Shown: positions 1 through 64,000, numbered from the stretch's first letter. The stretch is 64,000 nucleotides of DNA from Polyangiales bacterium (GCA_038231275.1 JBBRLQ010000003.1:484800-548799), one strand, 5' to 3'. The notes: generated by a model not told the origin, from the letters alone. Made by a program: numbers and translations.

Positions 1-2613
1 GGGAACCCGCTCTTCTTGCGCGAGCTGCTTCAACTGATGAACCTTCCGCGCCAAGACGCGGGCGCACGTCAACCCGAAGGCATCCGCGAGGTGGTGCGCG
101 CGCGGCTCTCGCTGCTCACCCCGACGGTGCGAAAGGTGCTCGAGGTCGCCTCGGTGCTCGGGCGCGAGTTCAGGTTGGACGCGCTCGCCGCCATGACGAA
201 GATGACCGAGCTGCTCGACCTCGATGGGCTCCTCGCGCCCGCCGTGGATGCCGGCATCGTCGAGCCCCTCGACCAGGATCCGCCGACGTGGCGCTTCACC
301 CACGTTCTGCTCCGTGAAGGGCTCTACGAAGATCTCGCGATGGATCAACGCGCCGCGCTTCACCATGGCGCCGCGTTGGAGCTCCGACGACGAAGCAACG
401 AGCGCGGCAGCAGCGGTGAGCCACTCCTCAGCGAGCTCGCACATCACCTTCTGCGCGCGATGCCGCTCGTCCCGCGCGGGGAAGCCGCCGACGCCGCGCT
501 GCGTGCCGCCGAGCGCGCGATCGCTCTCTTGGCCTTCGAGGATGCGAGCAAGCTGCTCGCGCCCACGAGCCGGCTGCTCGACGATGTGGAGGCGGAGGAG
601 GTTCGGCTCTGCGAAGTGCTGCTCCTGCTGGGAGTCGCACGCATCCGCGCTGGAGACGTGAAGTTGGGCAAGGAGACGTGTCGGCGAGCCGCCGAGCTTG
701 CCCGTCGAGTGGGCGACGGCGAGCTCTTCGCGCGTGCGGTGCTCGGCTCCGCATGCGAGTTCACGCCGGATGTTCGCGATCTCGCGCTCATCGCGTTGCT
801 CGAGGAAGCGCTCGTTCAGCTGCCTGTAGGCGACGGCGCGCTGCGGGCGCGCTGCATGGCCCAGCTCGCCGCGGAGCGCCAACCGATGCCCGACACGCGC
901 GAGCCCGTAGAGCTCGCGCGCGCTGCCGTGGCGATGGCCCGTCGTCTCGCCGATGTCGACACACTCCGCTTCGTGCTCGCCCACGCGGGCTTGGCGATGC
1001 TCCCTTTCGGCGCGCCCGCCGAGCGGCTGGTGATCGACCAGGAGTGCCTCCGTCTCGCGCTCGCTGCCGGTGACAAGGTCGTCGCCATCCGGGCTCACCT
1101 CCTGCTTCAGGGCGATTGTTGGCAGCTCGGTGATCCTGCCGGAGCCGACGCCCATGCTCGTTCCTACAAGGCGCTGCTCCCGCTCCGTCACGGCGCCTTT
1201 TCGTGGATGCTGAGCGTGCTCGAGGCCATGGCGGCTCTCTCGGAGGGGCGCTTCGACGACGCGGAGCGGCGCTACCGGGAGGCCGACGAAACCGCTCACA
1301 ACGACGAGAGCAAGGCCATCGAGATGGCGGCTTTCCCGGTCGGCTTCTGCCGAGCCACGGAGAGGTACGAGGATCTGCCGGCGATCGAGGCGCGTTTGCG
1401 CGGCGCGCTCGGCTCGGTCGGCGAAGAGCTCTGGAGCTGCGTCGGCGAGATGTTGATCGCACAGCTCTACGCGCGTGCAGGGGATCGGTCGCGTGCGTCG
1501 GCGCAACTCGCCACCGTGCAAGCACACCCAATTTTCGCAGCGATCAAGGAGGGCACCTGGCTCGTCTTGCTGGTCGATGCCTGTCACTTGCTCGGCGACG
1601 TGACACTCGCAGAAGCGCTCTATCCGGCGCTCTTGCCTCGTGCGTCCGAGTTCTACTTTCTGGGACCGGTCGGCGGATACGTCGAACCGCCCTTCAGCCG
1701 CCAGCTCGGACTCCTCGCGGAGACACTCGGTCGTCTCGACGTTGCCGTCGACCACCTCACCGACGCGGAGGTGAGGACCGCCCAAGCCAACATGCGCGCC
1801 CATCTCTCACGCGTGCGCTACGAGCTCGCCGGAGCGCTTCTTCTCCGCAACGAGCCCGGCGATCGCGAGCGCGCCATCGCGCTCCTCGACCAAGCTCGAA
1901 CACTTGCCGAGGAGCTCGGTCAGGTCGGTCTCTTGCCGCGGCTCGGTGAGCGGCGCGCCATCGTGGCGGCTCTCACGCCATCGGAACCCGACCACGGGCA
2001 GCAGCGCCTGACGCGCCCGCGCGTCGAAGCGAGTAACGACACTGCGAACGCAGCGGATCGAGAGACGCGCCTGGCGATGCGCCGCGAAGGCGATACCTGG
2101 TCGCTCGTGTGGCACGGGCACACGCTGCGCTTGCGCGACACCGTTGGCTTGCAGGTGCTCGACCAGCTCGTGTCGAGCCCCGGTCAGGAGTTCCACGTGC
2201 TCCAGCTCGTCTCCCCAGGAGGCGAGGCCGGTGAGGTCACTGACCGCGGCGATGCGGGGACCGTGCTCGATGCCGAGGCCGTGCAGAGCTACCGGCGCCG
2301 GCTCCTCGACCTTCGCGAAGAGCTCGACGAAGCGGAGGGGTTCGCCGACGTAGGCCGCGCCGATCGTGCCAAGAACGAGATCGATTTCTTGACCCAGCAG
2401 CTGGCGAGCGCCGTCGGCCTCGGCGGACGCGATCGCCGAGTTGGCGCCGCAGCCGAGAGGGCCCGGACGACGGTGCAGAAACGGCTGCGCAACGCCATTC
2501 GCCGCATCGACGATGATCTCCCGGAGCTCGCGACGCACCTCGATCAAGCCATTCGCACCGGCACGTTCTGCGGCTATCTGCCCGATGGGCGCCCTCGCGC
2601 GCGCCGGCTCTGA
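1..2613 (+). CDS. Large AAA-ATPase/TPR-type transcriptional regulator, 5'-truncated by the window edge
   Basis: Frame is open from base 1 (GNPLFLRELL, the GNP motif of STAND-type ATPases). It has ASVLGREF and FTHVLLREGLY motifs and a helical middle. The C-terminus carries the conserved RREGDTW...DAGTVLD...GLGGRDRR...AERAR...IRTGTFC domain. Confidence 0.75.
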   Translation, partial: GNPLFLRELLQLMNLPRQDAGARQPEGIREVVRARLSLLTPTVRKVLEVASVLGREFRLDALAAMTKMTELLDLDGLLAPAVDAGIVEPLDQDPPTWRFTHVLLREGLYEDLAMDQRAALHHGAALELRRRSNERGSSGEPLLSELAHHLLRAMPLVPRGEAADAALRAAERAIALLAFEDASKLLAPTSRLLDDVEAEEVRLCEVLLLLGVARIRAGDVKLGKETCRRAAELARRVGDGELFARAVLGSACEFTPDVRDLALIALLEEALVQLPVGDGALRARCMAQLAAERQPMPDTREPVELARAAVAMARRLADVDTLRFVLAHAGLAMLPFGAPAERLVIDQECLRLALAAGDKVVAIRAHLLLQGDCWQLGDPAGADAHARSYKALLPLRHGAFSWMLSVLEAMAALSEGRFDDAERRYREADETAHNDESKAIEMAAFPVGFCRATERYEDLPAIEARLRGALGSVGEELWSCVGEMLIAQLYARAGDRSRASAQLATVQAHPIFAAIKEGTWLVLLVDACHLLGDVTLAEALYPALLPRASEFYFLGPVGGYVEPPFSRQLGLLAETLGRLDVAVDHLTDAEVRTAQANMRAHLSRVRYELAGALLLRNEPGDRERAIALLDQARTLAEELGQVGLLPRLGERRAIVAALTPSEPDHGQQRLTRPRVEASNDTANAADRETRLAMRREGDTWSLVWHGHTLRLRDTVGLQVLDQLVSSPGQEFHVLQLVSPGGEAGEVTDRGDAGTVLDAEAVQSYRRRLLDLREELDEAEGFADVGRADRAKNEIDFLTQQLASAVGLGGRDRRVGAAAERARTTVQKRLRNAIRRIDDDLPELATHLDQAIRTGTFCGYLPDGRPRARRL

Positions 2614-2693
2614 GACGCGGGTATTGCTCGCCGGTGCACATCTACTGGAGGTCTGCAGCTGCAACTGGAGCTACTGCCCGACAAAACGAGTCG

Positions 2694-2966
2694 CTATCGA
2701 TAGCCGCCCGTCGCCGTCAGGATCGCCGCGGGCGTCGCCGCATCCACTTCGATCACGAGCAGCTCCTCGGAGCGAAACCAGACGATGGCCCCCGCGGCGT
2801 CGCAGGCCATCACCATCGTGACGGGAAGGGGCTTGGCCGCTTCGCGTGCGGCGGGATCGCGGAGCGGACGGGCCGATGCCGCAGGACCCGGCGTGAACAT
2901 GCGGATCCCGCCGCCGAGCACGATGTACTTGGTGCCCGACTCGCGATGCACGGCGAGGGTTGCCAT
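2694..2966 (-). CDS. Small hypothetical protein (90 aa)
   Basis: MATLAVHRESGTKYIVLGGG...VMACDAAGAIVWFRSEELLVIEVD; protein-like composition, ATG at 2966. Confidence 0.55.
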   Translation of the reverse strand: MATLAVHRESGTKYIVLGGGIRMFTPGPAASARPLRDPAAREAAKPLPVTMVMACDAAGAIVWFRSEELLVIEVDAATPAAILTATGGYR

Positions 2967-3007
2967 GGCCACGACGGTAGCACCGCTCGACCAACGGTCC
3001 GCGGCGC

Positions 3008-3499
3008 CTAGAAAAGACCGCTCCTTTCGGACCGGGGCTGTTCTCGCCCGCGCGCGCCCGGCGCGCGCCCGGTTCCCCCTGCCCAGCCGAGGCACGCGGT
3101 GTCGCCGTCTGGGCACTCGAGGTCGAGCATCGGAGGCAAGTCACCGGCGCCGAGCTCGCCGACGACGCTCAGGAAGCGGTTCGCCTGGGCGACGCCGTCC
3201 TCGGTGGGATCGAAGAAGTGGTACGCGCCGCGAACGATCCCGCCGCCTTTGCGCCGCTCCAGTTGCCGTGGAACGTCGCCTGCGTGTTTGTACGTTCCCT
3301 GCGTCGCCTTGATGACGGCGAAGTCGATCCCAGCGGCGTGGGCGGTCCCCCAGTCGATCGTCCCCTGGCCGTCGCTGACGTCGACGCCTTCGACCGTGGC
3401 ATGCGCGCACGCCGTGATCGGCGCGTCGCTCTGGGACGTGTGCTCGTCGTCCGCCGAGCCGCAGCCCCAAAAAATCGCCCCGCGCTCGCCGAGCCTCAC
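3008..3499 (-). pseudogene. GH25 lysozyme (muramidase), internally frameshifted and C-terminally truncated
   Basis: GVDVSDGQGTIDW, FAVIKATQG, RGAYHFF and LPPMLDLE are GH25 motifs. The expected segment NTQATFHGNWSGAKAAG lies in another frame (3240-3289). Similarity ends near 3070. The GTG overlaps the stop of the upstream gene. Confidence 0.75.
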
Positions 3500-4092
3500 T
3501 CGCCGCCGATGCCGTCCGCTCCTCCGTCGCACCCGACCGGGCTGCAGTTCCAGCCGGAGTCCTCGGGCGTCCTTCCACAATAACAATGGATGGCGCTGCA
3601 GCCGGTGCCGTAGTTGCAGTTGTCGAGGCCGAACTCGCAGGTGCTCGCAGCGGGCGGCTGTGACGAGGGACACACCGGCGGCGGACACGGCGGGGCGATG
3701 CACGACCACGCCCCCTGCTTGCACGTGCACTGCGCAGCGCATCGGCCGGGGGAGGAGCACCTCTGACCGTCCGAGGTGCATGCGCCACCTGCCGTCGGCC
3801 CGAAGTCCGGGCACGCGGGCGGCGGGCAGATGAATTGCGAGCACGCCCACGTGTCGTCGGTGCACGTGCAGGTGTTGCAGCCGTCGGACGCCGGACAGGT
3901 GCTGCTCGACGTGCAACCGGGCAGCGGCGTGCACGTGGACGACGCGCCGTCGCTCTGTCCGGCGTCGGCGCCGGGAACCTCGATGGCCTTGCCGCCGCAC
4001 GCCTGGACGGCGAGCGCCGTTCCGACGACTGCGACGATCGCTGAGCGGCAGAGACCCGCGATGCTTCGCGCATCCCTCCTGAGGTTGAGCAT
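3496..4092 (-). CDS. Cys-rich secreted lipoprotein
   Basis: Lipobox-like LAVQAC, then repeated Cys modules (CNTCTC...WAC, CTC...WSC); start uncertain. Confidence 0.65.
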   Translation of the reverse strand: MLNLRRDARSIAGLCRSAIVAVVGTALAVQACGGKAIEVPGADAGQSDGASSTCTPLPGCTSSSTCPASDGCNTCTCTDDTWACSQFICPPPACPDFGPTAGGACTSDGQRCSSPGRCAAQCTCKQGAWSCIAPPCPPPVCPSSQPPAASTCEFGLDNCNYGTGCSAIHCYCGRTPEDSGWNCSPVGCDGGADGIGGE

Positions 4093-4225
4093 TCTCTAAA
4101 AGTAGCGTGCCCAGAGGTCCATTTCGGGATCATCTGCGGCGCGACCGGTGACTAACGGGTGGAGATGTCGAGCGGCGCCGAGACTCGGCGCCGCTCGGGT
4201 GCTACCCCGTCCTTCCGGAGCCGCC

Positions 4226-5203
4226 ATGCGCTTTGCTTCTTTTCTCTCGCTCACGGTCACGCTCGGTGTCGGCCTAGGCGCGAGCGCTGGCGCGGCGCAC
4301 GCGGCCGATCGGCACAAGACGCGCGTGTGGATCGAAGCGCGGCCCTGGCCGTGCGCGGATTTCGTCGCGCCGCTCGCGCAACAGATCGCCTTGGCGTGCG
4401 ACGCCGCGGGGGGAACTTGCGGCGTTGCGTCGGACGCGCAGGCGGCCGATGAGCGCATCGTGCTCAAGTGCCAAGAAGCCGAGGGACAGTGGATCCTCGA
4501 GGGCGAGAGCGCGTCCGGGGCGCGCCTCTGGTCGGTGGGTCTCTTCGGAGACGAGGACGAACGACTCCGAAGGGCGGGCCTTTGGGTGGCGCGGGTCGAC
4601 GGCGGCGGCCCGGGGATTCCGGCCTCCGTTCCGAACGTCACCGTCGCGGCGCCGGCGTCCAAGACTCCCACTGCGCCGCGCGCGCCCGCGGTCGACCCGA
4701 AACCCGAGAATCCCGACGAGACCCCGGGCGCGACCCCGGATCGCCGTGGCGGCCTCTCCTTGAGCGCGCACGGCGCGTACGAGACGACCTCGGACGGCTC
4801 TCCGCTCGTGGGGGCGCGCGCGATTTTCGGTGCGCGCATCGCCGGAGGGACGCGCGGCACGCTGGCCCTCGACGGCGTCGCTCCAACCCAGACGAACGTG
4901 CGCCCGTTCTCGCTGCTTCGCGCCGGTCTCGGCGCCGCGTGGGGCGCGCCGTGGATGGACGACGTCCTTGGCGCGGCGGTCGAAGTCGGCGCCGCCGCGG
5001 CATCGAGCTACCGCTTCGGCGGAACGAAGGGCGCCCCCTACGGCGCCGTCTCGCTCACCGCACAGTACCCCAACGCGACGCTGCGCCCGTTCGTGACGGC
5101 GAGCCTCTCGGTGTTCGCGATGAAGGACGCCGGCTTCGAGTCGGTCGGCTCTCTTGCCCCGATGGTCGGGCTCGACGTCGGCCTCGCGTGGAGCGCGTGG
5201 TGA
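4226..5203 (+). CDS. Secreted/outer-membrane hypothetical protein, first gene of an ECF operon
   Basis: Signal peptide MRFASFLSL...AHA, Pro-rich linker, amphipathic beta-strand C-terminus ending GLAWSAW; RBS GGAG. Confidence 0.65.
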   Translation: MRFASFLSLTVTLGVGLGASAGAAHAADRHKTRVWIEARPWPCADFVAPLAQQIALACDAAGGTCGVASDAQAADERIVLKCQEAEGQWILEGESASGARLWSVGLFGDEDERLRRAGLWVARVDGGGPGIPASVPNVTVAAPASKTPTAPRAPAVDPKPENPDETPGATPDRRGGLSLSAHGAYETTSDGSPLVGARAIFGARIAGGTRGTLALDGVAPTQTNVRPFSLLRAGLGAAWGAPWMDDVLGAAVEVGAAAASSYRFGGTKGAPYGAVSLTAQYPNATLRPFVTASLSVFAMKDAGFESVGSLAPMVGLDVGLAWSAW

Positions 5204-5209
5204 ACTGAC

Positions 5210-5815
5210 ATGACCGTGGCGCTCAGCGGGACCAATCGCGAAGCGGTGCGCGCGCTCTCCGACGAGCGCGCGGCGACGCCCATGGTCCCGTGGCCCGAGC
5301 TGGTTCGTATCGTCACGCGCCAGATGGAGAGCATCCTCGGCTCCGCGGGGCACGCGCGCGATCGTGACGATCTCACCCAGGCCGCGCTCGAGCAGATCGT
5401 CCGGGCGCTTGATCGCTTCGAGGGGCGCGCGGAGCTGACCACGTTCACGTACCGCGTGTGCACGCGCGTCGCCTTGAACCATTGGCGCGGGTGGCGGCGG
5501 TGGCTGCGACGATTTCAGCTGGGGATCGACGCGACCGCCGAGCGCGTGGCCGGAGGCGCGGACACGTCGACCCGCGCCCTCGAGCGCGAGCGCGCGAGGG
5601 CGCTTCACCGCGCGCTGGAGCGAATGAACCCCGTACGGAGGCTGGTCGTGACGTTGTCGGACCTGGAAGAACTCGCCGGCGCGCAAGTGGCCGAGATCCT
5701 CGAGTGCCCCGAAGCCACCGTTCGCTCGCGCCTGCGCCGCGGTCGGGAGGAGCTCTACGGGCTCCTCGCGCGGGACCCGATCTTCCGCGACGAGATCGAA
5801 GGGGGGACACGATGA
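5210..5815 (+). CDS. ECF RNA polymerase sigma-70 factor
   Basis: DDLTQAA...LDRFEGRAELTTFTYRV (region 2); LSDLEEL...VAEILECPEATVRSRLRRGR (region 4). Confidence 0.9.
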   Translation: MTVALSGTNREAVRALSDERAATPMVPWPELVRIVTRQMESILGSAGHARDRDDLTQAALEQIVRALDRFEGRAELTTFTYRVCTRVALNHWRGWRRWLRRFQLGIDATAERVAGGADTSTRALERERARALHRALERMNPVRRLVVTLSDLEELAGAQVAEILECPEATVRSRLRRGREELYGLLARDPIFRDEIEGGTR

Positions 5816-7062
5816 GCTGCCCCCACGGCTTCACGGCGGACGACGTGGCCCGCGCGCTCGGTGGCGAGGGTGTGCCCGAGGTGGACGGCGACGCCTCACG
5901 CGCTCACGTGTCGGAGTGCGAATCGTGCCTTCGCGCGGCTCGTGCGCGCGAAGCGGCCAGGACGGCGTGGGCGCGCGGCAAGGTCCATGGCGCGGCCGAG
6001 CGCTCCGCGCGCGCAGAGCGGCTGACGACGTCGTGGCGCTCGCCGTCCACGCCGTCGCGCCTCGTGCTCGCGACGAGCGCGGCGCTCGGCGGCCTGGCGG
6101 TGGCGGCCGCGATGGCGCTGCTCTTGCCGCACGACCGGGCGTCCAGCGGAGGCGCGGCGACGATCGCGCGCGCCCGCACGATGGGCGCGGCGCACCAGCG
6201 CGCTCCGCACGTCGACACGCGGGCGCCCGCGCTCGTCGCGATGGTGCCGTGCGCCGTCTGCACGCTTGACGGCGAGGCGGTTCAGGCGGGCGATGTGGTG
6301 CCCGAAGGCGCGCGTCTCGACGTCCCCCGCGGCGCGACGCTGACGCTGGGCTTCAGCCTGCGTGAAGGGCTCGTCGATCCGACGTCCGGCGTGGACCTCG
6401 TCGGCCCCACGACGATCGAGCGCGGCCGCGTGGGCGAGGACGGAACCCCGGTGGTGGTCGTCGTCGAGGGAACGGCGCGCGTGCGCGCGCGCGAGACGCC
6501 GCTGACGTTGGCGAGCGCGCACGCGTGGACCCGCGCGTCGGACGCGACCTGGACTCTCGACGTCCAGGCCACTTGGTCTCGCGTGCACGCGGCGTACGGT
6601 GAGGTGGCGCTCGACGCCGACGGCGCGCGCTCGACGGTGCACGCTGGCGATTCGGCGACCGTCGTGGCGCCCGTAGCGCCCATCACCGCGGTCGCGGCGC
6701 CTCGTCACGTGCCGCCCGCGTCGTCCGCGCCGACCGACACGCCGCTGCCCGTGCCGCTCGGGCTCTCCACGGACCGGCCCCCCGCAGGCGCCGCGCTCTG
6801 GCGCGCCGGGCAGGAGGCGCTGCGCGTCGGCGATCGAGCCCGCGCGGAAGTGGCGTTCGGCGCATTGGTGCGCGGTGGAGGCGACGCCCGGCTCTGCGCG
6901 CGCGCGAGCTTCGCACTCGCCGAGCTCGAGCTCGCCCGTGGGGCGCGCGCCGAGGCCGAAGCGCACCTGACGCCGCTCGTTCACGATCCGGACGCGCGGC
7001 TCGCCGAGGACGCCGCGTTCCTCCTCGCCCGCGCGCGAGGCGAGCCCTCACGTCGCGAGTGA
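5812..7062 (+). CDS. Putative anti-sigma factor (ZAS motif, TM helix, FecR-like beta region, TPR-like tail)
   Basis: ATGA overlap with the ECF gene; HVSECESC (HxxxCxxC); TM LVLATSAALGGLAVAAAMALLL; ASFALAELEL TPR-like helix. Confidence 0.7.
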   Translation: MSCPHGFTADDVARALGGEGVPEVDGDASRAHVSECESCLRAARAREAARTAWARGKVHGAAERSARAERLTTSWRSPSTPSRLVLATSAALGGLAVAAAMALLLPHDRASSGGAATIARARTMGAAHQRAPHVDTRAPALVAMVPCAVCTLDGEAVQAGDVVPEGARLDVPRGATLTLGFSLREGLVDPTSGVDLVGPTTIERGRVGEDGTPVVVVVEGTARVRARETPLTLASAHAWTRASDATWTLDVQATWSRVHAAYGEVALDADGARSTVHAGDSATVVAPVAPITAVAAPRHVPPASSAPTDTPLPVPLGLSTDRPPAGAALWRAGQEALRVGDRARAEVAFGALVRGGGDARLCARASFALAELELARGARAEAEAHLTPLVHDPDARLAEDAAFLLARARGEPSRRE

Positions 7063-7106
7063 TGTCCGGTCGTCAGGTCCCTCGACTTGCGGGCGACGCT
7101 CGTGCG

Positions 7107-7676
7107 CTACTCGGTGCCGCCGTCGTCGGCGACGCTCACGACCGTGAAATGGATCGTCGCGGAGACCACGGGCTTCCCGCTCGAGTCTTGGTAGGCCTTG
7201 CCGGTCCTGTCGTGCAGTGACGCGACGACGGTGTGCGGGCCGTCGGATCCGCGAAAGCAAAACGACAGCGGCGCCGCGATGGGGCTCGTAAAACCCTCTG
7301 AGTTGCGCGGGTAGACGGCGCCGATCGACTCGTTGCAGTCGGCCCCGTCGATGTTGAGCCACACGTCACCGCAGTCGGCCGCGCTGGCGCAGAGCGCCGG
7401 ATCGCGCAGCGTGAAGCCCGTCGCGGTGAACGCAACCGCCGGGGTCACCTCGCCATTGAAGGTCAAGGACGCGCCGTCGGCAGGGCTCGTGATCGTGATC
7501 GACGCGGGGCCCGGCGGCGGCGTGATCGTCGCGTCGCCTCCACCATCGACGCCCGACTCCGCGCCGCCATCGGATCCGGGAGGCGCTCCACCTGCGTCCG
7601 TCGCCGAGCCGCTCGAGCTCGAGCAACCGACGAGCCACATCACGCACGCTGCCGTTCGCGAAACCACGCTGCGCAT
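7107..7676 (-). CDS. Hypothetical lipoprotein with Ig-like domain
   Basis: Lipobox WLVGC; SITITSPADGA...GPHTVVASLH; RBS GGAG upstream. Confidence 0.65.
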   Translation of the reverse strand: MRSVVSRTAACVMWLVGCSSSSGSATDAGGAPPGSDGGAESGVDGGGDATITPPPGPASITITSPADGASLTFNGEVTPAVAFTATGFTLRDPALCASAADCGDVWLNIDGADCNESIGAVYPRNSEGFTSPIAAPLSFCFRGSDGPHTVVASLHDRTGKAYQDSSGKPVVSATIHFTVVSVADDGGTE

Positions 7677-7868
7677 TTCGTCTCCTCCGAGGCGGCGCAC
7701 TCTCGCACCCGCGGAGGATCGCTGCACGAGCGAAGCGCCTAATTTTCGCAGGGATCATGTGTCGCAACGCTTCGCCGCGCGCCGAAATGTCCCGGTGATC
7801 GATCTGGATCACATCCTGGGAATCACGCGCGTCCCGGTGCCGAGATCAGAAGAGCTAGCATTGCGGCA

Positions 7869-8549
7869 TTGAACCCAACGCAAGCCCTCGTCCTCGGCGT
7901 GCTGGCGATCGACGGGTGCTCGCCGGCCGCGGCACCACCTGCAGCTCCAGTGACCGCGCCGGCCGCGACAACTCCCGCAGCAGCACCGGTCGCGACGGTA
8001 CCGTCCGTCAAGACGCCCGCGCCGGAGCCGATCGATTGGCCGCTGCCTCCAGGCTGGCGGCGCGAGGTCATCCCGTTCCCGCTCGATTTCGCGCCGGAGC
8101 TTTCGTACCGCGGCGCGGAGATCATCCGCTTCGCGCCGCGTTTCTTCGACGCGTCGGCGCCGACGTATTTCTCCTACGCGTTCGCGTGGGCGCTCCAGGG
8201 GAGGCCGGCCCTCGACGCCGCCGCGCTGCAGGCGGATCTCGCGCGCTACTTCGCGGGACTCTGTAAGGAGGTCGGCGGCTCGAAGTTCTCGTTCGACCCC
8301 GACCGCTTTCGCGCGCGGCTCACGCCGTCGGTGTCGCCGCGCGCGACTGCCCGGGCGCTCGTGGGCACGGTCGACGCGTACGATCCGTTCGGCGACGGGC
8401 GCGCGCTCACGCTGAACGTTCGGATCGAGATCTGGGACTGCCCTGCGCCGGGCCCGCGCGTCGCGGCGTTCGCGGCGTCGCCGGCGGCGGCGAAGGAGCC
8501 CATCTGGCGTGAGCTCGAAGCGCGCCTCGCCGAGCTGCGGTGCAAGTGA
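7869..8549 (+). CDS. Hypothetical secreted protein
   Basis: Pro/Ala linker, then WRREVIPFPLDFAPELSYRGAEIIRFAPRFF...YFSYAFAW, a conserved-looking domain. Confidence 0.7.
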   Translation: MNPTQALVLGVLAIDGCSPAAAPPAAPVTAPAATTPAAAPVATVPSVKTPAPEPIDWPLPPGWRREVIPFPLDFAPELSYRGAEIIRFAPRFFDASAPTYFSYAFAWALQGRPALDAAALQADLARYFAGLCKEVGGSKFSFDPDRFRARLTPSVSPRATARALVGTVDAYDPFGDGRALTLNVRIEIWDCPAPGPRVAAFAASPAAAKEPIWRELEARLAELRCK

Positions 8550-8591
8550 GGCCTCACCACAGGCGCTTTTTTTAGGTGCGATTGAGAGAAC

Positions 8592-9149
8592 TCAGCTCGC
8601 CACCTCGTAAAAGAGCGGCGCGCGGCGGGCGCAGAAGGTCGAGATGACCTTCTGCTGCTCGTCGCTGAGCCCTTCGAATTCCACGCCGAGGCCGGGGGGC
8701 GACGTGTCCGACTTGTTGCGGTGCCACTTGACCTCACCGTGCGCGTGGATCGTGCCGTTGGGCAGCGCGAAGTCGAGCGCGACCTCGCTACCGACCGGGA
8801 TGTTTCGGTAGGTCTCGACGAATACGCCGCCCTCGCTCACGTCTCCGCTGAGGCCAGAGAAGAAGTGCGACTCGCTGGCGAGATCGATCTCGACGCTGAG
8901 CGCGATGCGCGGATGCTTGCGGCGGTTGTCGTGGGGCGCGGCCACGGCGTGCGCCGGCTCCGGCAGGATCTCGTCGAGCGCGTGGAAGACCTGAGCGACG
9001 ATTTCGCCGACGATGTCTTCGGGGCGAACCTCGACCGTCTCGGGAGTGTGGGGAGCCGCCTCCACCGTGGGGCGCGATTGCGCGGGCGTGGCCATTGCGC
9101 GGCTCTTGGTGCGGTCCTTCTTCCGTAGTTTGCGGGTCTTCTTCGTCAT
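8592..9149 (-). CDS. PilZ-domain protein (myxobacterial TIGR02266 type)
   Basis: RRKHPR (RxxxR) and DVSEGG (DxSxxG) motifs; SESHFFSG...GLGVEF. Confidence 0.85.
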   Translation of the reverse strand: MTKKTRKLRKKDRTKSRAMATPAQSRPTVEAAPHTPETVEVRPEDIVGEIVAQVFHALDEILPEPAHAVAAPHDNRRKHPRIALSVEIDLASESHFFSGLSGDVSEGGVFVETYRNIPVGSEVALDFALPNGTIHAHGEVKWHRNKSDTSPPGLGVEFEGLSDEQQKVISTFCARRAPLFYEVAS

Positions 9150-9220
9150 ACACGCGCACAAAGCAAGAACCACGCGCACGCATTACGGTTCAGCCCGCTT
9201 TCTACGCGTAGGCTGGCTGC

Positions 9221-11323
9221 GTGGCAAACCAGGGGATTTACCGAGAAGGCGGCGGCGGGGGTGGGCTGCCGCTGCCGCGCGCGCACCTGCTTGCGTTCAC
9301 GGTCGGCGTCTGCGCGCTCGCGCTCGGCGCCGTCGTTCTCTCGCCAGCGCTCCTCGCCCTGCTGGGCGGCTCGGCGGCGGGCGCGTGGCGCATCTTCAGG
9401 AACGGCGGCGTCGCGATGTACTCGCTCGTCGCGCTGAACCTGCTCGCGCCGGTCGTGATCGCCGGGCTCGGCGCCTTCGTCCTGCGTGGAAAGCGCGCGC
9501 CGGCGGGGCTCCTGTTCGTCTTGGCGTCTCTGCCCTTCGCGCTCGCGCTCCTCGGCGCGTGGATGGGCCAGCGCCAGGTCATGCGCGCGCTATCGGGAGG
9601 GTCGATCGATCCCGAGCAGAGCGCGCGCATCCTCGCAGAGGGGATCGCCGAGACGATGGCGGCGGACATGTTCGGCGGCTTCGTCGCGTGCGGCGCGGCG
9701 CTCGCGGCTGCCTTCGCGTCGGCCGCGGCGGTCGCGTCGATCGACGTTGGGACTGCGGCGCGCGGCGGCGCGAGACCCGCGGCGACAGGAGCGCTCGGCG
9801 CCGGCGTCGCGGGCGGCCTCTGGCTCGTGGCGACGTTGGGCCTTGGCGCGGCGCGCATGCGCGCGGCGGGCGGCGTGGCCTTTTTGCCGGCGCTGCCGCT
9901 CCTCGTCCTGGTGCCATCGGCGGTGCTGGCCGGGCGCGCTTCCTCGGTCTTGAGGGGGTGGCACGATCGCGGCGAGGCTTCGCGCGTCGCCGGCGCGCTG
10001 CTCGTCGCCGCGCTCGCTGCGCTGCTCGCGGTCCTCGCGCTCCAGCGCGCCGTCGAGTCGAGCTTCGCGTCGAAGGCGCTCGAGGCCATCGCCGGCGAGA
10101 CGGTGGACGAGTCGCAGCGGGCGCGCATCCTCGTGTACGCGCTCGACGCGGGCCGCCTCGCCTCCGCCGCGTACGCGCTCCACTTCGCGCTCGGCGCGGC
10201 GACCTTCGGGCTTGCCCTCGCGCCTGCCCTTGGCAACGCGCGCAACCCGGCGACGCCGAGCGTCGTGATCGCCGCGGTGGTCGGCCTCCTCTTGATCGCG
10301 TGCACAGTGAGCCTCGCGCGATCGCGCAACGCCGCGCCGCACGCGATGGCGGCGCGCGCCACGGACCCGAGCCCCGCCGGCGTGACCTTGCCGGTCGTCG
10401 TCGATGCGTTCTCGCACAAGGGCGCGGGCGCCGGATACGAGGGCGCGCGTCTGGTCCTCCGGCGCGACGGCACCGGCGACGGCACAATCGACAGCGGCTG
10501 CGCCCAGCCCAAGCTCACGGTCTACGCCGATCGCGCCGCCACCGTCGCGTCGCTCCGCGCGCGCCTGGGGGCGCCATCGGATTCGTCGCCGTGCCCCCGC
10601 CGCCTCACCTTCGTGGCCAAGCGCGCGCACCCGCCGGAGCTCGAGGCGCGCCTCGGCGAGCTCACGGGGTACCTGGGCACGACCGCCTACTTCACGGCGA
10701 CGCTCGACGACGACCGCACCGCGGGCCCCGCGAGGCCGTACGATCTGGTGATGCGCGTGACGTCCGTGTCGGACGACACGCTGGAGATCGACGGTGCGCG
10801 CGTCACGTTGCCGCTCGTGGGGGGCGCGTCGCCCGGAGGGCCGGGCGCCACGCGCGTCCGCTACCTCTTTCGCCCCACGGACACGATCGGTCACGTGCTC
10901 GACACGATCGTGGCGGTCGAGACCGCATACGCGTCACACCTTTCCACGTGGGAGCTCGAACGCTCGATCGACGACGGCGCGCGGCCACCGCCGCCCCCGC
11001 CCACCACCGATGAGCATGGGATCACGGTCGCCGGCCGCCTGCCTCCCGAGGTGATCGAGCGCATCGTTCGCAAGGATCGCGGGCACGTGCGCGCCTGCTA
11101 CGAGGCCGGGCTCTTCCGGAACCCGACGCTCCACGGGCGCGTGGTCGTGAAATTCGTCATCGGACGCAGCGGCGCCGTGACGAGCGCCACCGACGACGGC
11201 TCCGACCTGCCCGATCGCGGCGTCGTCGCGTGCGTACTCTCCGCGTTCTCGCGGCTCTCGTTCCCGCAACCCGAGGCCGGCGTGGTCACCGTGACCTACG
11301 CCGTGGTCCTCGCGCCCGAGTAG
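9221..11323 (+). CDS. Polytopic membrane protein with C-terminal AgmX/PglI (TonB-C-like) domain
   Basis: Many TM segments in the N-terminal half; Pro run; GRLPPEVIERIVR...VRACYEAGL.RNPTLHGRVVVKFVI...CV...LSFPQPEAGVVTVTY. Confidence 0.75.
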   Translation: MANQGIYREGGGGGGLPLPRAHLLAFTVGVCALALGAVVLSPALLALLGGSAAGAWRIFRNGGVAMYSLVALNLLAPVVIAGLGAFVLRGKRAPAGLLFVLASLPFALALLGAWMGQRQVMRALSGGSIDPEQSARILAEGIAETMAADMFGGFVACGAALAAAFASAAAVASIDVGTAARGGARPAATGALGAGVAGGLWLVATLGLGAARMRAAGGVAFLPALPLLVLVPSAVLAGRASSVLRGWHDRGEASRVAGALLVAALAALLAVLALQRAVESSFASKALEAIAGETVDESQRARILVYALDAGRLASAAYALHFALGAATFGLALAPALGNARNPATPSVVIAAVVGLLLIACTVSLARSRNAAPHAMAARATDPSPAGVTLPVVVDAFSHKGAGAGYEGARLVLRRDGTGDGTIDSGCAQPKLTVYADRAATVASLRARLGAPSDSSPCPRRLTFVAKRAHPPELEARLGELTGYLGTTAYFTATLDDDRTAGPARPYDLVMRVTSVSDDTLEIDGARVTLPLVGGASPGGPGATRVRYLFRPTDTIGHVLDTIVAVETAYASHLSTWELERSIDDGARPPPPPPTTDEHGITVAGRLPPEVIERIVRKDRGHVRACYEAGLFRNPTLHGRVVVKFVIGRSGAVTSATDDGSDLPDRGVVACVLSAFSRLSFPQPEAGVVTVTYAVVLAPE

Positions 11324-11476
11324 CCGCCTAGCGCGCGGCGGCATGGCACCTCACGGTGCGAAATGAGCTCGAGACATCCGCGTGAGGCATTCCGATGTTC
11401 CCTTGCCGGAAAAGGACGCGGCGCTGCTGAGCCTTCAGTCAGGGCGAATCGGGCGCGGGCATGGCAGAATGATTCT

Positions 11477-12211
11477 GTGACGGCGTTCGTCGGTCTCGTG
11501 CTCTTCGCGACACTCGCCGCGCCGGGATGCAACGGCTGCGCGCGCTCGACCTCGGCCCCGACCTCGACCTCGACCTCGACGGCGTTCGTCCGCATCACAT
11601 TGGACGGCATTTCGGTCGACACGTGGCGAGCGGCAGGGGCGGGGTCTCATCCCGCCATCCTCCTCCTCCACGGCGCCGCGGGGCCGGAGCTCTTCACCGA
11701 TCCCACCTCCGATCATCGCAGGTACCCCGAGATTTTCGCGGCGGGCGGCTACTCCGTCTTCATGCCCCACTACGAAAACGGAAGAGGCGATCGGCTCGCT
11801 GTCGTGACGCGCATGCTCGATGCCGTCGTGGCGGATCCCGGAGTGGACCCGAAGCGCGTCGCGATCGTCGGGTATTCACGCGGGGCGAACCTTACCCTGC
11901 GCCTCGCCGTCGCCGACGCGCGGCCGGCCGCGGTGGTCGACTATTACGGATGGCTCTCGGGCGCGGACGCCGAAAAGATGACCCGGATGCCGCCGACGCT
12001 GATCTTGCACGGCGCGAAGGACGGCGACGTCCGCGTCGACGAGGCCTACAAGCTCGAAGGGCTCTTCCGCGCGAAGAAGGTCGACTACGAAATCCACGTC
12101 TACCCCGACGAAGAGCACGGCTTCAGCAAACGATCGCTGGGCGACTCGGCGACGCGGACGCTCGCCTTCCTCGGCGCGCGCCTCGGCGTCGACGCCTCGC
12201 CACGGCCCTAG
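11477..12211 (+). CDS. Dienelactone hydrolase-family alpha/beta hydrolase
   Basis: LLLHG, GYSRG nucleophile elbow, PTLILHGAKD, YPDEEHGF; start uncertain (11363-11477). Confidence 0.8.
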   Translation: MTAFVGLVLFATLAAPGCNGCARSTSAPTSTSTSTAFVRITLDGISVDTWRAAGAGSHPAILLLHGAAGPELFTDPTSDHRRYPEIFAAGGYSVFMPHYENGRGDRLAVVTRMLDAVVADPGVDPKRVAIVGYSRGANLTLRLAVADARPAAVVDYYGWLSGADAEKMTRMPPTLILHGAKDGDVRVDEAYKLEGLFRAKKVDYEIHVYPDEEHGFSKRSLGDSATRTLAFLGARLGVDASPRP

Positions 12212-12252
12212 CTCTAGCCTCGGGCGCGAGGCACCGTGGGCACGTAGAGTCG

Positions 12253-12648
12253 CTACCGCCGCGCGTCCGGGAGGACGAACGCGCGGCGCGCGAGGGGCGA
12301 CGCGAGCGTCTCCGGCGAGTAGTAGCGGCGCAGCGCGCCCGCGTCGAAGAGCTCTGGGTGCGCGCGCGCGAAGTCGCCCCACGCGAGCTCGGGATCGGCC
12401 GCGACCTTCTCGTGGACGAGGACGACGAAGGCCCACGTGATCGTCTCGTGGTACTTCTCCGGCGCCCCCTTCGCGGTCGCGAGGCGCATGATGCCTGCCT
12501 TCGTCTTCGCGATCGCGTCCATCAGCGGCAGCGCGCGCGCGTACGCCCACGCGACCCGAACGTGCGCCGCGTGGGGGAAGGCGTCGAGGGTTCCATCCTC
12601 GAACGCGCGGAGGAGCGTCGAGGTCTCCTCGTCGAGCGGTGCGGTCAC
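12253..12648 (-). CDS. Conserved hypothetical protein
   Basis: FPHAAHVRVAW, KYHETITWAF and RYYSPETLASPLARRAFVLPD motifs; GTGA overlap with the upstream gene. Confidence 0.75.
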   Translation of the reverse strand: MTAPLDEETSTLLRAFEDGTLDAFPHAAHVRVAWAYARALPLMDAIAKTKAGIMRLATAKGAPEKYHETITWAFVVLVHEKVAADPELAWGDFARAHPELFDAGALRRYYSPETLASPLARRAFVLPDARR

Positions 12649-12917
12649 GACGAACGCTCGCGCATACGGTGGCTGGCCGAGGCGTCGAGGTCGAGCCCGT
12701 ACACGGCCTTGAGCTGCGCGATGCACGCGAGGCTGGCTTTGCCGAACGGCGCCTTGCCCTCGAACGCGTGCAGGACGATCCCCTCGAGCAGATCGCCGAG
12801 GGTCATGTCGTGGTATTCGGCGAGGCCCTTCAGGACCTTGAGGACCCGCTTTTCCATACGGACGCCGGTCTGGATGCGCTCGACGACGAGCTCGTGAGGG
12901 GCCTTTCGTGTTGCCAT
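12645..12917 (-). CDS. Small conserved protein, possible ribbon-helix-helix DNA-binding protein
   Basis: ERIQTGVRMEKRVLKVLKGLAEYHDMTLGDLLEGIV has a beta-alpha-alpha pattern. Confidence 0.7.
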   Translation of the reverse strand: MATRKAPHELVVERIQTGVRMEKRVLKVLKGLAEYHDMTLGDLLEGIVLHAFEGKAPFGKASLACIAQLKAVYGLDLDASASHRMRERSS

Positions 12918-12951
12918 GGTATTTATGTACCACGGTAGTGTGCGCCGGCAA
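12918..12951 (-). promoter_or_regulatory. Putative sigma70 promoter/operator, leaderless
   Basis: Minus strand TTGCCG-N16-TACATA-N6-ATG; inverted GGTA/TACC motifs overlap it. Confidence 0.45.
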
Positions 12952-12960
12952 CGACGCGGG

Positions 12961-15165
12961 TCACCGTGGCGGCGGCTGCGCGCATCGACCGTTGACGCAG
13001 ACGTCGACGGTCGCGCAGCAGTCGGCCGCGGTGGTGCACTTGTCGAACTCCTGCGAGCACCCCTTCGGCTGCGAAGAGCAGACCGCGCCGTTTGGGCCTT
13101 GCTGGCAGTATCCCCCGCAACACTCGTCCCCGGTGTCGCACGTGGTTCCATCGACGACGCACGGGTCCAGCACCCAGTATCCCCGAGAATTTCCCGCCAT
13201 GAGCTCCTGCGCGGGAACGTAGAACGCGGGATGACTCGGGTCGGTCCCCGGAGCCGCGTTCAAGTCGATCGCCGCGACCCAGAGCTTCTTCGTCGTTGGG
13301 GTTCGGCTGATGTCGTGAAACCGAGGGTCGCTGTAGAACGGATCGATCGTCGCGATGTTGCCGTAGAGCCGCCGGCTGGTGAACACGATCCACGCGTAGC
13401 CTCCCGACGCGACCGGATTGACGGTGGGCTCGTAGTTGAGGGTCGCGTCGTCGTCGTGCCCGTAGCCTTCGACCGGCACCATTCCGACGCCGCTCGCGTT
13501 GTCCAGGCGATGGGCGATCTTGGTCTTGACGTCCACCCACCACAGCTCGCCGCGGCTCGCCGGACAGCTCGAGACGGCGTCGCATCCCGAGCGCGTCTCG
13601 CCGAACTGGCCGTTATTGACGGTCTCGAGCTCGAAGGCCACGGCCCCGTTCGACGGGAACTCCGGCGTGTTGAGCGTGGGGATGAACGCGGGCCAGACGG
13701 CGGTGCCGGACGGCGGCGTGTAGAGGACGCTCGCGTTGGAGAACTTGGTGGTCGAGAGATCGAAATCCATCAGCCCCAGCGACTTCTGATCCGCGTTCGG
13801 TCCTCCCCAGATGTTGTAGGTGACGCGCGCGCCGTCCGGCGAGAAGGAGGGGCACCCCGCCTGCAAACCGGCAGGAAGCCCCGTCGATGGAACGCTCGCC
13901 CCGGAAGGCAGCGCATGGAGCTCGCTCGGAAGGGTCGCGTTCCCATCTTGCTGAGGGGCGGAGTTGGAGAAGAGGAGCTTCCCGTCCGGATAGATCGCCG
14001 ACCACATCACCCGGTTGTCCGATCCGATCGGGATCACCTGATTGTGGTTCGCGAGCTCGACGGCCGCGGGCCCGGACGTGATGAGCCGCGAGCCATTGGC
14101 CGCCACCGAGTGGCAAACCCGGCATTCGTTGTTGGCGGTGACGAGGACGGGATCGGTCGAGCCCCCCCGAATCGCGAGCGTCGCCGCCCCGATGTCCGCT
14201 CCGGTGATCGACTTGAGACCGCTCGTCGCCAGATTCGTTCCGTACGAGTTGTAGTAGACGGTCCCCTTCAAGGTTCCCTGCGCGACCTTCCACGTCTCGC
14301 GGATGGGGCCATAGGCGGTCGTGCCGGACGCGAAGACCAAGCTCACCGTCGCAGGCTCGCCTCCGTTCGAGAGCGTCATATACTTCCAGACGCTCTGCGG
14401 AATGGGATGGTGGACGAACGGTACGGCGGGCCTCTTGAAGAAGCCCTCGTACTCCCACAGCGCTTCCTGGATGTGGATGTAGACTGCATCGAATGGCCTC
14501 TGCGTCTTCCACTGGAGGAGCGGCGCCAGGATTCCGCGCGGCCATACGGTCTTGTCGTAGGGGTAGAGCCACGCCAACGACGGATCGGGGGTCGGCGGTC
14601 CGGTCAGGATCTGGTGGGTCCCATCGTCGACGGGGCCTCCGGGCCCTTCGCCGCCCACGCCGCCGTATCCGCCGGCTCCCGCGCCGCCGTCGCCCGCGGA
14701 GTCGCCGTTCTGAACGATGTGGACCTTCACCGTCACGCTGGTCCGCGCCTCCTTGGTGAAGTAGTGCGCGTGAACGTCGGTCTTGCCGGCGAGGGTGCCT
14801 CGGGGCGTGAAGACTCCCGACGTCTGATCGATCGACCCTAGCTCACCGTGATCGACTTGCCAGCTCGCGGGGACGGGCCGCCCATCGAGCGTGGCCTTGA
14901 AAGAGATGGTCGGCGTCGGCTGGCCCGTCGTGACGGTCACGGTCGGATCCACCGGGGTGATCGCCAGCGTGCCGGTCAAGTCGGGCGAGCCGTCGAATGA
15001 GCCGAAGGAGAAACCGTCGACGTCGCCGCCGTCACCGCCGCCCCCGACGCCGACTCCATCCGGCGGACCGCCGTCTTGCCCGCTCCCGCACGCCCAGGCC
15101 ATGACGACCGCCAGGAGTGCGAAGAGTGCGATGGCGCGAAACGATCCCGAGCTGGTGGTGCGCAT
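12961..15165 (-). CDS. Large secreted lipoprotein with TolB-like beta-propeller and Cys-rich tail
   Basis: Lipobox AWAC; PSFSPDG repeats; WIVFTSRRLYG; KLWVAAID; C-terminal CxxGxECCGGYC. Confidence 0.8.
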   Translation of the reverse strand: MRTTSSGSFRAIALFALLAVVMAWACGSGQDGGPPDGVGVGGGGDGGDVDGFSFGSFDGSPDLTGTLAITPVDPTVTVTTGQPTPTISFKATLDGRPVPASWQVDHGELGSIDQTSGVFTPRGTLAGKTDVHAHYFTKEARTSVTVKVHIVQNGDSAGDGGAGAGGYGGVGGEGPGGPVDDGTHQILTGPPTPDPSLAWLYPYDKTVWPRGILAPLLQWKTQRPFDAVYIHIQEALWEYEGFFKRPAVPFVHHPIPQSVWKYMTLSNGGEPATVSLVFASGTTAYGPIRETWKVAQGTLKGTVYYNSYGTNLATSGLKSITGADIGAATLAIRGGSTDPVLVTANNECRVCHSVAANGSRLITSGPAAVELANHNQVIPIGSDNRVMWSAIYPDGKLLFSNSAPQQDGNATLPSELHALPSGASVPSTGLPAGLQAGCPSFSPDGARVTYNIWGGPNADQKSLGLMDFDLSTTKFSNASVLYTPPSGTAVWPAFIPTLNTPEFPSNGAVAFELETVNNGQFGETRSGCDAVSSCPASRGELWWVDVKTKIAHRLDNASGVGMVPVEGYGHDDDATLNYEPTVNPVASGGYAWIVFTSRRLYGNIATIDPFYSDPRFHDISRTPTTKKLWVAAIDLNAAPGTDPSHPAFYVPAQELMAGNSRGYWVLDPCVVDGTTCDTGDECCGGYCQQGPNGAVCSSQPKGCSQEFDKCTTAADCCATVDVCVNGRCAQPPPR

Positions 15166-15584
15166 TCTGACGTCTCCCGGCGAGCGGAAAGAGCGCTCGA
15201 AAAAAGGGCGAGGGTCGGCCTGGCCCCCACCACGGCTGCGCAGCCTAGTCCTTCGCCCGGCGCCCGAGAAGGGAATCTAGAGTTTTTACTCTAAACGGAA
15301 TTTTTGATTTCCAGTCAGAACGGCGACCTTTTGGGCGCCGCGTTGCCCCGGCGCACGGGCGATCCTGGATCGCATTCGCTCGCGGGTGGAGTCGCGTGCG
15401 ATGACGACCGGATCGCGAGCGCGGACGACGTGAGATACGCGACGACCAGGGTGCGGCGCGCGGGCGCGGGTGAGCCGACCGCAGGCGAGGTCGTGCCGTT
15501 CGAGGGTAAATTTCTGCGCGAAAGCGGCGGATCGCCGAGCCTCGACGCGGTGCGTCGGATCGCGCGGGAGCGCCGCGTGCGGCG

Positions 15585-15600
15585 AGGCACAGGCGTTGCG
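15585..15600 (+). promoter_or_regulatory. Sigma54 -24/-12 promoter
   Basis: AGGCACAGGCGTTGCG (GG-N10-GC), ending 12 nt upstream of the ATG at 15613. Confidence 0.65.
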
Positions 15601-15612
15601 ATGTGCGTACGC

Positions 15613-16560
15613 ATGAAGACCGCGCGCCATCTTCGCCTCCTCGCCGTCGCCCCCTTCGCGCTCGCCGCCGCCGCGTGCTCGTCCACCCCGGGCGGTGACG
15701 GTAGTGAAGGCGTCGGCTCCGACTCGGATGCGATCGTCGGCTCCACGATGGTGTCGCGCGGCATGGAGTGGGTGAACGCGAATCTGCACTACTGCCAAGC
15801 GGCGCACGGCCACGTCGACTACGACAAGGCCTGCTGGGGCTGGGAGGGGCCGAGCCACCGCTGCGAGCGCGAGAGCAACGCGGCGTGGAACGCGTACCGC
15901 TCCGACTGCTCGGGCTTCATCACGTATGCGTGGGGGATCCCGGCAGGCGGCGGCGGCGGCTACGTCACCTCGGAGTTCGCGCCGTACGGCCACTCGTTCT
16001 CGCACACGATCAACGGCGTCGATCTCCGGCCCGGCGACGCGCTCAACAAGACGCCGGACGGGCACATCATGCTCTTCAAGCACTGGGTCACGCCGGGACG
16101 CTCCGCGGTCTTCATGGAGGAGCCGGGCTGCTCGTCGTCGATACCGTACGCGCACGAGTTCACGTCGGCCGTGTCGATCCACGGCGACGAGGTCTACGTC
16201 GACTACCAGCGCGAGACGTTCTACGCGATCCGCTACAACGGCTCGACCGGTGCGGGCAGCAGCAGCGGCGGCGGAGGCGTCGCTGTCGGCGTCGGCGGCG
16301 GAGGCGGCGGAGGCAGCACAGCGCCGGACGCGTGCGACCAGGGCGCGGGCTTCTGCACCGAGACGCTCCAGTGTGACAACGGCCACTGGATCATCCGACA
16401 GGACGATGGGCACGCGTGCACGACGGTCCAGAACGTCGAGGAGCCCTGCCACGTCGGCGGCGGTTACTGCACCGCGACCCTGCAATGCGAGAACGGCCAC
16501 TGGGTGCCGCGCAGCGACGATTCCGCCGCGTGCACGTCCGGCCCCGGCTCGCCGCACTGA
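15613..16560 (+). CDS. NlpC/P60-like lipoprotein (putative peptidoglycan endopeptidase) with two Cys-rich repeats
   Basis: Lipobox AAAC; YRSDCSGF (catalytic Cys); LRPGD; GHIMLF (His); Gly linker; two copies of C..G.G.CT.TLQC.NGHW..R.DD..ACT. Confidence 0.8.
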   Translation: MKTARHLRLLAVAPFALAAAACSSTPGGDGSEGVGSDSDAIVGSTMVSRGMEWVNANLHYCQAAHGHVDYDKACWGWEGPSHRCERESNAAWNAYRSDCSGFITYAWGIPAGGGGGYVTSEFAPYGHSFSHTINGVDLRPGDALNKTPDGHIMLFKHWVTPGRSAVFMEEPGCSSSIPYAHEFTSAVSIHGDEVYVDYQRETFYAIRYNGSTGAGSSSGGGGVAVGVGGGGGGGSTAPDACDQGAGFCTETLQCDNGHWIIRQDDGHACTTVQNVEEPCHVGGGYCTATLQCENGHWVPRSDDSAACTSGPGSPH

Positions 16561-16650
16561 TCGCAAAAGCGCACCCCGGAAGGCGCGTCATCTCGAGACC
16601 GGCGGCGCGGACCTGGCCCTTCTATGGCCACGCGCGCTACGATCGCGTGA

Positions 16651-17628
16651 ATGCGTGTCGCCCCCGTCGTCCTTGCCTCGTGTGTTCTGGCCGCCGCGTG
16701 CGGATGCTCCTCGTCGAGCTCGGCCCCGGCCGCGAGCGCGGGCTCGTCCGGCGACGCAGAGGCGCCGGGCTCGGGCGAAGGTGGAGCGCCGGACGCGGCG
16801 GCGGACTCGGCGGCGGCCGACGCAGGACCGCCCATCGGCGGCGATCGCCCGGTCACGATGTACGTTCCGCCCAGCTACACGCCGGGCAAGCCGATGCCGC
16901 TCCTCGTTGGCCTCCACGGCTACGGCGGCACCGCCGCCAACCAAGAAGCCTACTTCCGGCTCGCGCCGCAGGCCGATGCGCGCGGCTTTCTCTACGCGAT
17001 GCCCGAGGGGACGGTCGACCCGACCGGGAAGCAATTCTGGAACGCGACCGACGCGTGCTGCGATGTGGCGGGCAGCGGCGTCGACGATTCGGGCTACTTG
17101 AGCCGCGTGATCGACGAAATCAAAGCCCGTTACAGCGTGGACGCGAAGAGGGTTTACCTCATTGGACACTCGAACGGCGGGTTCATGGCCTTCCGCATGG
17201 CGTGTGACCACGCCGACCAAATCGCGGCCGTGGTGACGCTCGCCGGTGCGATGTACGTCGACGTTACGAAGTGCGCGCCGAGCGGGCCCGTCGCGCAGCT
17301 GCACCTCCACGGCGACGCCGACACGACGAACCCGTTCGGCGGCGGTACGCTCATCACCGGTGCACCCATCCCCTCCGCGATGCAGTCGGTGCAGGACTGG
17401 GTGACCTTCAACGGATGCGACGGCGTCGTGGACAGCTCGTCGCCAAACCTCGACCTCGTCTCGATCCTCGCGGGGGCCGAGACGTCGGTCGGCAAGTACA
17501 CGTCGGGCTGCAAGCCGGGGGGACGTGTGGAGTTCTGGCAGATGGCCGGCGCTCGGCACGCCCCGCCTTGGACGCCGGCGTTCGCGCCAGCGGTGATCGA
17601 CTTCTTGCTCGCGCAGTCGAAGCCGTGA
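16651..17628 (+). CDS. PHB depolymerase/LpqC-family esterase lipoprotein
   Basis: LHGYGG, WNATDACC, VDDSGYL, GHSNGGFMA, HGDAD, GARH. Confidence 0.85.
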   Translation: MRVAPVVLASCVLAAACGCSSSSSAPAASAGSSGDAEAPGSGEGGAPDAAADSAAADAGPPIGGDRPVTMYVPPSYTPGKPMPLLVGLHGYGGTAANQEAYFRLAPQADARGFLYAMPEGTVDPTGKQFWNATDACCDVAGSGVDDSGYLSRVIDEIKARYSVDAKRVYLIGHSNGGFMAFRMACDHADQIAAVVTLAGAMYVDVTKCAPSGPVAQLHLHGDADTTNPFGGGTLITGAPIPSAMQSVQDWVTFNGCDGVVDSSSPNLDLVSILAGAETSVGKYTSGCKPGGRVEFWQMAGARHAPPWTPAFAPAVIDFLLAQSKP

Positions 17629-17647
17629 CGTCATTGCAACGTACGCG

Positions 17648-19756
17648 ATGACCTCGCTCGATCCAGCGCACCTCGATGCCCTGCTCGCGGAGCACATCAA
17701 GGATCTGCGCGTCATCACGGATCTCCGCGTCCTCCTGACGCGGATGGCCAACATCCCGCCGAATCATGCCGAGCGCTCGGCGTGGCTCGAGGACCTCGGG
17801 AGCTGGCTCCACGGCACTCACGGAACCTTCTTCAGCGGCACTTCGGACGACGCGAGGACGAATCGGCTCCGCGGCTTCGTCCTCGCGCTCGCTTCGGTCG
17901 CCGTGTTTCGCGAGAGCTTCGCGACGCTCCTGACCGCAGTCGTCAGCGAGCTGCGAGGCACCAAGCTCTTCGCCGACGTCGGCATCCCCGTGGAGTCTGG
18001 TTTCTGGCGTGAAGCGAGCGACCGGATCTCACGCAGCCTCCTGCCGACGCCGCCCGCGCCCAAGAGCTTCGCGGAGTTCATCGCGCATCTCTTCCCGACG
18101 GTCGCCGAGGCGCGATGGCTCGAGCGATGCCCTACGGAGCTTTGGAAAGAGCTCTGGTCCATCCTCGAGAAGACGGAGGCACCGCTCTCGATGGCGTGGA
18201 AGCCGCTCTCCGGCTCGATGTCCGATGCGATGCGGATCCTCGCCGCGCGGATCGCAGCTCTCGGCGTCGCACAGGACTTTCGCGATCGACTCCCTGGTAT
18301 GTCCGTCGCGAGCCTCCCCTTCCTACGATTGCCACAACTGTGCGAAGCCGTGCAGCTCGGCCCGCCCCGACTCTCGATGAGCAACGAGGGCGCGTTGTCG
18401 ATGATCGACGAGTGCCGCGACGCGCTTCGCCAGGTCCGTGCCCACCTCGAAGAGTTCGGCGTCAGCGTCGACCTCGTCTATCGCATCGAGCTCATGACCG
18501 CGCAGCTCGCTCGGCTCGAGCAGCTCGTCGAGCTCATCGTGCCGAGCACCATCGACACACTGGCGCGCAACCTCGGGCGATTCGCGCTGAGCCTCGTTCA
18601 GGCCCAATTCAAGGGCCGCAGCGTTCTCGAGCTCTTGAGAACGAGCTCGCATCTGCTCGCACGAAAAATCGTGGAGCGAAGCGGCAAGACTGGCGAGCAC
18701 TACATCACGGAGACATCGCGTGAATGGCGCATGATGCTGCTCTCCGCCGCGGGCGGGGGCTTCCTCACCGCATTCACCGCCGCCATCAAGCTCTTGACGG
18801 CGGAGCTCGCTCTTCCGATCTTCTTCGCCAGCGCGCTCGCTTGCGTGAACTACGCCGGAAGCTTTCTCCTCATGGGCGCGGTCGGCTTCACGCTTGCGAC
18901 CAAGCAGCCGTCGATGACCGCCGCAGCGCTGGCTGCGTCGCTGGAGTCTGAGAGTGGTCGTGCCGCGGGCAACGCGCAGGCCCGCTCCGTCGAGAAGCTG
19001 GTGACGTTGATCGCGCAGATCTCTCGGTCGCAGCTCGCCGCCGCGATCGGAAATGTCGGAATCGTGATCCCGACCGCGGTCGCCTTCGACTTCCTCTGGC
19101 GCCGCGTCACCGGTCATCCATTTCTCGGTGCGGAAAAGGCGGCGCACGTCATCGAGTCGCTGCATCCGCTGCATAGCGGCACCATCCCGTACGCGGCGCT
19201 GACGGGCGTTCTCCTCTGGCTCTCGAGCCTCGGTGCGGGCTGGTTCGAGAACTGGATCGCATATCGCCGCCTCCCCGAGGCGCTCGCCGAGCATCGTCGT
19301 CTAAAGCGACTTCTCGGTCCCGAACGCGCAAAGCGCTTCGCCCACGCGGTGGGCACCGGCGCGGCATCGGTTGGGGGAAGTGTGACCCTGGGCTGCCTGC
19401 TCGGGATCGTGCCGACGCTTGGTGTCCTCTTCGGTCTCCCGCTGAATGTGCGACACGTGACCCTCTCGACGGGCTCGCTCGCGTTCGCGGGAAGCGCGCT
19501 CGGTGCCGAGGCGATCACCCAAACCGGCTACCTCATGGCGATCGCTGGAATCGTCCTGATCGGATCGCTCAACTTCGGGGTGAGCTTCGTGCTGGCCCTC
19601 GGCGTTGCGCTTCGCGCGAGCGAGCGCTGGCGCCTCGGAACCACTACGTTCGTGCGCGATCTGACGACGGCGCTGGCCAAGCGAATTTTTCGCGATCCGC
19701 TCGAGTTCCTCCTTCCGCCGCGACCGCCGCCGAGGGCGAAGGAGGACGCCCCTTGA
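17648..19756 (+). CDS. Gcr-like 'site-specific recombinase' family membrane protein (function uncertain)
   Basis: GVSVDLVY, TGEHYIT, AAGGG, TLATKQPSMTA and RHVTLSTG motifs; multiple TM helices. Confidence 0.8.
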   Translation: MTSLDPAHLDALLAEHIKDLRVITDLRVLLTRMANIPPNHAERSAWLEDLGSWLHGTHGTFFSGTSDDARTNRLRGFVLALASVAVFRESFATLLTAVVSELRGTKLFADVGIPVESGFWREASDRISRSLLPTPPAPKSFAEFIAHLFPTVAEARWLERCPTELWKELWSILEKTEAPLSMAWKPLSGSMSDAMRILAARIAALGVAQDFRDRLPGMSVASLPFLRLPQLCEAVQLGPPRLSMSNEGALSMIDECRDALRQVRAHLEEFGVSVDLVYRIELMTAQLARLEQLVELIVPSTIDTLARNLGRFALSLVQAQFKGRSVLELLRTSSHLLARKIVERSGKTGEHYITETSREWRMMLLSAAGGGFLTAFTAAIKLLTAELALPIFFASALACVNYAGSFLLMGAVGFTLATKQPSMTAAALAASLESESGRAAGNAQARSVEKLVTLIAQISRSQLAAAIGNVGIVIPTAVAFDFLWRRVTGHPFLGAEKAAHVIESLHPLHSGTIPYAALTGVLLWLSSLGAGWFENWIAYRRLPEALAEHRRLKRLLGPERAKRFAHAVGTGAASVGGSVTLGCLLGIVPTLGVLFGLPLNVRHVTLSTGSLAFAGSALGAEAITQTGYLMAIAGIVLIGSLNFGVSFVLALGVALRASERWRLGTTTFVRDLTTALAKRIFRDPLEFLLPPRPPPRAKEDAP

Positions 19757-19873
19757 AGCGCGCTGAATTTGGAGAAGACCGGCCGGCCTGCAAACGTCTT
19801 CCGTCTCAACCGTGCCGCCGAGCTTGCGGAGCGTGCTCTCCTTCCAGCTCTGTCCATCGGGTAAGATCGCAAC

Positions 19874-20749
19874 ATGATCATCGTCACGGGCGGCTCCGGC
19901 CAGCTTGGGCACGCCATTCTCGAAGCCCTTCTTCAGCGTGTGGATCCGGCTCAGGTCGGCGTAAGTGTCCGCGACCCTACCAAGGTCGAGGATCTCTCCA
20001 AGCGGGGCGTGCGCGTCCGCCAAGCCGACTTCAATGATGCGAACAGTCTGCGCTTCGCTTTCGAGGGCGCGTCGCAGGTCCTTCTCGTGTCGTCCAACGC
20101 TGCTGCCGGGGGCGGCGACCCGATTCCCCAGCACCGCACCGCGATAGCAGCCGCCCGCGACGCTGGCGCTCGGCGGATCCTCTACACGAGCCACCAGGCT
20201 GCGAGTCCTGAGTCCGCATTCAGTCCTGCGCGCGATCACGCCACGACCGAGGCCCTTCTCGAAGCCGCGAAGATGCCCTTTACCTCCCTGCGCAACGGTT
20301 TTTACGCGACAACGGTGGGCCGTCTACTCGGCAATGCGCTGGAGACCGGTGAGCTGAAGGCGCCCGCCGACGGCAAAGTGTCCTGGACGACGCCCGCTGA
20401 CCTCGCCGAGGCGGCCGCGGTCATCCTCTCTTCTGAGGGGCAGTTCGACGGGCCGGTAACGCTGACCGCCTCGGAGGCGCTCGACCTTGCCGATATCGCC
20501 ACGATCGCATCCGACGTGACGGGCCGCGCCATCAAGCGCGTGACCGTCTCCGACGAGGAGTACAGCGCGTCCCTGGTTGCGCGCGGCGTCCCTGCTGGCG
20601 GCGCGAAAATTTTGCTCTCGATCCACACCGCGAGCCGAGCGGGGGAGTTTTCCATGGTCGATCCGACGCTCGAGAAGCTCCTGGGACGCAAACCGATGAC
20701 CGTGCGCGAAGTGCTCGCCGGCGCCGGACGAACGCGGACAGAATCCTGA
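19874..20749 (+). CDS. NmrA-like/atypical SDR NAD(P)H oxidoreductase (QorB/YtfG-like)
   Basis: MIIVTGGSGQLG Rossmann motif; YTS; DHATTE; LRNGFY; DLAEAAA. Confidence 0.85.
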   Translation: MIIVTGGSGQLGHAILEALLQRVDPAQVGVSVRDPTKVEDLSKRGVRVRQADFNDANSLRFAFEGASQVLLVSSNAAAGGGDPIPQHRTAIAAARDAGARRILYTSHQAASPESAFSPARDHATTEALLEAAKMPFTSLRNGFYATTVGRLLGNALETGELKAPADGKVSWTTPADLAEAAAVILSSEGQFDGPVTLTASEALDLADIATIASDVTGRAIKRVTVSDEEYSASLVARGVPAGGAKILLSIHTASRAGEFSMVDPTLEKLLGRKPMTVREVLAGAGRTRTES

Positions 20750-20840
20750 TCGCCCGTTGCCGGCGCGTGAGGTCGAACCCGCGAAGCGCGCTCGACGCGA
20801 GGTGACCGAACACCACCGACGCACCTGTTAGAATCCTCCC

Positions 20841-21263
20841 GTGCGCTCCCAACCCCTCATCAACTGCCGCGACGTTCAGGCCTCCAGCCGCTGGTACCAA
20901 CGCCTCCTCGGGTGCGTGGGCGGTCACGGAGGGGCCGAGTACGAACGGCTCTGGGATCCGACCCGTCACACCAGCAAGTGGGGCTCCGACGGCATGATCA
21001 TGCAGCTGCACGCGTGGGAGGTCGATCACCACCACGGACCCATGGGCGACCCCACGCGCGACGTCGGCAACGGCATGCTGTTGTGGTTCGAGGTCGACGA
21101 CTTCGACGCCGCAGTGGCGCGTGCACGCGAGCTCGAGGCGCCCATTTTGCTCGACGTGCACCGCAATCCGAACGCAAACCACCGCGAGCTCTGGGTCCGC
21201 GATCCGAACGGCTATACCGTGGTCATCGCGTCGCCCGACGGGGAGGCGGAGGAGGGTGCGTAG
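20841..21263 (+). CDS. VOC/glyoxalase family protein
   Basis: DVQASSRWYQRLLG; LWFEVDDFDAAV; RELWVRDPNGY. Confidence 0.85.
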   Translation: MRSQPLINCRDVQASSRWYQRLLGCVGGHGGAEYERLWDPTRHTSKWGSDGMIMQLHAWEVDHHHGPMGDPTRDVGNGMLLWFEVDDFDAAVARARELEAPILLDVHRNPNANHRELWVRDPNGYTVVIASPDGEAEEGA

Positions 21264-21313
21264 CACCGCTGGCAGTCGCGACACGAAAGAGGATGCGATC
21301 TCATCGGAGATGG

Positions 21314-21580
21314 TCAGCGCCTCCCGAAGCCCAGCCACGCCGGCATGGGCACGCGCTGCGGGCCCTCGCCGAATCGCGTGCGGAGCGCATCGACGATCGC
21401 TGCCGCAGCGCTTGGCCACTCCGTCCCCATCCTCGAGCGAAAGAGCCCGATAGGCGCGGAGCTGCGCGAGAACGACGTCCACATGGCGTCAAGAGACGCG
21501 AAGTGCGCCGCGTGGTCGAGGCGCTCGACGGAGACGTCTCGAAAGCCCGCAGCGCCGAGCTCCTCCGCGAAGACCATCGG
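21314..21580 (-). pseudogene. C-terminal remnant of a class I SAM-dependent methyltransferase
   Basis: FAEELGAAGFRDVSVE...FASLDAMW...PAWLGFGRR; no GxGxG N-terminal part upstream. Confidence 0.5.
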
Positions 21581-21883
21581 CTCCGCGGCATCGGGTTCAT
21601 CGGTCTCCAAGGGGGTGGGGGCAACGCGTGGAGTCGGCGTGCTCGATGCTCGGCACCGCGTTCGAGTTCCTCGTTGCCCCACGGCCGACCCCGAAAGGCG
21701 AAGGAGGACCGCTGACCACTTCTGCTCGGCCGTTCTCATCTTTCGAGAGAATGCCCACGATCCAACTGGAACATCGTCCTATCCCTGATGCAGGCGGCAG
21801 GTCTGGTGGTGTGGGACAAGGCAGCTGGAGTTTAGGGCACGTAGTGAACCAATCGGGTTCCGGCCTTGGGATACGCTCCGACG

Positions 21884-23866
21884 ATGGGGGGTGCGGTGCC
21901 GTCCAACGATCGTCGCGTGCGCGTTAGGCCGATCCTACGCTTGTTGCTCGCCGATCTCGCCGTGCTGCTGTGCCTGACGATTGGCCCGCTGGGGGCCGTC
22001 TCGCTTTGGGGCTACGCGCGCGCCATGGACGACACCGCGCACGCGAAGGCCCATGAGAGCCTGCGCCACATGGCGAGCGACCTGCACGAGCACGTGAGCC
22101 GGCATCAGCGCACCGCGGATGCGGCCGCGCGCCTCTGCGTGCTCGACGGGGGCGACGGATGCCGGAGCGAAGCGATGCACGCAACGCTCGCGGCGCTCGC
22201 GCCGAAGGAGAGCAGCTTTCGCTCGCTGGGGCTCGCGATGGGGGACGGCTGGATCCTCGACATCGCGCCGGTTGCCGAGGGCTTCATGACGGAGGAGTGC
22301 CGCCGCGATGGGACCAAGACGCTGACCAACACGCTGACCAAGACGCTGTGCCGAGACATCCTCTGGTCCCCTGCGCGCGAGCGGCTCGTGTCGCACGGGG
22401 AGGCGGAGACGGAGCGGCCGGACATTCGCGAGCGCCTTTGGTATCGGGATGCGCTGCTCCGCACCGACGGGCGTTGGGGCGCCCCGTTCCTGCAAAAGGC
22501 CGACGGCGCGCTCATCAACCGCTACCGCATGACCTACGCGCGGAAGGTCGAGGCACACGAAGCGCCCGCGCTCGCGGGAGCCGTGGTCGAGAGCGCGCTC
22601 TCGCTCGACCAGCTCCTCTCGGACATCCGCGCGATGCAACCGTCGCCGGGAACGTTGACGCTCATCACCGACGCCGAGAGCCGCCCGATCCTTCTGCCGC
22701 CGCTACCTGAGTTTCGGGGGATAGAGGCGACACCGATTGGTCGCCCGATCGGGCCGGACTTTCTCCCACTCGCCGACCGTGTCGTCGCGGGCGCTGCGAA
22801 GGAGGGTCAGCTTTCGATCGCCGGGGCGGACTACTACCTCACGAGCCTGCGCTTCGATGGCGAGCCAGGGATCGACTGGACGATCTCGATGGGAATCCCC
22901 GCGAGCGAGCTCCTCGTCGGTCCCCGACGCGTCGCCTGGATCATGTTCGGTGTCGCCTCCCTCGTCGTCCTCCTCGTCCTTTGGCGCGCCGTCGCGCTCG
23001 CGCGGCGTTTCAGCGCGCCATTGCTCGCCCTCGCCGCATCGACCGAACGAATGACCGACGGCGATGCGATCGAAGTTCCCAAGACCGACATCGCCGAGGT
23101 CGACGCCCTCGGCGCCCGCTTCCTCGAAGCGTCTGCCGCCGTCCGCGAACGCGCGCAGTTCGAAGCGGAACGTCGCCACACTCAGCGCATGGCTACGATT
23201 GGTACGCTCGCCGGCGGCGTCGTGCACGACATCAACAACCAGCTCACGGTGCTCCTCGGCGCGCTCTCGCTCGCGCGAACCGGCGACGAGAACGCGGAGC
23301 TCGACGTGGCCGAGTCCGCAGCGTCGGCGTGCGCCGAGCTGACGCGAGGGCTCTTGGCGTTCTCGCGCGGGGGCTCGGCGATCGGGCGCACGCCGATCGA
23401 CGTCAACGAGCTTGTCCGCAAGACGGCGCAGCTCCTTGGCGCCACGCTCCGGACCTCCGGGGTCGACGTCGCCGTCGAGCTTGCGGCGTCGCCGTCGAGC
23501 ACCGTGGGCGATCGTGTCCTGCTCGAGCAGGTCCTCCTGAACCTTGCGCTGAACGCTCGCGACGCCATGCCCAAAGGGGGGCGGCTCGTGCTGGCGACGT
23601 CTCGCCGCGGCGTGGGTGAGGTCGTCGTTTCCGTCACCGACACCGGCGTCGGAATCGCGCCCGAAATTCAGGCCAAAATTTTCGACGCCTTCTTCACGAC
23701 GAAGGAAACAGGCAAGGGCACGGGGCTTGGGCTATCGATCGCACACGGCATCGTCAGCGCACACGGCGGTAAGGTCGAAATCGACAGCACCCCCTGCAAA
23801 GGCAGCACGTTCACGGTGGTATTGCCGGCCGCGCCGATCGCTGCGCCGCGCCCTACTGCAACCTGA
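21884..23866 (+). CDS. Membrane sensor histidine kinase (Cache-like, HAMP, HisKA, HATPase)
   Basis: Two TMs; DIRERLWY (Cache RxWY); LAGGVVHDINN; NLALNARDAM; DTGVGI; FFTTKETGKGTGLGL; start uncertain. Confidence 0.9.
   Translation: MGGAVPSNDRRVRVRPILRLLLADLAVLLCLTIGPLGAVSLWGYARAMDDTAHAKAHESLRHMASDLHEHVSRHQRTADAAARLCVLDGGDGCRSEAMHATLAALAPKESSFRSLGLAMGDGWILDIAPVAEGFMTEECRRDGTKTLTNTLTKTLCRDILWSPARERLVSHGEAETERPDIRERLWYRDALLRTDGRWGAPFLQKADGALINRYRMTYARKVEAHEAPALAGAVVESALSLDQLLSDIRAMQPSPGTLTLITDAESRPILLPPLPEFRGIEATPIGRPIGPDFLPLADRVVAGAAKEGQLSIAGADYYLTSLRFDGEPGIDWTISMGIPASELLVGPRRVAWIMFGVASLVVLLVLWRAVALARRFSAPLLALAASTERMTDGDAIEVPKTDIAEVDALGARFLEASAAVRERAQFEAERRHTQRMATIGTLAGGVVHDINNQLTVLLGALSLARTGDENAELDVAESAASACAELTRGLLAFSRGGSAIGRTPIDVNELVRKTAQLLGATLRTSGVDVAVELAASPSSTVGDRVLLEQVLLNLALNARDAMPKGGRLVLATSRRGVGEVVVSVTDTGVGIAPEIQAKIFDAFFTTKETGKGTGLGLSIAHGIVSAHGGKVEIDSTPCKGSTFTVVLPAAPIAAPRPTAT
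22313..22348 (+). repeat. In-frame 3 x 12 bp tandem repeat
   Basis: ACCAAGACGCTG ACCAACACGCTG ACCAAGACGCTG (TKTL TNTL TKTL). Confidence 0.9.
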
Positions 23867-23890
23867 GCACGGGTTAGACGCGCCGGTACC

Positions 23891-24130
23891 CTACCGCTTC
23901 GACTTCGCCCCGACGGCGGGCGCGAACTTCGCCACCGAGTCGCGGATGCGATTCGCCGCGCCGATCGCCTCCGCCAGCGCCTTGTGGACACCGGCCAGGG
24001 TCTGGTCGTCGACCGCGCGCGCCTCGAGCTCCTCCTGCGCGAACGTCAGGTTCGCGACGAGCACAGTGAGCGGGTTGTTGATCGCGTGGGCGAGCGCCAC
24101 CCTCGCGATACGATCCTCCGCCTTCGCCAT
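23891..24130 (-). CDS. Stand-alone HisKA/DHp-like small protein (79 aa)
   Basis: ALAHAINNPLTVLVANL...GAANRIRDSV; RBS GAGGG before the ATG; no CA domain. Confidence 0.65.
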   Translation of the reverse strand: MAKAEDRIARVALAHAINNPLTVLVANLTFAQEELEARAVDDQTLAGVHKALAEAIGAANRIRDSVAKFAPAVGAKSKR

Positions 24131-24228
24131 TCCCTCTGTCACTATCTGGAAATTCGGCGATAAATAACGGCGTATCGTCCTCAATTTCAAAACTTATCCG
24201 GATCGCGGCCGTGGCCGTTGCTCTCTTC

Positions 24229-24537
24229 ATGAGGGCAGAAGACCCGCAGTTCCTGGTCTTGCTCGCGTCGATCGCGGCGAACGTGCGCGGCCTTAGGGCG
24301 CGCCGCAGCCTCACCCAAGAGGCGCTGGCCCAGCGCGCCGATCAAGATCTCGCGTACGTGCAGCGCGTCGAGCGGGCGGCAACGAACCTCAGCGTCCGCG
24401 TGCTCTTCGCCCTCGCGCGCGCGCTCGGTGTCGCGCCGGGGCAGCTCCTCCGTCCTCGCGCGCTGCCTCCCTCGCGACGCGGCCGGCCGGCGAAGAGAAG
24501 CGCCGCTACTGTCCGACGAGGCCGCCCGCAAGAGTGA
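24229..24537 (+). CDS. XRE-family HTH regulator
   Basis: NVRGLRARRSLTQEALA...YVQRVERAATNLSVRVLFALARALGV. Confidence 0.85.
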   Translation: MRAEDPQFLVLLASIAANVRGLRARRSLTQEALAQRADQDLAYVQRVERAATNLSVRVLFALARALGVAPGQLLRPRALPPSRRGRPAKRSAATVRRGRPQE

Positions 24538-24549
24538 CGCCCTTTGTAG

Positions 24550-24584
24550 TTGACGTATTGGTTAAATAACCTATACGTTAAATA
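24550..24584 (+). promoter_or_regulatory. ArsR operon promoter/operator
   Basis: TTGACG -35; AT-rich; GTTAAATA twice (24561, 24577) plus inverted TAAC/GTTA; abuts the ATG. Confidence 0.6.
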
Positions 24585-24958
24585 TGACGTCGCCCGCGAA
24601 TCTCGACGAGATCTTCGGCGCCCTCGCAGACCCCACGCGTCGCGCGATCGTGGCGCGGCTCGCCGGCGGGGAGGCCACGGTTCTCGAGCTCGCCGCGCCG
24701 TTCGACATCAGCCTCCCGGCGATCTCGCGGCACCTCAAGGTGCTCGAGAACGCGGGGCTCATCTCGCGCGGACGCGACGCGCAGAGACGGCCGTGCCGGC
24801 TCGAGGCGGACGCGCTCGACGAGATCAACCGATGGACGCAGCACACGAAGCGCGCGTGGGAGCAGCGCTTCGACGAGCTCGACGAGTACTTGAAGAAGCA
24901 ACAGCCGACCCCACCCAAGAAAGAAGAGAAGAAGAGCCATGGTCGCAAAAAGCCCTGA
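24584..24958 (+). CDS. ArsR/SmtB family transcriptional regulator
   Basis: FGALADPTRRAIVARL...ISLPAISRHLKVLENAGLISRGRDAQRRPC. Confidence 0.9.
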   Translation: MTSPANLDEIFGALADPTRRAIVARLAGGEATVLELAAPFDISLPAISRHLKVLENAGLISRGRDAQRRPCRLEADALDEINRWTQHTKRAWEQRFDELDEYLKKQQPTPPKKEEKKSHGRKKP

Positions 24959-25445
24959 CACGACGTGGTCGCTGGATCGCGAGATCGTCCTGTCGCGCGT
25001 GTTCGAGGCGCCGCGTGCGCTCGTCTACGACGCGTGGACGCAGCCCGAGCACCTCACGAAGTGGTTCTGTCCGAAGGGCTTCACGACGACGACGCGCGAG
25101 ATCGACGCACGCGTCGGCGGGAAGTGGCGCTTCGACATGGTCGCCAACGATGGCAACATGATGAAGGTGCCAACCGGCACGATCTTCGGCAATCGCATCG
25201 TGTTCCTCGAGATGCGCGCGCCCGAGCTGCTCGTGTTCGATCACGGCCAGGACAAGGACGACGACGAGACGCGCTTCCGCGTGACCGTCACGTTCGACGA
25301 GCAGGCCGACAAGAAGACGGTCGTGACGATGCGTCAGCTCCACCCCACCAAGGAGCAGCGCGCAGCCGGCATCGGCTTCGGCGCGGTCGAGATCGGCTAC
25401 ACGACGATCGACAGCCTCGCCGACTACCTGCGCAAGATCCGCTGA
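24939..25445 (+). CDS. SRPBCC (AHSA1/START-like) domain protein
   Basis: DREIVLSRVFEAPRALVYDAWT.PEHL.KW; DARVGGKWRF; typical ArsR-SRPBCC pair. Confidence 0.9.
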   Translation: MVAKSPDTTWSLDREIVLSRVFEAPRALVYDAWTQPEHLTKWFCPKGFTTTTREIDARVGGKWRFDMVANDGNMMKVPTGTIFGNRIVFLEMRAPELLVFDHGQDKDDDETRFRVTVTFDEQADKKTVVTMRQLHPTKEQRAAGIGFGAVEIGYTTIDSLADYLRKIR

Positions 25446-25453
25446 GCGCGCGC

Positions 25454-25903
25454 TCACTCCCCGAAGCTCGACGCTCCGGCGGCCCCCGCGACAAAGGAAG
25501 CTTCGTTCGATTCGAGGTCCCATGGCTCCGACCCGTCGGGCGGCTGCTGGTACGACGTGAAGCGGACGATGTAGCGACGCCGTTCGGGAGGGAACGCGTA
25601 GAAGCGGTCGAGCTGGATCGACGTCTCGATCGACTCGCCCGGCCCGAGGCGCACGAAACCCTCCGGACCGGGAGGCCCTCGCTTCACGAGCGGCCCGGTG
25701 TAACCGACCCTGGGCCCGCCCGCCGGCGTGATCGCGAAGAGGTCGTTCTCGAGCGCGCCGTCGAGGGCCGCTTGCGAGCGGTCGACGAAGATCGGGGCTG
25801 CCGAACGGTTCACGATCGAAATCGTCGCGCGAACGCCGGCGTCGGTCGCGATCGACAGCGTCGCGCACGCGCTGGGGGCCATGGCACGGGGTGCGTCCGT
25901 CAT
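25454..25903 (-). CDS. Stand-alone M35 propeptide-like protein; putative protease inhibitor/immunity protein
   Basis: LENDLF.I...VGYTGPLVKRGPPGPEGFVRLGPGESIETSIQLDRFYAF...LESN resembles the M35 prodomain; ATGA overlap with the protease stop. Confidence 0.65.
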   Translation of the reverse strand: MTDAPRAMAPSACATLSIATDAGVRATISIVNRSAAPIFVDRSQAALDGALENDLFAITPAGGPRVGYTGPLVKRGPPGPEGFVRLGPGESIETSIQLDRFYAFPPERRRYIVRFTSYQQPPDGSEPWDLESNEASFVAGAAGASSFGE

Positions 25904-26631
25904 TTGGCGTTCTCGATGTAGTACTCGAAGTTGTCGGCGTTGGTGATGGCGTCCTCGGGCCTCGTCTTGGCGAGCCGCAAGGCGTTCTCGATGCCGTACC
26001 CCTTGTCGCCCGTCGCGCCTATGTCGTTGAAGTGGGACATCTCGTGGGCCAAGGTTCCGGCCTTCGAGTCCTTTCCGATCGACGCGGCCTTCTTGAACAT
26101 GTCGCCCAGGAAGATCGTGTGGCGCTGGTCGCCCGGGTGGACGTACGCGAACAAGTTCGAGTCGGGGTTGGTCGAGTCTCGGAAGTGGCTGAACGTCGGA
26201 TCGTCGGTCAGCTCCTTGTTGAGCGCCAGCTCGTGCTCGACGCGGGCCTGGATGATCGCGCGGCGCGGCTCGGTCGGCGGTCCGAAGAAGCGCGCGAAGT
26301 TGGCCTTCGCGAGGACGTCCCAGCGCGCGAGCTCCGCTTTCTTCTCGAGCAAGAGGGCCCGCTCGTCGCCCAGCGCCTGCTTGAGCGCGGCGTGGTGCGC
26401 GGCCACCCACGGGGAAGGCGGCGTCGGCAGCTCGATGTCTCCTGTCTTGAAGGCGGGGCCGAGCCCCCGGCTCGCAGCCCCCAAGAGCGCGCCGATCGCG
26501 CCGATCGAGCTGCGAAAGAGATCGACGGATGGCGCGGCGCGGGGACCCCGCAGCACGCCGGGGCCGATGTGCACCCCGCGGTTGCCGACGTGGACGAAGG
26601 CGGCCGCGTTCTTCAGGGCGGCGACGCTCAC
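25900..26631 (-). CDS. M35 (aspzincin, peptidyl-Lys-type) zinc metalloendopeptidase
   Basis: FAYVHP, DSKAGTLAHEMSHF (HExxH), GATGDKGYG (GTxDxxYG-like), NADNFEYY; no signal peptide. Confidence 0.85.
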   Translation of the reverse strand: MSVAALKNAAAFVHVGNRGVHIGPGVLRGPRAAPSVDLFRSSIGAIGALLGAASRGLGPAFKTGDIELPTPPSPWVAAHHAALKQALGDERALLLEKKAELARWDVLAKANFARFFGPPTEPRRAIIQARVEHELALNKELTDDPTFSHFRDSTNPDSNLFAYVHPGDQRHTIFLGDMFKKAASIGKDSKAGTLAHEMSHFNDIGATGDKGYGIENALRLAKTRPEDAITNADNFEYYIENAK

Positions 26632-26635
26632 CCCG

Positions 26636-27226
26636 TCACCTTCGCGCCCTTTGCCCCGGCATCGGGACGTACGACGCGGGGAGGGGCGGCGGCAGCGTGC
26701 GCGAGAGGTCAACGTCCGGCGGGGGCTCGGAGATTTGTCGCGGCACGGGGCGAGGGACGATCCCGCTCGGCGCGGCGCTCGCCCGCGCGGAGTCGAGGAG
26801 GCGCGAGAACGCAGGGTACATTTCGGTGTAGCGATCCTTGGAACAGGTGGCCGTCACGTTGAGGATCACCGGCCCGTCTTGCTCGTCGATCTCGATGAAC
26901 GTGCACGTCTGCACGATCATCCCGTCGTCGCCGGACCGCTCGATCGCGATCTCCACTCGAGACATCCCCTGCGCGTCCGAGGCGCAATGGCTGAGGACGC
27001 GGAGCCCGCGGCGGTCGCGCAGATCCGCGATCTGTTGGAGCGCGAGCGAGTGCACGGTGTCTCCCGGGCGGCGCGGCTCGCTCACGAGGACGACGCTCGC
27101 AGGCGTGCCACCGCCCGGGGCGGGCGGCTCGCTGAGGGTCACGATGGTCCGGCTGGTCCAGTCGGGCGGCGGCTCGAAGTCGGCGGCGCGCAGCGCGCGC
27201 GCAAGGACGTCCGTGGCGGTAGGCAT
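26636..27226 (-). CDS. DcrB/DUF1795-like (Mog1/PsbP fold) protein; putative T6SS effector adaptor
   Basis: FEPPPDWTSRTIVTL...ASVVLVSE...IVQ...LNVTATC...YPAFSRLLDS; RBS GAGGAG. Confidence 0.6.
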   Translation of the reverse strand: MPTATDVLARALRAADFEPPPDWTSRTIVTLSEPPAPGGGTPASVVLVSEPRRPGDTVHSLALQQIADLRDRRGLRVLSHCASDAQGMSRVEIAIERSGDDGMIVQTCTFIEIDEQDGPVILNVTATCSKDRYTEMYPAFSRLLDSARASAAPSGIVPRPVPRQISEPPPDVDLSRTLPPPLPASYVPMPGQRARR

Positions 27227-27379
27227 GTTTGGTATTTGCTCCTCACGCTTGAGACGCCCGCCGCGCGCGCCGAGTAGCAACAAAACGAGCTCGGCAGCAA
27301 CCGGCCGATTCGATGGATCATTTCGTCGTGAGGGGACCCTCGGTTGCAACCCCGGGCACCCCCGCTATGTTCGCCGGAC

Positions 27380-28255
27380 GTGAACGGCGCCCGACTCTCC
27401 CAAGCCTTTCGCCGGATCCTGCCCGAGGAAGATCCGCGTCTCGACGAGACGCTCGCACGTATCGTGTCCGCCGCGCGTGAGGCCTGGCCGGCGATCGACG
27501 TCGCCGCCGACGACTTCGTCGCGCACCTCGCTCGTCACGTTGCAAAAGAGGAGGAGCCGTTCGAGGCGCTCGAGGAGGTCCGCGCCGGCGACCTCTGGCT
27601 CGCGTGCGCATGTGCCGGAGGGGACGACGCGGCGATCTCCGCGTTCACGAAGACCTACCTCGATCCGATCTTTCCACTGCCGCGAGACCTGGCGCGACTC
27701 TCGGGCGACGTGAAGCAGCTCACGTCGATGAAGCTCCTCGTGGGCGAAGGCGAGAGGGGCCGGAGGATCGCCGAATACTCCGGCCGCGGCGACCTCGGCA
27801 GCTGGACCAGCGTAGTCGCGCTGCGGATCGCGCTCAGTCTCCTCCGCTCGAAGAAGCGCGAGGTCGCCTTGGACGAGGAGCGTGTCTTCACGCGGAGTGC
27901 GGGGGAGGGCCACGCCGACGCGGAGCTCGCACACCTCAAGAAGCACTATCGGGTCGAGTTCGCTGAGGCCTTCCAGGCCGCGCTCGCCACCCTGACGCCA
28001 CGCGACCGCAACGTCTTGCGCCAGCACCACGTCGACGGGCTCACGATGGAAGAGATCGCGCGCATCTACCGGGTCCATCGGATCACGGTGGTGCGTTGGA
28101 TCGAGAGCGCGCGCGAGGAGATCGCCGCGCAGACGCGCAAGAGCATGATCGCCCGCCTTCGCGTCCCCAAAGCCGAGGTCGAGAGCATCCTTCGGATGAT
28201 CCGCAGCCAGGTCGATCTCAGCCTGCGCAAGTACCTGCCGAAGTCGGGGCCCTAG
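27380..28255 (+). CDS. Myxococcales-type ECF sigma factor (TIGR03001-like)
   Basis: AREAWP; DLWLACACAGGD; RIAEYSGRGDLGSW; LKKHYRVEF; LTPRDRNVLRQH.VDGLT; SQVDLSL. Confidence 0.85.
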   Translation: MNGARLSQAFRRILPEEDPRLDETLARIVSAAREAWPAIDVAADDFVAHLARHVAKEEEPFEALEEVRAGDLWLACACAGGDDAAISAFTKTYLDPIFPLPRDLARLSGDVKQLTSMKLLVGEGERGRRIAEYSGRGDLGSWTSVVALRIALSLLRSKKREVALDEERVFTRSAGEGHADAELAHLKKHYRVEFAEAFQAALATLTPRDRNVLRQHHVDGLTMEEIARIYRVHRITVVRWIESAREEIAAQTRKSMIARLRVPKAEVESILRMIRSQVDLSLRKYLPKSGP

Positions 28256-28262
28256 CCGCGCT

Positions 28263-31064
28263 TCATTCGCCGAACGGATCGTCGGCGAGCCACACGTCCC
28301 CCTCCCAGCGGGTGCTCGCGAGCACCGTCCTCTCCCCCACGAAGCTCAGTGCGACCGCCTCGAGGGGGATCGTGTGGACGATCGTGCCCGTCGCGAGATC
28401 GATCTCGACCTGTTCGGGCTCGCTCTGGACGACGACGGCCCTGCGTCCGTCCGGCGTGAATCGCACCGCGGAATACGCGCCTGCGCGCAGCTTGGAAGAG
28501 ATCGGGGTGGAGCGACGCGATTTGGGCTCGAACATCGTCGGGACGAGCTCCGCGTTCTTTTCTCCAGCGAGGTAGATGAAACGATCGTCGGTGGGCGAAG
28601 CGTTCGGCGCGCGCGCTCTTTGGTCGAAGATCACGGTCGCCTCTCCACCGTCGATCGACGTGCGCCGGATCTGGACGCGACCGTCGGGGAGGATCGTGTG
28701 AAAGAGGACGTCGTGGGTGCCGTGTACGAACGACGGAGAAAAGTCCTGATCGGTCTTGGTCATGGCACGCGCGCGGTCGCTGCCATCGATGCGCACGACC
28801 CGCAGGCCCTTGCCGAACGACGAGAACGCGAGCCACGCTCCGTCGTCGGATACGCTCGCGCCGATGGGCGTCAGATCGCCGACGTCGATGGCGCGCGGCG
28901 CCGTACCCTGGGCGAGGTCGACCACCCACGGGGCCCTGGGGCCGGCGCGCGCGGAGAGAACGACGGCGCGCGTGGTGCCCGGGATCGACGCGACGTCGAT
29001 CTCGTCCCACTTCCAGTCGGCCAGCATCGGCTGCACGCCTCCGTCCGCCGCGACGGCCACGAGGCGGCTCTGGGCCTGGCACGTGGACCACGCCACGTGT
29101 CGGCCGTCGGCGGAGAGGTCGAACCCTTTGCGTGGGGTGACGCCCGACGTCGCGAGGGAGACGACCGACGTGCCGTCGAGCGGAACGTCGAGGAGCTCGT
29201 TCTCCCCGGTAGGGCCTACGCGGGAGAGGAGCACGCGTAGGCCGTCGGGGGAGGCAGTGAGCACTTCGTCCATCTCGCCGCGCAAGAGCCATCGCAGGCT
29301 GCGATCGGCGCTCCAGACGCCCACGCCAGCCTGCGCCGAGCCGTGGACGGCCGGCATGACGGCGATCATCCTGCCCCCGGAGAGCTCCACGGCGCGGAGC
29401 GCGATCGCGCCCGACGGGAGCGGCACCGACTCGACGATCTCGCCGGTGGCCAGATCGTGGCGCTCCAGGCGCACGTCGTTGCCGGTCCATACCGAGCGTC
29501 CGTCGCGCGACCACGTCGGTCGCGTCACGGCGCCCGTCGCCAGGACGCGCGGCGTTGCCCCCGGGCGGCGATCGATGACCGCGATGCTGCGCGTGCCCCC
29601 CTCCATGCGGAGGAACGCGATCTTCGATCCGTCGGGCGAGACGGCCGCGGCCATGTCGTAGCCGTCCACGTGGGTCAGCTGCTGCGGCGGGCCGCCGCTC
29701 TCGAGATCGCGCTGAAAAATGCACGAGATCGCGCCGACGGTCGCGTCGTAGACGATGGCCCGCGCGTCGGGCGTGAAGGACGGAAGCTCGGCGCACCCTT
29801 CGTCGAACGTGATTCGTCGCGGCCGGCCGGGGTGGAAGGGGTGCCCTTGCTTGCCTGGGGCCTTCGCCGCCGACGTCGACGCAGGCGCCGCTGGCGTTCG
29901 CGCTCTCGTCCACTGGATCCCGCCCGCGATCGCGCAAGCCGCGACCGCAACCGCCGCGAAGCCCGCCCACCGCCGCGTGCGGGGGATGCGCGCCGTCGTT
30001 CGCGTACCTCCGAGCTCGCCGGCGATCTGAAGGCAGTCGAGGGGACGCTCGGCGGGATCTTTCGACATCATCCGCACGACGAGCCGATCGAGATCTTCGG
30101 GAACGTCGCCGGAGAGATCCTTCGGCCGCGGCGGAGGATCGGCGAGGATCTTGGCGAGCACCTCCACCGCGTGGGCGCCGCCGAACGCCCGGACGCCGGT
30201 CAAGCACTCGTAGAGCACGCAGCCTAGCGAGAAGATGTCGGCGCGGAGATCCGCGGTCTTGGCTCCGCGCGCTTGCTCGGGCGCCATGTACGCCAGCGTG
30301 CCCAGGAGCGTGCCGCTGCGCGTCAGCGTCGCCTGGAGTCCGGCGGACGGCGCCGAGAACGCGACGCCGAAGTCGAGGACCGTCGCGCGCAGCACGTCGC
30401 GGGCCGGCAGGAAGATGTTGCTCGGCTTGATGTCGCGATGCACGATCCCGAGCGCGTGCGCAGCAGCCAGCGCCGAGGCGACGCGCGCCCCGAGCCTTCG
30501 CGTCTCGTCGACGGTGACCGGGCCCCGCCGGAGCCGCTCGGCGAGATCCTCCCCCTCCAGCCACTCCATGGCGAGATACGGCGAGCCGTCGGGGGCCTCG
30601 CCGTGCGCCACGTACGTTACGATCGCAGGGTGCGAGAGGCGCGCGAGGAGCTGCGATTCCCGGGTGAACCGCCCGAGATCGGCGGCGCTGACGTTCTGAA
30701 CCACCTTGACCGCCACCTGGCGCGCCGTCCGCCGATCCTTTGCCCGGTAGACCTCGCCCATCCCGCCGGCGCGCAGAAACTCCTCGATCTCGAACCGCTC
30801 ATCGAAGACCATCCCGGCCGTCCACTTCGCGGCGACGAGCGGCGGCTCGCGATTTTCGATCGTACCGTCAGGCCCGGTGATCACCTCGACGTCGCGCGGC
30901 GCGTCCTTCTCGGGGCCTCGTCGTGCCAGTCGAGAGATGAGGACGCGGCACGACGAGCAGCTGTCGATGTGCGCGTCGATCTTGGCGAGGTCGGTCGCGG
31001 AGAGGCTCCCGCCGAAGAGCGCGGCGACGGTATTGTCGTCGATGCAGTCGGTGGGGTCTTCCAC
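28263..31064 (-). CDS. Ser/Thr protein kinase with N-terminal HxxxCxxC, TM helix and TolB/PD40-like propeller
   Basis: HIDSCSSC; GGMGEVY; VAVK; HRDIKPSN; DFG; GTLAYMAPEQ; SPDGSKIAF repeats. Confidence 0.9.
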   Translation of the reverse strand: MEDPTDCIDDNTVAALFGGSLSATDLAKIDAHIDSCSSCRVLISRLARRGPEKDAPRDVEVITGPDGTIENREPPLVAAKWTAGMVFDERFEIEEFLRAGGMGEVYRAKDRRTARQVAVKVVQNVSAADLGRFTRESQLLARLSHPAIVTYVAHGEAPDGSPYLAMEWLEGEDLAERLRRGPVTVDETRRLGARVASALAAAHALGIVHRDIKPSNIFLPARDVLRATVLDFGVAFSAPSAGLQATLTRSGTLLGTLAYMAPEQARGAKTADLRADIFSLGCVLYECLTGVRAFGGAHAVEVLAKILADPPPRPKDLSGDVPEDLDRLVVRMMSKDPAERPLDCLQIAGELGGTRTTARIPRTRRWAGFAAVAVAACAIAGGIQWTRARTPAAPASTSAAKAPGKQGHPFHPGRPRRITFDEGCAELPSFTPDARAIVYDATVGAISCIFQRDLESGGPPQQLTHVDGYDMAAAVSPDGSKIAFLRMEGGTRSIAVIDRRPGATPRVLATGAVTRPTWSRDGRSVWTGNDVRLERHDLATGEIVESVPLPSGAIALRAVELSGGRMIAVMPAVHGSAQAGVGVWSADRSLRWLLRGEMDEVLTASPDGLRVLLSRVGPTGENELLDVPLDGTSVVSLATSGVTPRKGFDLSADGRHVAWSTCQAQSRLVAVAADGGVQPMLADWKWDEIDVASIPGTTRAVVLSARAGPRAPWVVDLAQGTAPRAIDVGDLTPIGASVSDDGAWLAFSSFGKGLRVVRIDGSDRARAMTKTDQDFSPSFVHGTHDVLFHTILPDGRVQIRRTSIDGGEATVIFDQRARAPNASPTDDRFIYLAGEKNAELVPTMFEPKSRRSTPISSKLRAGAYSAVRFTPDGRRAVVVQSEPEQVEIDLATGTIVHTIPLEAVALSFVGERTVLASTRWEGDVWLADDPFGE

Positions 31065-31318
31065 GCTTCCAGGGTAGAAGGGCTCGCGTGCGCCGTCGAC
31101 CTCGACCGCGGGGGTCGGCGCGCGCCGTGGCGAGCGGGTGGATCAGAGGTTCACGGGGCTGCGACTTCGACGTCGTCGCCCATTCCGTGGTGGCCGCGGT
31201 CGTCCAACCCCACGGTTTCGCCGGGCCCGCCGCGCGCACCGTGACGCGAAAAATCGCGACCCTGCGACGCGGCTCGCTCGTCGTCATCGTGGAACGCGGC
31301 GTGCGTTGGATCGCCGAC

Positions 31319-32599
31319 ATGCCGACGTGGAGGACCTGGCCTGCTCTCTTCTCCATCGCCCTCGCTGTCTTCGCGTGCGCGAGCTCGGGGCCTCCCATCG
31401 GTTCGCCCGGAGGCTCCGAGGTGGGCGGCGAGACTCCGCCGGGCCAACCGCCTCGAGGCGTCGGTGCTGCGCCTTCCGGCGATTCGCCGGGATCCAGCGG
31501 CGCCGCGCCGGCTGCGAACGAACCCACGGGCATCGTGGTGATCGACGTACAGAACAAGTTCGTCACCACGGCATCGCGGAGAAACGCCGGCAGCGACATC
31601 GCTGGGCGCGTCGTCAACGACAAGGCGGTCCTCGATCTCGCGAAGGCGAGGCAGGTGCCGGTCTTCATCACCTACGAAGCAGAAAAAACCGGCGACTCGG
31701 CCCTTCCTCCGTCGCTCGCCGGAGACGTGCCCGCCGGTGCCCAGGAGTTCATCAAGACGACGTTCGACGCGACCGGACAGCCCCAGTTTGCGGCGGCCAT
31801 CAAGGCCTCGGGGCTTCGTCGCCTGCTCGTGGTCGGTTCCGAGACCGACGTCTGCGTCATGCAGACGATCCTCGGGCTTCGCCGGCAGGGCATCGAGGTG
31901 ATCGCTCTCGTCGACGCGCTGTTCAGCGAAGAGGTCAACGTCGTCCCCGCCCTTCGCCGGCTCCGTCAGGCAGGAGTCGCACAGATCGCGGTCGCAGACG
32001 CCGATGCGATCCTCGCCGGGCGAACGCCCGTGACGTTCCCACCTTCGTCCGGCGTCCCACCGATCGTGCGCCCGTTCGAGATCGGCATCGTGCTGCACGG
32101 GCTCGACAAGCTCGGCGCGGATCCGAACGCGAGCGCGAAGCAGGTGCGGCTGAAGGAGCTCCTCACGATCAGCGAGTGGTTTCGAATTCCGGTCTTCGCG
32201 AGCGATCCGACGACCGCGTCGAACGCGCTTCCGGCCGCGCTGCGCAGCATCCTGACCCACGGCATCCTCCCGCTGGCGAGCCGGCCAAGCGCGACCACGC
32301 AGCTGGCGTTCGCCGGCGCGCACGATGGCGTCCTCGAAGCGGCGTCGACCCTCCGGCAAAGCGGCGCCGACGTCTTCCTGGTGGAGGACGTTCTCATTGG
32401 GGGATCCTCCAAGGACCTCGAGCCGGCGTACGCCGCCGGCGCAATCCCGACCACCTACAAGAGCCTGTATTACGAGCTCACCCACTCGGTGAGCGACGCG
32501 GAATGGCCGTCGCAGCAGTGGGTGACCGACGGCACCGCCCGTTACTATGACCAGACGCTCGCCCCCGAGGAGCTTCCGCCGATCGGCGAGTCTCCGTAA
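31319..32599 (+). CDS. Isochorismatase-like cysteine hydrolase lipoprotein with a degenerate second domain
   Basis: Lipobox AVFAC; VIDVQ (Asp), FIKTTF (Lys), GSETDVCVMQT (Cys). Confidence 0.75.
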   Translation: MPTWRTWPALFSIALAVFACASSGPPIGSPGGSEVGGETPPGQPPRGVGAAPSGDSPGSSGAAPAANEPTGIVVIDVQNKFVTTASRRNAGSDIAGRVVNDKAVLDLAKARQVPVFITYEAEKTGDSALPPSLAGDVPAGAQEFIKTTFDATGQPQFAAAIKASGLRRLLVVGSETDVCVMQTILGLRRQGIEVIALVDALFSEEVNVVPALRRLRQAGVAQIAVADADAILAGRTPVTFPPSSGVPPIVRPFEIGIVLHGLDKLGADPNASAKQVRLKELLTISEWFRIPVFASDPTTASNALPAALRSILTHGILPLASRPSATTQLAFAGAHDGVLEAASTLRQSGADVFLVEDVLIGGSSKDLEPAYAAGAIPTTYKSLYYELTHSVSDAEWPSQQWVTDGTARYYDQTLAPEELPPIGESP

Positions 32600-32743
32600 A
32601 CATCACGCGCGAGCGCGACCGAGGGACGCTCCTCCCCGCGCTCGATCCGAGTTTGCGGCGGACCGCGCGCGGCCATGCGTGCGTGGTGTGGCGCCGATGC
32701 GAGCCGAAACGTCGGTGACGCGGCGCCTTTGGGAACTTTCGCC

Positions 32744-32759
32744 TGGCTCGCGTCGTGCA
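32744..32759 (+). promoter_or_regulatory. Candidate sigma54 promoter
   Basis: TGGCTCGCGTCGTGCA (GG-N10-GC) upstream of the CDS at 32802. Confidence 0.4.
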
Positions 32760-32801
32760 ACGGGTGGGCATGGAGCGCCGAAGTTGCGCCGAAGGAAGCC
32801 C

Positions 32802-33287
32802 ATGAACAGCCGAACGAACCGGAGCGTGTTGCAGAGGTGGCTCGTCGCCCTGTCGCTCCTGGCCGTCCCGCTCTCGACGGGGTGCAGCGCCGCCGGGCGC
32901 GCGGGCGACGTGCAGGCGGACGCGTCCACGGACGATGCACCCGTCGTCGAAACGGCGTGCGGCGCAGGCTTCCACGACTGCCACGGCTACTGCGCGGACG
33001 ACACGAGCCCTGACACTTGCGGCACGTCGTGCTCGTCGTGCCGCGTCGGTCAGTGGGCCGAGCCGAGCTGCGATGGGAAGACGTGCCGCCCGAAGTGCGT
33101 GGCGTTCCACGCCGACTGCGATCACGCCGCGAACAACGGGTGCGAGGTCTCCCTCCTGACCGATGTGAACAACTGCGGTGTGTGCGGAGTGGCCTGCGCC
33201 GGGGTCCCGTGCGTGGACGGGACTTGCCAGGAAGCTTCGCTGCGCTCCGAACGCGCGCTGCGAGCGACCGACGCATTCCGACCCTAG
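32802..33287 (+). CDS. Cys-rich lipoprotein (myxobacterial type)
   Basis: Lipobox LSTGC; DCD...NGCE.SL.TDVNNCG.CG motif; RBS AGGAAG. Confidence 0.7.
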   Translation: MNSRTNRSVLQRWLVALSLLAVPLSTGCSAAGRAGDVQADASTDDAPVVETACGAGFHDCHGYCADDTSPDTCGTSCSSCRVGQWAEPSCDGKTCRPKCVAFHADCDHAANNGCEVSLLTDVNNCGVCGVACAGVPCVDGTCQEASLRSERALRATDAFRP

Positions 33288-33588
33288 TCGTGCAGGCGCC
33301 GCTCCCCGCGCCGTCGCAAAAATCGCCCTGACGGGCAACCCGACGCCAGGAGCCGGCGCCCTCGATGCTTGCTCGGTGTGGGTGCGAGTCCCCGGGAGCG
33401 CGTCACCTCAGCGGTGTGATCGCAATGCGCCGTTTTGTCCGATCGCCCATCCGCAGCTTTGTGTCCTCGCGCTGCTCCGCGTTGTCCGATCGCCATCCGG
33501 CGACGTGCGCAGCTACTTCTTGAAGCCGAAGCTCCTCGTCATCGACGGACTCGGCTCGCGCCGGACTGATATGCTTTGCGCATCGCGG

Positions 33589-35391
33589 ATGACCCGTTTC
33601 TCTCGGCTGCGAACAAGACTGCTTGCCTGGCGCTTACACGCGCTTCGCATGGAGCTCCGTTTTGCGCCGACCGAGTCGCAGCGCCTCTTCGTGCTGACCG
33701 TCGTCATCGGCGCCGCGTGCGGTCTCGCGGCCGTGGGCTTCCACTTCGCGATCGCGTTCGGAGAGAGTGTCTTGATTTCGCGCGCGATGGCCGCCTCCGG
33801 ACGCTCGTGGATGGCGTGGTCGATCGCGTCGCCGGCGCTAGGCGGGCTCGTTTGCGGCGTGCTTCTTCAGTACGTCGTACCCGGCGCGCGTGGAAGCGGC
33901 ATCCCCCAGGTGAAGGCCGCCTATGCATCGCGGGTCGGGAGAATTCCTTTCCGCGACGCGCTCGGCAAATTCTTCCTCGGCAGCATGCAAATTGGCTCCG
34001 GCGCCTCGCTCGGCCGAGAAGGACCCACCGTGCAGATCTGCGCGGGCCTCGCGAGCCTGATCGGCCGGTGGGCTCCCGTATCGCCGCAAGGGCGGCGTCG
34101 ACTGCTTCCGGTGGGTGCGGCGGCAGGCATCGCGGCGGCCTTCAACGCCCCGATCGCGGCGGTGACGTTCACCATCGAAGAGGTCGTAGGCAAGCTCGAT
34201 CAGACCGTTCTCTCCGGTGTCATCGTCGCCGCCGCGCTCGCAGCCGTCATCGAGCGGAGCGTGCTCGGCACGCATCCGGTGTTCGACGTCGCACACGTCT
34301 ATGCCCTCGATGACGCCAAATCACTCTTGCTCTATGCCGCCCTCGGCGTCGCCGCGGCCGCTGTCGCGGTCGTGTTCACGGACGGTCTCCTCTATCTCCG
34401 AAAGCGGTTCCGCGACAGCGCGATCCCACCATGGGCTCGGCCCGCCCTCGGCGGCGTCGTCACCGGCGTGATCATCGTCATTGCGATGGCCTGGTTGCGG
34501 AGCGGCGGCATAAGCGGCGGCGGGTACGAAGTGTTGAAGCGCGCGCTCAACGGACAGCTCACCGTCAAGGTGATGTTGATCTTGTGCGGCCTCAAGCTCA
34601 TCGCCACGGTCTTTTCGTATTCGAGCGGCGGCGCGGGCGGCATCTTCGCCCCCACGCTGTTCATCGGCGCGATGCTAGGCGGCGCGTTCGGTTCGCTCGA
34701 TCGGACGCTCTTCGGCCATCCCGACAGCACGCTCGGTGCATTCGCGCTCGTGGGCATGGGCGCGGTCTTCAGCGCGGCCATCCGTGCGCCGATTACGAGC
34801 GTGCTGATCATCGTGGAGATGACATCGGGCTACGGGCTGATCCTGCCGCTCATGATCGCGAACATGACCTCCTACGTTCTCGCGCGAAGCTGGCGGCCCG
34901 AGCCGATCTATGACGCGCTCCTCTCGCAGGACGGCGTCCACCTCCGCGATCGCGCTGTGGTCGATTTGCTCGAGGATCTGAAACTCGAAAAACTCGTCCA
35001 ACGCCACGACGAGTCGTTCGTCAGTTTCGAGCCGACGACGGGCGCGATCCGGATGATGAGCGTCGCCGATGGCGGGAGTCGACAAGTGGTGTTTCCCGTG
35101 GTCGATAACGTGGGCAAGCTCGTAGGCCTGATCCACCGCGAAGACGTTGCCGTGCTGCAGTCCGAGCCGGGGCTCGAGTTCGTCGTGAATGCATCGGACC
35201 TCATGCGCTCGCCGATCAGCGTTCGCGTGGACGAGGATCTGCGCACCGCGTTCGAGCTGATGCGCGCCGAAGGGCTCCGGGAGATCCCGGTCATCGACGC
35301 GGGCGGGCGCGTGGTGGGATTCATCGATGAGGGATCGATCGCCGAAGCATTTCTTCGTGCCAGCGGGCCGAAGTCCGGCGCGCTGAACTGA
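33589..35391 (+). CDS. ClC-family H+/Cl- antiporter with CBS domains
   Basis: GSGIP, GREGP (gating Glu), FNAPIA, FTIEE (proton Glu), GGIFAP, PIY; C-terminal CBS pair. Confidence 0.9.
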   Translation: MTRFSRLRTRLLAWRLHALRMELRFAPTESQRLFVLTVVIGAACGLAAVGFHFAIAFGESVLISRAMAASGRSWMAWSIASPALGGLVCGVLLQYVVPGARGSGIPQVKAAYASRVGRIPFRDALGKFFLGSMQIGSGASLGREGPTVQICAGLASLIGRWAPVSPQGRRRLLPVGAAAGIAAAFNAPIAAVTFTIEEVVGKLDQTVLSGVIVAAALAAVIERSVLGTHPVFDVAHVYALDDAKSLLLYAALGVAAAAVAVVFTDGLLYLRKRFRDSAIPPWARPALGGVVTGVIIVIAMAWLRSGGISGGGYEVLKRALNGQLTVKVMLILCGLKLIATVFSYSSGGAGGIFAPTLFIGAMLGGAFGSLDRTLFGHPDSTLGAFALVGMGAVFSAAIRAPITSVLIIVEMTSGYGLILPLMIANMTSYVLARSWRPEPIYDALLSQDGVHLRDRAVVDLLEDLKLEKLVQRHDESFVSFEPTTGAIRMMSVADGGSRQVVFPVVDNVGKLVGLIHREDVAVLQSEPGLEFVVNASDLMRSPISVRVDEDLRTAFELMRAEGLREIPVIDAGGRVVGFIDEGSIAEAFLRASGPKSGALN

Positions 35392-35393
35392 CT

Positions 35394-35467
35394 GAGCCGA
35401 GCTGCGACGGCAAGACGTGCCGCCCTACCGAACGAGCGCTTCGCGCGACCGACGGTTTCCAACCTAG
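35394..35467 (+). repeat. Internally deleted direct copy of the 3' part of CDS 32802-33287
   Basis: 35394-35425 matches 33060-33091; 35428-35467 matches 33247-33287, including the TAG. Confidence 0.8.
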
Positions 35468-36078
35468 CGCTTTCGCTCTTTCGTCGGAGCTCGTGACTCT
35501 TTCTTCCAACCGGCGAGAAGGGTCGAGACGGCCTCGCCGACCCATTCGTTGACGCTTCCTCCCACCGACCCGGGAACCTGAGCGCGCATCTCGAGCTCCG
35601 CGATGCCGCGGACCGTTCCCCAGAGGACGATGCAGCGAAGCCTCAGAACCGCGACATCGGTGAGCCCCGGAAAGCAGGCGTGGACCGCTTCGCGAAGCAG
35701 CGAAAACGTCGCGATGGCTTCCTGCTGGAGCTCCGGGGTGGCCGACTTGGCCACGGCTCCGCCATAGGCGAGCTCGTACAAGAAGCGGTGCCGCGTGAGC
35801 AGTCGCAAGTGAGCTTCGGCGATCGCGTTCAGCCGCGACTCGGGGGAACCGCCGCGGCGCTCGAGCGCGCTCGTCATCCACGCACGCTCGCGTCGCATGC
35901 CTTCGGAGGCGATCGCAGCGAGCAGCACCTCCTTGTTCTCGAAGTGCCGATACGGCGTCTGACGGCTCACCCCTGCCCTCGTTCCGATCTCACGCAAGGT
36001 CAACGCGTCGACCCCGTGCTCCTCGACGATCTCGAGGCCGACGCGAACGAGCGCAGCTTTCGTCCCTTCGATCGCCAT
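35464..36078 (-). CDS. TetR/AcrR family regulator
   Basis: GVDALTLREIGTRAGVSRQTPYRHFENKEVLL; C-terminal WGTVRG (WHG-like). Confidence 0.9.
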   Translation of the reverse strand: MAIEGTKAALVRVGLEIVEEHGVDALTLREIGTRAGVSRQTPYRHFENKEVLLAAIASEGMRRERAWMTSALERRGGSPESRLNAIAEAHLRLLTRHRFLYELAYGGAVAKSATPELQQEAIATFSLLREAVHACFPGLTDVAVLRLRCIVLWGTVRGIAELEMRAQVPGSVGGSVNEWVGEAVSTLLAGWKKESRAPTKERKR

Positions 36079-36099
36079 TCCCCAATCTTCGTTCCCGAT

Positions 36100-36150
36100 G
36101 TTGACAACGTCAACGCCCAAGCTATGGTGACGATGTTGACAGCGTCAACA
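36100..36150. promoter_or_regulatory. Two TetR-type operator palindromes plus a sigma70 promoter
   Basis: GTTGAC-AAC-GTCAAC (36100-36114) and TGTTGAC-AGC-GTCAACA (36134-36150); TTGACA-N16-TATGGT overlaps the first. Confidence 0.8.
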
Positions 36151-36163
36151 CGAGAGGTCGCGC

Positions 36164-37003
36164 ATGGACACCCCGCACGGGAGCCGACGAATCGAGACGA
36201 TCGCGACCAAGCTGGGGCCGCTCAGCGTGATGTGTCACGGGACCGCTGGGCCGCCCGTCGTCCTTTGGCACAGCCTCTTTCTCGACGGACGGAGCTTCGA
36301 CTCCCTCCTTCCCTCGCTGACGAACGGACGCACCGTCTTCGTCATCGATGGTCCGGGACACGGCGCGAGCCCCGGCCCAGAAGGGCCGTACTCTCTGGAC
36401 GACTGCGCAGACGCGGCGTGCGCGATCCTCGATTCGCTGGGCCTCGCGAGCGTCGATTGGATCGGCAACGCATGGGGTGGCCACGTTGGAGTGGTCCTCG
36501 CTGCGCGCGCTCCGAGTCGCCTGCGCAGCTTGGCGGCGCTGAGCTCGCCGATGCAAGCGCTCAGCGGCTTCGCGCGACTCAAGCTTGCCGCGCTCGCGCG
36601 TGTGTTCGGTGCCGTGGGCTGGCGTCCGTGGCTGCTCGAGGCCGTGAAGGACGGCCTCCTCCTCCCGGAGACACGCGCACGGCATCCGGAGACCGACGCG
36701 TACGTCGGAGAGGCGGCGACGACGCCCGGGCGCGAGCGCACTCTCCGCGCGATGAAGGGCGTCATGCTGGGCCGCCCGTCTCTCGTCGACCGGCTCGCCT
36801 CCATCGAGGTACCCGCGCTCTTCGTCACGTCCCCGCGCGATCCGATGTGGCTTCCGGAGCTCGCGCGCGAGCACGTTCGGCTCTTGCGGTGCGGTCGGCT
36901 CGAGGTGATGCCGGAGACGCGGCACGTCCCGTCCCTCGAAGACCCCGCAGCCTCGAGAGCGCTCCTGTCGGACTGGCTCGAATGTCGCGAAGCGCGTCCT
37001 TGA
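36164..37003 (+). CDS. Alpha/beta hydrolase fold protein with non-canonical GNAWGG elbow
   Basis: VVLWHSL, IDGPGHGAS, WIGNAWGG, RD, TRHVPSLE; RBS GAGG. Confidence 0.85.
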   Translation: MDTPHGSRRIETIATKLGPLSVMCHGTAGPPVVLWHSLFLDGRSFDSLLPSLTNGRTVFVIDGPGHGASPGPEGPYSLDDCADAACAILDSLGLASVDWIGNAWGGHVGVVLAARAPSRLRSLAALSSPMQALSGFARLKLAALARVFGAVGWRPWLLEAVKDGLLLPETRARHPETDAYVGEAATTPGRERTLRAMKGVMLGRPSLVDRLASIEVPALFVTSPRDPMWLPELAREHVRLLRCGRLEVMPETRHVPSLEDPAASRALLSDWLECREARP

Positions 37004-37010
37004 TCCAACG

Positions 37011-37166
37011 AAACCATTCCCCCAGGACGGCGCAACGGTCGGCGAGATCACGGTCCGCGGAAACGTGGTGATGAACGGCTACTACAACGACCCCGAGGCG
37101 ACGGCGCTCGCGATGAAGAAAGGCTACTTCCACTCCGGGGACGCCGCGGTCGTCCACCCCGACGGC
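37011..37166 (+). pseudogene. Fragment of an acyl-CoA synthetase/AMP-binding enzyme
   Basis: PQDGATVGEITVRGNVVMNGYYNDPEATALAMKKGYFHSGDAAVVHPDG. Confidence 0.8.
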
Positions 37167-37256
37167 GATGACGAAACGCGACGGCTCACGACGGACGAAA
37201 CCGAGCCGAGCGGAGGTGCGCTCAGCCGCCGTCGAAGGAGCCGCCGTCGGGGGCGT

Positions 37257-37405
37257 TCGAGGAACACGATGCGATTGCCGAAGATCGCGCCACCACGCGT
37301 CGTAGACGAGCGCACGCGTCGCCTCGAACACGCGCGACAGGACGATCTCGCGATCCAGCGACCAGGTGGTGTCAGGGCTTTTTGGGACCATGGCTCCTCT
37401 TCTTT
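37257..37405 (-). pseudogene. Deleted duplicate of the 5' part of SRPBCC gene 24939-25445
   Basis: MVPKSPDTTWSLDREIVLSRVFEATRALVYDAW joined to GAIFGNRIVFLE; few nucleotide mismatches. Confidence 0.9.
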
Positions 37406-37419
37406 CCGCGGGAGGCGGG

Positions 37420-37523
37420 ATCCCGGAAATGGGACGCGCGTCCCGTAAACGGACGGTGCTCGCGCCGCCGCGCACGACGAGAGGCTCGAATTTCAGCCGA
37501 TTCGCGCTGGCCTGCGCCTTGCG
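37420..37523 (+). promoter_or_regulatory. Sigma54 promoter with tandem upstream activator sites
   Basis: ATCCCGGAAATGGGAC (37420-37435) and GTCCCGTAAACGGAC (37440-37454); TGGCCTGCGCCTTGCG (37508-37523, GG-N10-GC). Confidence 0.7.
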
Positions 37524-37535
37524 ATGGCTGTCGTC

Positions 37536-39998
37536 ATGACCGTTCGTCAGGATGCCGCCTACGCCCTGCGCCTCCTCGTGAAGGCCCCGACGTTCGCCGT
37601 CGTCGCCGTGCTCACGTTGGGCCTCGCGATCGCCGCGAACACCGTGGTCTTCAGCGTGGTGAACGCCGTGATGCTGCGCCCGCTGCCGTACCGCGCGCCC
37701 GAGCAGCTCGTTCGCGTCGACTCGCAATTTCCGTCGCAGGGGTTCGACAAGTTTTGGGTGTCGGCCCCCGAGTACCTCGCCCTCGTTAAAGAAGCGCGCT
37801 CGTACGAGGCGATCGCCGCGTGGACGTTCGATCGCGTGAACGTGACCGGAGGCCAAGAGCCCATCGCCGCGGAGGCGGTGGCGACGACGGCGAACTTCGC
37901 GTCCGTGCTGGGCGTCTCGCCGACGCTCGGGCGCTTCTTCGACGCGAGCGAGGACACGCCCGGCGACCCGCGCGTCATCGTCATCAGTGACTCCCTGTGG
38001 CGACGCACGTTCGGCGCCGATCCCGGCATCGTCGGCAAGACGATGCGCCTCGACGCCGTCCCGGTGACGGTGCTCGGCGTCATGCCGAAGGGATTCGACT
38101 TCCCGCGCGCCGGCACGGACGCGTGGGTGCCGCTGCGCATCGACCCCAAGAAGGCCGTCCCGTACAACCACTACCTCACGCTGACCGGTCGCCTGGGCCC
38201 CGGCGTCGACGCCGCCGCCGCGCGCGCCGAGCTCGTCTCGCTGGGCAACGCGTGGCACGAGGCGGATCCGAACGGACACACGATCGCTCCGATGCATCCG
38301 CTCGTCCTCGCCGCGCTCACCGACGATCTCGTCGGTCCGGTCCGTCCTGCGCTCGTCACGCTCGAAGCAGCGGTGCTGTTCGTCCTCCTCATCGCGTGCG
38401 CCAACATCTCGAACCTCCTCCTCGCCCGGGCCGAAGCGCGGAGCGGAGAGATCGCGATTCGAGCCGCCCTCGGCGCCACGCCGCTGCGCCTCGCGCGGCA
38501 ATTCCTCACCGAGAGCCTGGTGCTGGGTCTGCTCGGAGGCGCGGCCGGCGTCGCGATGGCGTCCTGGGGCCTCGACGCCGTGGTGGCGCTCTTGCCCGAG
38601 GGCATGCCGCGCGCCAAGGAGATTGCGCTCGACGGTTCGGTCCTCCTCTTCGCGCTCGCGGTCTCCGCGGCGACGAGCCTCGTCTTCGGGCTCGCGCCGA
38701 TCCTCCACGCGCGCGGCAATCTCGGTCAGGCGCTCCGCGGCGCCACGCAGCGCTCCGTCGGCAGCGGCAGAAAGCAGCTGTTCCGCCGGGCCCTCGTCGT
38801 TATCGAGGTGGGGCTCGCGATCGTCCTCGTGGCCGGCGCGGGGATCATGACGCGGAGCTTCGCGCACCTCGCACGGGTGGACGCCGGCTTCGACCCTCGC
38901 GGCCTCGTGACCCTGGATTTTCAGCTCGATCCGCGGACGTACCCGAAGGACGAGGACGTCGATGCGTTCGTCACGCGCCTGCGCGACGGGGCCGCAGCAT
39001 TGCCGGGCGTTCGTTCGGCTGCGCTCGTCTACGGCGCGCCGCCGTCGCGGCCGGTCGTCGCGAACGACTTCGAGATCGTCGGTCGCATGCGGGCGAAGAA
39101 CGAACCGCCTTTCATCATCGACCACTGGCAGGGCATGAGCGAGGAAGGCCTGTCGACGCTCGGCGCACGCCTTGTCCTGGGGCGGACGATCGAGCGCACC
39201 GACGTGACGACGACGGAGCCGGTGGTCCTCGTGAACGAGGCCTTCGTGCGCAAGTATTTCCCCAGCGAGAGCGCCCTCGGCAAGCGAATCGTCGTGTCCC
39301 CGGGGTCCGGTGGAAAGGACAAGCCCGACATCGTCCACACCATCGTGGGCGTGGTCGCCGACATCAAGAACAGCGGTCTCGACGCGAAGGTCGGCACCGA
39401 GGTGTTCATCCCCGTGCACCAGGCGTCGCTCATCGGCTTCACGCCGCGGCAGCTGAAGCTGGTCGTGCGGACCGACGGCGACCCGCGCGCGCTCTTCGGG
39501 GCGATGCGCGCGTACGTCGCGTCGGCGGATCCGACGCTGCCCATCGCCCACCTGCAGACGATGGACGGCGTCGTCGCCGAGTCCATCGCCAAGCCCCGCT
39601 TCGTGGCGACGCTGCTCGGCGTCTTCGCGGGAATCGCGCTCTTGATGGCGGCGATCGGCATCTATGGCGTCATGGCGTACACGGTGGAGCGCCGGACGTC
39701 GGAGCTCGGGATTCGCATGGCGCTCGGCGCCAGCGCTGGGCAGGTGAAGACGATGCTGGTCGCGCAAGGGCTCGGCCTCGCGGGCGTCGGCGTGCTCGTC
39801 GGCCTGGCCTCGGCGGTGGCGCTGACCGCGGCGCTGAACCGCTGGCTCACCCCGCTCCTCTTCGAGGTCGGGAGCTTCGACCTCGCGCCGTACGCGGTGA
39901 CGGCGCCGCTCATGATCGCGGTCGCCGCGCTTGCGTGCTGGATTCCCTCCCGGCGCGCGACGCGCATTCACCCGATGGCAGCGCTGCGTCATGAGTGA
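37536..39998 (+). CDS. ABC transporter permease, duplicated MacB/FtsX type (ADOP-like)
   Basis: QDAAYALRLL.KAP.F; LLIACANISNLLLARA; EIAIRAALGA; ELGIRMALGA; P.AALRHE. Confidence 0.9.
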   Translation: MTVRQDAAYALRLLVKAPTFAVVAVLTLGLAIAANTVVFSVVNAVMLRPLPYRAPEQLVRVDSQFPSQGFDKFWVSAPEYLALVKEARSYEAIAAWTFDRVNVTGGQEPIAAEAVATTANFASVLGVSPTLGRFFDASEDTPGDPRVIVISDSLWRRTFGADPGIVGKTMRLDAVPVTVLGVMPKGFDFPRAGTDAWVPLRIDPKKAVPYNHYLTLTGRLGPGVDAAAARAELVSLGNAWHEADPNGHTIAPMHPLVLAALTDDLVGPVRPALVTLEAAVLFVLLIACANISNLLLARAEARSGEIAIRAALGATPLRLARQFLTESLVLGLLGGAAGVAMASWGLDAVVALLPEGMPRAKEIALDGSVLLFALAVSAATSLVFGLAPILHARGNLGQALRGATQRSVGSGRKQLFRRALVVIEVGLAIVLVAGAGIMTRSFAHLARVDAGFDPRGLVTLDFQLDPRTYPKDEDVDAFVTRLRDGAAALPGVRSAALVYGAPPSRPVVANDFEIVGRMRAKNEPPFIIDHWQGMSEEGLSTLGARLVLGRTIERTDVTTTEPVVLVNEAFVRKYFPSESALGKRIVVSPGSGGKDKPDIVHTIVGVVADIKNSGLDAKVGTEVFIPVHQASLIGFTPRQLKLVVRTDGDPRALFGAMRAYVASADPTLPIAHLQTMDGVVAESIAKPRFVATLLGVFAGIALLMAAIGIYGVMAYTVERRTSELGIRMALGASAGQVKTMLVAQGLGLAGVGVLVGLASAVALTAALNRWLTPLLFEVGSFDLAPYAVTAPLMIAVAALACWIPSRRATRIHPMAALRHE

Positions 39999-41499
39999 GA
40001 AGACGCTCCTCGAGATCGCGCTCGCCGTGGCGATGGCGTCCGCCGCTGGCGACGCGCGCGCAGATGGCGACGGCCTCACGCTGGGCGACGCCATGCGTCG
40101 AGCGATCGCGCACAACCCCACCCTTGCGTCCGCCGTCGTCGACGTTCAGGTCGCCGACGCGCGCGTCACCGAGGCACGCGGGCTCGACGACTTCGTGCTC
40201 GGCGCCGGCGTGACGTGGTCGCGGTCGCGAGGCCCGAACGCAGCCGCGCAGTCGACACCGACGACGCCCTACGACGCCGTGGACGCCAGCGCGTCGCTCA
40301 CTCGCCCCCTATCGACGGGGGGGAGCGTGGCGCTGAAGCTCGACGCGCCGTGGGCGCGGATCGGTGCGGCGTCGTCGACCGGAGGCGTCGGCACGCTCGA
40401 CGTTTACCAGCCGTCCGCGCAGATCGTGGCCACGCAGCCGCTCCTTCGCGGGCGCGGCTACGACGTGGCCCGTGCGCCGCTGCGCCTCGCCAACGTGAAC
40501 CGCGGCGTCGCGTCGCTCGACCTCGAGGCCCGGGCCACGACGCTCGCGCGCGACGTGGCCCGCGCCTACTGGGAGCTCGCCTTCGCCGCCGGCGCGGTGA
40601 CGGAGCATCGCTCGGCGCTCGACGCGGCGCGCGCCCAGCTCGCCGCCGTCAATGCGCAGATCGCCGTCGGCAAGGCGCCTCCGTCGGCGTCGGCGGAGGT
40701 CGAGGTGAGCGTGGCCCTCCGAGAGGACGAGAGCGTGGATGCCGACGCCGCGCTGGCCCAGCGCGCGGCGGACCTCGGGCGCCTGCTCGGGATGCCACGC
40801 GACCTCGCCGCGGCGAGCCTGCGCGCGACCGAGCGCCCACAGCTCTTCGAGCAGCCCGTGCAGGACGACGCGGTCGCGCAGGCGCTGGCGCGGAATCCCG
40901 AGATCGCCTCGCTCCACGCGCGAGCGGACGCCTTCCGCATCGGCGTCGACGTCGCGGATAGCCGGCTCTTGCCGCTGCTCGACGTCACCGCGTCGGCGGG
41001 ACCGGTGGGCGTCGCGTCGGACCCGTCGCCGGCGCTCCGCTCGCTGTCGACGTTGTCCGGCTTCACGGCGTCGGCCGGCGTGGTCTTCGAGGAGCCGATC
41101 GAGCGCCGCGCCGCGAAGGGCGCGCTCGAAGCGGCGCGCGGGGGCGTCCAGAAAGCGTCGCTCGCCGAGGTCGACGCGCGCGCCCGCGTCGCCACGGACG
41201 TCGCGAACGCCGCGACCGCGCTCGACGCGAGCCGCCGCCGCGTCGCGTTGCTCACGCGCGCCACGCAGGTCGCCGAGCTCGACCTCGAGGGGGAGACGGC
41301 GCGCTTCCAAGCGAATCGGTCGACGAGCTTCGACGTGCTTCGCCGCCAGCAGGCGCTCGCCGATACGCGCCTGCGCCTGCTCCGCGCGCAGGCCGACCAT
41401 GCCGAGGCGATGCTCGCCATCGACGCGCTTTCGGGCGACCTCCTCGCGCGACACGGCCTCGCGATGCGCGGCATCGGGAACGCGGAGGAGCATCGATGA
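39991..41499 (+). CDS. TolC-family outer membrane efflux protein
   Basis: LTLGDAMRRAIAHNP; TQPLLRG; VARAYWEL; ALARNPEI; STSFDVL. Confidence 0.85.
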   Translation: MSEKTLLEIALAVAMASAAGDARADGDGLTLGDAMRRAIAHNPTLASAVVDVQVADARVTEARGLDDFVLGAGVTWSRSRGPNAAAQSTPTTPYDAVDASASLTRPLSTGGSVALKLDAPWARIGAASSTGGVGTLDVYQPSAQIVATQPLLRGRGYDVARAPLRLANVNRGVASLDLEARATTLARDVARAYWELAFAAGAVTEHRSALDAARAQLAAVNAQIAVGKAPPSASAEVEVSVALREDESVDADAALAQRAADLGRLLGMPRDLAAASLRATERPQLFEQPVQDDAVAQALARNPEIASLHARADAFRIGVDVADSRLLPLLDVTASAGPVGVASDPSPALRSLSTLSGFTASAGVVFEEPIERRAAKGALEAARGGVQKASLAEVDARARVATDVANAATALDASRRRVALLTRATQVAELDLEGETARFQANRSTSFDVLRRQQALADTRLRLLRAQADHAEAMLAIDALSGDLLARHGLAMRGIGNAEEHR

Positions 41500-42773
41500 G
41501 CACGCCGTTCGAGCTCGGAGGACGCGTGAGCAACGACGTCGCGCGCCGCGTGCCGCCGAAGTCGCGCAAACGCGTCGTCGTCGTCGCCGCGGTCGTCGTT
41601 GCGGCGGCCGCGCTCACCATCGTGCTTGCGCGCGCGTCTCGGGGCGCGCCGGTGATCGAGCGCGCGACGGTGCTCTTGGAGACGGTGAAGCGCGGGCCGA
41701 TGGTGCGCGACGTCCAGGGCGTCGGTGTCCTCGTCCCCGAGCAGATTCGCTGGCTCACCGCAACGACGCCGGCGCGCGTGGCCGAGGTGCGCGCGCGCTC
41801 CGGCGCCTCGGTGGCCGCCGATGACGTCGTCGTCGTGCTCGACAACCCCGACCTGGTCCTCGCCTCACTCGAGGCCGAGCGCCAGCAGACCGCAGCCGAG
41901 GCGGAGCTCGTGAAGCTCGAGGCCCGCACCAAGAGCGAGCGCCTCGCGCAGGAGGCGGCGATCCTCGGCCTCTCGGCGGACGCGAACGACAGCTCCCGCC
42001 GCGCGCAGGCCGACGACGAGCTCGCCAAGCGCGGCTTCCTTTCGCCGCTCGAAATGGCGCAATCGCGCGGCCGCGCCGAAGCGCTGGGCGGTCGCGTCGG
42101 CCTCGAGAAAAAGCGGCTATCCGCGTACGAGCAGCAAGCCGGCGCCGAGCTCGCGTCGCAGAAGGCGCAGGTCGAGCGGCTCAAATCGATCGCCGCGTTC
42201 CGCCGTCATCAGCTCGATCTCTTGCAGGTGCGCGCGGGCACCGCCGGCGTCCTCTCGGACGTGCCCGTCCAGATCGGGCAGTGGGTCACCGCCGGCACCG
42301 TCCTCGGCAAGGTCGCCGAGCCCGACAAGCTGAAGGCGGAGCTGCGCGTGTCCGAGACGCTCGCCAAGGACGTCGCCCTGGGCCAGCCATGCACCGTCGA
42401 TACCCGCAACGGCCTGGTCGTCGGCAAGGTTGCGCGCATCGACGGCGCGGTGCAAGCGGGCGCGGTGAAGATCGACGTCACCTTCGAGGGCCCGCTCCCC
42501 GCCGGCGCGCGGCCCGATCTCAGCGTCGACGGCCGCGTCGAGATCGAGCGCATCGCCGACGCGCTGTACGTCGCGCGCCCGCCGACCGTGGTGCCCGACG
42601 GGCCGGCCACGCTGTTCCGCGTGGTCGGCGACGAAGCGGTGCGCGTCCCCGTCCGCCTCGGGCGCGCGTCGGTGAAGAACGTCCAGGTCACCGCCGGCCT
42701 CTCCGCAGGGGACACGGTGATCGTGTCGGACACCGCGGCGTGGCCGCAGGTCGATCGGTTTCGGCTGAAGTGA
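41496..42773 (+). CDS. Efflux periplasmic adaptor (HlyD/MacA-like)
   Basis: TM, TVKRGPMVRDVQG.G.LVPE, coiled coil, ARPDLSVDG.VEIE, GLSAGDTVIVSD. Confidence 0.85.
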   Translation: MSTPFELGGRVSNDVARRVPPKSRKRVVVVAAVVVAAAALTIVLARASRGAPVIERATVLLETVKRGPMVRDVQGVGVLVPEQIRWLTATTPARVAEVRARSGASVAADDVVVVLDNPDLVLASLEAERQQTAAEAELVKLEARTKSERLAQEAAILGLSADANDSSRRAQADDELAKRGFLSPLEMAQSRGRAEALGGRVGLEKKRLSAYEQQAGAELASQKAQVERLKSIAAFRRHQLDLLQVRAGTAGVLSDVPVQIGQWVTAGTVLGKVAEPDKLKAELRVSETLAKDVALGQPCTVDTRNGLVVGKVARIDGAVQAGAVKIDVTFEGPLPAGARPDLSVDGRVEIERIADALYVARPPTVVPDGPATLFRVVGDEAVRVPVRLGRASVKNVQVTAGLSAGDTVIVSDTAAWPQVDRFRLK

Positions 42774-42787
42774 AAGAAGCGCAGGCC

Positions 42788-43510
<723 letters not shown>

Positions 43511-43618
43511 AATTTCTGGAGCTCGTCGCGCGACATGGCGGTGCGCATGTCCGCCACGCTGCAAACTCGCGTATTTCGGCCGTCGGGCGCCCGGGCTCCG
43601 TCTGAGCGCGAACGCCCC

Positions 43619-45013
43619 ATGCCCGCGCGCGCCCTTCGAGTGCTCGTCGCCGACGACCAGCCAGACGTCCGCGAAGCGCTCCGTTTGCTCCTGAAATCGG
43701 AGGGCTTCGGTGTGAGCGGCGCCGCCTCGCCCGCCGAGGTGCTCGCGGCCATCGCTGCCGGCGAGCACGACGTCGCGCTCCTCGATCTCAACTACGCGCG
43801 CGACACGACCTCGGGGCAGGAGGGCTGCCAGCTCGTCGCCAAGGTCCTCGAGCTCGACCCGACGCTGCCCATCGTGGTGATGACGGCGTGGGGGAGCATC
43901 GAAGGCGCAGTCGAGGCCGTGCGCCGCGGCGCGCGCGACTACGTGCAGAAGCCTTGGGACGGCACGCGCCTCGTCACGATCCTGCGCAAGGAGGCGGAGT
44001 ACGGCGCCACGTTGCGACGATCGCGCCGACTCGAGACCGGCGCCTCGCGCGAGCGCGGGATGCAGCTGCCGGCGATCGTCGCCCACGACGCCGCGTTTCA
44101 GCACATCCTCTCGGTGGTGGAGCGCGTCGCGCCGTCGGAGGCCAACGTCCTCATCACCGGCGAGCACGGCACGGGCAAGGAGGTGGTCGCCCGGCTCCTT
44201 CACGAGCGCTCGGCGCGCGCCGGCAAGCCGTTCACAGCCGTCGACGCGGGCGGGCTCTCTCCGGCGCTCTTCGAGAGCGAGCTGTTCGGGCACGTGCGCG
44301 GCGCGTTCACCGACGCGAAGACCGACCGCGTCGGCTGCTTCGAGATCGCCTGCGGGGGCACGCTCTTCCTCGACGAAATCGGAAACCTCGCCATGCCGCA
44401 GCAAGCCAAGCTCCTGCGCGTGCTCCAGACCGGGGAGTTTCATGCGGTGGGATCTTCGAAGACGCGAACGGCCGACGTCCGCCTGCTCGCTGCCACCAAC
44501 ATCGACGTGCGCACGGAGGTGGAGGAGGGTCGCTTCCGCGAGGATCTCCTCTACCGGCTGAACACCGTGGAGCTTCACCTCCCTCCGCTGCGTGAGCGTC
44601 GCGCCGACATCGTGCCCCTCGCCCGTCATTTCACCGAGCGCGTGGCGCGCCGCTACGGGCGGCCTGGATGCGAGCTCACGCCCGCGGCGTGCGATGCGCT
44701 CGGTCGGCATGCGTGGCCCGGCAACGTGCGCGAGCTGGAGCACACCATCGAGCGCGCGCTGCTCATGGCGCGCGGCGACGCGATCGACGAAGCCGACCTC
44801 GGCCTCGGACCCGCGAGCGCGCGGGGACGGGCGTCGAGCGCGCCCGCCAGCGCCGCCGCGACGCTCGAGGAAGCCGAACGCCAGACGATCCGCGAAGCCC
44901 TCGAACGATGTGGCGGGAACGTGAGCGCGGCGGCGGCAGTCCTCGGCGTGAGCCGAAGCGCGCTCTACCGGAGGCTCCAGCACCATGGGATCAAGACCGG
45001 CGGCGCGGGCTGA
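43619..45013 (+). CDS. Sigma54-dependent response regulator (NtrC family)
   Basis: Receiver (ADD, LLDLN, KPW); GEHGTGKE; ESELFGH..GAFTDA; LFLDEI; WPGNVREL; Fis-type HTH. Confidence 0.95.
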   Translation: MPARALRVLVADDQPDVREALRLLLKSEGFGVSGAASPAEVLAAIAAGEHDVALLDLNYARDTTSGQEGCQLVAKVLELDPTLPIVVMTAWGSIEGAVEAVRRGARDYVQKPWDGTRLVTILRKEAEYGATLRRSRRLETGASRERGMQLPAIVAHDAAFQHILSVVERVAPSEANVLITGEHGTGKEVVARLLHERSARAGKPFTAVDAGGLSPALFESELFGHVRGAFTDAKTDRVGCFEIACGGTLFLDEIGNLAMPQQAKLLRVLQTGEFHAVGSSKTRTADVRLLAATNIDVRTEVEEGRFREDLLYRLNTVELHLPPLRERRADIVPLARHFTERVARRYGRPGCELTPAACDALGRHAWPGNVRELEHTIERALLMARGDAIDEADLGLGPASARGRASSAPASAAATLEEAERQTIREALERCGGNVSAAAAVLGVSRSALYRRLQHHGIKTGGAG

Positions 45014-46397
45014 AGCGCCCCTCGTGGTGGCGGCGCCGGCGCGCGTGCTCCCCGCGGGGGCGCGGCCAGCGCCGGGACGGTGGTCGTTCGAGACGCGCGT
45101 GCTTCTGCGCGCCCTCGCCGGCGCCGCGCCCGGCGTCGCGCTCGCAGCGTTCCTCCTCGCGGCGAGCGATCTGCGCGCCAAGGATGCCTGGGCGCTCGCG
45201 GGCCTCGTCGTGGCCTCCGCCGTTGGTTTCGCGCTCGCGCAGCGCGCGGCAGTGTCGCGGCAGTTCTCGACGATCGAGAACCTCGTCGGTGCCGTTCGCG
45301 AAGGGGACTATTCGTTCCGCGTCCGCCATTCGGGCGGCGGCGACTCGGTCTCGTCCGCGATGCGCGAGCTCAACATGCTGGGCGCGGCGCTCCGCGCGCA
45401 GCGCACGCAAGCGATCGAGGCCTCGGCGCTTCTCGACAAAGTCATGCAGGCGATCGACGTGGCGGTCTTCGCCTTCGATGCGGAGGAGGTGCTCCGGCTC
45501 GTGAACCTCGCGGGCGAGCGCCTGCTCGGGGGCACGCACGCGCGCCTCGTGGGCGCCCGCGCCGCGGACCTTGGTCTCGGATCGCTCCTCACGGGCGCGC
45601 CGGTGCGGACGTTCGAGGCCGAGCTCGGCTCGAGTCGCGGCCGATGGGAGCTGCGTCGCGCCACGTTCCGCCTTCATGGGTTGCCCCACGAGCTCGTCGT
45701 CGTCGCCGACTTGAAGCGCGCGCTCCGCGAGGAGGAGCGCGTCGCGTGGCAGCGCCTCGTCCGCGTGTTCGGGCACGAAATCAACAACTCGCTCGCTCCG
45801 ATTCACTCCATCGCAACGCAGATGCACCAGGCCATGAACAAGCCCGCGCGGCCCGATGACTGGGAGGAGGACCTCGAGACCGGTCTCTCGATCATCGCGC
45901 GCCGGGCGGCGTCGCTCCAGCGCTTCCTGGGCGCGTACGCGAAGCTGACGCGTTTGCCACCGCCGCGCTTCGGAGAGGTGGACGTCGCCACGTGGGTGTC
46001 GCGCGCGGCAGAGCTCGAGGCGCGCGTGCTGGTGACGGTTCGCGGCGGGCCGGCGGTGACCCTCGAGGCCGACGGCGATCAGCTCGATCAGCTGCTCATC
46101 AACCTGGTGCGCAACGCGGCCGAGGCGGCGCTCGAGGTGGGCGGCTCCGTCGCTCTCTCGTGGACCGTCGGCGTCGGCGTCGTCGAGGTTCGCGTCGAGG
46201 ACGACGGGCCAGGGATCGCCGACACCGAGAACCTCTTCGTCCCGTTCTTCACGACCAAGCCCACGGGCACCGGCATCGGCCTCGTCCTGTGCCGTCAGAT
46301 CGCCGAGGCGCACGGCGGCTCGGTCGTGCTCGAGCCCGCGTCGCCGGTCCCCGAGCGGCGGGGGTGCGTCGCCCGCGTTCGGTTGCCCTCAGGCTGA
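44985..46397 (+). CDS. Sensor histidine kinase cognate to the NtrC-type regulator
   Basis: AWQRLVRVFGHEINNSL; NLVRNA; DDGPGI; FVPFFTTK..GTGIGL; start uncertain. Confidence 0.9.
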   Translation: MGSRPAARAEAPLVVAAPARVLPAGARPAPGRWSFETRVLLRALAGAAPGVALAAFLLAASDLRAKDAWALAGLVVASAVGFALAQRAAVSRQFSTIENLVGAVREGDYSFRVRHSGGGDSVSSAMRELNMLGAALRAQRTQAIEASALLDKVMQAIDVAVFAFDAEEVLRLVNLAGERLLGGTHARLVGARAADLGLGSLLTGAPVRTFEAELGSSRGRWELRRATFRLHGLPHELVVVADLKRALREEERVAWQRLVRVFGHEINNSLAPIHSIATQMHQAMNKPARPDDWEEDLETGLSIIARRAASLQRFLGAYAKLTRLPPPRFGEVDVATWVSRAAELEARVLVTVRGGPAVTLEADGDQLDQLLINLVRNAAEAALEVGGSVALSWTVGVGVVEVRVEDDGPGIADTENLFVPFFTTKPTGTGIGLVLCRQIAEAHGGSVVLEPASPVPERRGCVARVRLPSG

Positions 46398-46498
46398 CGT
46401 CGCCGCGATTTCGTTTCACGGCGGCGGTCGCGAGCTCGCGCGGCGCCGCGATCCAGGACGGCGCCGCGTCCGGCCCGGTCGTTGCTGATAGGGGCGTC

Positions 46499-47205
46499 AT
46501 GACCTGGACGACTCTCCCCTTTTGCGGCCTTCGTAACACGCGCGGTCTCCGCAACAATCCTCCTCGCGGCCGCCGTCACCAACGGCTGCGCGGCGAGCGC
46601 CGACGACAGAGAAGGCGAGACCGGCACCGCGGCCGACGAGCTGCGGCAAGGAACTCCCTACCCTGGCGTGAAACGGGCCCAACTGCCTCGGCAGCACGTA
46701 CAACTGCGGCTTCCGCGACGTCGGCGGCAACCGCGTCGTTGCTCCCGACGGCGGCCTCTATTGGCGCTTCGACAAGGGCAGCATCATCCGCGACGGCGAC
46801 GGCGCGGCGATGGCCCCTTCGACCAACACCGTCGCGTGGATCAACTTCGGCCAGCTGCGTGTGCTCGACGGAAATCTGCACGTCCTGGCGACGGCGACCT
46901 CGGTTGGCTCCACGGGCTGGATCCCTCGATCGCTTCGACGCGAGAGCGACGCTGAAGGCACGCATCGGCAACGTCGACGCGAAGGGCGCCGCCCTCGGCA
47001 AGCTGGGTTGCTATGAGGTGAGCGACTCGAACGCTCCATCGCGATCGCGCTCTACGTTCAGGACGCCGCGCACGGCAAACGCTACCTCAAAAAGGACGGG
47101 ATCATGCGGTTTCTCTACGGCTACGTGCCCTCGGCGAGCGGAGAGAAGCGCTTCGGCTGGATGGCGGAAGAAGCGCTCCACGTGGAGGCCAACGGCTGCA
47201 AGTAG
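46499..47205 (+). pseudogene. Frameshifted secreted lipoprotein gene
   Basis: Stitched frames give signal ...LLAAAVTNGC, GVNGPNCLGSTYNCGF, WINFGQ, TGWIP, LGCYEV, FLYGYV...KRFGWMA*; at least 4 frame breaks. Confidence 0.7.
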
Positions 47206-47304
47206 GGTTGACGAGGCGACCGCGGCCGAAGCAAGTGCCAGCGGCTGCAGCGCGCACCTTTCCGATCCTCGCTCGCCTCGGCTTTGTGCGCTGACCTCGT
47301 CCTT

Positions 47305-47339
47305 TTGCGAAAGTACCAGGTTTCTAGTACATTTACCCG
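47305..47339 (+). promoter_or_regulatory. parDE promoter/operator (leaderless)
   Basis: TTGCGA-N17-TACATT-N6-ATG; imperfect inverted repeat AAGTACCAG/CTAGTACAT. Confidence 0.65.
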
Positions 47340-47576
47340 ATGGCCAGGACCACCAGTTTTACGCTTGGTGAAGATCTCGACGGGTTCGTTCGACAGCAAG
47401 TCGACAGCGGCGCCTACGCCTCGGCCAGCGAAGTCGTTCGCGCCGCACTGACCCGACTCGCCGAAGAGCAGCGCAAGGAAGCTTTGGTCCTGGCCGCACT
47501 CGACCACGGCGTGGCGAGCGGGCGGGCTCGGCCGGGAGCGTTCGCGCGTGCGAGACGCCGCGCCGGCTTGCGGTGA
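47340..47576 (+). CDS. parD: Type II TA antitoxin, ParD family (RHH)
   Basis: TSFTLGEDLDGFVRQQVDSGAYASASEVVRAAL...ALDHGVASG. Confidence 0.9.
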   Translation: MARTTSFTLGEDLDGFVRQQVDSGAYASASEVVRAALTRLAEEQRKEALVLAALDHGVASGRARPGAFARARRRAGLR

Positions 47577-47863
47577 GCCGGGTCTACTACACGCGAGACG
47601 CAGAGCACGACCTCGACGCCATCGCGGAGTACACGGTCGCGCAATGGGGCAAGGATCAGTGCGCCAAGTACCTCGATCTGCTCGAGCAGACCTGCGAGGT
47701 GATCATCCCGCAGAACGCGGCCCACGGACGTCCCGTGCCGCAGCGGCCACGGCTCCTGCGTTGGCGTTGCGAGCGCCACGTCGTCTACTTCCGGAGCGTC
47801 CGGGGAGGCATCGAGATCGTTCGCATCCTGCACGAGCGGATGCTCCCCCTAAAACACCTCTAA
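47573..47863 (+). CDS. parE: Type II TA toxin, RelE/ParE family
   Basis: AEHDLDAIAEYTVAQWG.DQ...HVVYFR...IEIVRILHERM; GTGA overlap with parD. Confidence 0.9.
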   Translation: MSRVYYTRDAEHDLDAIAEYTVAQWGKDQCAKYLDLLEQTCEVIIPQNAAHGRPVPQRPRLLRWRCERHVVYFRSVRGGIEIVRILHERMLPLKHL

Positions 47864-47972
47864 GCGCTCGCCTCGCCTAGAGAGCACGCTGCCGCAGACG
47901 CCGCTCACCGGCGACGTGGCCGCCGCGAGGCACGCGACGAGGCTGCGTCTCGAGCCACCGAGCACTTCGATC

Positions 47973-48653
47973 TCAGTCCAGCACGATCCAGCCTGTTCCC
48001 CGGTCGCCCCACGACCCGCACGCACGCGCTGCGCCGCGCGGTGTGTCGCAGCGCTGGATGGCCAGCTCGATCGTGTCACCGCGCCTGCCGTCCAGGCCCA
48101 AGGACGAGAGCGGAATCGCGAGCTCCAGCACCCACTCTTCGTCGTCGTCGCGCGAGTCGTCGATCGTCCCGTCCATTTCGTGCCCTGCGCGCGTCCCGCT
48201 CTGCCACGCGAAGTCGAGAGATCCTCCGGCGCGTCGCGCGTCCGTGACGACACCCCGCGGCGACACGTCGATCACTCGCTCCTCGCCGCCCGGCGCGGTC
48301 ACGAACACGAGATGGAACGTGTCGTCGATCCAGAGCGGATCGTCCGGCTTCGTGGCGCGCGCGCGGATGTCTTCGTCGGCGGCGTAGAGCCCGACGTAGA
48401 GCATGCCGTCTGCCCACGCGAAGCGCGCCTCCGAGTACGGTCGCGCCGCCGCGCCGTTGGCGGCGACGAAGGCACCGGTGCGGACGGCTCCGTGGGTCCA
48501 GATCCGCTCGTCGAGCTCACCATTCAGCGTGATGGGCTCCGCCGTCTTGGGCGCGCGAAGCGGGCGGCGTTGCGTGCTCGTGGGCGGAGACTCGCGGGCC
48601 GCCAGCGCGACCGCGATCGCGAGAAGAGGACCGCCGATCAAGCGCGCGGTCAT
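47973..48653 (-). CDS. CBM9-like carbohydrate-binding protein
   Basis: ITLNGELDE..W; ARFAW...LYV; DDPLW.DD; WVLELAIPLSSL. Confidence 0.7.
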   Translation of the reverse strand: MTARLIGGPLLAIAVALAARESPPTSTQRRPLRAPKTAEPITLNGELDERIWTHGAVRTGAFVAANGAAARPYSEARFAWADGMLYVGLYAADEDIRARATKPDDPLWIDDTFHLVFVTAPGGEERVIDVSPRGVVTDARRAGGSLDFAWQSGTRAGHEMDGTIDDSRDDDEEWVLELAIPLSSLGLDGRRGDTIELAIQRCDTPRGAARACGSWGDRGTGWIVLD

Positions 48654-50032
48654 GGAGCCGGGGTTCCGTCCGGCTTCACGGCGAACCGGAAGAGGCCGTC
48701 ACTCAGCCTCGTCGAAAAATTCAGCATGTCGACTTGAATCGCGCCGTCGGGCCGTTGATTGAGGACCGCGAAGCCGTAGTCCTTGCTTCCGCTGAGCGGC
48801 GCTCCGCCGTTGCCGACGATGACTTCACGGCCCGAGTAATGCGCGTACGTGTGCGTGTGGCCGACGATCGCCAGCGTGTAGGGGTGCGTGGCCATGATCT
48901 GCTCGGACGGGATGACCCCCGGAGCGGTGTTGGCCGCGGCCGACTCGTGGCGCACGACGAACGTATACGTCGTCGGCTGCGCGAGCGTTTGATCGAGCCA
49001 GGTCGCCTGGGCCGCGCTCCACGCGTTCGCCGCGACGATTAGGAACTTCGAGGTCCACGACTTGTCGATGGCGTCCACGCGCACGGAGTAGAAGGGATCG
49101 GTCTTGCCGATCGGACCGAGCATCCTCGACATGAACGCGTTGTAATTCTGGGTCGTGCCGTTCGTGTTGCCGGGACCGCAGTTGGACGCCGTCGCGCCCG
49201 TGCACTCATGGTTGCCCAGCGCAGGGAACGAGACGCCCGAGTATTTGGCGCGGGCGGCGAGGTACAGATCGAGCTGCGGGTTCACCTGGCTGCCGAACGT
49301 GCTCGCGAACATGTAATCCCCGGTCGCCACCATAAACGGAGGCCGCGAGGGGAGGCCCTGGATGCCGGTGAAAATGGTGTCGATGATGGCCGAGGGGTAG
49401 CCTGGCGTATCGTCGGGGTTGGCCGGGCGCGTATCGCCCACCACGGCAAAGAGGAGGCGCGAGAGCGAACCACCGTTGCCGTCGACGGTGCCGGTGACGG
49501 GGGGGCCGCCGTCGAACGGGGCGCCCCCATCGTCCGAGCCGCAGCCCGTGGGAGGGGGCCGGCAACGGTTCGTCGCGGTGTCGCACCACCAGTCACCGTA
49601 ACAACCGTTCGTCTGGCAGGTCGCGCCGCTGCAGGAAGCGCAGGCCGCCGCGACGTCGGGCCCGACCAACGTGCCGCAGGTGGCGGGCGGTGGGCCGGCG
49701 TCGACGACGGCAGGCGCGGTGCAGGTGTCTCCGCTGCGCGGAACGCACACGCTCACCTGTTGGCCGTTCACGCCGCTGGCGGCGATGCACGCGCGATCCG
49801 CGGCACACTCGCTACCGCTTGGGCAGGTCGGAGCGCAATAGGTGTCCGAGCCGAGCTGCGCGCACGCGCTGCCTGGGCAGTCCTGATCCGTCGTGCACGG
49901 CGGACACACGGCGGCCGCGTCGCCGGGCACGGATGCGTCGCCAGGCACGGATGCGTCGTCGACGACCACGCTGGTCTTCTGTCCGCACCCGAGCGCGAGG
50001 AATCCGACGGCGACCAAGAACGACCGGAGCAT
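48650..50032 (-). CDS. Secreted metallophosphoesterase with Cys-rich N-terminus
   Basis: Lipobox ALGC; FAVVGDTR, ATGDY, ALGNHE, VVRH, VGHTH. Confidence 0.85.
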   Translation of the reverse strand: MLRSFLVAVGFLALGCGQKTSVVVDDASVPGDASVPGDAAAVCPPCTTDQDCPGSACAQLGSDTYCAPTCPSGSECAADRACIAASGVNGQQVSVCVPRSGDTCTAPAVVDAGPPPATCGTLVGPDVAAACASCSGATCQTNGCYGDWWCDTATNRCRPPPTGCGSDDGGAPFDGGPPVTGTVDGNGGSLSRLLFAVVGDTRPANPDDTPGYPSAIIDTIFTGIQGLPSRPPFMVATGDYMFASTFGSQVNPQLDLYLAARAKYSGVSFPALGNHECTGATASNCGPGNTNGTTQNYNAFMSRMLGPIGKTDPFYSVRVDAIDKSWTSKFLIVAANAWSAAQATWLDQTLAQPTTYTFVVRHESAAANTAPGVIPSEQIMATHPYTLAIVGHTHTYAHYSGREVIVGNGGAPLSGSKDYGFAVLNQRPDGAIQVDMLNFSTRLSDGLFRFAVKPDGTPAP

Positions 50033-50112
50033 CCCGGTAACGTACCCCTTTCCGGCGCACCTGCACGACCGCCGCACTGCGCGAATCGTCTAAGCGCCGC
50101 GGCCGGGAAGCG

Positions 50113-50137
50113 GGAACTCTTGCCGCAGGTTGGTGTC
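50113..50137 (+). promoter_or_regulatory. Candidate ECF-sigma promoter
   Basis: GGAAC-N17-GTC upstream of the CDS at 50160. Confidence 0.4.
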
Positions 50138-50159
50138 GCATGAGGAAAGGACGGGCGAC

Positions 50160-52517
50160 ATGAGCAGGATGCGGAAAAGAGGCGTCTCGTTCTTGGCGCT
50201 CGTCGCTGCAGTAGTCTTGCCGTCTTGCGCGCGCGACGCTCCTCCGAGCGCTGGCGCTCCCGTCTCCGTTGCGCGTACGACGGAGGACGCGGGCTCTCCC
50301 GTCCCGACCGCCTTGCCGGCGCCGTCGCCCCCGCGGGTCCGGCTCCTTCCCGTGCCGCCGCAGCAGGACGCCGCCTTCGATCTCCCGAAGCCGGCCGACG
50401 TCGATCCCAAGCTCGCGTCGGCCGCCGCCGAGCTGTTCGCTCTCGGCATGGCGGACCCGCGCGGGCTCCCCTACCGTGCCATCGAGGTCCCGACCGGCAG
50501 CGTATGGTCAGGCGTCGGCGAGCGCGTTCAGACGCGCGGCTTCCTGCTCCCGAAGACGGGCGACGCGCGGCATTGCGTGCTCTGGAGTGGGGTCGTGCAC
50601 CCGTGCGTGGAGCTCACGGGCAATGCGCAGCCGACGGTCGACGACGACGTGAAAGAGCTCGCGAAGCGCGACGCGCAAGAACGTGCAAAGTACAAGCAAG
50701 AGAACCCGAAGGGCACGTTCCACCGTTCGGGATCGATCGGCGAAGGGTACGCCGTCGCCGCGGAGACGCCGACCTGGACGAAGGTCGTCATGCTCGTCCG
50801 CCTCGGCAAATTCCCCCTCGCCGACACCGTCCGTCGCGCGATCGATCCGATACCGACGTCCGCGCAGGAAGACTTCTTCCTGCTCGCGGCGACCGAGTGG
50901 CTATGGGCGCGCTACGACCGCGGCGTGACGTCGCACATGGCCGGCGACGACGGGCTCGCCTACGAGTCCCTCGCGGGGTTGATGGAGGCGTGGGCGAAGG
51001 CTGACGCGACATGCGACGCCCGCGGCGTTCGTCGGCAATCCGAGCCGAACGCCACCGGTCCGGCCAGCCACTTCTCGTTCCTCGCAGGGACCGACGTGCT
51101 CCTCGCCGACAACGAGCGGCGCGCGCGCGCGGGAGTCGCGCCCTTCGATCTCACGAAGACGCTGGCGCTCCCGCCGAAGGAGCGAATCGCCGCGCTCATC
51201 GCCAGGCTCGACGAGGTCAACGAGCGCCAATGGGGTCAGCCCGGTGGAGTGAGCCTCGGGCGCTCGCCGATCGTGGAAGCGCTGGTCAAGGAAGGCGAAG
51301 CTGCGGTCGAGCCGCTCATCGACGTGATCGAGAAGGACACTCGGCTCACGCGGTCCGTGCATTTCTGGCGCGACTTCTCCCGCCATCGCTCGGTGCTGGG
51401 TGTTCACGAGGCGGCGTACTCGGCGGTCGCGCAGATCCTCCACGTGTCGGTGTTCACGCCCGCCGCGACGGGTGACGATCTCTCCGCCCGCGGCGCCGAC
51501 GGTCGAAGGGCCGTCGCACTGGCCATCCGCGCGCACGTCGCGAAGTGGAAAGGCGTGAGCCTCGAGGAGCGCTGGTACCGCGTCCTCGCGGACGACAAGG
51601 CACCGCCGGCGGAGTGGGCGGAGGCCGCGATGCTCGCCACGACGACGACCAACGTGACCGTCCTCGCGTCGAGCATGGTCTTCACGACGACCATCACGTC
51701 GTCAGTCGGTCCGGCCGCCGGATTCAAGGGCGAGGTGCTGCGTGGCCACGCGGCGCCTTCGGTGACCGTGCTCCTGGAGAAGCGCGCGCGCGCGGTCACC
51801 GACGGGAGGCAGCGTTGCGCCCTCTCGCACGCGCTCGTAACGTGGGATCCCGGCGCCTCGGAGGCCGCCGGGGAGGCGGTCTTTGCGGAGCTCGTCCGCG
51901 AAGAGCTCGCCGGCAAGGGGGGGCGCGAGTGTCTGTCGACGTTGACGCTCGATCGCGTGACGGCGCATCACGCGCACGCCCTCCTCGACTACGCCGACTG
52001 GCTCGAACGCGCGAAGCCGGAGTCCTCGGGGTTCGGAAACCTGGAGGCGTTCCACCCAATGGCGCTGCACCCCAAAGATCCCGACGTCGCGCGCGCGGCG
52101 ACGCGGATCTTCGCGAAGGGCTCGCCCTGGCTCCCCGCGGTAGGCGACAAGAAGGCGGACATCAACCTCGTCTCGATGGTGAAGCTGCCGCTGTCGATCG
52201 ATCCGCTCCGGCAGCGTGTGCTCGAGTACCTGGACGACAAGACGGTCATCGGCACTACACAAGTCCGAGAAGGAGGCGGCCTCTCGATGTCGTTCAACAG
52301 CGGCGCGAGCACCGGGACGTCCGTCCCTCAGGACGACCCGCGCGTCCCCGCGGCCGGGACGAAGCAGACGCTGCGCATGGCCGACTACGTCGCGTGGGAG
52401 GTGTCGACCAATCAGGATGCGCTCAAGAGCTCACCGCGGTTCGGCGTCTACTGGTCGGAGGCTGCGCGCAACCAGGCTCTCCGGACCATGAAGCAGACCA
52501 TCGAGCGACTTCCGTGA
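50160..52517 (+). CDS. Large hypothetical lipoprotein, mostly helical
   Basis: Lipobox LPSC; Pro linker; conserved-looking QWGQPGGV and DTRLTRSVHFWRDF blocks. Confidence 0.75.
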   Translation: MSRMRKRGVSFLALVAAVVLPSCARDAPPSAGAPVSVARTTEDAGSPVPTALPAPSPPRVRLLPVPPQQDAAFDLPKPADVDPKLASAAAELFALGMADPRGLPYRAIEVPTGSVWSGVGERVQTRGFLLPKTGDARHCVLWSGVVHPCVELTGNAQPTVDDDVKELAKRDAQERAKYKQENPKGTFHRSGSIGEGYAVAAETPTWTKVVMLVRLGKFPLADTVRRAIDPIPTSAQEDFFLLAATEWLWARYDRGVTSHMAGDDGLAYESLAGLMEAWAKADATCDARGVRRQSEPNATGPASHFSFLAGTDVLLADNERRARAGVAPFDLTKTLALPPKERIAALIARLDEVNERQWGQPGGVSLGRSPIVEALVKEGEAAVEPLIDVIEKDTRLTRSVHFWRDFSRHRSVLGVHEAAYSAVAQILHVSVFTPAATGDDLSARGADGRRAVALAIRAHVAKWKGVSLEERWYRVLADDKAPPAEWAEAAMLATTTTNVTVLASSMVFTTTITSSVGPAAGFKGEVLRGHAAPSVTVLLEKRARAVTDGRQRCALSHALVTWDPGASEAAGEAVFAELVREELAGKGGRECLSTLTLDRVTAHHAHALLDYADWLERAKPESSGFGNLEAFHPMALHPKDPDVARAATRIFAKGSPWLPAVGDKKADINLVSMVKLPLSIDPLRQRVLEYLDDKTVIGTTQVREGGGLSMSFNSGASTGTSVPQDDPRVPAAGTKQTLRMADYVAWEVSTNQDALKSSPRFGVYWSEAARNQALRTMKQTIERLP

Positions 52518-52534
52518 GACTCAGTGACGCCGCG

Positions 52535-53629
52535 TCACTTGCTGGCGGCGAACGTGTCCTTGAAGCGCAGGAGCCCGCTGCCCTTCTGATCGCCGACGTA
52601 GACGAAGCCCCTGCCGTCGGCGACGACGGAGCGCGCTTGGTCCGGGAGAGACGTTGCAACGAGTTGCTTCACACTGCCATCCGCGGAGACTCCGAGCATG
52701 ACGAGCTTGGTCTCCGTGGTCGCGTAGAGATGATTCAGGGACGCATCGTAGGCAAGGATGTCGACCAACCCGCCGGGGAGCTTCGCCTGCCCGACCTGCT
52801 TGCCGCCGGCGACCTTGATGTCGACGACGGACGCGAGACCCTCGGAGCAGGCGACCATGAGAAATCCGCGCTTCTCGTCGAGCGCGATGCCTCGTGAGCC
52901 TCGGTCGTTCGGGTCGGTGCCGTTCTTCGCACACGCGTTGGTGAACCGGTCGACGACCGTGCGGGTCTTGAGGTCGATGGCGAGCGACACGTTCGAGAAG
53001 AGATTCGTGTAGGCGCGTCCGCGCGTGTGGTCGATGATCAGGGACTCCGGGCCGTCTCCGTCAATCGCGATGAACGCTGCGTGGACCGGCGTCGTTCCGT
53101 CACCGGCGACCGTGAAGATCTCGATCTGCTGCTTGTCGGGCTCGGTCGCCCAGATCTCGTGGAGCGAGTCCACCGAGCGAAGGTAGTCGGGCACCGACGC
53201 GAACTTGACCGGAGTGCCGACCACCGCGGAGCTTCGAGGGTCCGCGACCGTCATGAGCTTCGTCGTGCGATCGGCGACGTAGATGAGGCCGTTGGCTTCG
53301 GTCGCGGAAGCGGCGCCGAAGTCGTGACTTCCGTGGAACTGCTTCTCGGTGCTGAAGCCCGAGATTGCCGTGACCTTGAGCGTGACGGGATCCACGAGAT
53401 CGAGGTCGCCGGTTCGCCCCGCCGGGACGATGATGTGGTCGCCCGCGAAAATCAGATCATCCAAACCGATCCCGCCCGTCCCAAGGCCCCCGTTCGGCAG
53501 CGTGATCGCGGTGGACGGGAGATGCGCGGTGAGGTCCTCCTCGGGGCCCGTCGCGGTGCCGCTGTCCGCGGAGCAGCCCGTCACCGCCAGGATTGCCGTG
53601 GTTGCTGCGAGGAAGGATCGGTAGATCAT
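52535..53629 (-). CDS. YncE-like beta-propeller lipoprotein
   Basis: Lipobox VTGC; GPESL..D...GRAYTN; RGIALDEKRGFL.VAC; GLVDILAYD. Confidence 0.75.
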   Translation of the reverse strand: MIYRSFLAATTAILAVTGCSADSGTATGPEEDLTAHLPSTAITLPNGGLGTGGIGLDDLIFAGDHIIVPAGRTGDLDLVDPVTLKVTAISGFSTEKQFHGSHDFGAASATEANGLIYVADRTTKLMTVADPRSSAVVGTPVKFASVPDYLRSVDSLHEIWATEPDKQQIEIFTVAGDGTTPVHAAFIAIDGDGPESLIIDHTRGRAYTNLFSNVSLAIDLKTRTVVDRFTNACAKNGTDPNDRGSRGIALDEKRGFLMVACSEGLASVVDIKVAGGKQVGQAKLPGGLVDILAYDASLNHLYATTETKLVMLGVSADGSVKQLVATSLPDQARSVVADGRGFVYVGDQKGSGLLRFKDTFAASK

Positions 53630-53640
53630 GACCCCCGCAA

Positions 53641-53656
53641 AGCAAGGAGTGGACCA
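53641..53656 (-). promoter_or_regulatory. Candidate sigma54 promoter
   Basis: Minus strand TGGTCCACTCCTTGCT (GG-N10-GC), ending 11 nt before the ATG at 53629. Confidence 0.55.
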
Positions 53657-53793
53657 CCATGTGTGCCCTAGACATACATGATGTTACACCGCCAAGTCGG
53701 GGTGACGTTGGGAGATCGGCGCCATTCAAGATCCACCAGGCGAGGCAACGTGACGTCGCTCGGCGCGATGCGACGCCAAGCGACGAGGGCCGG

Positions 53794-54681
53794 CTACGGG
53801 GTCGCGGCTTGAAAATGCGCGAGCACACGCGCGGCCGAGAGGACATGATCGTACACCGCGAGCTCGTCGAGCGTGCCTACCAGTGGCCCCCACGAGAACG
53901 CCGTACCGTTGGGAGGCTGGTCCACGTCGGCGATCGCGAGCCCGGAGCTCATCTTCGCGGCGTCGAGGTACAGCACCGGTGACACCCCGTCGGCCGTCGT
54001 CGTGACCACGACGTGGTGGAAGCGCCCGGCTTCGACGGCGACGCTGTCGGCGTACGCCCAGAGGGCGTCGTTGGCCCAGCGCTCCCAGCGCAGCGCGTTC
54101 TGTGGGTTGTTCATCTCTAGATAGAAGCCGAGCGACGGACCGTTGCCAGCGTTCGGTTTCATGTCGGTCAACACGTAGCCCTGCCCGACCCCCGCCTCCG
54201 CCGAGATCTTCACCCACGCCTCGAGCGCGAAGGGGGGATCGTGCGGGAAGTCGAGCAGCGCCGCGTCGTCGCCGGGCACCCCTTGCAGCGATGTTCCCTG
54301 GACGAAGCGCACCGCGTGCTCGGGCTCGCCGGGAAAGATCCCCGGCTCCCCGAACGTCGGCGTCCCCACGTAGAGCCCTGTGTAGGGGCCCGCGATCTCG
54401 TTCTTGCAGGCGCTCGCGCTCGTGTCGGAGAGACGCCAGTAGGCCAGAGGAGCGTCGCGGAGCACCTCGGCGCGGTAGCGCTCGGCGCGCCCCGCTCCGG
54501 CGTCGACGATCGCGCCATCGGCCGCCGGCGCGTCGTCGGTCACGTCGGTCACGGCGTCCGCCTGGCCCGAATCGGTGGTGTAGCTGACGTCGTCGACCCC
54601 CAGCAACGTCGCGCACGCCGGCGCGCTCGCCGCAAGGGCGACCGCCGCGACGATGCGGCCGAGACCTCGGGCGTGGGCCAT
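53794..54681 (-). CDS. LamG/concanavalin-A-like domain lipoprotein
   Basis: VLRDAPLAYWRL; FALEAWVK; FHHVVVT; LYLD; GTLDELAVYDHVLSAARVLAH. Confidence 0.85.
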   Translation of the reverse strand: MAHARGLGRIVAAVALAASAPACATLLGVDDVSYTTDSGQADAVTDVTDDAPAADGAIVDAGAGRAERYRAEVLRDAPLAYWRLSDTSASACKNEIAGPYTGLYVGTPTFGEPGIFPGEPEHAVRFVQGTSLQGVPGDDAALLDFPHDPPFALEAWVKISAEAGVGQGYVLTDMKPNAGNGPSLGFYLEMNNPQNALRWERWANDALWAYADSVAVEAGRFHHVVVTTTADGVSPVLYLDAAKMSSGLAIADVDQPPNGTAFSWGPLVGTLDELAVYDHVLSAARVLAHFQAATP

Positions 54682-54822
54682 GCGGCGAACGATACCATCG
54701 CAGGCGTTCTCGACGTTCGCGAGGTGGACGCCATCTTCGGCGGCAGTGACCTCACGCGCGCCGCGCGTTCTCGTCCTAGCGAGGATCCTCTGGGCCCGCC
54801 GGCGAAGTGCTACCGTGGCGCG

Positions 54823-55215
54823 ATGATGCGATTTGCCGTGGTCGCGGTCGTGCTCTCCGCGTGCGTCCCTCACTCCGATCTTCCCGCCGACCAGATCGAA
54901 AAGCTCGGCAAGCTGGCCGAGGTGATGGACGTGCAGGCGACGATCTCGGATCCTCAGTTCAAGAAGATCGACGCCGAGAGCTACGCCGACGCCGACTGGG
55001 CGGCGTTCGCGGACATGGCCAGCCGGCTTCAGGTCACGAGCAAGAAGATCCACGAGTTTTCGAAGGGCCCCGAGTTCGACAAGCTCGCCGACGACCTTCA
55101 CGCGCAGGCCGAAGCACTCGGCAAGACCGCCGCGGCAAAAGACGCGAAGGCCACCTCGGCGGGCCTCGCGTCGATCAAGGCCACGTGCAAGGCGTGTCAC
55201 TCGAAGTTCAAGTGA
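54823..55215 (+). CDS. Class II cytochrome c (c'-like) lipoprotein
   Basis: Lipobox VLSAC; helical body; C-terminal CKACH. Confidence 0.85.
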   Translation: MMRFAVVAVVLSACVPHSDLPADQIEKLGKLAEVMDVQATISDPQFKKIDAESYADADWAAFADMASRLQVTSKKIHEFSKGPEFDKLADDLHAQAEALGKTAAAKDAKATSAGLASIKATCKACHSKFK

Positions 55216-55222
55216 TAGGCAG

Positions 55223-56581
55223 CTACTTCGCGCGGAGCTCGATGCCTCCATCGGGCAGCACCGTGAACGCTTTCCGATCCTTCCATTGATCGTCGGGCGG
55301 GAAGTCCGCGCCGGCATCGAACGGATCGGCGCTGTTCCACATCGCGAGAGTCTGGTGTTCGTCGCAATCGACGAACCCGTCGACGAATCGGCAGACGTGG
55401 AGCCCGCGCGCTCCGTAGCGGATCATCATGGGCCCTTGATCGCCGCCGTAGAGCGGGCTCCACGCGGTCACGCGCTGGACGACGAGGAGCGCGGGAGGTC
55501 CGGCCGGTGGTCGTTCCATGCGGACCAGCTCGCGCTTCACTTCGCCCGCCGAATTGGGGTTTATACACGGCTCGCTTTCCAGCTCGTCTGCTTCGACGAA
55601 CCAGCCTCGCGACGACTGGATCGCGAGCCAAGTCGTGGCGTTCGTGCCGTCGCACACGCGGACCGTCTCCATCGCCTGAAGGGGAGGCCCGGCGACTCCT
55701 TCGAAGACGAGCGGTTCGTGCCGGCAGTCCGACTCCATCGGACAGCGATCGACGACGTCCGCCACCGGCCGACCCGCCGCGCGCGCGGCGCTCGCCAGGT
55801 CCTGCGCGAATCTCGTGCAGTATGCATCGATGGAGGGCCAGGGTCCCCGCTTCGGAAGGCCGGCCACGCTCTCGCGCTCGGCGCTCGTGAGCCATGGCGG
55901 CGCCGCGAGAGAGCCGACGCGAACGCCCACCGACGCGTCCGTGATCTTCGCAACGGCGGGGACGCCGAGAACGTCGAAGGTGCTCACCACGAGCTCGCGC
56001 CACGTGGTCTTCGTTCCTGGGAGGGTCGCGAGCACCTCGATCCGGTAGTCGCCTCCCATGGCGTCGATGGGAATGCGCTGGGGTGATCGCGTGGCCGGGT
56101 CGAGATCGACGCTGCGATCGGGCATCCCCTCGCGCGTGACACGCACGCGGGTGATGCGATGGTTCATCGTGAAGAGATCGCCTCCGTCGGGGTCTCGCCC
56201 CGCGAATCCCGACGAGAGCACGATCGCGTGCACGTGCGCGGCCTTCGGGAGGCGGAACGCGATCCATCCTCCGACGAGGTCCCCCGTCTTTCCGTTCCAC
56301 GCCGTCTCCTCCGCGCCGTCGAGGAGATCGCTGGGAGACGCCTTGGGACTGTCGACCAACGACGACACCGCGACCCTCGCGTCTTTGCTCCTGAGGAGCG
56401 AGACCTCGCGCGCTCCGGCGTCGTGGCTCGCATCGGAGTCTTGCGCGGCGAGGTCGGTCGACGGCGGCGGACGCGCGCTCGTTGCTCCAGGATCGGCGGT
56501 CACCTGCGGCGTGCGATTGCACTGCTTGCAGCCGAAGAGGAAGACCACCGGCGTCAGCGCGGCAACGTAGAGCGGGCGCAT
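55223..56581 (-). CDS. Hypothetical lipoprotein with discoidin-like/glycan-binding domain
   Basis: Lipobox LFGC; LLDG.EETAWN...VGGWIAF; F.MNHRI; ELVVS. Confidence 0.65.
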   Translation of the reverse strand: MRPLYVAALTPVVFLFGCKQCNRTPQVTADPGATSARPPPSTDLAAQDSDASHDAGAREVSLLRSKDARVAVSSLVDSPKASPSDLLDGAEETAWNGKTGDLVGGWIAFRLPKAAHVHAIVLSSGFAGRDPDGGDLFTMNHRITRVRVTREGMPDRSVDLDPATRSPQRIPIDAMGGDYRIEVLATLPGTKTTWRELVVSTFDVLGVPAVAKITDASVGVRVGSLAAPPWLTSAERESVAGLPKRGPWPSIDAYCTRFAQDLASAARAAGRPVADVVDRCPMESDCRHEPLVFEGVAGPPLQAMETVRVCDGTNATTWLAIQSSRGWFVEADELESEPCINPNSAGEVKRELVRMERPPAGPPALLVVQRVTAWSPLYGGDQGPMMIRYGARGLHVCRFVDGFVDCDEHQTLAMWNSADPFDAGADFPPDDQWKDRKAFTVLPDGGIELRAK

Positions 56582-56660
56582 GTCCGACGTGTCATCCGAT
56601 CAAATTGCGTGTTTGTCGATGGACTCTCTACAGGGGCAAGGACGCTCGAAGGTAGGTCGC

Positions 56661-56710
56661 GTGCTCAGCGAATCTTGCGCAGGTAGTCGGCGAGGCTGTC
56701 GATCGTCGTG
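56661..56710 (-). repeat. Inverted copy of the 3' end of the SRPBCC gene (25400-25448)
   Basis: Reverse complement CACGACGATCGACAGCCTCGCCGACTACCTGCGCAAGATTCGCTGAGC vs ...AAGATCCGCTGAGC. Confidence 0.9.
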
Positions 56711-56894
56711 CACCGCGACGACACGGCCGGCGCGGATCCCACCCGCGACGTCGATGGCGATGCACTGTCGTAGAGAGTCAAATTTCCAGAACCCACTGGT
56801 CCAGTTTTTCGGCAGGCAGGTCACTTTCGTCGACAAATTTGTGATGAAGACTTTCATCGTCGCGCGTGGGCGTATTGCCCGGTAGCTTTTCCCG

Positions 56895-58190
56895 ATGCGT
56901 CCCCTCCGCCTCTTCGCGTTCGCGGCCCCTTCCGTGCTCGCCACCTTGCTGGCGCCCGCGTGCGTGAGCAGCGACCCGTCGCCGAGCCCTGGGTCGTTCG
57001 ACGCCGCGAGCCCCGGCTTCGACGCGCCGAGCTCGAGCCCGGACGTCGCGACCCCCGACGTCGCGAGCCCGACCCCCGACGCGGCGCCGAGCGACGCGAG
57101 CGCCGACGCCGCGGTCGACACGGGCACCCTCGACGCGGGGGCCGACGGCGCCGCGGGCAACGGCCCGTACCTCTACTTCGCGGACAACGCCGGCAACGCG
57201 CTCAACGGCTTCGCGCTCGCCTCCGCGACAGGCGCGCTCACGGGTATCGACATGGTCCCGGGCACCGCCGGATTTCAGGCGATGTCGACCGCGACTCAGC
57301 CCCTCGCCGTCGCCGCGCACCCGAGCGGAAGGTACGTCTTCACCGCGCACACCAACGGAAACATCGGGACGTACGCGATCTCCGCGGCGAACGGCACGCT
57401 GGTGCGCGTGGACACCGACGCCGCCACCGGCGGAATCCAGGACTTCAACGTCGGCGGCGGCGCGGCGCTCGAGGGCATCGCGGCCGACCCGCTCGGGCGC
57501 GTGCTCTATGCGGCCGACACCAACAACAACAAGCTCATCACGCTCTCTGTCGAGGCGACGACCGGCGCGCTCGCGGTGCTCCAACGCACGACCGTCGCGG
57601 CGACGAACCCTCGCGGCGTCGTCGTCGATCCGCTGGCGAAGTTCGTCTTCGTCGTGGGCAACCTCACGCCAGCCACCCTCACGCGCGTTGCGCTCGACAA
57701 CGGCGGGCTCCCGACGGCCACCGCGGACGTCGCGCTCCCCAACAGCGGCAACTGCGCGTCCGGCGCCCTCAGCCCCGCCGGCCGCCTCTACGCTGCGTGC
57801 TCGCAGGACCAGAAGGTTTACGCCGCCACGTACAACGCCGGAGCGAACACGCTCGTAGCGTCGGTCGGCGCGGCGGCCGGCGTCTCGCCGATCGGCGTCG
57901 CCGTGCACCCGAACGGCAATTTCGCGTACGCGGCGAGCTTCAGCGCCATGACGATCACGACGTTCGCCCTCGCCGCGGACGGGGCGCCCACGGTGCTCGG
58001 CACGCCGCTCGCCATCGGACAGTCGTGCCGAACGCTGGGCTTCGACGCCACGGGCGCGCATTTGTTTGCAGGATGCAACACCAAGATGCTGACCTTCGAC
58101 GTCAACGCCACGACGGGCGCGCTCACCGCGAGCAGCAACGTCGCCGGCGTCGGCGACTCGACGTACTCCCTCGCGATCGTGAACCCCTGA
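56895..58190 (+). CDS. Lactonase-like 7-bladed beta-propeller lipoprotein
   Basis: Lipobox APAC; repeats HPSGRYVF, DPLGRVLY, DPLAKFVF, HPNGNFAY; TGAL turns. Confidence 0.8.
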   Translation: MRPLRLFAFAAPSVLATLLAPACVSSDPSPSPGSFDAASPGFDAPSSSPDVATPDVASPTPDAAPSDASADAAVDTGTLDAGADGAAGNGPYLYFADNAGNALNGFALASATGALTGIDMVPGTAGFQAMSTATQPLAVAAHPSGRYVFTAHTNGNIGTYAISAANGTLVRVDTDAATGGIQDFNVGGGAALEGIAADPLGRVLYAADTNNNKLITLSVEATTGALAVLQRTTVAATNPRGVVVDPLAKFVFVVGNLTPATLTRVALDNGGLPTATADVALPNSGNCASGALSPAGRLYAACSQDQKVYAATYNAGANTLVASVGAAAGVSPIGVAVHPNGNFAYAASFSAMTITTFALAADGAPTVLGTPLAIGQSCRTLGFDATGAHLFAGCNTKMLTFDVNATTGALTASSNVAGVGDSTYSLAIVNP

Positions 58191-58229
58191 GACGTTCCCA
58201 CCGGCGCTTGCTGCGGTGGGGAGAGCACC

Positions 58230-58559
58230 TCACTGCGACAGCGCGGCGACAACGACGGTCCCCCCGACCCAAGGAAGCCACGCCAGGTACACCGCGCTCG
58301 TTCGCCGAAGGCGATACCAGAGGAGCAGCGACACGGTCCCGCAGAGCGCCCACGCAACCGCGATTCCCAGCCCCTTGCCCAGATCCAGCACCGCGCGCGC
58401 GATGGCCGCCCCCGTCTCCGGCGCACCGTTCGCGCGCCCGAAGAGCACGCGCCACGCCAGCGCGCCGTAGACGATCGTGTGCACCGCCAGTGGGGTGCTG
58501 TATTCGAACGCGAAGCGTCGGCCCGAAAACGGTACCGGGCTGTCCCCCGCGCTCGGCAT
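58230..58559 (-). CDS. Small membrane protein (possibly partial)
   Basis: Three hydrophobic segments in 109 aa. Confidence 0.45.
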   Translation of the reverse strand: MPSAGDSPVPFSGRRFAFEYSTPLAVHTIVYGALAWRVLFGRANGAPETGAAIARAVLDLGKGLGIAVAWALCGTVSLLLWYRLRRTSAVYLAWLPWVGGTVVVAALSQ

Positions 58560-58878
58560 GCCCCTTCGACGAAGGGGCGAACGAAATATTCACTGACAAC
58601 GGGGACTCTTCACCGCGAGCGAGGGATCGCGTCATCGCCGACGAGTGGCAAGACGCTGCGCCTGAGGAAACGTGTGCGGCCATCGGGTTCATCGGTCGCC
58701 GGGGGGGATGAGGCCCAACGCCTGGAGTCGGCGCTCTCGTTGCTCGGCAGATGGTAGACCATGAGCGGCTTCTTCGGCTGCCCCGCGGCGCGACATCGTG
58801 GTTCGTTGGATTCCGAACCAGCAGGCGAACGATACATGCGCTGGGCTTGCGCACGCTGATCGCCCACAAGCGTTTTTC

Positions 58879-58916
58879 CGGGCGCGCCCAGAATCTCGCC
58901 GAACTCGAGGCGCTAG
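58879..58916 (+). repeat. Direct repeat copy 1 (GRAQNLAELEAL remnant)
   Basis: 34/38 identical to 61752-61789. Confidence 0.8.
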
Positions 58917-59065
58917 AGCGCAACCGCAAGGGCACCCAATTTCTTCAGGACGGCAGCGCGCATGCGCGTGGCGTCCCGAGGCCGACGGCAGAATCTATCG
59001 GGCAGGTAAGCGCGCGTCGCGTTCGTAGCAAGGAACGCAGATTGCTGCGTCTTGGAGAGAAACGA

Positions 59066-60385
59066 ATGACGTCCGCACGCTTCCTTCTTCGCATTCCTTT
59101 GCTGCAGCGTACGGCTTTCGGATTACTCGCCGCCGCAACCGTCGCGGCGTGCAGCGGCTCGAACGGCGCCGACTTCGGCGATGCCGACGCGTCCGGGGTC
59201 GACGCAGCCGTCGAAGCGGGAGGTCCTGCAGAGGACGCGACGGTTCCCCCGCACGACGCGGGCCCCTCCTCCATCGACGCGACCGTCCCCTCCGCCGACG
59301 CGGCGCCGCCGCCCACCGACTCAGGTCACGACGCCGCGCCCGACGCGTCCACGGGAGACGCAGCCGTCGATGCTGCTGACGCCGGCGACGCCGCCGACGC
59401 GAGCGTGATCTGCGACACGCAATCGTGCACCGGCTGCTGCGCGGCGGGGCAATGCGTATCCGGAACGTCGAAGAGCGCGTGCGGCACGGGCGGCCTCGCG
59501 TGCGCGGTCTGCTCGGCGTCTTCGCAGACGTGCACCGCGGGAGCCTGCGCGGGCATCGTGCTCTTCGGCGGCCTGAATAGCACGAGCCTGAGCGACACCT
59601 GGACCTGGAACGGATCGGGGTGGAAGCAGCAAACCGTTACCGGACCTCCCGCGCGGTATGGCGCTTCGATGTCGGCGCTCGGCGGCACTGTGGTCCTCTT
59701 CGGGGGAAACGGCCCGAGCGTCTACGGCGACACCTGGACGTGGGACGGCGCGAGCTGGACGGCGCGGGGCGGTAGCGCACCCTCCGCGCGTTACTTGACC
59801 GCGACGGCCACGCTCGGTGGCAACGTCGTCCTCTTCGGAGGCGCCGGCGCCGGCGGTCCGCTCGGCGACACGTGGACCTGGAACGGAAGCGCGTGGACGA
59901 AGCGGAACGTCCAAGGGCCGAGCGCCCGTTACGGCGCGTCGATGGCCGCGCTCGGCGGATCGCTCGTCCTCTTCGGCGGCCACGACGGAACGCACTACTT
60001 GAACGACACGTGGACATGGGACGGCGCGACGTGGACGGGGCATGGCGTCAATGGGCCCAGTGCCCGAGAAGTCGCCGCGATGGCGACGCTCGGCGGCAAC
60101 GTCGTTCTCTTCGGAGGCGACAACGGAAGCCCCGCCGCGCTCGCCGACACGTGGACATGGAACGGCAGCGTCTGGACGAGCGTGAACGTCAGCGGGCCGA
60201 GCGCGCGCTACGCCGCATCCATGGCGACGCTCGACGGAAGCGTCGTCTTGTTCGGCGGCACCGACGGGAACACCAAGGTGTCGAGTGACACGTGGACGTG
60301 GAACGGCACGGCGTGGACGCTGCGCAGCGGCATCGGCCCCAGTGCGCGGTTCAGCGCGTCCATCGCCTGGATCGGCTCGCCGTAG
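59066..60385 (+). CDS. Kelch-like repeat lipoprotein
   Basis: Lipobox VAAC; DA-rich linker; Cys module; six VLFGG...DTWTW.G..W...PSAR repeats; RBS GGAG. Confidence 0.85.
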   Translation: MTSARFLLRIPLLQRTAFGLLAAATVAACSGSNGADFGDADASGVDAAVEAGGPAEDATVPPHDAGPSSIDATVPSADAAPPPTDSGHDAAPDASTGDAAVDAADAGDAADASVICDTQSCTGCCAAGQCVSGTSKSACGTGGLACAVCSASSQTCTAGACAGIVLFGGLNSTSLSDTWTWNGSGWKQQTVTGPPARYGASMSALGGTVVLFGGNGPSVYGDTWTWDGASWTARGGSAPSARYLTATATLGGNVVLFGGAGAGGPLGDTWTWNGSAWTKRNVQGPSARYGASMAALGGSLVLFGGHDGTHYLNDTWTWDGATWTGHGVNGPSAREVAAMATLGGNVVLFGGDNGSPAALADTWTWNGSVWTSVNVSGPSARYAASMATLDGSVVLFGGTDGNTKVSSDTWTWNGTAWTLRSGIGPSARFSASIAWIGSP

Positions 60386-60595
60386 AATCGCTGACGCCGG
60401 AGCGTGATGAGCACGAGGCGTGCCGTGCACCACCGCAGCACGCAGCGCGGACCGAAGCGGCGGCCCTGTCGCAGCCTGGGATGGAGGATCGCGGGCGGGG
60501 CCAGGCAGCGGGGACGCGCGTCCCGATTTGGCGCGGGGTGAGGTTTTGGGGCGGCTCTTTTCGCGTGGGACCGATCCGTGCAGTGGCGCGCGTCC

Positions 60596-61654
60596 ATGCG
60601 AAGGACCGCTCTTTTACTCCTCCTCCTCTCGTCACTCGCCGCGCTGGTCGGATGCGGAGGCCAGGTGGGATCGGGCGCGGACGACGCCTCCCCGCCGCCC
60701 GCGTCGAGCGTCCCCGCTTCGCCGCGCGACTGCGAGTCTTCGCTTCAGACGCTGCTGGTCGCCGACGGCGCGCGTGGGCTGGCCGCGGCGCCGGACGGTA
60801 CTCTCTATTTCTCGCAATCGGCGCCCGCCGACAAGACCGGAGTCTTCGCGAGGACGCCCGATGGGAGCCGTCTGAAGGAGCTCTCGAGCGACCAAGATGT
60901 GAGGCAGATCCTGCTCGATGGGACCGATCTCCTGCTCGTCTCGCGCGACATCCGCCGGCTGCCGGCCGCCGGTGGCTCGTCGACGCTGGTGGTCGGGCAC
61001 GACGGCTGGGACGTGATCACGATGGCGCGCCTCGACGCCACGCACCTCTTCTTCAGCACCTGGTCGAGCGGCACGAGAGCGCCTTCGTTGAAGCGCGTCC
61101 CGCGCGCGGGCGGGGAGATCGAGACGCTCCTCTCGTTCAGCGCGAGCACCTACACCCTGAACATGAGCTCCTTCGATCTCGGAGACGACCGGATCTTCCT
61201 CCGGGGCGGGGGCGCGATTTACAGCATGCCGAAGTCGGGAGGCACGCCTGTCGTCTTTCACGAGAACGCGTCGGTGTCGCTCCTCGTCACGACGAAGGAC
61301 AGCGTCTTCTCGGATGGACCGTCGTCGCTCTTTCGTAGCGCGTACGATCCCGCCGTCGCCCCCGTACGGGTCGCCCTGCCGGACCCGGGTACGTGGGTCG
61401 ACTACGGCCCGTTGAAAGCAGTGGCGGACGACGTCGCGGCGTACGTCGCCTTCGAGCGTTTCAATACCGCCCCGGGGCGCGTGATGTTCGCGCGCCTCCC
61501 GCGCGAAGGCGAGGCCATCTCCGCGATCGGATGCACGTCGGGAGACGGGGATCCGGAGGGAACGCAGAGCATGGCGCTCGACGGCAGGTACCTCTACGCG
61601 GTGCTGGCCTCGAATCGGGGAACGGGCGCGCGCATCGTGCGCATGCCACGCTGA
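60596..61654 (+). CDS. Hypothetical beta-propeller lipoprotein
   Basis: Lipobox LVGC; repeats RLPAAGG, RVPRAGG, SMPKSGG; ALDGRYLY. Confidence 0.7.
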   Translation: MRRTALLLLLLSSLAALVGCGGQVGSGADDASPPPASSVPASPRDCESSLQTLLVADGARGLAAAPDGTLYFSQSAPADKTGVFARTPDGSRLKELSSDQDVRQILLDGTDLLLVSRDIRRLPAAGGSSTLVVGHDGWDVITMARLDATHLFFSTWSSGTRAPSLKRVPRAGGEIETLLSFSASTYTLNMSSFDLGDDRIFLRGGGAIYSMPKSGGTPVVFHENASVSLLVTTKDSVFSDGPSSLFRSAYDPAVAPVRVALPDPGTWVDYGPLKAVADDVAAYVAFERFNTAPGRVMFARLPREGEAISAIGCTSGDGDPEGTQSMALDGRYLYAVLASNRGTGARIVRMPR

Positions 61655-61751
61655 ACGCCTGCGACGCGCCGCTGCGACATCGAGTCATCCCCCGTGTTCA
61701 CGACACGTCCGTCGGCATCTCCAAGAAGCGCCCGACCCTGGCGCACGGGCA

Positions 61752-61789
61752 CGGGCGCACCCAGGATCTCGCCGACGTCGAGGCGCTAG
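61752..61789 (+). repeat. Direct repeat copy 2 (GRTQDLADVEAL remnant)
   Basis: 34/38 identical to 58879-58916. Confidence 0.8.
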
Positions 61790-61845
61790 TTCGTCCAAGG
61801 TCTTCAGACCATCGCGCTTGCAGGGTGCATGAGGTAAAGACGCGC

Positions 61846-62523
61846 ATGCTCACGGTCCATCACCTCAACAACTCCCGCTCGCAGCGCGTCCTCTGGCTCC
61901 TCGAGGAGCTCGGTGTCCCTTACGAGCTGAAGAAGTACCAGCGCGACGCCACGACAATGCTGGCGCCGCCCGAGCTACGCGCGATTCACCCGCTCGGGAA
62001 GTCCCCGGTGGTGACCGAGGACGGGCGGACGATCGCCGAGTCCGGAGCGATCGTCGAGTACTTGCTGGAGCGTTACGGCGCCGCGAACGGCGGCACGATG
62101 CTCCCCAAGGCCGGCACGCCGGAGCGCCTGCGCCACACCTACTGGCTGCACTACGCCGAGGGCTCGGCAATGCCGCCGCTCCTCTTGAAGCTGATCTTCG
62201 ACAAGGTGAGGACGGCGCCGGTCCCGTTCTTCGTGAAGCCGATCGCGAAGGGCATCGCCGACAAGGTGACGTCGACGTTCATCGGCCCGCAGATCAAGAC
62301 CCACTTCGACTACCTCGAGGCCGAGCTCGGCAAGTCCACGTGGTTCGTCGGCGAGGAGCTCACGGGCGCGGACATCATGATGAGCTTCCCCATCGAGGCC
62401 GCGGCGTCGCGCGGCGGGGTGGACGCGTCGCGCCCAAAGCTGCAGGCGTTCGTCGAGCGCATCCACGCGCGGCCGGCGTACAAGAGGGCGCTCGAGCGCG
62501 GCGGCAAATACGACTACGCCTGA
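61846..62523 (+). CDS. Glutathione S-transferase
   Basis: HHLNNSRSQRVLWLLEELG; HPLGKSPV; AESGAI; LHYAEGS; TGADIMMSF; RBS GAGG. Confidence 0.95.
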   Translation: MLTVHHLNNSRSQRVLWLLEELGVPYELKKYQRDATTMLAPPELRAIHPLGKSPVVTEDGRTIAESGAIVEYLLERYGAANGGTMLPKAGTPERLRHTYWLHYAEGSAMPPLLLKLIFDKVRTAPVPFFVKPIAKGIADKVTSTFIGPQIKTHFDYLEAELGKSTWFVGEELTGADIMMSFPIEAAASRGGVDASRPKLQAFVERIHARPAYKRALERGGKYDYA

Positions 62524-62813
62524 CGAACACGCCCTCGAGGGTCGGCCGTGGCTGCTACGCAGTAAGGCTGGGGATGCGATGGGCGCTCATCTGCGGAACG
62601 ATCGGCGTCGGCGCAGTCGCGCAGCTCGGGCTTGCATGCGGTAGCGCTGGGCGGCAGCCCGCTTCGGACGCGGCCGACGCAACGACTCCACAGGACACCT
62701 GCGCAACGGAGCGGGGGGGTTGCGCTTCATCGGCCGGGCGTCGGACGCGGATCGGCTCGATGCCATGCGGACCTGAAGCGACCGCCCTTCAGAGATCAAC
62801 ATATCCGGCCTCC

Positions 62814-63692
62814 TCAAGGGCATTGCGACGCACACACCTCGCGTCCCGCGGGGTAGGCGCAGCAGGCGGAAAGAGGCCCGACGCACTGCGCGCAAGGGCA
62901 GGTGGTGCAGCCAAACGAACCGCCGTAGGAGACGCACTTGCCGGCCGCGCAGTACTGGTCCGGATTGCACACGACTCCGGAGCTCGCGGCCGTGCAGCCG
63001 CAGTGGTCGAGGCTCGTCGCGGGATCGGCCACGCAGAGTGACCCCGCACACGTCGTCTGCCCGACGGGGCAGCCGCCTACAATGCAACCCCCCTGCCCGG
63101 CGCAGATCTCCGTTCCTGAGCACTGTGTGCCGCAGGTTCCACAGTTTGCCCGGTCCACTCGGGTGTTCTGGCAGCCCAGGCAAGCTACGCCGGCCCCGCC
63201 ACACTTCACGAAGCCCGGCGCGCACGCCGGCATGCCTGCGATGCAGATTTCATTGTGGCAGACTTTCGTCCCGCACTTGCCGCAATTGACGGTGTCGTTC
63301 TGACCGTCGACGCACGTGTCTCCGCAGGTGAGCACGCCCGGTAGCGAGGGATCGCAGACACACGTCCCCGCCTGGCAGATCGCATGCGCACCACACGCTT
63401 TGCCACAGCCACCGCAGTTCGCGCGATCTGTCGCTGGATCAACGCACGCACCTGCGCACGTGATCTGCGGGGCGCCGCAGCCGATGGCGTCGACTGACGT
63501 GTCGTTCGGGTTCGCGTCCAGGGCGGCGTCCGCCGCGAAGGAGCCGTCGGGCTCGGGCGTCGTGCCGTCGGCGCTCGCGTCAGCCGTCCCTTCGGGCGTC
63601 GTGCTTGCGCCAGAGCAGCCTGAGGCAAAGACAAGGGCGCCCACTACCCCCGCCGTGGCAGAGGCGAAGACAAGGCAGCGTTCCACAATCAT
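62814..63692 (-). CDS. Cys-rich repeat lipoprotein (Stig1/MXAN_6577-like repeats)
   Basis: Lipobox ASGC; four C...CVD...D..NCG.CG repeats. Confidence 0.8.
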   Translation of the reverse strand: MIVERCLVFASATAGVVGALVFASGCSGASTTPEGTADASADGTTPEPDGSFAADAALDANPNDTSVDAIGCGAPQITCAGACVDPATDRANCGGCGKACGAHAICQAGTCVCDPSLPGVLTCGDTCVDGQNDTVNCGKCGTKVCHNEICIAGMPACAPGFVKCGGAGVACLGCQNTRVDRANCGTCGTQCSGTEICAGQGGCIVGGCPVGQTTCAGSLCVADPATSLDHCGCTAASSGVVCNPDQYCAAGKCVSYGGSFGCTTCPCAQCVGPLSACCAYPAGREVCASQCP

Positions 63693-63758
63693 GGCAAGAT
63701 GGTGGCAGCTCGTGTTCGTTCTGTCCACGGGAGGTCATGGCGCCTGGCGATCGACTCC

Positions 63759-63840
63759 TCAGCCGCCGCGCCCGTCGAACACGATCCCCAGGCGGGTCAT
63801 CTTTCGCCACAGGGTGGTCGGCGAGATCGCCAGGAGTGCG
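63759..63840 (-). pseudogene. C-terminal Fis-type HTH remnant
   Basis: ALLAISPTTLWRKMTRLGIVFDGRGG*; no matching AAA region seen upstream within the window. Confidence 0.55.
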
Positions 63841-64000
63841 CACGAGCGTGGAGTCCGCGCAAAGGGGGTCGACCGAGCGAGGCCCCCGAACGGCGCTCGG
63901 TCGACCGCGCGGCGGCCTAACGCCGCTGAGCGCGGGGGCCGTGTCGGGCGTCAACGCGCCACGCGACCCTTTGAACGCACCTCTGCGCGCGCGGACGCGA

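Follow-up and report, generated by a model that had tools for sequence, protein, structure and literature searches.

A stand-alone M35 propeptide homolog next to a leaderless aspzincin protease: a candidate T6SS-type effector/immunity module in a Polyangiales bacterium

Introduction

Which described systems come closest to a protease gene that is followed by a separate, propeptide-like gene? In AsaP1 of Aeromonas salmonicida, whose zymogen has been solved (2x3a, 2x3b, 2x3c), signal peptide, propeptide and protease form a single secreted chain. Here, P0002 corresponds to the catalytic domain and P0003 to the propeptide, but the two are separate genes, the propeptide-like one lies downstream, neither product has a signal peptide and P0002 is devoid of Cys. 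Lys-N of the fungus Grifola frondosa (1g12) shares with P0002 the HExxH motif, the Asp ligand of GTxDxxYG and the Asp/Glu pair of NADNxEY; the fungal enzyme, however, is secreted and held by disulfide bonds, whereas P0002 is Cys-free and has an additional helical segment (residues 75-135).

The gene upstream of P0002 recalls the Eag chaperones EagT6 (partner of Tse6; 6xrf, 1tu1) and SciW (partner of Rhs1; 6xrb, 6xrr) in fold, in profile and in its position directly ahead of the effector gene. Known Eag clients carry a prePAAR motif, transmembrane helices and a PAAR domain, and the solved chaperones bind the prePAAR/transmembrane regions. In contrast, P0002 has no recognisable prePAAR, transmembrane or PAAR region, and P0001 bears a 45-residue Pro-rich tail.

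M35-type metalloproteases are also known as T6SS-delivered toxins. The available text of the publications describes VgrG fusions or cargo with an adjacent immunity gene: VgrG2b-PA0261 in P. aeruginosa, M35-PAR with its immunity protein in E. coli PAR, and T6EC12-T6IC12 in Methylocaldum. According to the available part of the report on the last pair, T6EC12 carries PF14521 and is toxic in E. coli and yeast, the neighbouring T6IC12 rescues this toxicity and is modelled over the catalytic cleft, and the VgrG2b-type immunity protein is termed 'totally different' from T6IC12 (bioRxiv 10.64898/2026.09.28.754971). Within the same limits of the available text, none of the published pairs comes with a DUF1795 adaptor, and no use of 'propeptide', 'prodomain' or 'zymogen' was found in publications on T6SS M35 effectors.

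Finally, a protease gene adjoins a propeptide-like inhibitor gene in SpeB-Spi of Streptococcus pyogenes and, by function, in staphopain-staphostatin. Spi is encoded by a small co-transcribed neighbour gene and, in the accessible text, is described as a cytoplasmic inhibitor, 'a propeptide analogue' (PMC2873492, citing Kagawa 2005). SpeB, however, is a Sec-secreted Gram-positive cysteine protease that keeps its own propeptide, and Spi guards the producer against premature activation rather than providing immunity against an injected toxin.

Results

The window—the whole 64-kb stretch of DNA that was analysed—contains, by ORF calling, three packed genes on its minus strand. The first-pass annotation had described three tight genes with a 4-nt gap and an ATGA overlap, and exactly this arrangement is found at the following positions:

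P0001, 26636-27226, minus strand: 196 aa; divergent DUF1795/DcrB (Eag-type) protein, candidate adaptor/chaperone for P0002
P0002, 25900-26631, minus strand: 243 aa from a GTG start; Aspzincin_M35 metalloprotease without leader or Cys, candidate cargo toxin of a T6SS
P0002 residues 1-74, 26410-26631, minus strand: N-terminal leader, putative adaptor-binding or loading region
HEMSH (His196, Glu197, His200), 26032-26046, minus strand: zinc-binding and catalytic motif, P0002 residues 196-200
GATGDKGYG, 25993-26019, minus strand: P0002 residues 205-213; corresponds to GTxDxxYG of aspzincins and contains the third zinc ligand, Asp209, as well as Tyr212
NADNFEYY, 25918-25941, minus strand: P0002 residues 231-238, including Asp233 and Glu236
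P0003, 25454-25903, minus strand: 149 aa, leaderless; stand-alone M35 zymogen propeptide homolog (beta-sandwich), candidate cytoplasmic immunity protein/inhibitor
P0003 loop residues 68-79 (YTGPLVKRGPPG), 25667-25702, minus strand: Lys74 and Arg75, predicted active-site plug
Lys74 codon of P0003, 25682-25684, minus strand
Divergent intergenic region, 27227-27343: 117 bp from P0001 to the sigma-70-family gene, presumed operon promoter region
Sigma-70-family gene, 27344-28255, plus strand: divergent from P0001

P0001 and P0002 are spaced by 4 nt (TGA cggg GTG), stop and start of P0002 and P0003 overlap in the ATGA, and a Shine-Dalgarno-like run, AAGGTG, precedes the GTG start of P0002. This start is supported by third-position GC content (GC3), which at 0.89 marks residues 1-74 of P0002 as coding. 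TTG-26712 was considered as an alternative start and rejected, since GC3 of 0.70 and GC2 of 0.85 mark the frame of that extension as non-coding. Scanning positions 25200-27600 returned no promoter-like site and no sigma-70 consensus, so the promoter region is a presumed one; a terminator scan of the same interval picked out one candidate site upstream of P0001, no more than chance would give.

Genes for ArsR, AHSA1, a sigma factor, a Ser/Thr kinase and a histidine kinase flank the locus. The AHSA1 gene is the sole good syntenic match to same-genus genomes (94%), and the contig of the matching genome, G001, ends there. The genome does encode a T6SS, on contig C25, and a genome-wide search yielded nine VgrG and three PAAR matches, none of them on the contig of our locus; at the locus itself, no link to vgrG, hcp, PAAR or a T6SS cluster was found. 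The three-gene module is thus an orphan, as initially annotated, and has regulators on its flanks.

P0002 matches Pfam PF14521 (Aspzincin_M35) over residues 109-240 with 87.8 bits, where the cut-off is 30 (E=1.2e-24), and, in the PDB, AsaP1 (E=6e-20) and GfMEP (E=3e-17), with both of which its HEMSH and GATGDKGYG motifs align. These two motifs and NADNFEYY had been noticed at the outset, and all three are present. Among 25 relatives, H196, E197, H200, D209, Y212, G213 and D233 are invariant and E236 is at least 90% conserved. Asp233 and Glu236 align with Asp154 and Glu157 of GfMEP, which we take to be the Lys-binding residues of the S1' pocket, and from this sequence likeness we infer that P0002 cleaves on the N-terminal side of Lys, using an acidic S1' pocket. 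A middle gene without signal peptide, Cys or prodomain had likewise been claimed, and this holds: export signals are absent from P0001, P0002 and P0003, the Cys count of P0002 is zero, and Pfam detects in it neither a propeptide nor PAAR, nor a MIX or other known loading domain. The extra helical segment of P0002 is common only to T6SS-type relatives.

The leader of P0002 carries AALKNAAAFVH, which retains just the A-A...H spacing of prePAAR (AARxxDxxxH), R and D being missing, and residues 38-58 form a weakly hydrophobic, Gly-rich segment (peak hydropathy 1.42 over 15 residues). Searching residues 1-74 against three same-genus genomes returned nothing below E=0.1, and aligning them pairwise with the calpain-like effector of G001 yielded no more than a 15-residue match (E=0.01). 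The N-terminus showed no significant match to prePAAR clients, nor does the leader align with P0004, a VgrG paralog introduced below. With no significant matches in these searches, the likeness of the N-terminus to the PAAR-to-M35 linkers of P0161 and P0166 and to prePAAR clients is a purely visual one.

P0003 contains VGYTGPLVKRGPPGPEGFVRLGPGES...LDRFYAF, the pattern that the first-pass annotation had likened to the inhibitory propeptide of M35 proteases. As a single sequence, P0003 matches residues 29-126 of the AsaP1 zymogen (2x3a; E=8e-4), and a profile of 60 relatives matches AsaP1 residues 31-149 at E=2.5e-17. With an AF2 model of P0003 (pLDDT 83) as Foldseek query against the PDB, AsaP1 chains were the only strong matches (E=1.5e-7 to 4e-6; TM 0.60-0.68), the next one following at E=0.024; B. 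subtilis Ipi (3isy) was matched weakly (E=0.035). Separately, among ESM Atlas clusters that bear a Pfam family, the nearest is BsuPI, the intracellular proteinase inhibitor (0.88), which we treat as a lead only. By sequence and predicted fold, P0003 is a true M35 propeptide homolog. A propeptide in the strict sense sits N-terminally in the same chain and is removed on activation; P0003, a separate downstream ORF joined by the ATGA overlap, thus counts as the homolog of a propeptide rather than as one itself. Lys74 of P0003 aligns with AsaP1 Lys85, which presumably occupies the S1' pocket of the zymogen, and across 130 stand-alone relatives the loop is well kept (K74 92%, R75 85%, Y68 92%, G70 92%).

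How widespread is this family? HMMER with P0003 and its relative P0005 (see below) against 1.84 billion representatives gave 709 matches at E<=1e-3. Among the best 150 of these, 129 are 200 aa or shorter, and most are stand-alone proteins of 120-190 aa. We ran Pfam on 27 of the best 150, namely all 21 above 200 aa and six short ones: seven are Aspzincin_M35 proteins, with the propeptide match N-terminal of the catalytic domain in six and C-terminal in the seventh (P0095), and none of the six stand-alone members scanned had a Pfam match. A crude leader test classed 80 of 131 members as leaderless and 44 as leader-bearing. In the whole window, P0003 is the sole match of the propeptide HMM. A word-indexed homolog search found only a 97%-identical copy for P0003 and only P0001 itself for P0001, and among plasmids tblastn found no counterpart of P0003.

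Modelled together, P0002 and P0003 score an ipSAE of 0.92 (runs 0.91, 0.92 and 0.93; best of three controls 0.00), where 58 of 80 solved complexes, but also 2 of 110 mismatched pairs, attain our benchmark mark. The partners have a pLDDT of 85 or more, and 97% or more of the contacts recur between runs. In P0003, residues 68-79 are predicted to contact H196, E197, H200, residues 208-213 and residues 232-233 of P0002, with HEMSH meeting L72 and K74. A loop over the active site, which the first-pass annotation had suggested looking for, is thus what the model places on the zinc site. This placing may echo the solved AsaP1 zymogen, and the score may derive from the model's memory of that structure (2x3a); the score therefore shows likeness, not binding.

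For P0001, the first-pass reading as DcrB-like stands when relatives, profile and Eag fold are considered, but not for the single sequence under the Pfam cut-off (PF08786; E=0.02, 15.4 bits against 27.2). P0001 matches paralogs in its own genome and genus at E=1e-15 to 3e-25 and members of its alignment at up to E=1.7e-27. PF08786 in turn is matched by 17 of the 18 alignment members at E<=0.01 (best 5.8e-24), and the alignment profile matches EagT6 (6xrf, 1tu1) at E=2.8e-17. EagT6 also heads the Foldseek results for the AF2 model of P0001 (pLDDT 82; E=1.7e-8 to 1.5e-7; target-normalised TM 0.68-0.72). Judged by its relatives and predicted fold, on which its identity rests, P0001 has the Eag/DUF1795 fold. 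Its tail ends in VPMPGQRARR; a hidden PAAR was considered there and rejected, the VPMPGxRxRR tail being conserved among the DUF1795 paralogs.

Does P0001 serve P0002? The relative closest to P0001 shares 40% identity with it, comes from a genome of the same genus and lies upstream of a calpain-like protease effector fragment, in whose 164 residues PAAR was not detected, and two other DUF1795 paralogs of the genome adjoin intact prePAAR-PAAR effectors. P0002 itself shows none of the hallmarks of an Eag client (prePAAR motif, transmembrane region, PAAR), and among the same-strand ORFs scanned at the 17 related toxin loci described below, DUF1795 occurs at none. Adjacency and predicted fold let us propose P0001 as the adaptor, a weak link because P0002 is without PAAR and the related loci are without DUF1795.

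Ties to T6SS delivery come from relatives of the protease. The same genome encodes a VgrG, P0004, whose C-terminal Aspzincin_M35 domain is 47% identical to P0002; directly after it comes P0005, 34% identical to P0003 (E=2e-22), and a T6SS sheath gene lies 22 kb from this pair on their contig. Among 52 listed non-self relatives of P0002, 17 have PAAR and three have VgrG Gp5_trimer_C. Because the propeptide alignments contain no run of 7-10 conserved columns, we surveyed related loci with a protease alignment (80 genome loci) and classed as toxin-type the 17 that have no in-frame propeptide: eight PAAR-M35, three VgrG-M35 and one Rhs/DUF6443-M35 fusion, two possible Rhs-tip orphans (marked by what we take to be an Rhs-tip motif), two cargo loci with a DUF4123 adaptor, and one truncated locus. 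The search for vgrG or PAAR near homologs that the first-pass annotation had called for was thus borne out by VgrG, PAAR and Rhs fusions or DUF4123 partners. Synteny is conserved: in 14 of these 17 loci, from seven phyla, a separate propeptide-like ORF lies just downstream (E<=1e-5); one of the remaining loci has a weak candidate (E=0.03) and two have none. The earlier notion of a zymogen that was split and reordered agrees with these downstream genes but not with L007, a relative in which the propeptide-like gene precedes the toxin.

One VgrG-M35 locus, L038, has two tandem propeptide-like copies, and some toxins come with leader-bearing P0003-like variants, as would suit compartment-matched immunity. 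T6SS clusters also contain short M35 cargo effectors that have DUF4123 adaptors and no PAAR; a missing PAAR is therefore no bar to delivery. Wherever close catalytic-domain relatives have context, it is a VgrG, PAAR, Rhs or T6SS setting. In a quick tree, built without L041 and L042 (length filter), all 15 truly toxin-linked propeptide-like rows fall apart from 71 zymogen propeptides (branch SH-aLRT 99); row L099 is a frameshifted zymogen-type locus that the sorting rule labels otherwise. By sequence, P0002 belongs to this delivered-toxin clade.

Discussion

We read the operon as a contact-dependent, T6SS-type protease effector/immunity module in which the immunity protein is an exapted propeptide, and put the probability of this reading at about 0.72. 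The interpretation given in the first-pass annotation is thereby supported, with binding, inhibition, toxicity and secretion as computational inference. The novelty it had assigned was too high: as the available text of the publications documents, T6SS M35 effectors with immunity proteins are already in print.

How might the module work? P0002 would be a Lys-directed zinc protease in which the signal peptide, the disulfides and the N-terminal propeptide known from secreted M35 zymogens are missing, and P0003 a former propeptide turned into a separate gene, translationally coupled via the ATGA and free of any export signal. In the producer cytoplasm, the beta-sandwich of P0003 would dock on P0002, and its loop Y68-G79, with Lys74 and Arg75, would lie across the zinc site like the covalent AsaP1 propeptide, keeping substrates out. 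By blocking the zinc site, P0003 would act as the proposed immunity protein, perhaps also as a folding aid. P0001 might grip the 74-residue leader and hand P0002 over to a T6SS spike whose gene lies at another place in the genome and, once injected into a neighbour that lacks P0003, P0002 would presumably cut cytoplasmic proteins.

Could toxin and inhibitor be real, yet undeliverable? We consider it unlikely that the genes are stranded at this orphan locus after PAAR was lost from an Eag-dependent prePAAR-PAAR-M35 ancestor, persisting because toxin and antidote act in an addiction-like way or because they serve as a recombination reservoir for VgrG/PAAR genes. Such a history would account for a P0002 N-terminus that resembles a worn prePAAR with a short Gly-rich segment, similar to the P0161 and P0166 linkers, for a protease without PAAR on a contig without VgrG, and for sister DUF1795 genes that still adjoin intact prePAAR-PAAR effectors. 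Strain variation cuts both ways. In a variant seen in two runs of another study, P0001 has one synonymous and four non-synonymous differences (tiny numbers, at a contig depth of 2-4), which may reflect relaxed constraint, and P0003 has six and four. P0002, however, differs at ten synonymous and two non-synonymous sites, in sequence terms a clear mark of purifying selection, and its every catalytic motif is intact. PAAR-less M35 cargo with DUF4123 adaptors within T6SS clusters, and the closest P0001 relative, which likewise lies ahead of a protease effector fragment whose 164 residues revealed no PAAR, also speak against stranding.

That P0002 is an endogenous cytoplasmic protease with P0003 as dedicated inhibitor or folding helper and no secretion at all, comparable to Bacillus intracellular pairs, strikes us as very improbable. 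The missing export signals of all three proteins, the regulatory neighbourhood, the BsuPI lead and the weak match to 3isy would suit it, but P0001 has the predicted fold of a T6SS effector chaperone, close relatives of the catalytic domain occupy VgrG, PAAR, Rhs or T6SS settings, and the distribution is patchy in the manner of mobile toxins (3 of 61 relatives; within the phylum, 8 of 401 genomes). P0003 could also be a folding helper instead of, or besides, an inhibitor. Many protease propeptides double as folding catalysts, and P0003 is homologous to a propeptide; still, a P0003 that is mainly a trans-acting folding chaperone, with immunity coming from elsewhere or being unneeded, is the reading to which we give the least credence. 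The best-conserved surface of P0003 is the Lys74-Arg75 loop, and its modelled position over the zinc site suggests an inhibitor rather than merely a foldase. The tandem copies at L038, as common for immunity genes, and the leader-bearing variants beside some toxins, fitting compartment-matched immunity, point the same way.

The effector/immunity reading can be widened into a joint one, to which, taken as a whole, we give even odds. It holds that immunity proteins may arise from a toxin's own zymogen propeptide; that P0003 would represent a large family without Pfam match, plugging aspzincins by a conserved Lys-Arg loop; and that, together with the M35 toxin domain, this family would have spread over at least seven phyla and on diverse chassis (VgrG, PAAR, Rhs, eCIS-like, DUF4123 cargo and DUF1795 cargo). 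It would also have had a second origin, as an additional stand-alone copy next to secreted zymogens of the usual kind, and an Eag-fold chaperone would serve a PAAR-less effector via a worn prePAAR-like leader, a loading mode not yet described.

If true, what would follow? An Eag-fold protein with a PAAR-less client would broaden the supposed role of this chaperone family. A Lys plug in the S1' pocket would be a mechanistic hypothesis for immunity to very toxic T6SS M35 effectors; in the available text on recently reported ones, neutralisation is described only as steric. The sequence model would annotate hundreds of small 'hypothetical' genes as protease inhibitors and flag adjacent M35 toxins. 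Inhibitors of Lys-N-type proteases that are natural, tight and genetically encoded could also find use in proteomics. By detaching its propeptide as a gene of its own, a secreted zymogen would become an injectable toxin with ready immunity—a simple and general route.

Organization and constraint of the triad

Three genes lie tightly packed on the minus strand:

26636-27226, minus strand: P0001, DUF1795/Eag-fold protein, 196 aa
25900-26631, minus strand: P0002, Aspzincin_M35 protease, 243 aa, GTG start
25454-25903, minus strand: P0003, stand-alone propeptide homolog, 149 aa

The compact layout described in the first-pass annotation was borne out: spacing is close to nil, with the GTG of P0002 (preceded by AAGGTG) 4 nt past the P0001 stop and the P0002 TGA overlapping the P0003 ATG as ATGA. 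Third-position GC backs all three frames and the GTG start. An alternative upstream extension of P0002 had a GC3 of 0.70 as compared to 0.89 in P0002 residues 1-74 and was rejected. The flanking genes are ordinary regulators. Downstream and convergent are genes for an ArsR-type repressor and an AHSA1-domain protein; upstream and divergent is a sigma-70-family gene. Kinases, one Ser/Thr and one histidine, are encoded farther away. The 117-bp gap upstream of the triad showed no promoter consensus. The genome holds nine VgrG and three PAAR matches, none of them on this contig, and with regulators as neighbors the module is indeed an orphan, as had been proposed.

The AHSA1-domain gene just downstream (24887-25452) shares 94% DNA identity with a same-genus genome, the remainder of 23000-30000 being ~70% identical or unmatched. 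This match ends at 25452, two bases short of the P0003 stop codon, where the other genome's contig ends too; the position may mark a boundary of recombination or insertion.

A strain variant of the triad, ~97-98% identical, was recovered at a depth of 2-4 from contigs of two runs (X2, X3) of another study.

Substitutions in the strain variant
P0001: 1 synonymous, 4 non-synonymous; 424/591 bases covered; counts too small to judge
P0002: 10 synonymous, 2 non-synonymous; 528/732 bases covered
P0003: 6 synonymous, 4 non-synonymous (three near the termini); 450/450 bases covered

The protease is clearly under constraint. At the 3′ end of P0003 (25453-25483), the variant has small deletions totaling 20 nt in the alignment, in agreement with a database protein, P0009 (142 aa, 97% identical), and the low-pLDDT C-terminal tail of P0003 seems dispensable.

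A probable protease of the delivered-toxin kind

Residues 109-240 of P0002 match Aspzincin_M35 in Pfam (E=1.2e-24; 87.8 bits, cut-off 30), which settles the profile check proposed for this gene, and solved M35 enzymes are matched as well, AsaP1 at E=6e-20 and the Lys-N enzyme of Grifola at E=3e-17. The motifs read from the sequence are complete: P0002 retains HEMSH, both Asp and Tyr in GATGDKGYG, and NADNFEYY with its Asp/Glu pair, in columns that are invariant or nearly so across 25 relatives. Equally, it has neither a Cys nor a signal peptide, and a custom propeptide HMM found no match within it.

On contig C25, the same genome carries a second copy: the final 165 residues of a full VgrG (P0004; Phage_GPD, Phage_base_V, Gp5_trimer_C) share 47% identity with P0002 residues 75-243. 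Directly behind P0004 comes P0005 (34% identity to P0003, E=2e-22), and next a further VgrG, P0006, that ends in an M91 protease domain (VgrG-Peptidase_M91); the contig also has a T6SS sheath gene, 22 kb away. Of the nine VgrG matches in the genome, contig C25 accounts for six, and P0004-P0006 sit in an 'evolved' VgrG array (L005, G000 C25:52000-68000, 7128-13068), upstream of which lie a DUF1795 gene, P0007 (611 aa, no family) and P0008 (beta-helix).

Among non-self database relatives of P0002, the same chain carries PAAR in 17/52 and a gp5 trimer domain in 3/52. The protease alignment further served to retrieve 80 genome loci, which were scanned with custom HMMs. Propeptide and protease share a reading frame in 61, the classical zymogens. 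L099 is also of the zymogen type, but a frame change divides it; L079 is interrupted by a contig end, and 17 have no in-frame propeptide.

Architectures of the 17 toxin-type loci
PAAR-M35 (Pfam): 8; L034, L037, L039, L042, L043, L046, L049, L050
VgrG-M35 (Pfam): 3; L035, L036, L038
DUF6443/Rhs-type giant with terminal M35 (Pfam): 1; L047
Possible Rhs-tip orphans, no Rhs match in either protein: 2; L044, L045
Short cargo forms behind DUF4123 adaptors: 2; L040, L041
Truncated: 1; L069

The label given to L044 and L045 refers to a motif that we take to be that of an Rhs tip. The suggested survey of homologs for vgrG and PAAR found toxin-type loci in which M35 is fused to PAAR, VgrG or DUF6443/Rhs, and several of the 17 are surrounded by ClpV, VipA/B, Hcp, TssE/F or contractile-tube genes. 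P0002 belongs to a protease clade of the delivered-toxin kind.

The expectation that an immunity-like gene follows the toxin held in most loci. A separate propeptide-like ORF lies directly 3′ of the toxin in 14/17 toxin-type loci (E<=1e-5), but the match is weak in L044 (E=0.03), the custom HMM found none in L045 and L047, and a same-family genome (L007, G031:C35, 60-2486) has the reverse order: a VgrG fragment, a propeptide-like ORF bearing a membrane anchor at its N-terminus, then a separate 195-aa M35 gene, with one TAG inside the wider match. Elsewhere, a Geobacter MAG (L038, 4488-5773) carries VgrG-M35, two tandem propeptide-like genes and a stand-alone PAAR gene, and in a Myxococcales MAG (L036, 7950-10799) the VgrG after the VgrG-M35/propeptide-like pair ends in a Pfam match to ATLF, a lethal-factor-type metalloprotease fold, the equivalent VgrG in the window's genome having the M91-type end. 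Hosts of the toxin-type loci belong to Acidobacteriota, Myxococcota, Thermodesulfobacteriota, Cyanobacteriota, Planctomycetota, Bacteroidota and Pseudomonadota; the propeptide-like gene has a sparse, patchy distribution in the window's phylum (3/61 close relatives, 8/401 genomes sampled).

P0003 is a homolog of the M35 zymogen propeptide

Neither Pfam nor NCBIfam assigns P0003 to a family, and no Pfam family is common to its ESM Atlas neighbors; of the first three, two bear the name 'hypothetical protein'. Its proposed homology to an M35 propeptide is upheld by sequence and fold. As a single sequence, P0003 matches the AsaP1 zymogen (PDB 2x3a) over residues 29-126 (E=8e-4), in an alignment that places VGYTGPLVKRGPP above VSYEGALIKRAAP and hence Lys74 of P0003 opposite Lys85 of AsaP1, and a profile of 60 stand-alone relatives matches AsaP1 residues 31-149 at E=2.5e-17. 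The AF2 model is a beta-sandwich (pLDDT 83) whose strong PDB matches are AsaP1 chains only (E=1.5e-7 to 4e-6, TM 0.60-0.68), the next-best being at E=0.024. Across 130 stand-alone members, N32, F56, Y68, G70, K74, Y102 and S132 are each conserved at 92-99% and R75 at 85%.

In a set of 1.84 billion representatives, the joint P0003/P0005 profile picked out 709 proteins at E<=1e-3 (151 at E<=1e-10). Among the best 150 of these, 129 had at most 200 aa, six 201-300 aa, and 15 were longer. A Pfam scan of 27 of the best 150 (all 21 above 200 aa and six short ones) identified Aspzincin_M35 in seven proteins and fn3 in four, and no family in the six short relatives. In six of the seven Aspzincin_M35 proteins, the best propeptide match precedes the catalytic domain, the order seen in zymogens; in the seventh, P0095, it lies C-terminal. 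Both P0003 and P0005 lack a leader. A crude test on 131 stand-alone members scored 80 as leaderless, 44 as having a hydrophobic leader and seven as unclear; the Parasulfuritortus copy, for instance, has a lipoprotein-like leader. This distribution fits compartment-matched immunity.

How would such a protein act on the protease? We modeled P0002 residues 70-243 with P0003, and the loop anticipated over the active site was seen. The ipSAE was 0.92 (runs 0.91, 0.92 and 0.93; best of three controls 0.00; the benchmark mark is reached by 58/80 solved complexes and 2/110 mismatched pairs), a score that may reflect model memory, since the AsaP1 zymogen is already solved. Partner pLDDT was at least 85 and contacts agreed between runs by at least 97%. 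P0003 residues 68-79 contact the P0002 edge strand 159-167, the zinc-site residues H196, E197 and H200, and residues 208-213 and 232-233; K74 touches 161-163, T193, H196 and E197, and L72 touches E197, H200, D209 and A232. The predicted complex shows a pair resembling a zymogen, a likeness rather than binding. P0003 would be an immunity protein exapted from a zymogen propeptide, neutralizing P0002.

Is P0001 an adaptor for P0002?

That the first gene is DcrB-like stands at the level of fold and profile, but P0001 alone falls under the Pfam DcrB cut-off. It matches DUF1795 paralogs in its own and a same-genus genome (E=1e-15 to 3e-25), and in an alignment with such paralogs 17/18 sequences match DcrB at E<=0.01; the alignment profile finds the solved Eag chaperones EagT6 (E=3e-17) and SciW (E=4e-9). 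EagT6 is also the top match of the P0001 model (pLDDT 82; E=1.7e-8), followed by SciW and DcrB. In 11 of the 18 aligned proteins, all of the genus and family and P0001 included, a Pro-rich C-terminal tail ends in the conserved [VIMF]PMP[GE]xR..RR (for example L021:1489-2079, L114:1480-2073, L022:1495-2049), a motif absent from solved Eag proteins.

Two P0001 paralogs in the window's genome adjoin textbook clients with an AARxGDxVGSH start, long hydrophobic stretches and PAAR. In contrast, P0002 is without PAAR, its AALKNAAAFVH shares the motif spacing only, its single Gly-rich segment has weak hydrophobicity, and comparison with the two clients gave nothing significant. DUF1795 was found in none of the 17 related toxin loci among the same-strand ORFs scanned. 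Other neighborhoods make an adaptor role reasonable. The closest P0001 relative (L114, G001:C89, 1480-3571; 40% identity) is followed by a beta-helix gene and an effector fragment with a calpain (Peptidase_C2) domain, in whose 164 covered residues no PAAR was detected and whose N-terminus (…RSLGSAGALVGAGA…) is faintly like the Gly-rich leader of P0002 (E=0.01, 15 residues); likewise, DUF4123 adaptors accompany short PAAR-less M35 cargo forms. Taken together, the odds that P0001 is the adaptor for P0002 are near even.

Descent and precedent

For 96 propeptide-type domains, a quick maximum-likelihood tree was built (SH-aLRT support only, midpoint root). In it, a branch with support 99 separates all 15 genuinely toxin-linked rows (12 loci, window, C25) from the 71 zymogen propeptides; L109, a long-branch row, groups with the toxin-linked rows. 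Nine propeptide+M35 zymogen loci (L054, L055, L072, L083, L088, L091, L096, L098, L109) have an extra stand-alone propeptide-like ORF nearby, in eight just downstream, about 100-300 bp after the zymogen gene, and in L109 on the opposite strand past a second zymogen gene. Seven of these nine extra copies form their own group (support 92). By analogy with Spi for SpeB, they may be inhibitors that protect producers from their own secreted M35 proteases. The topology fits a single old split, after which the propeptide gene moved along with the toxin, and another, independent birth; in which direction the change ran is inferred.

T6SS metalloprotease effectors labeled M35 are already in print. In PMC10673891, VgrG2b with PA0261 is such an effector, and a split E. 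coli version has its own immunity gene. According to bioRxiv 10.64898/2026.09.28.754971, T6EC12 carries PF14521, is toxic in the E. coli cytoplasm and periplasm and also in yeast, and is rescued by the neighboring T6IC12, modeled over the catalytic cleft; T6IC12 may be a member of the P0003 family. The words 'propeptide', 'prodomain' and 'zymogen' are absent from both texts, and a literature search covering few subscription journals and no supplements found nothing that links M35/T6SS immunity to propeptides. A precedent exists in SpeB-Spi, where, according to PMC2873492, a stand-alone 'propeptide analogue' inhibitor is encoded beside its protease.

Inhibition, toxicity, specificity, secretion and adaptor contact of the triad are predictions from sequence and modeling. 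In its main line, the reading of the triad is supported: P0002 and P0003 would form a T6SS-type M35 effector/immunity pair whose immunity protein is an exapted zymogen propeptide, and this orphan cassette places an Eag-fold protein next to them.
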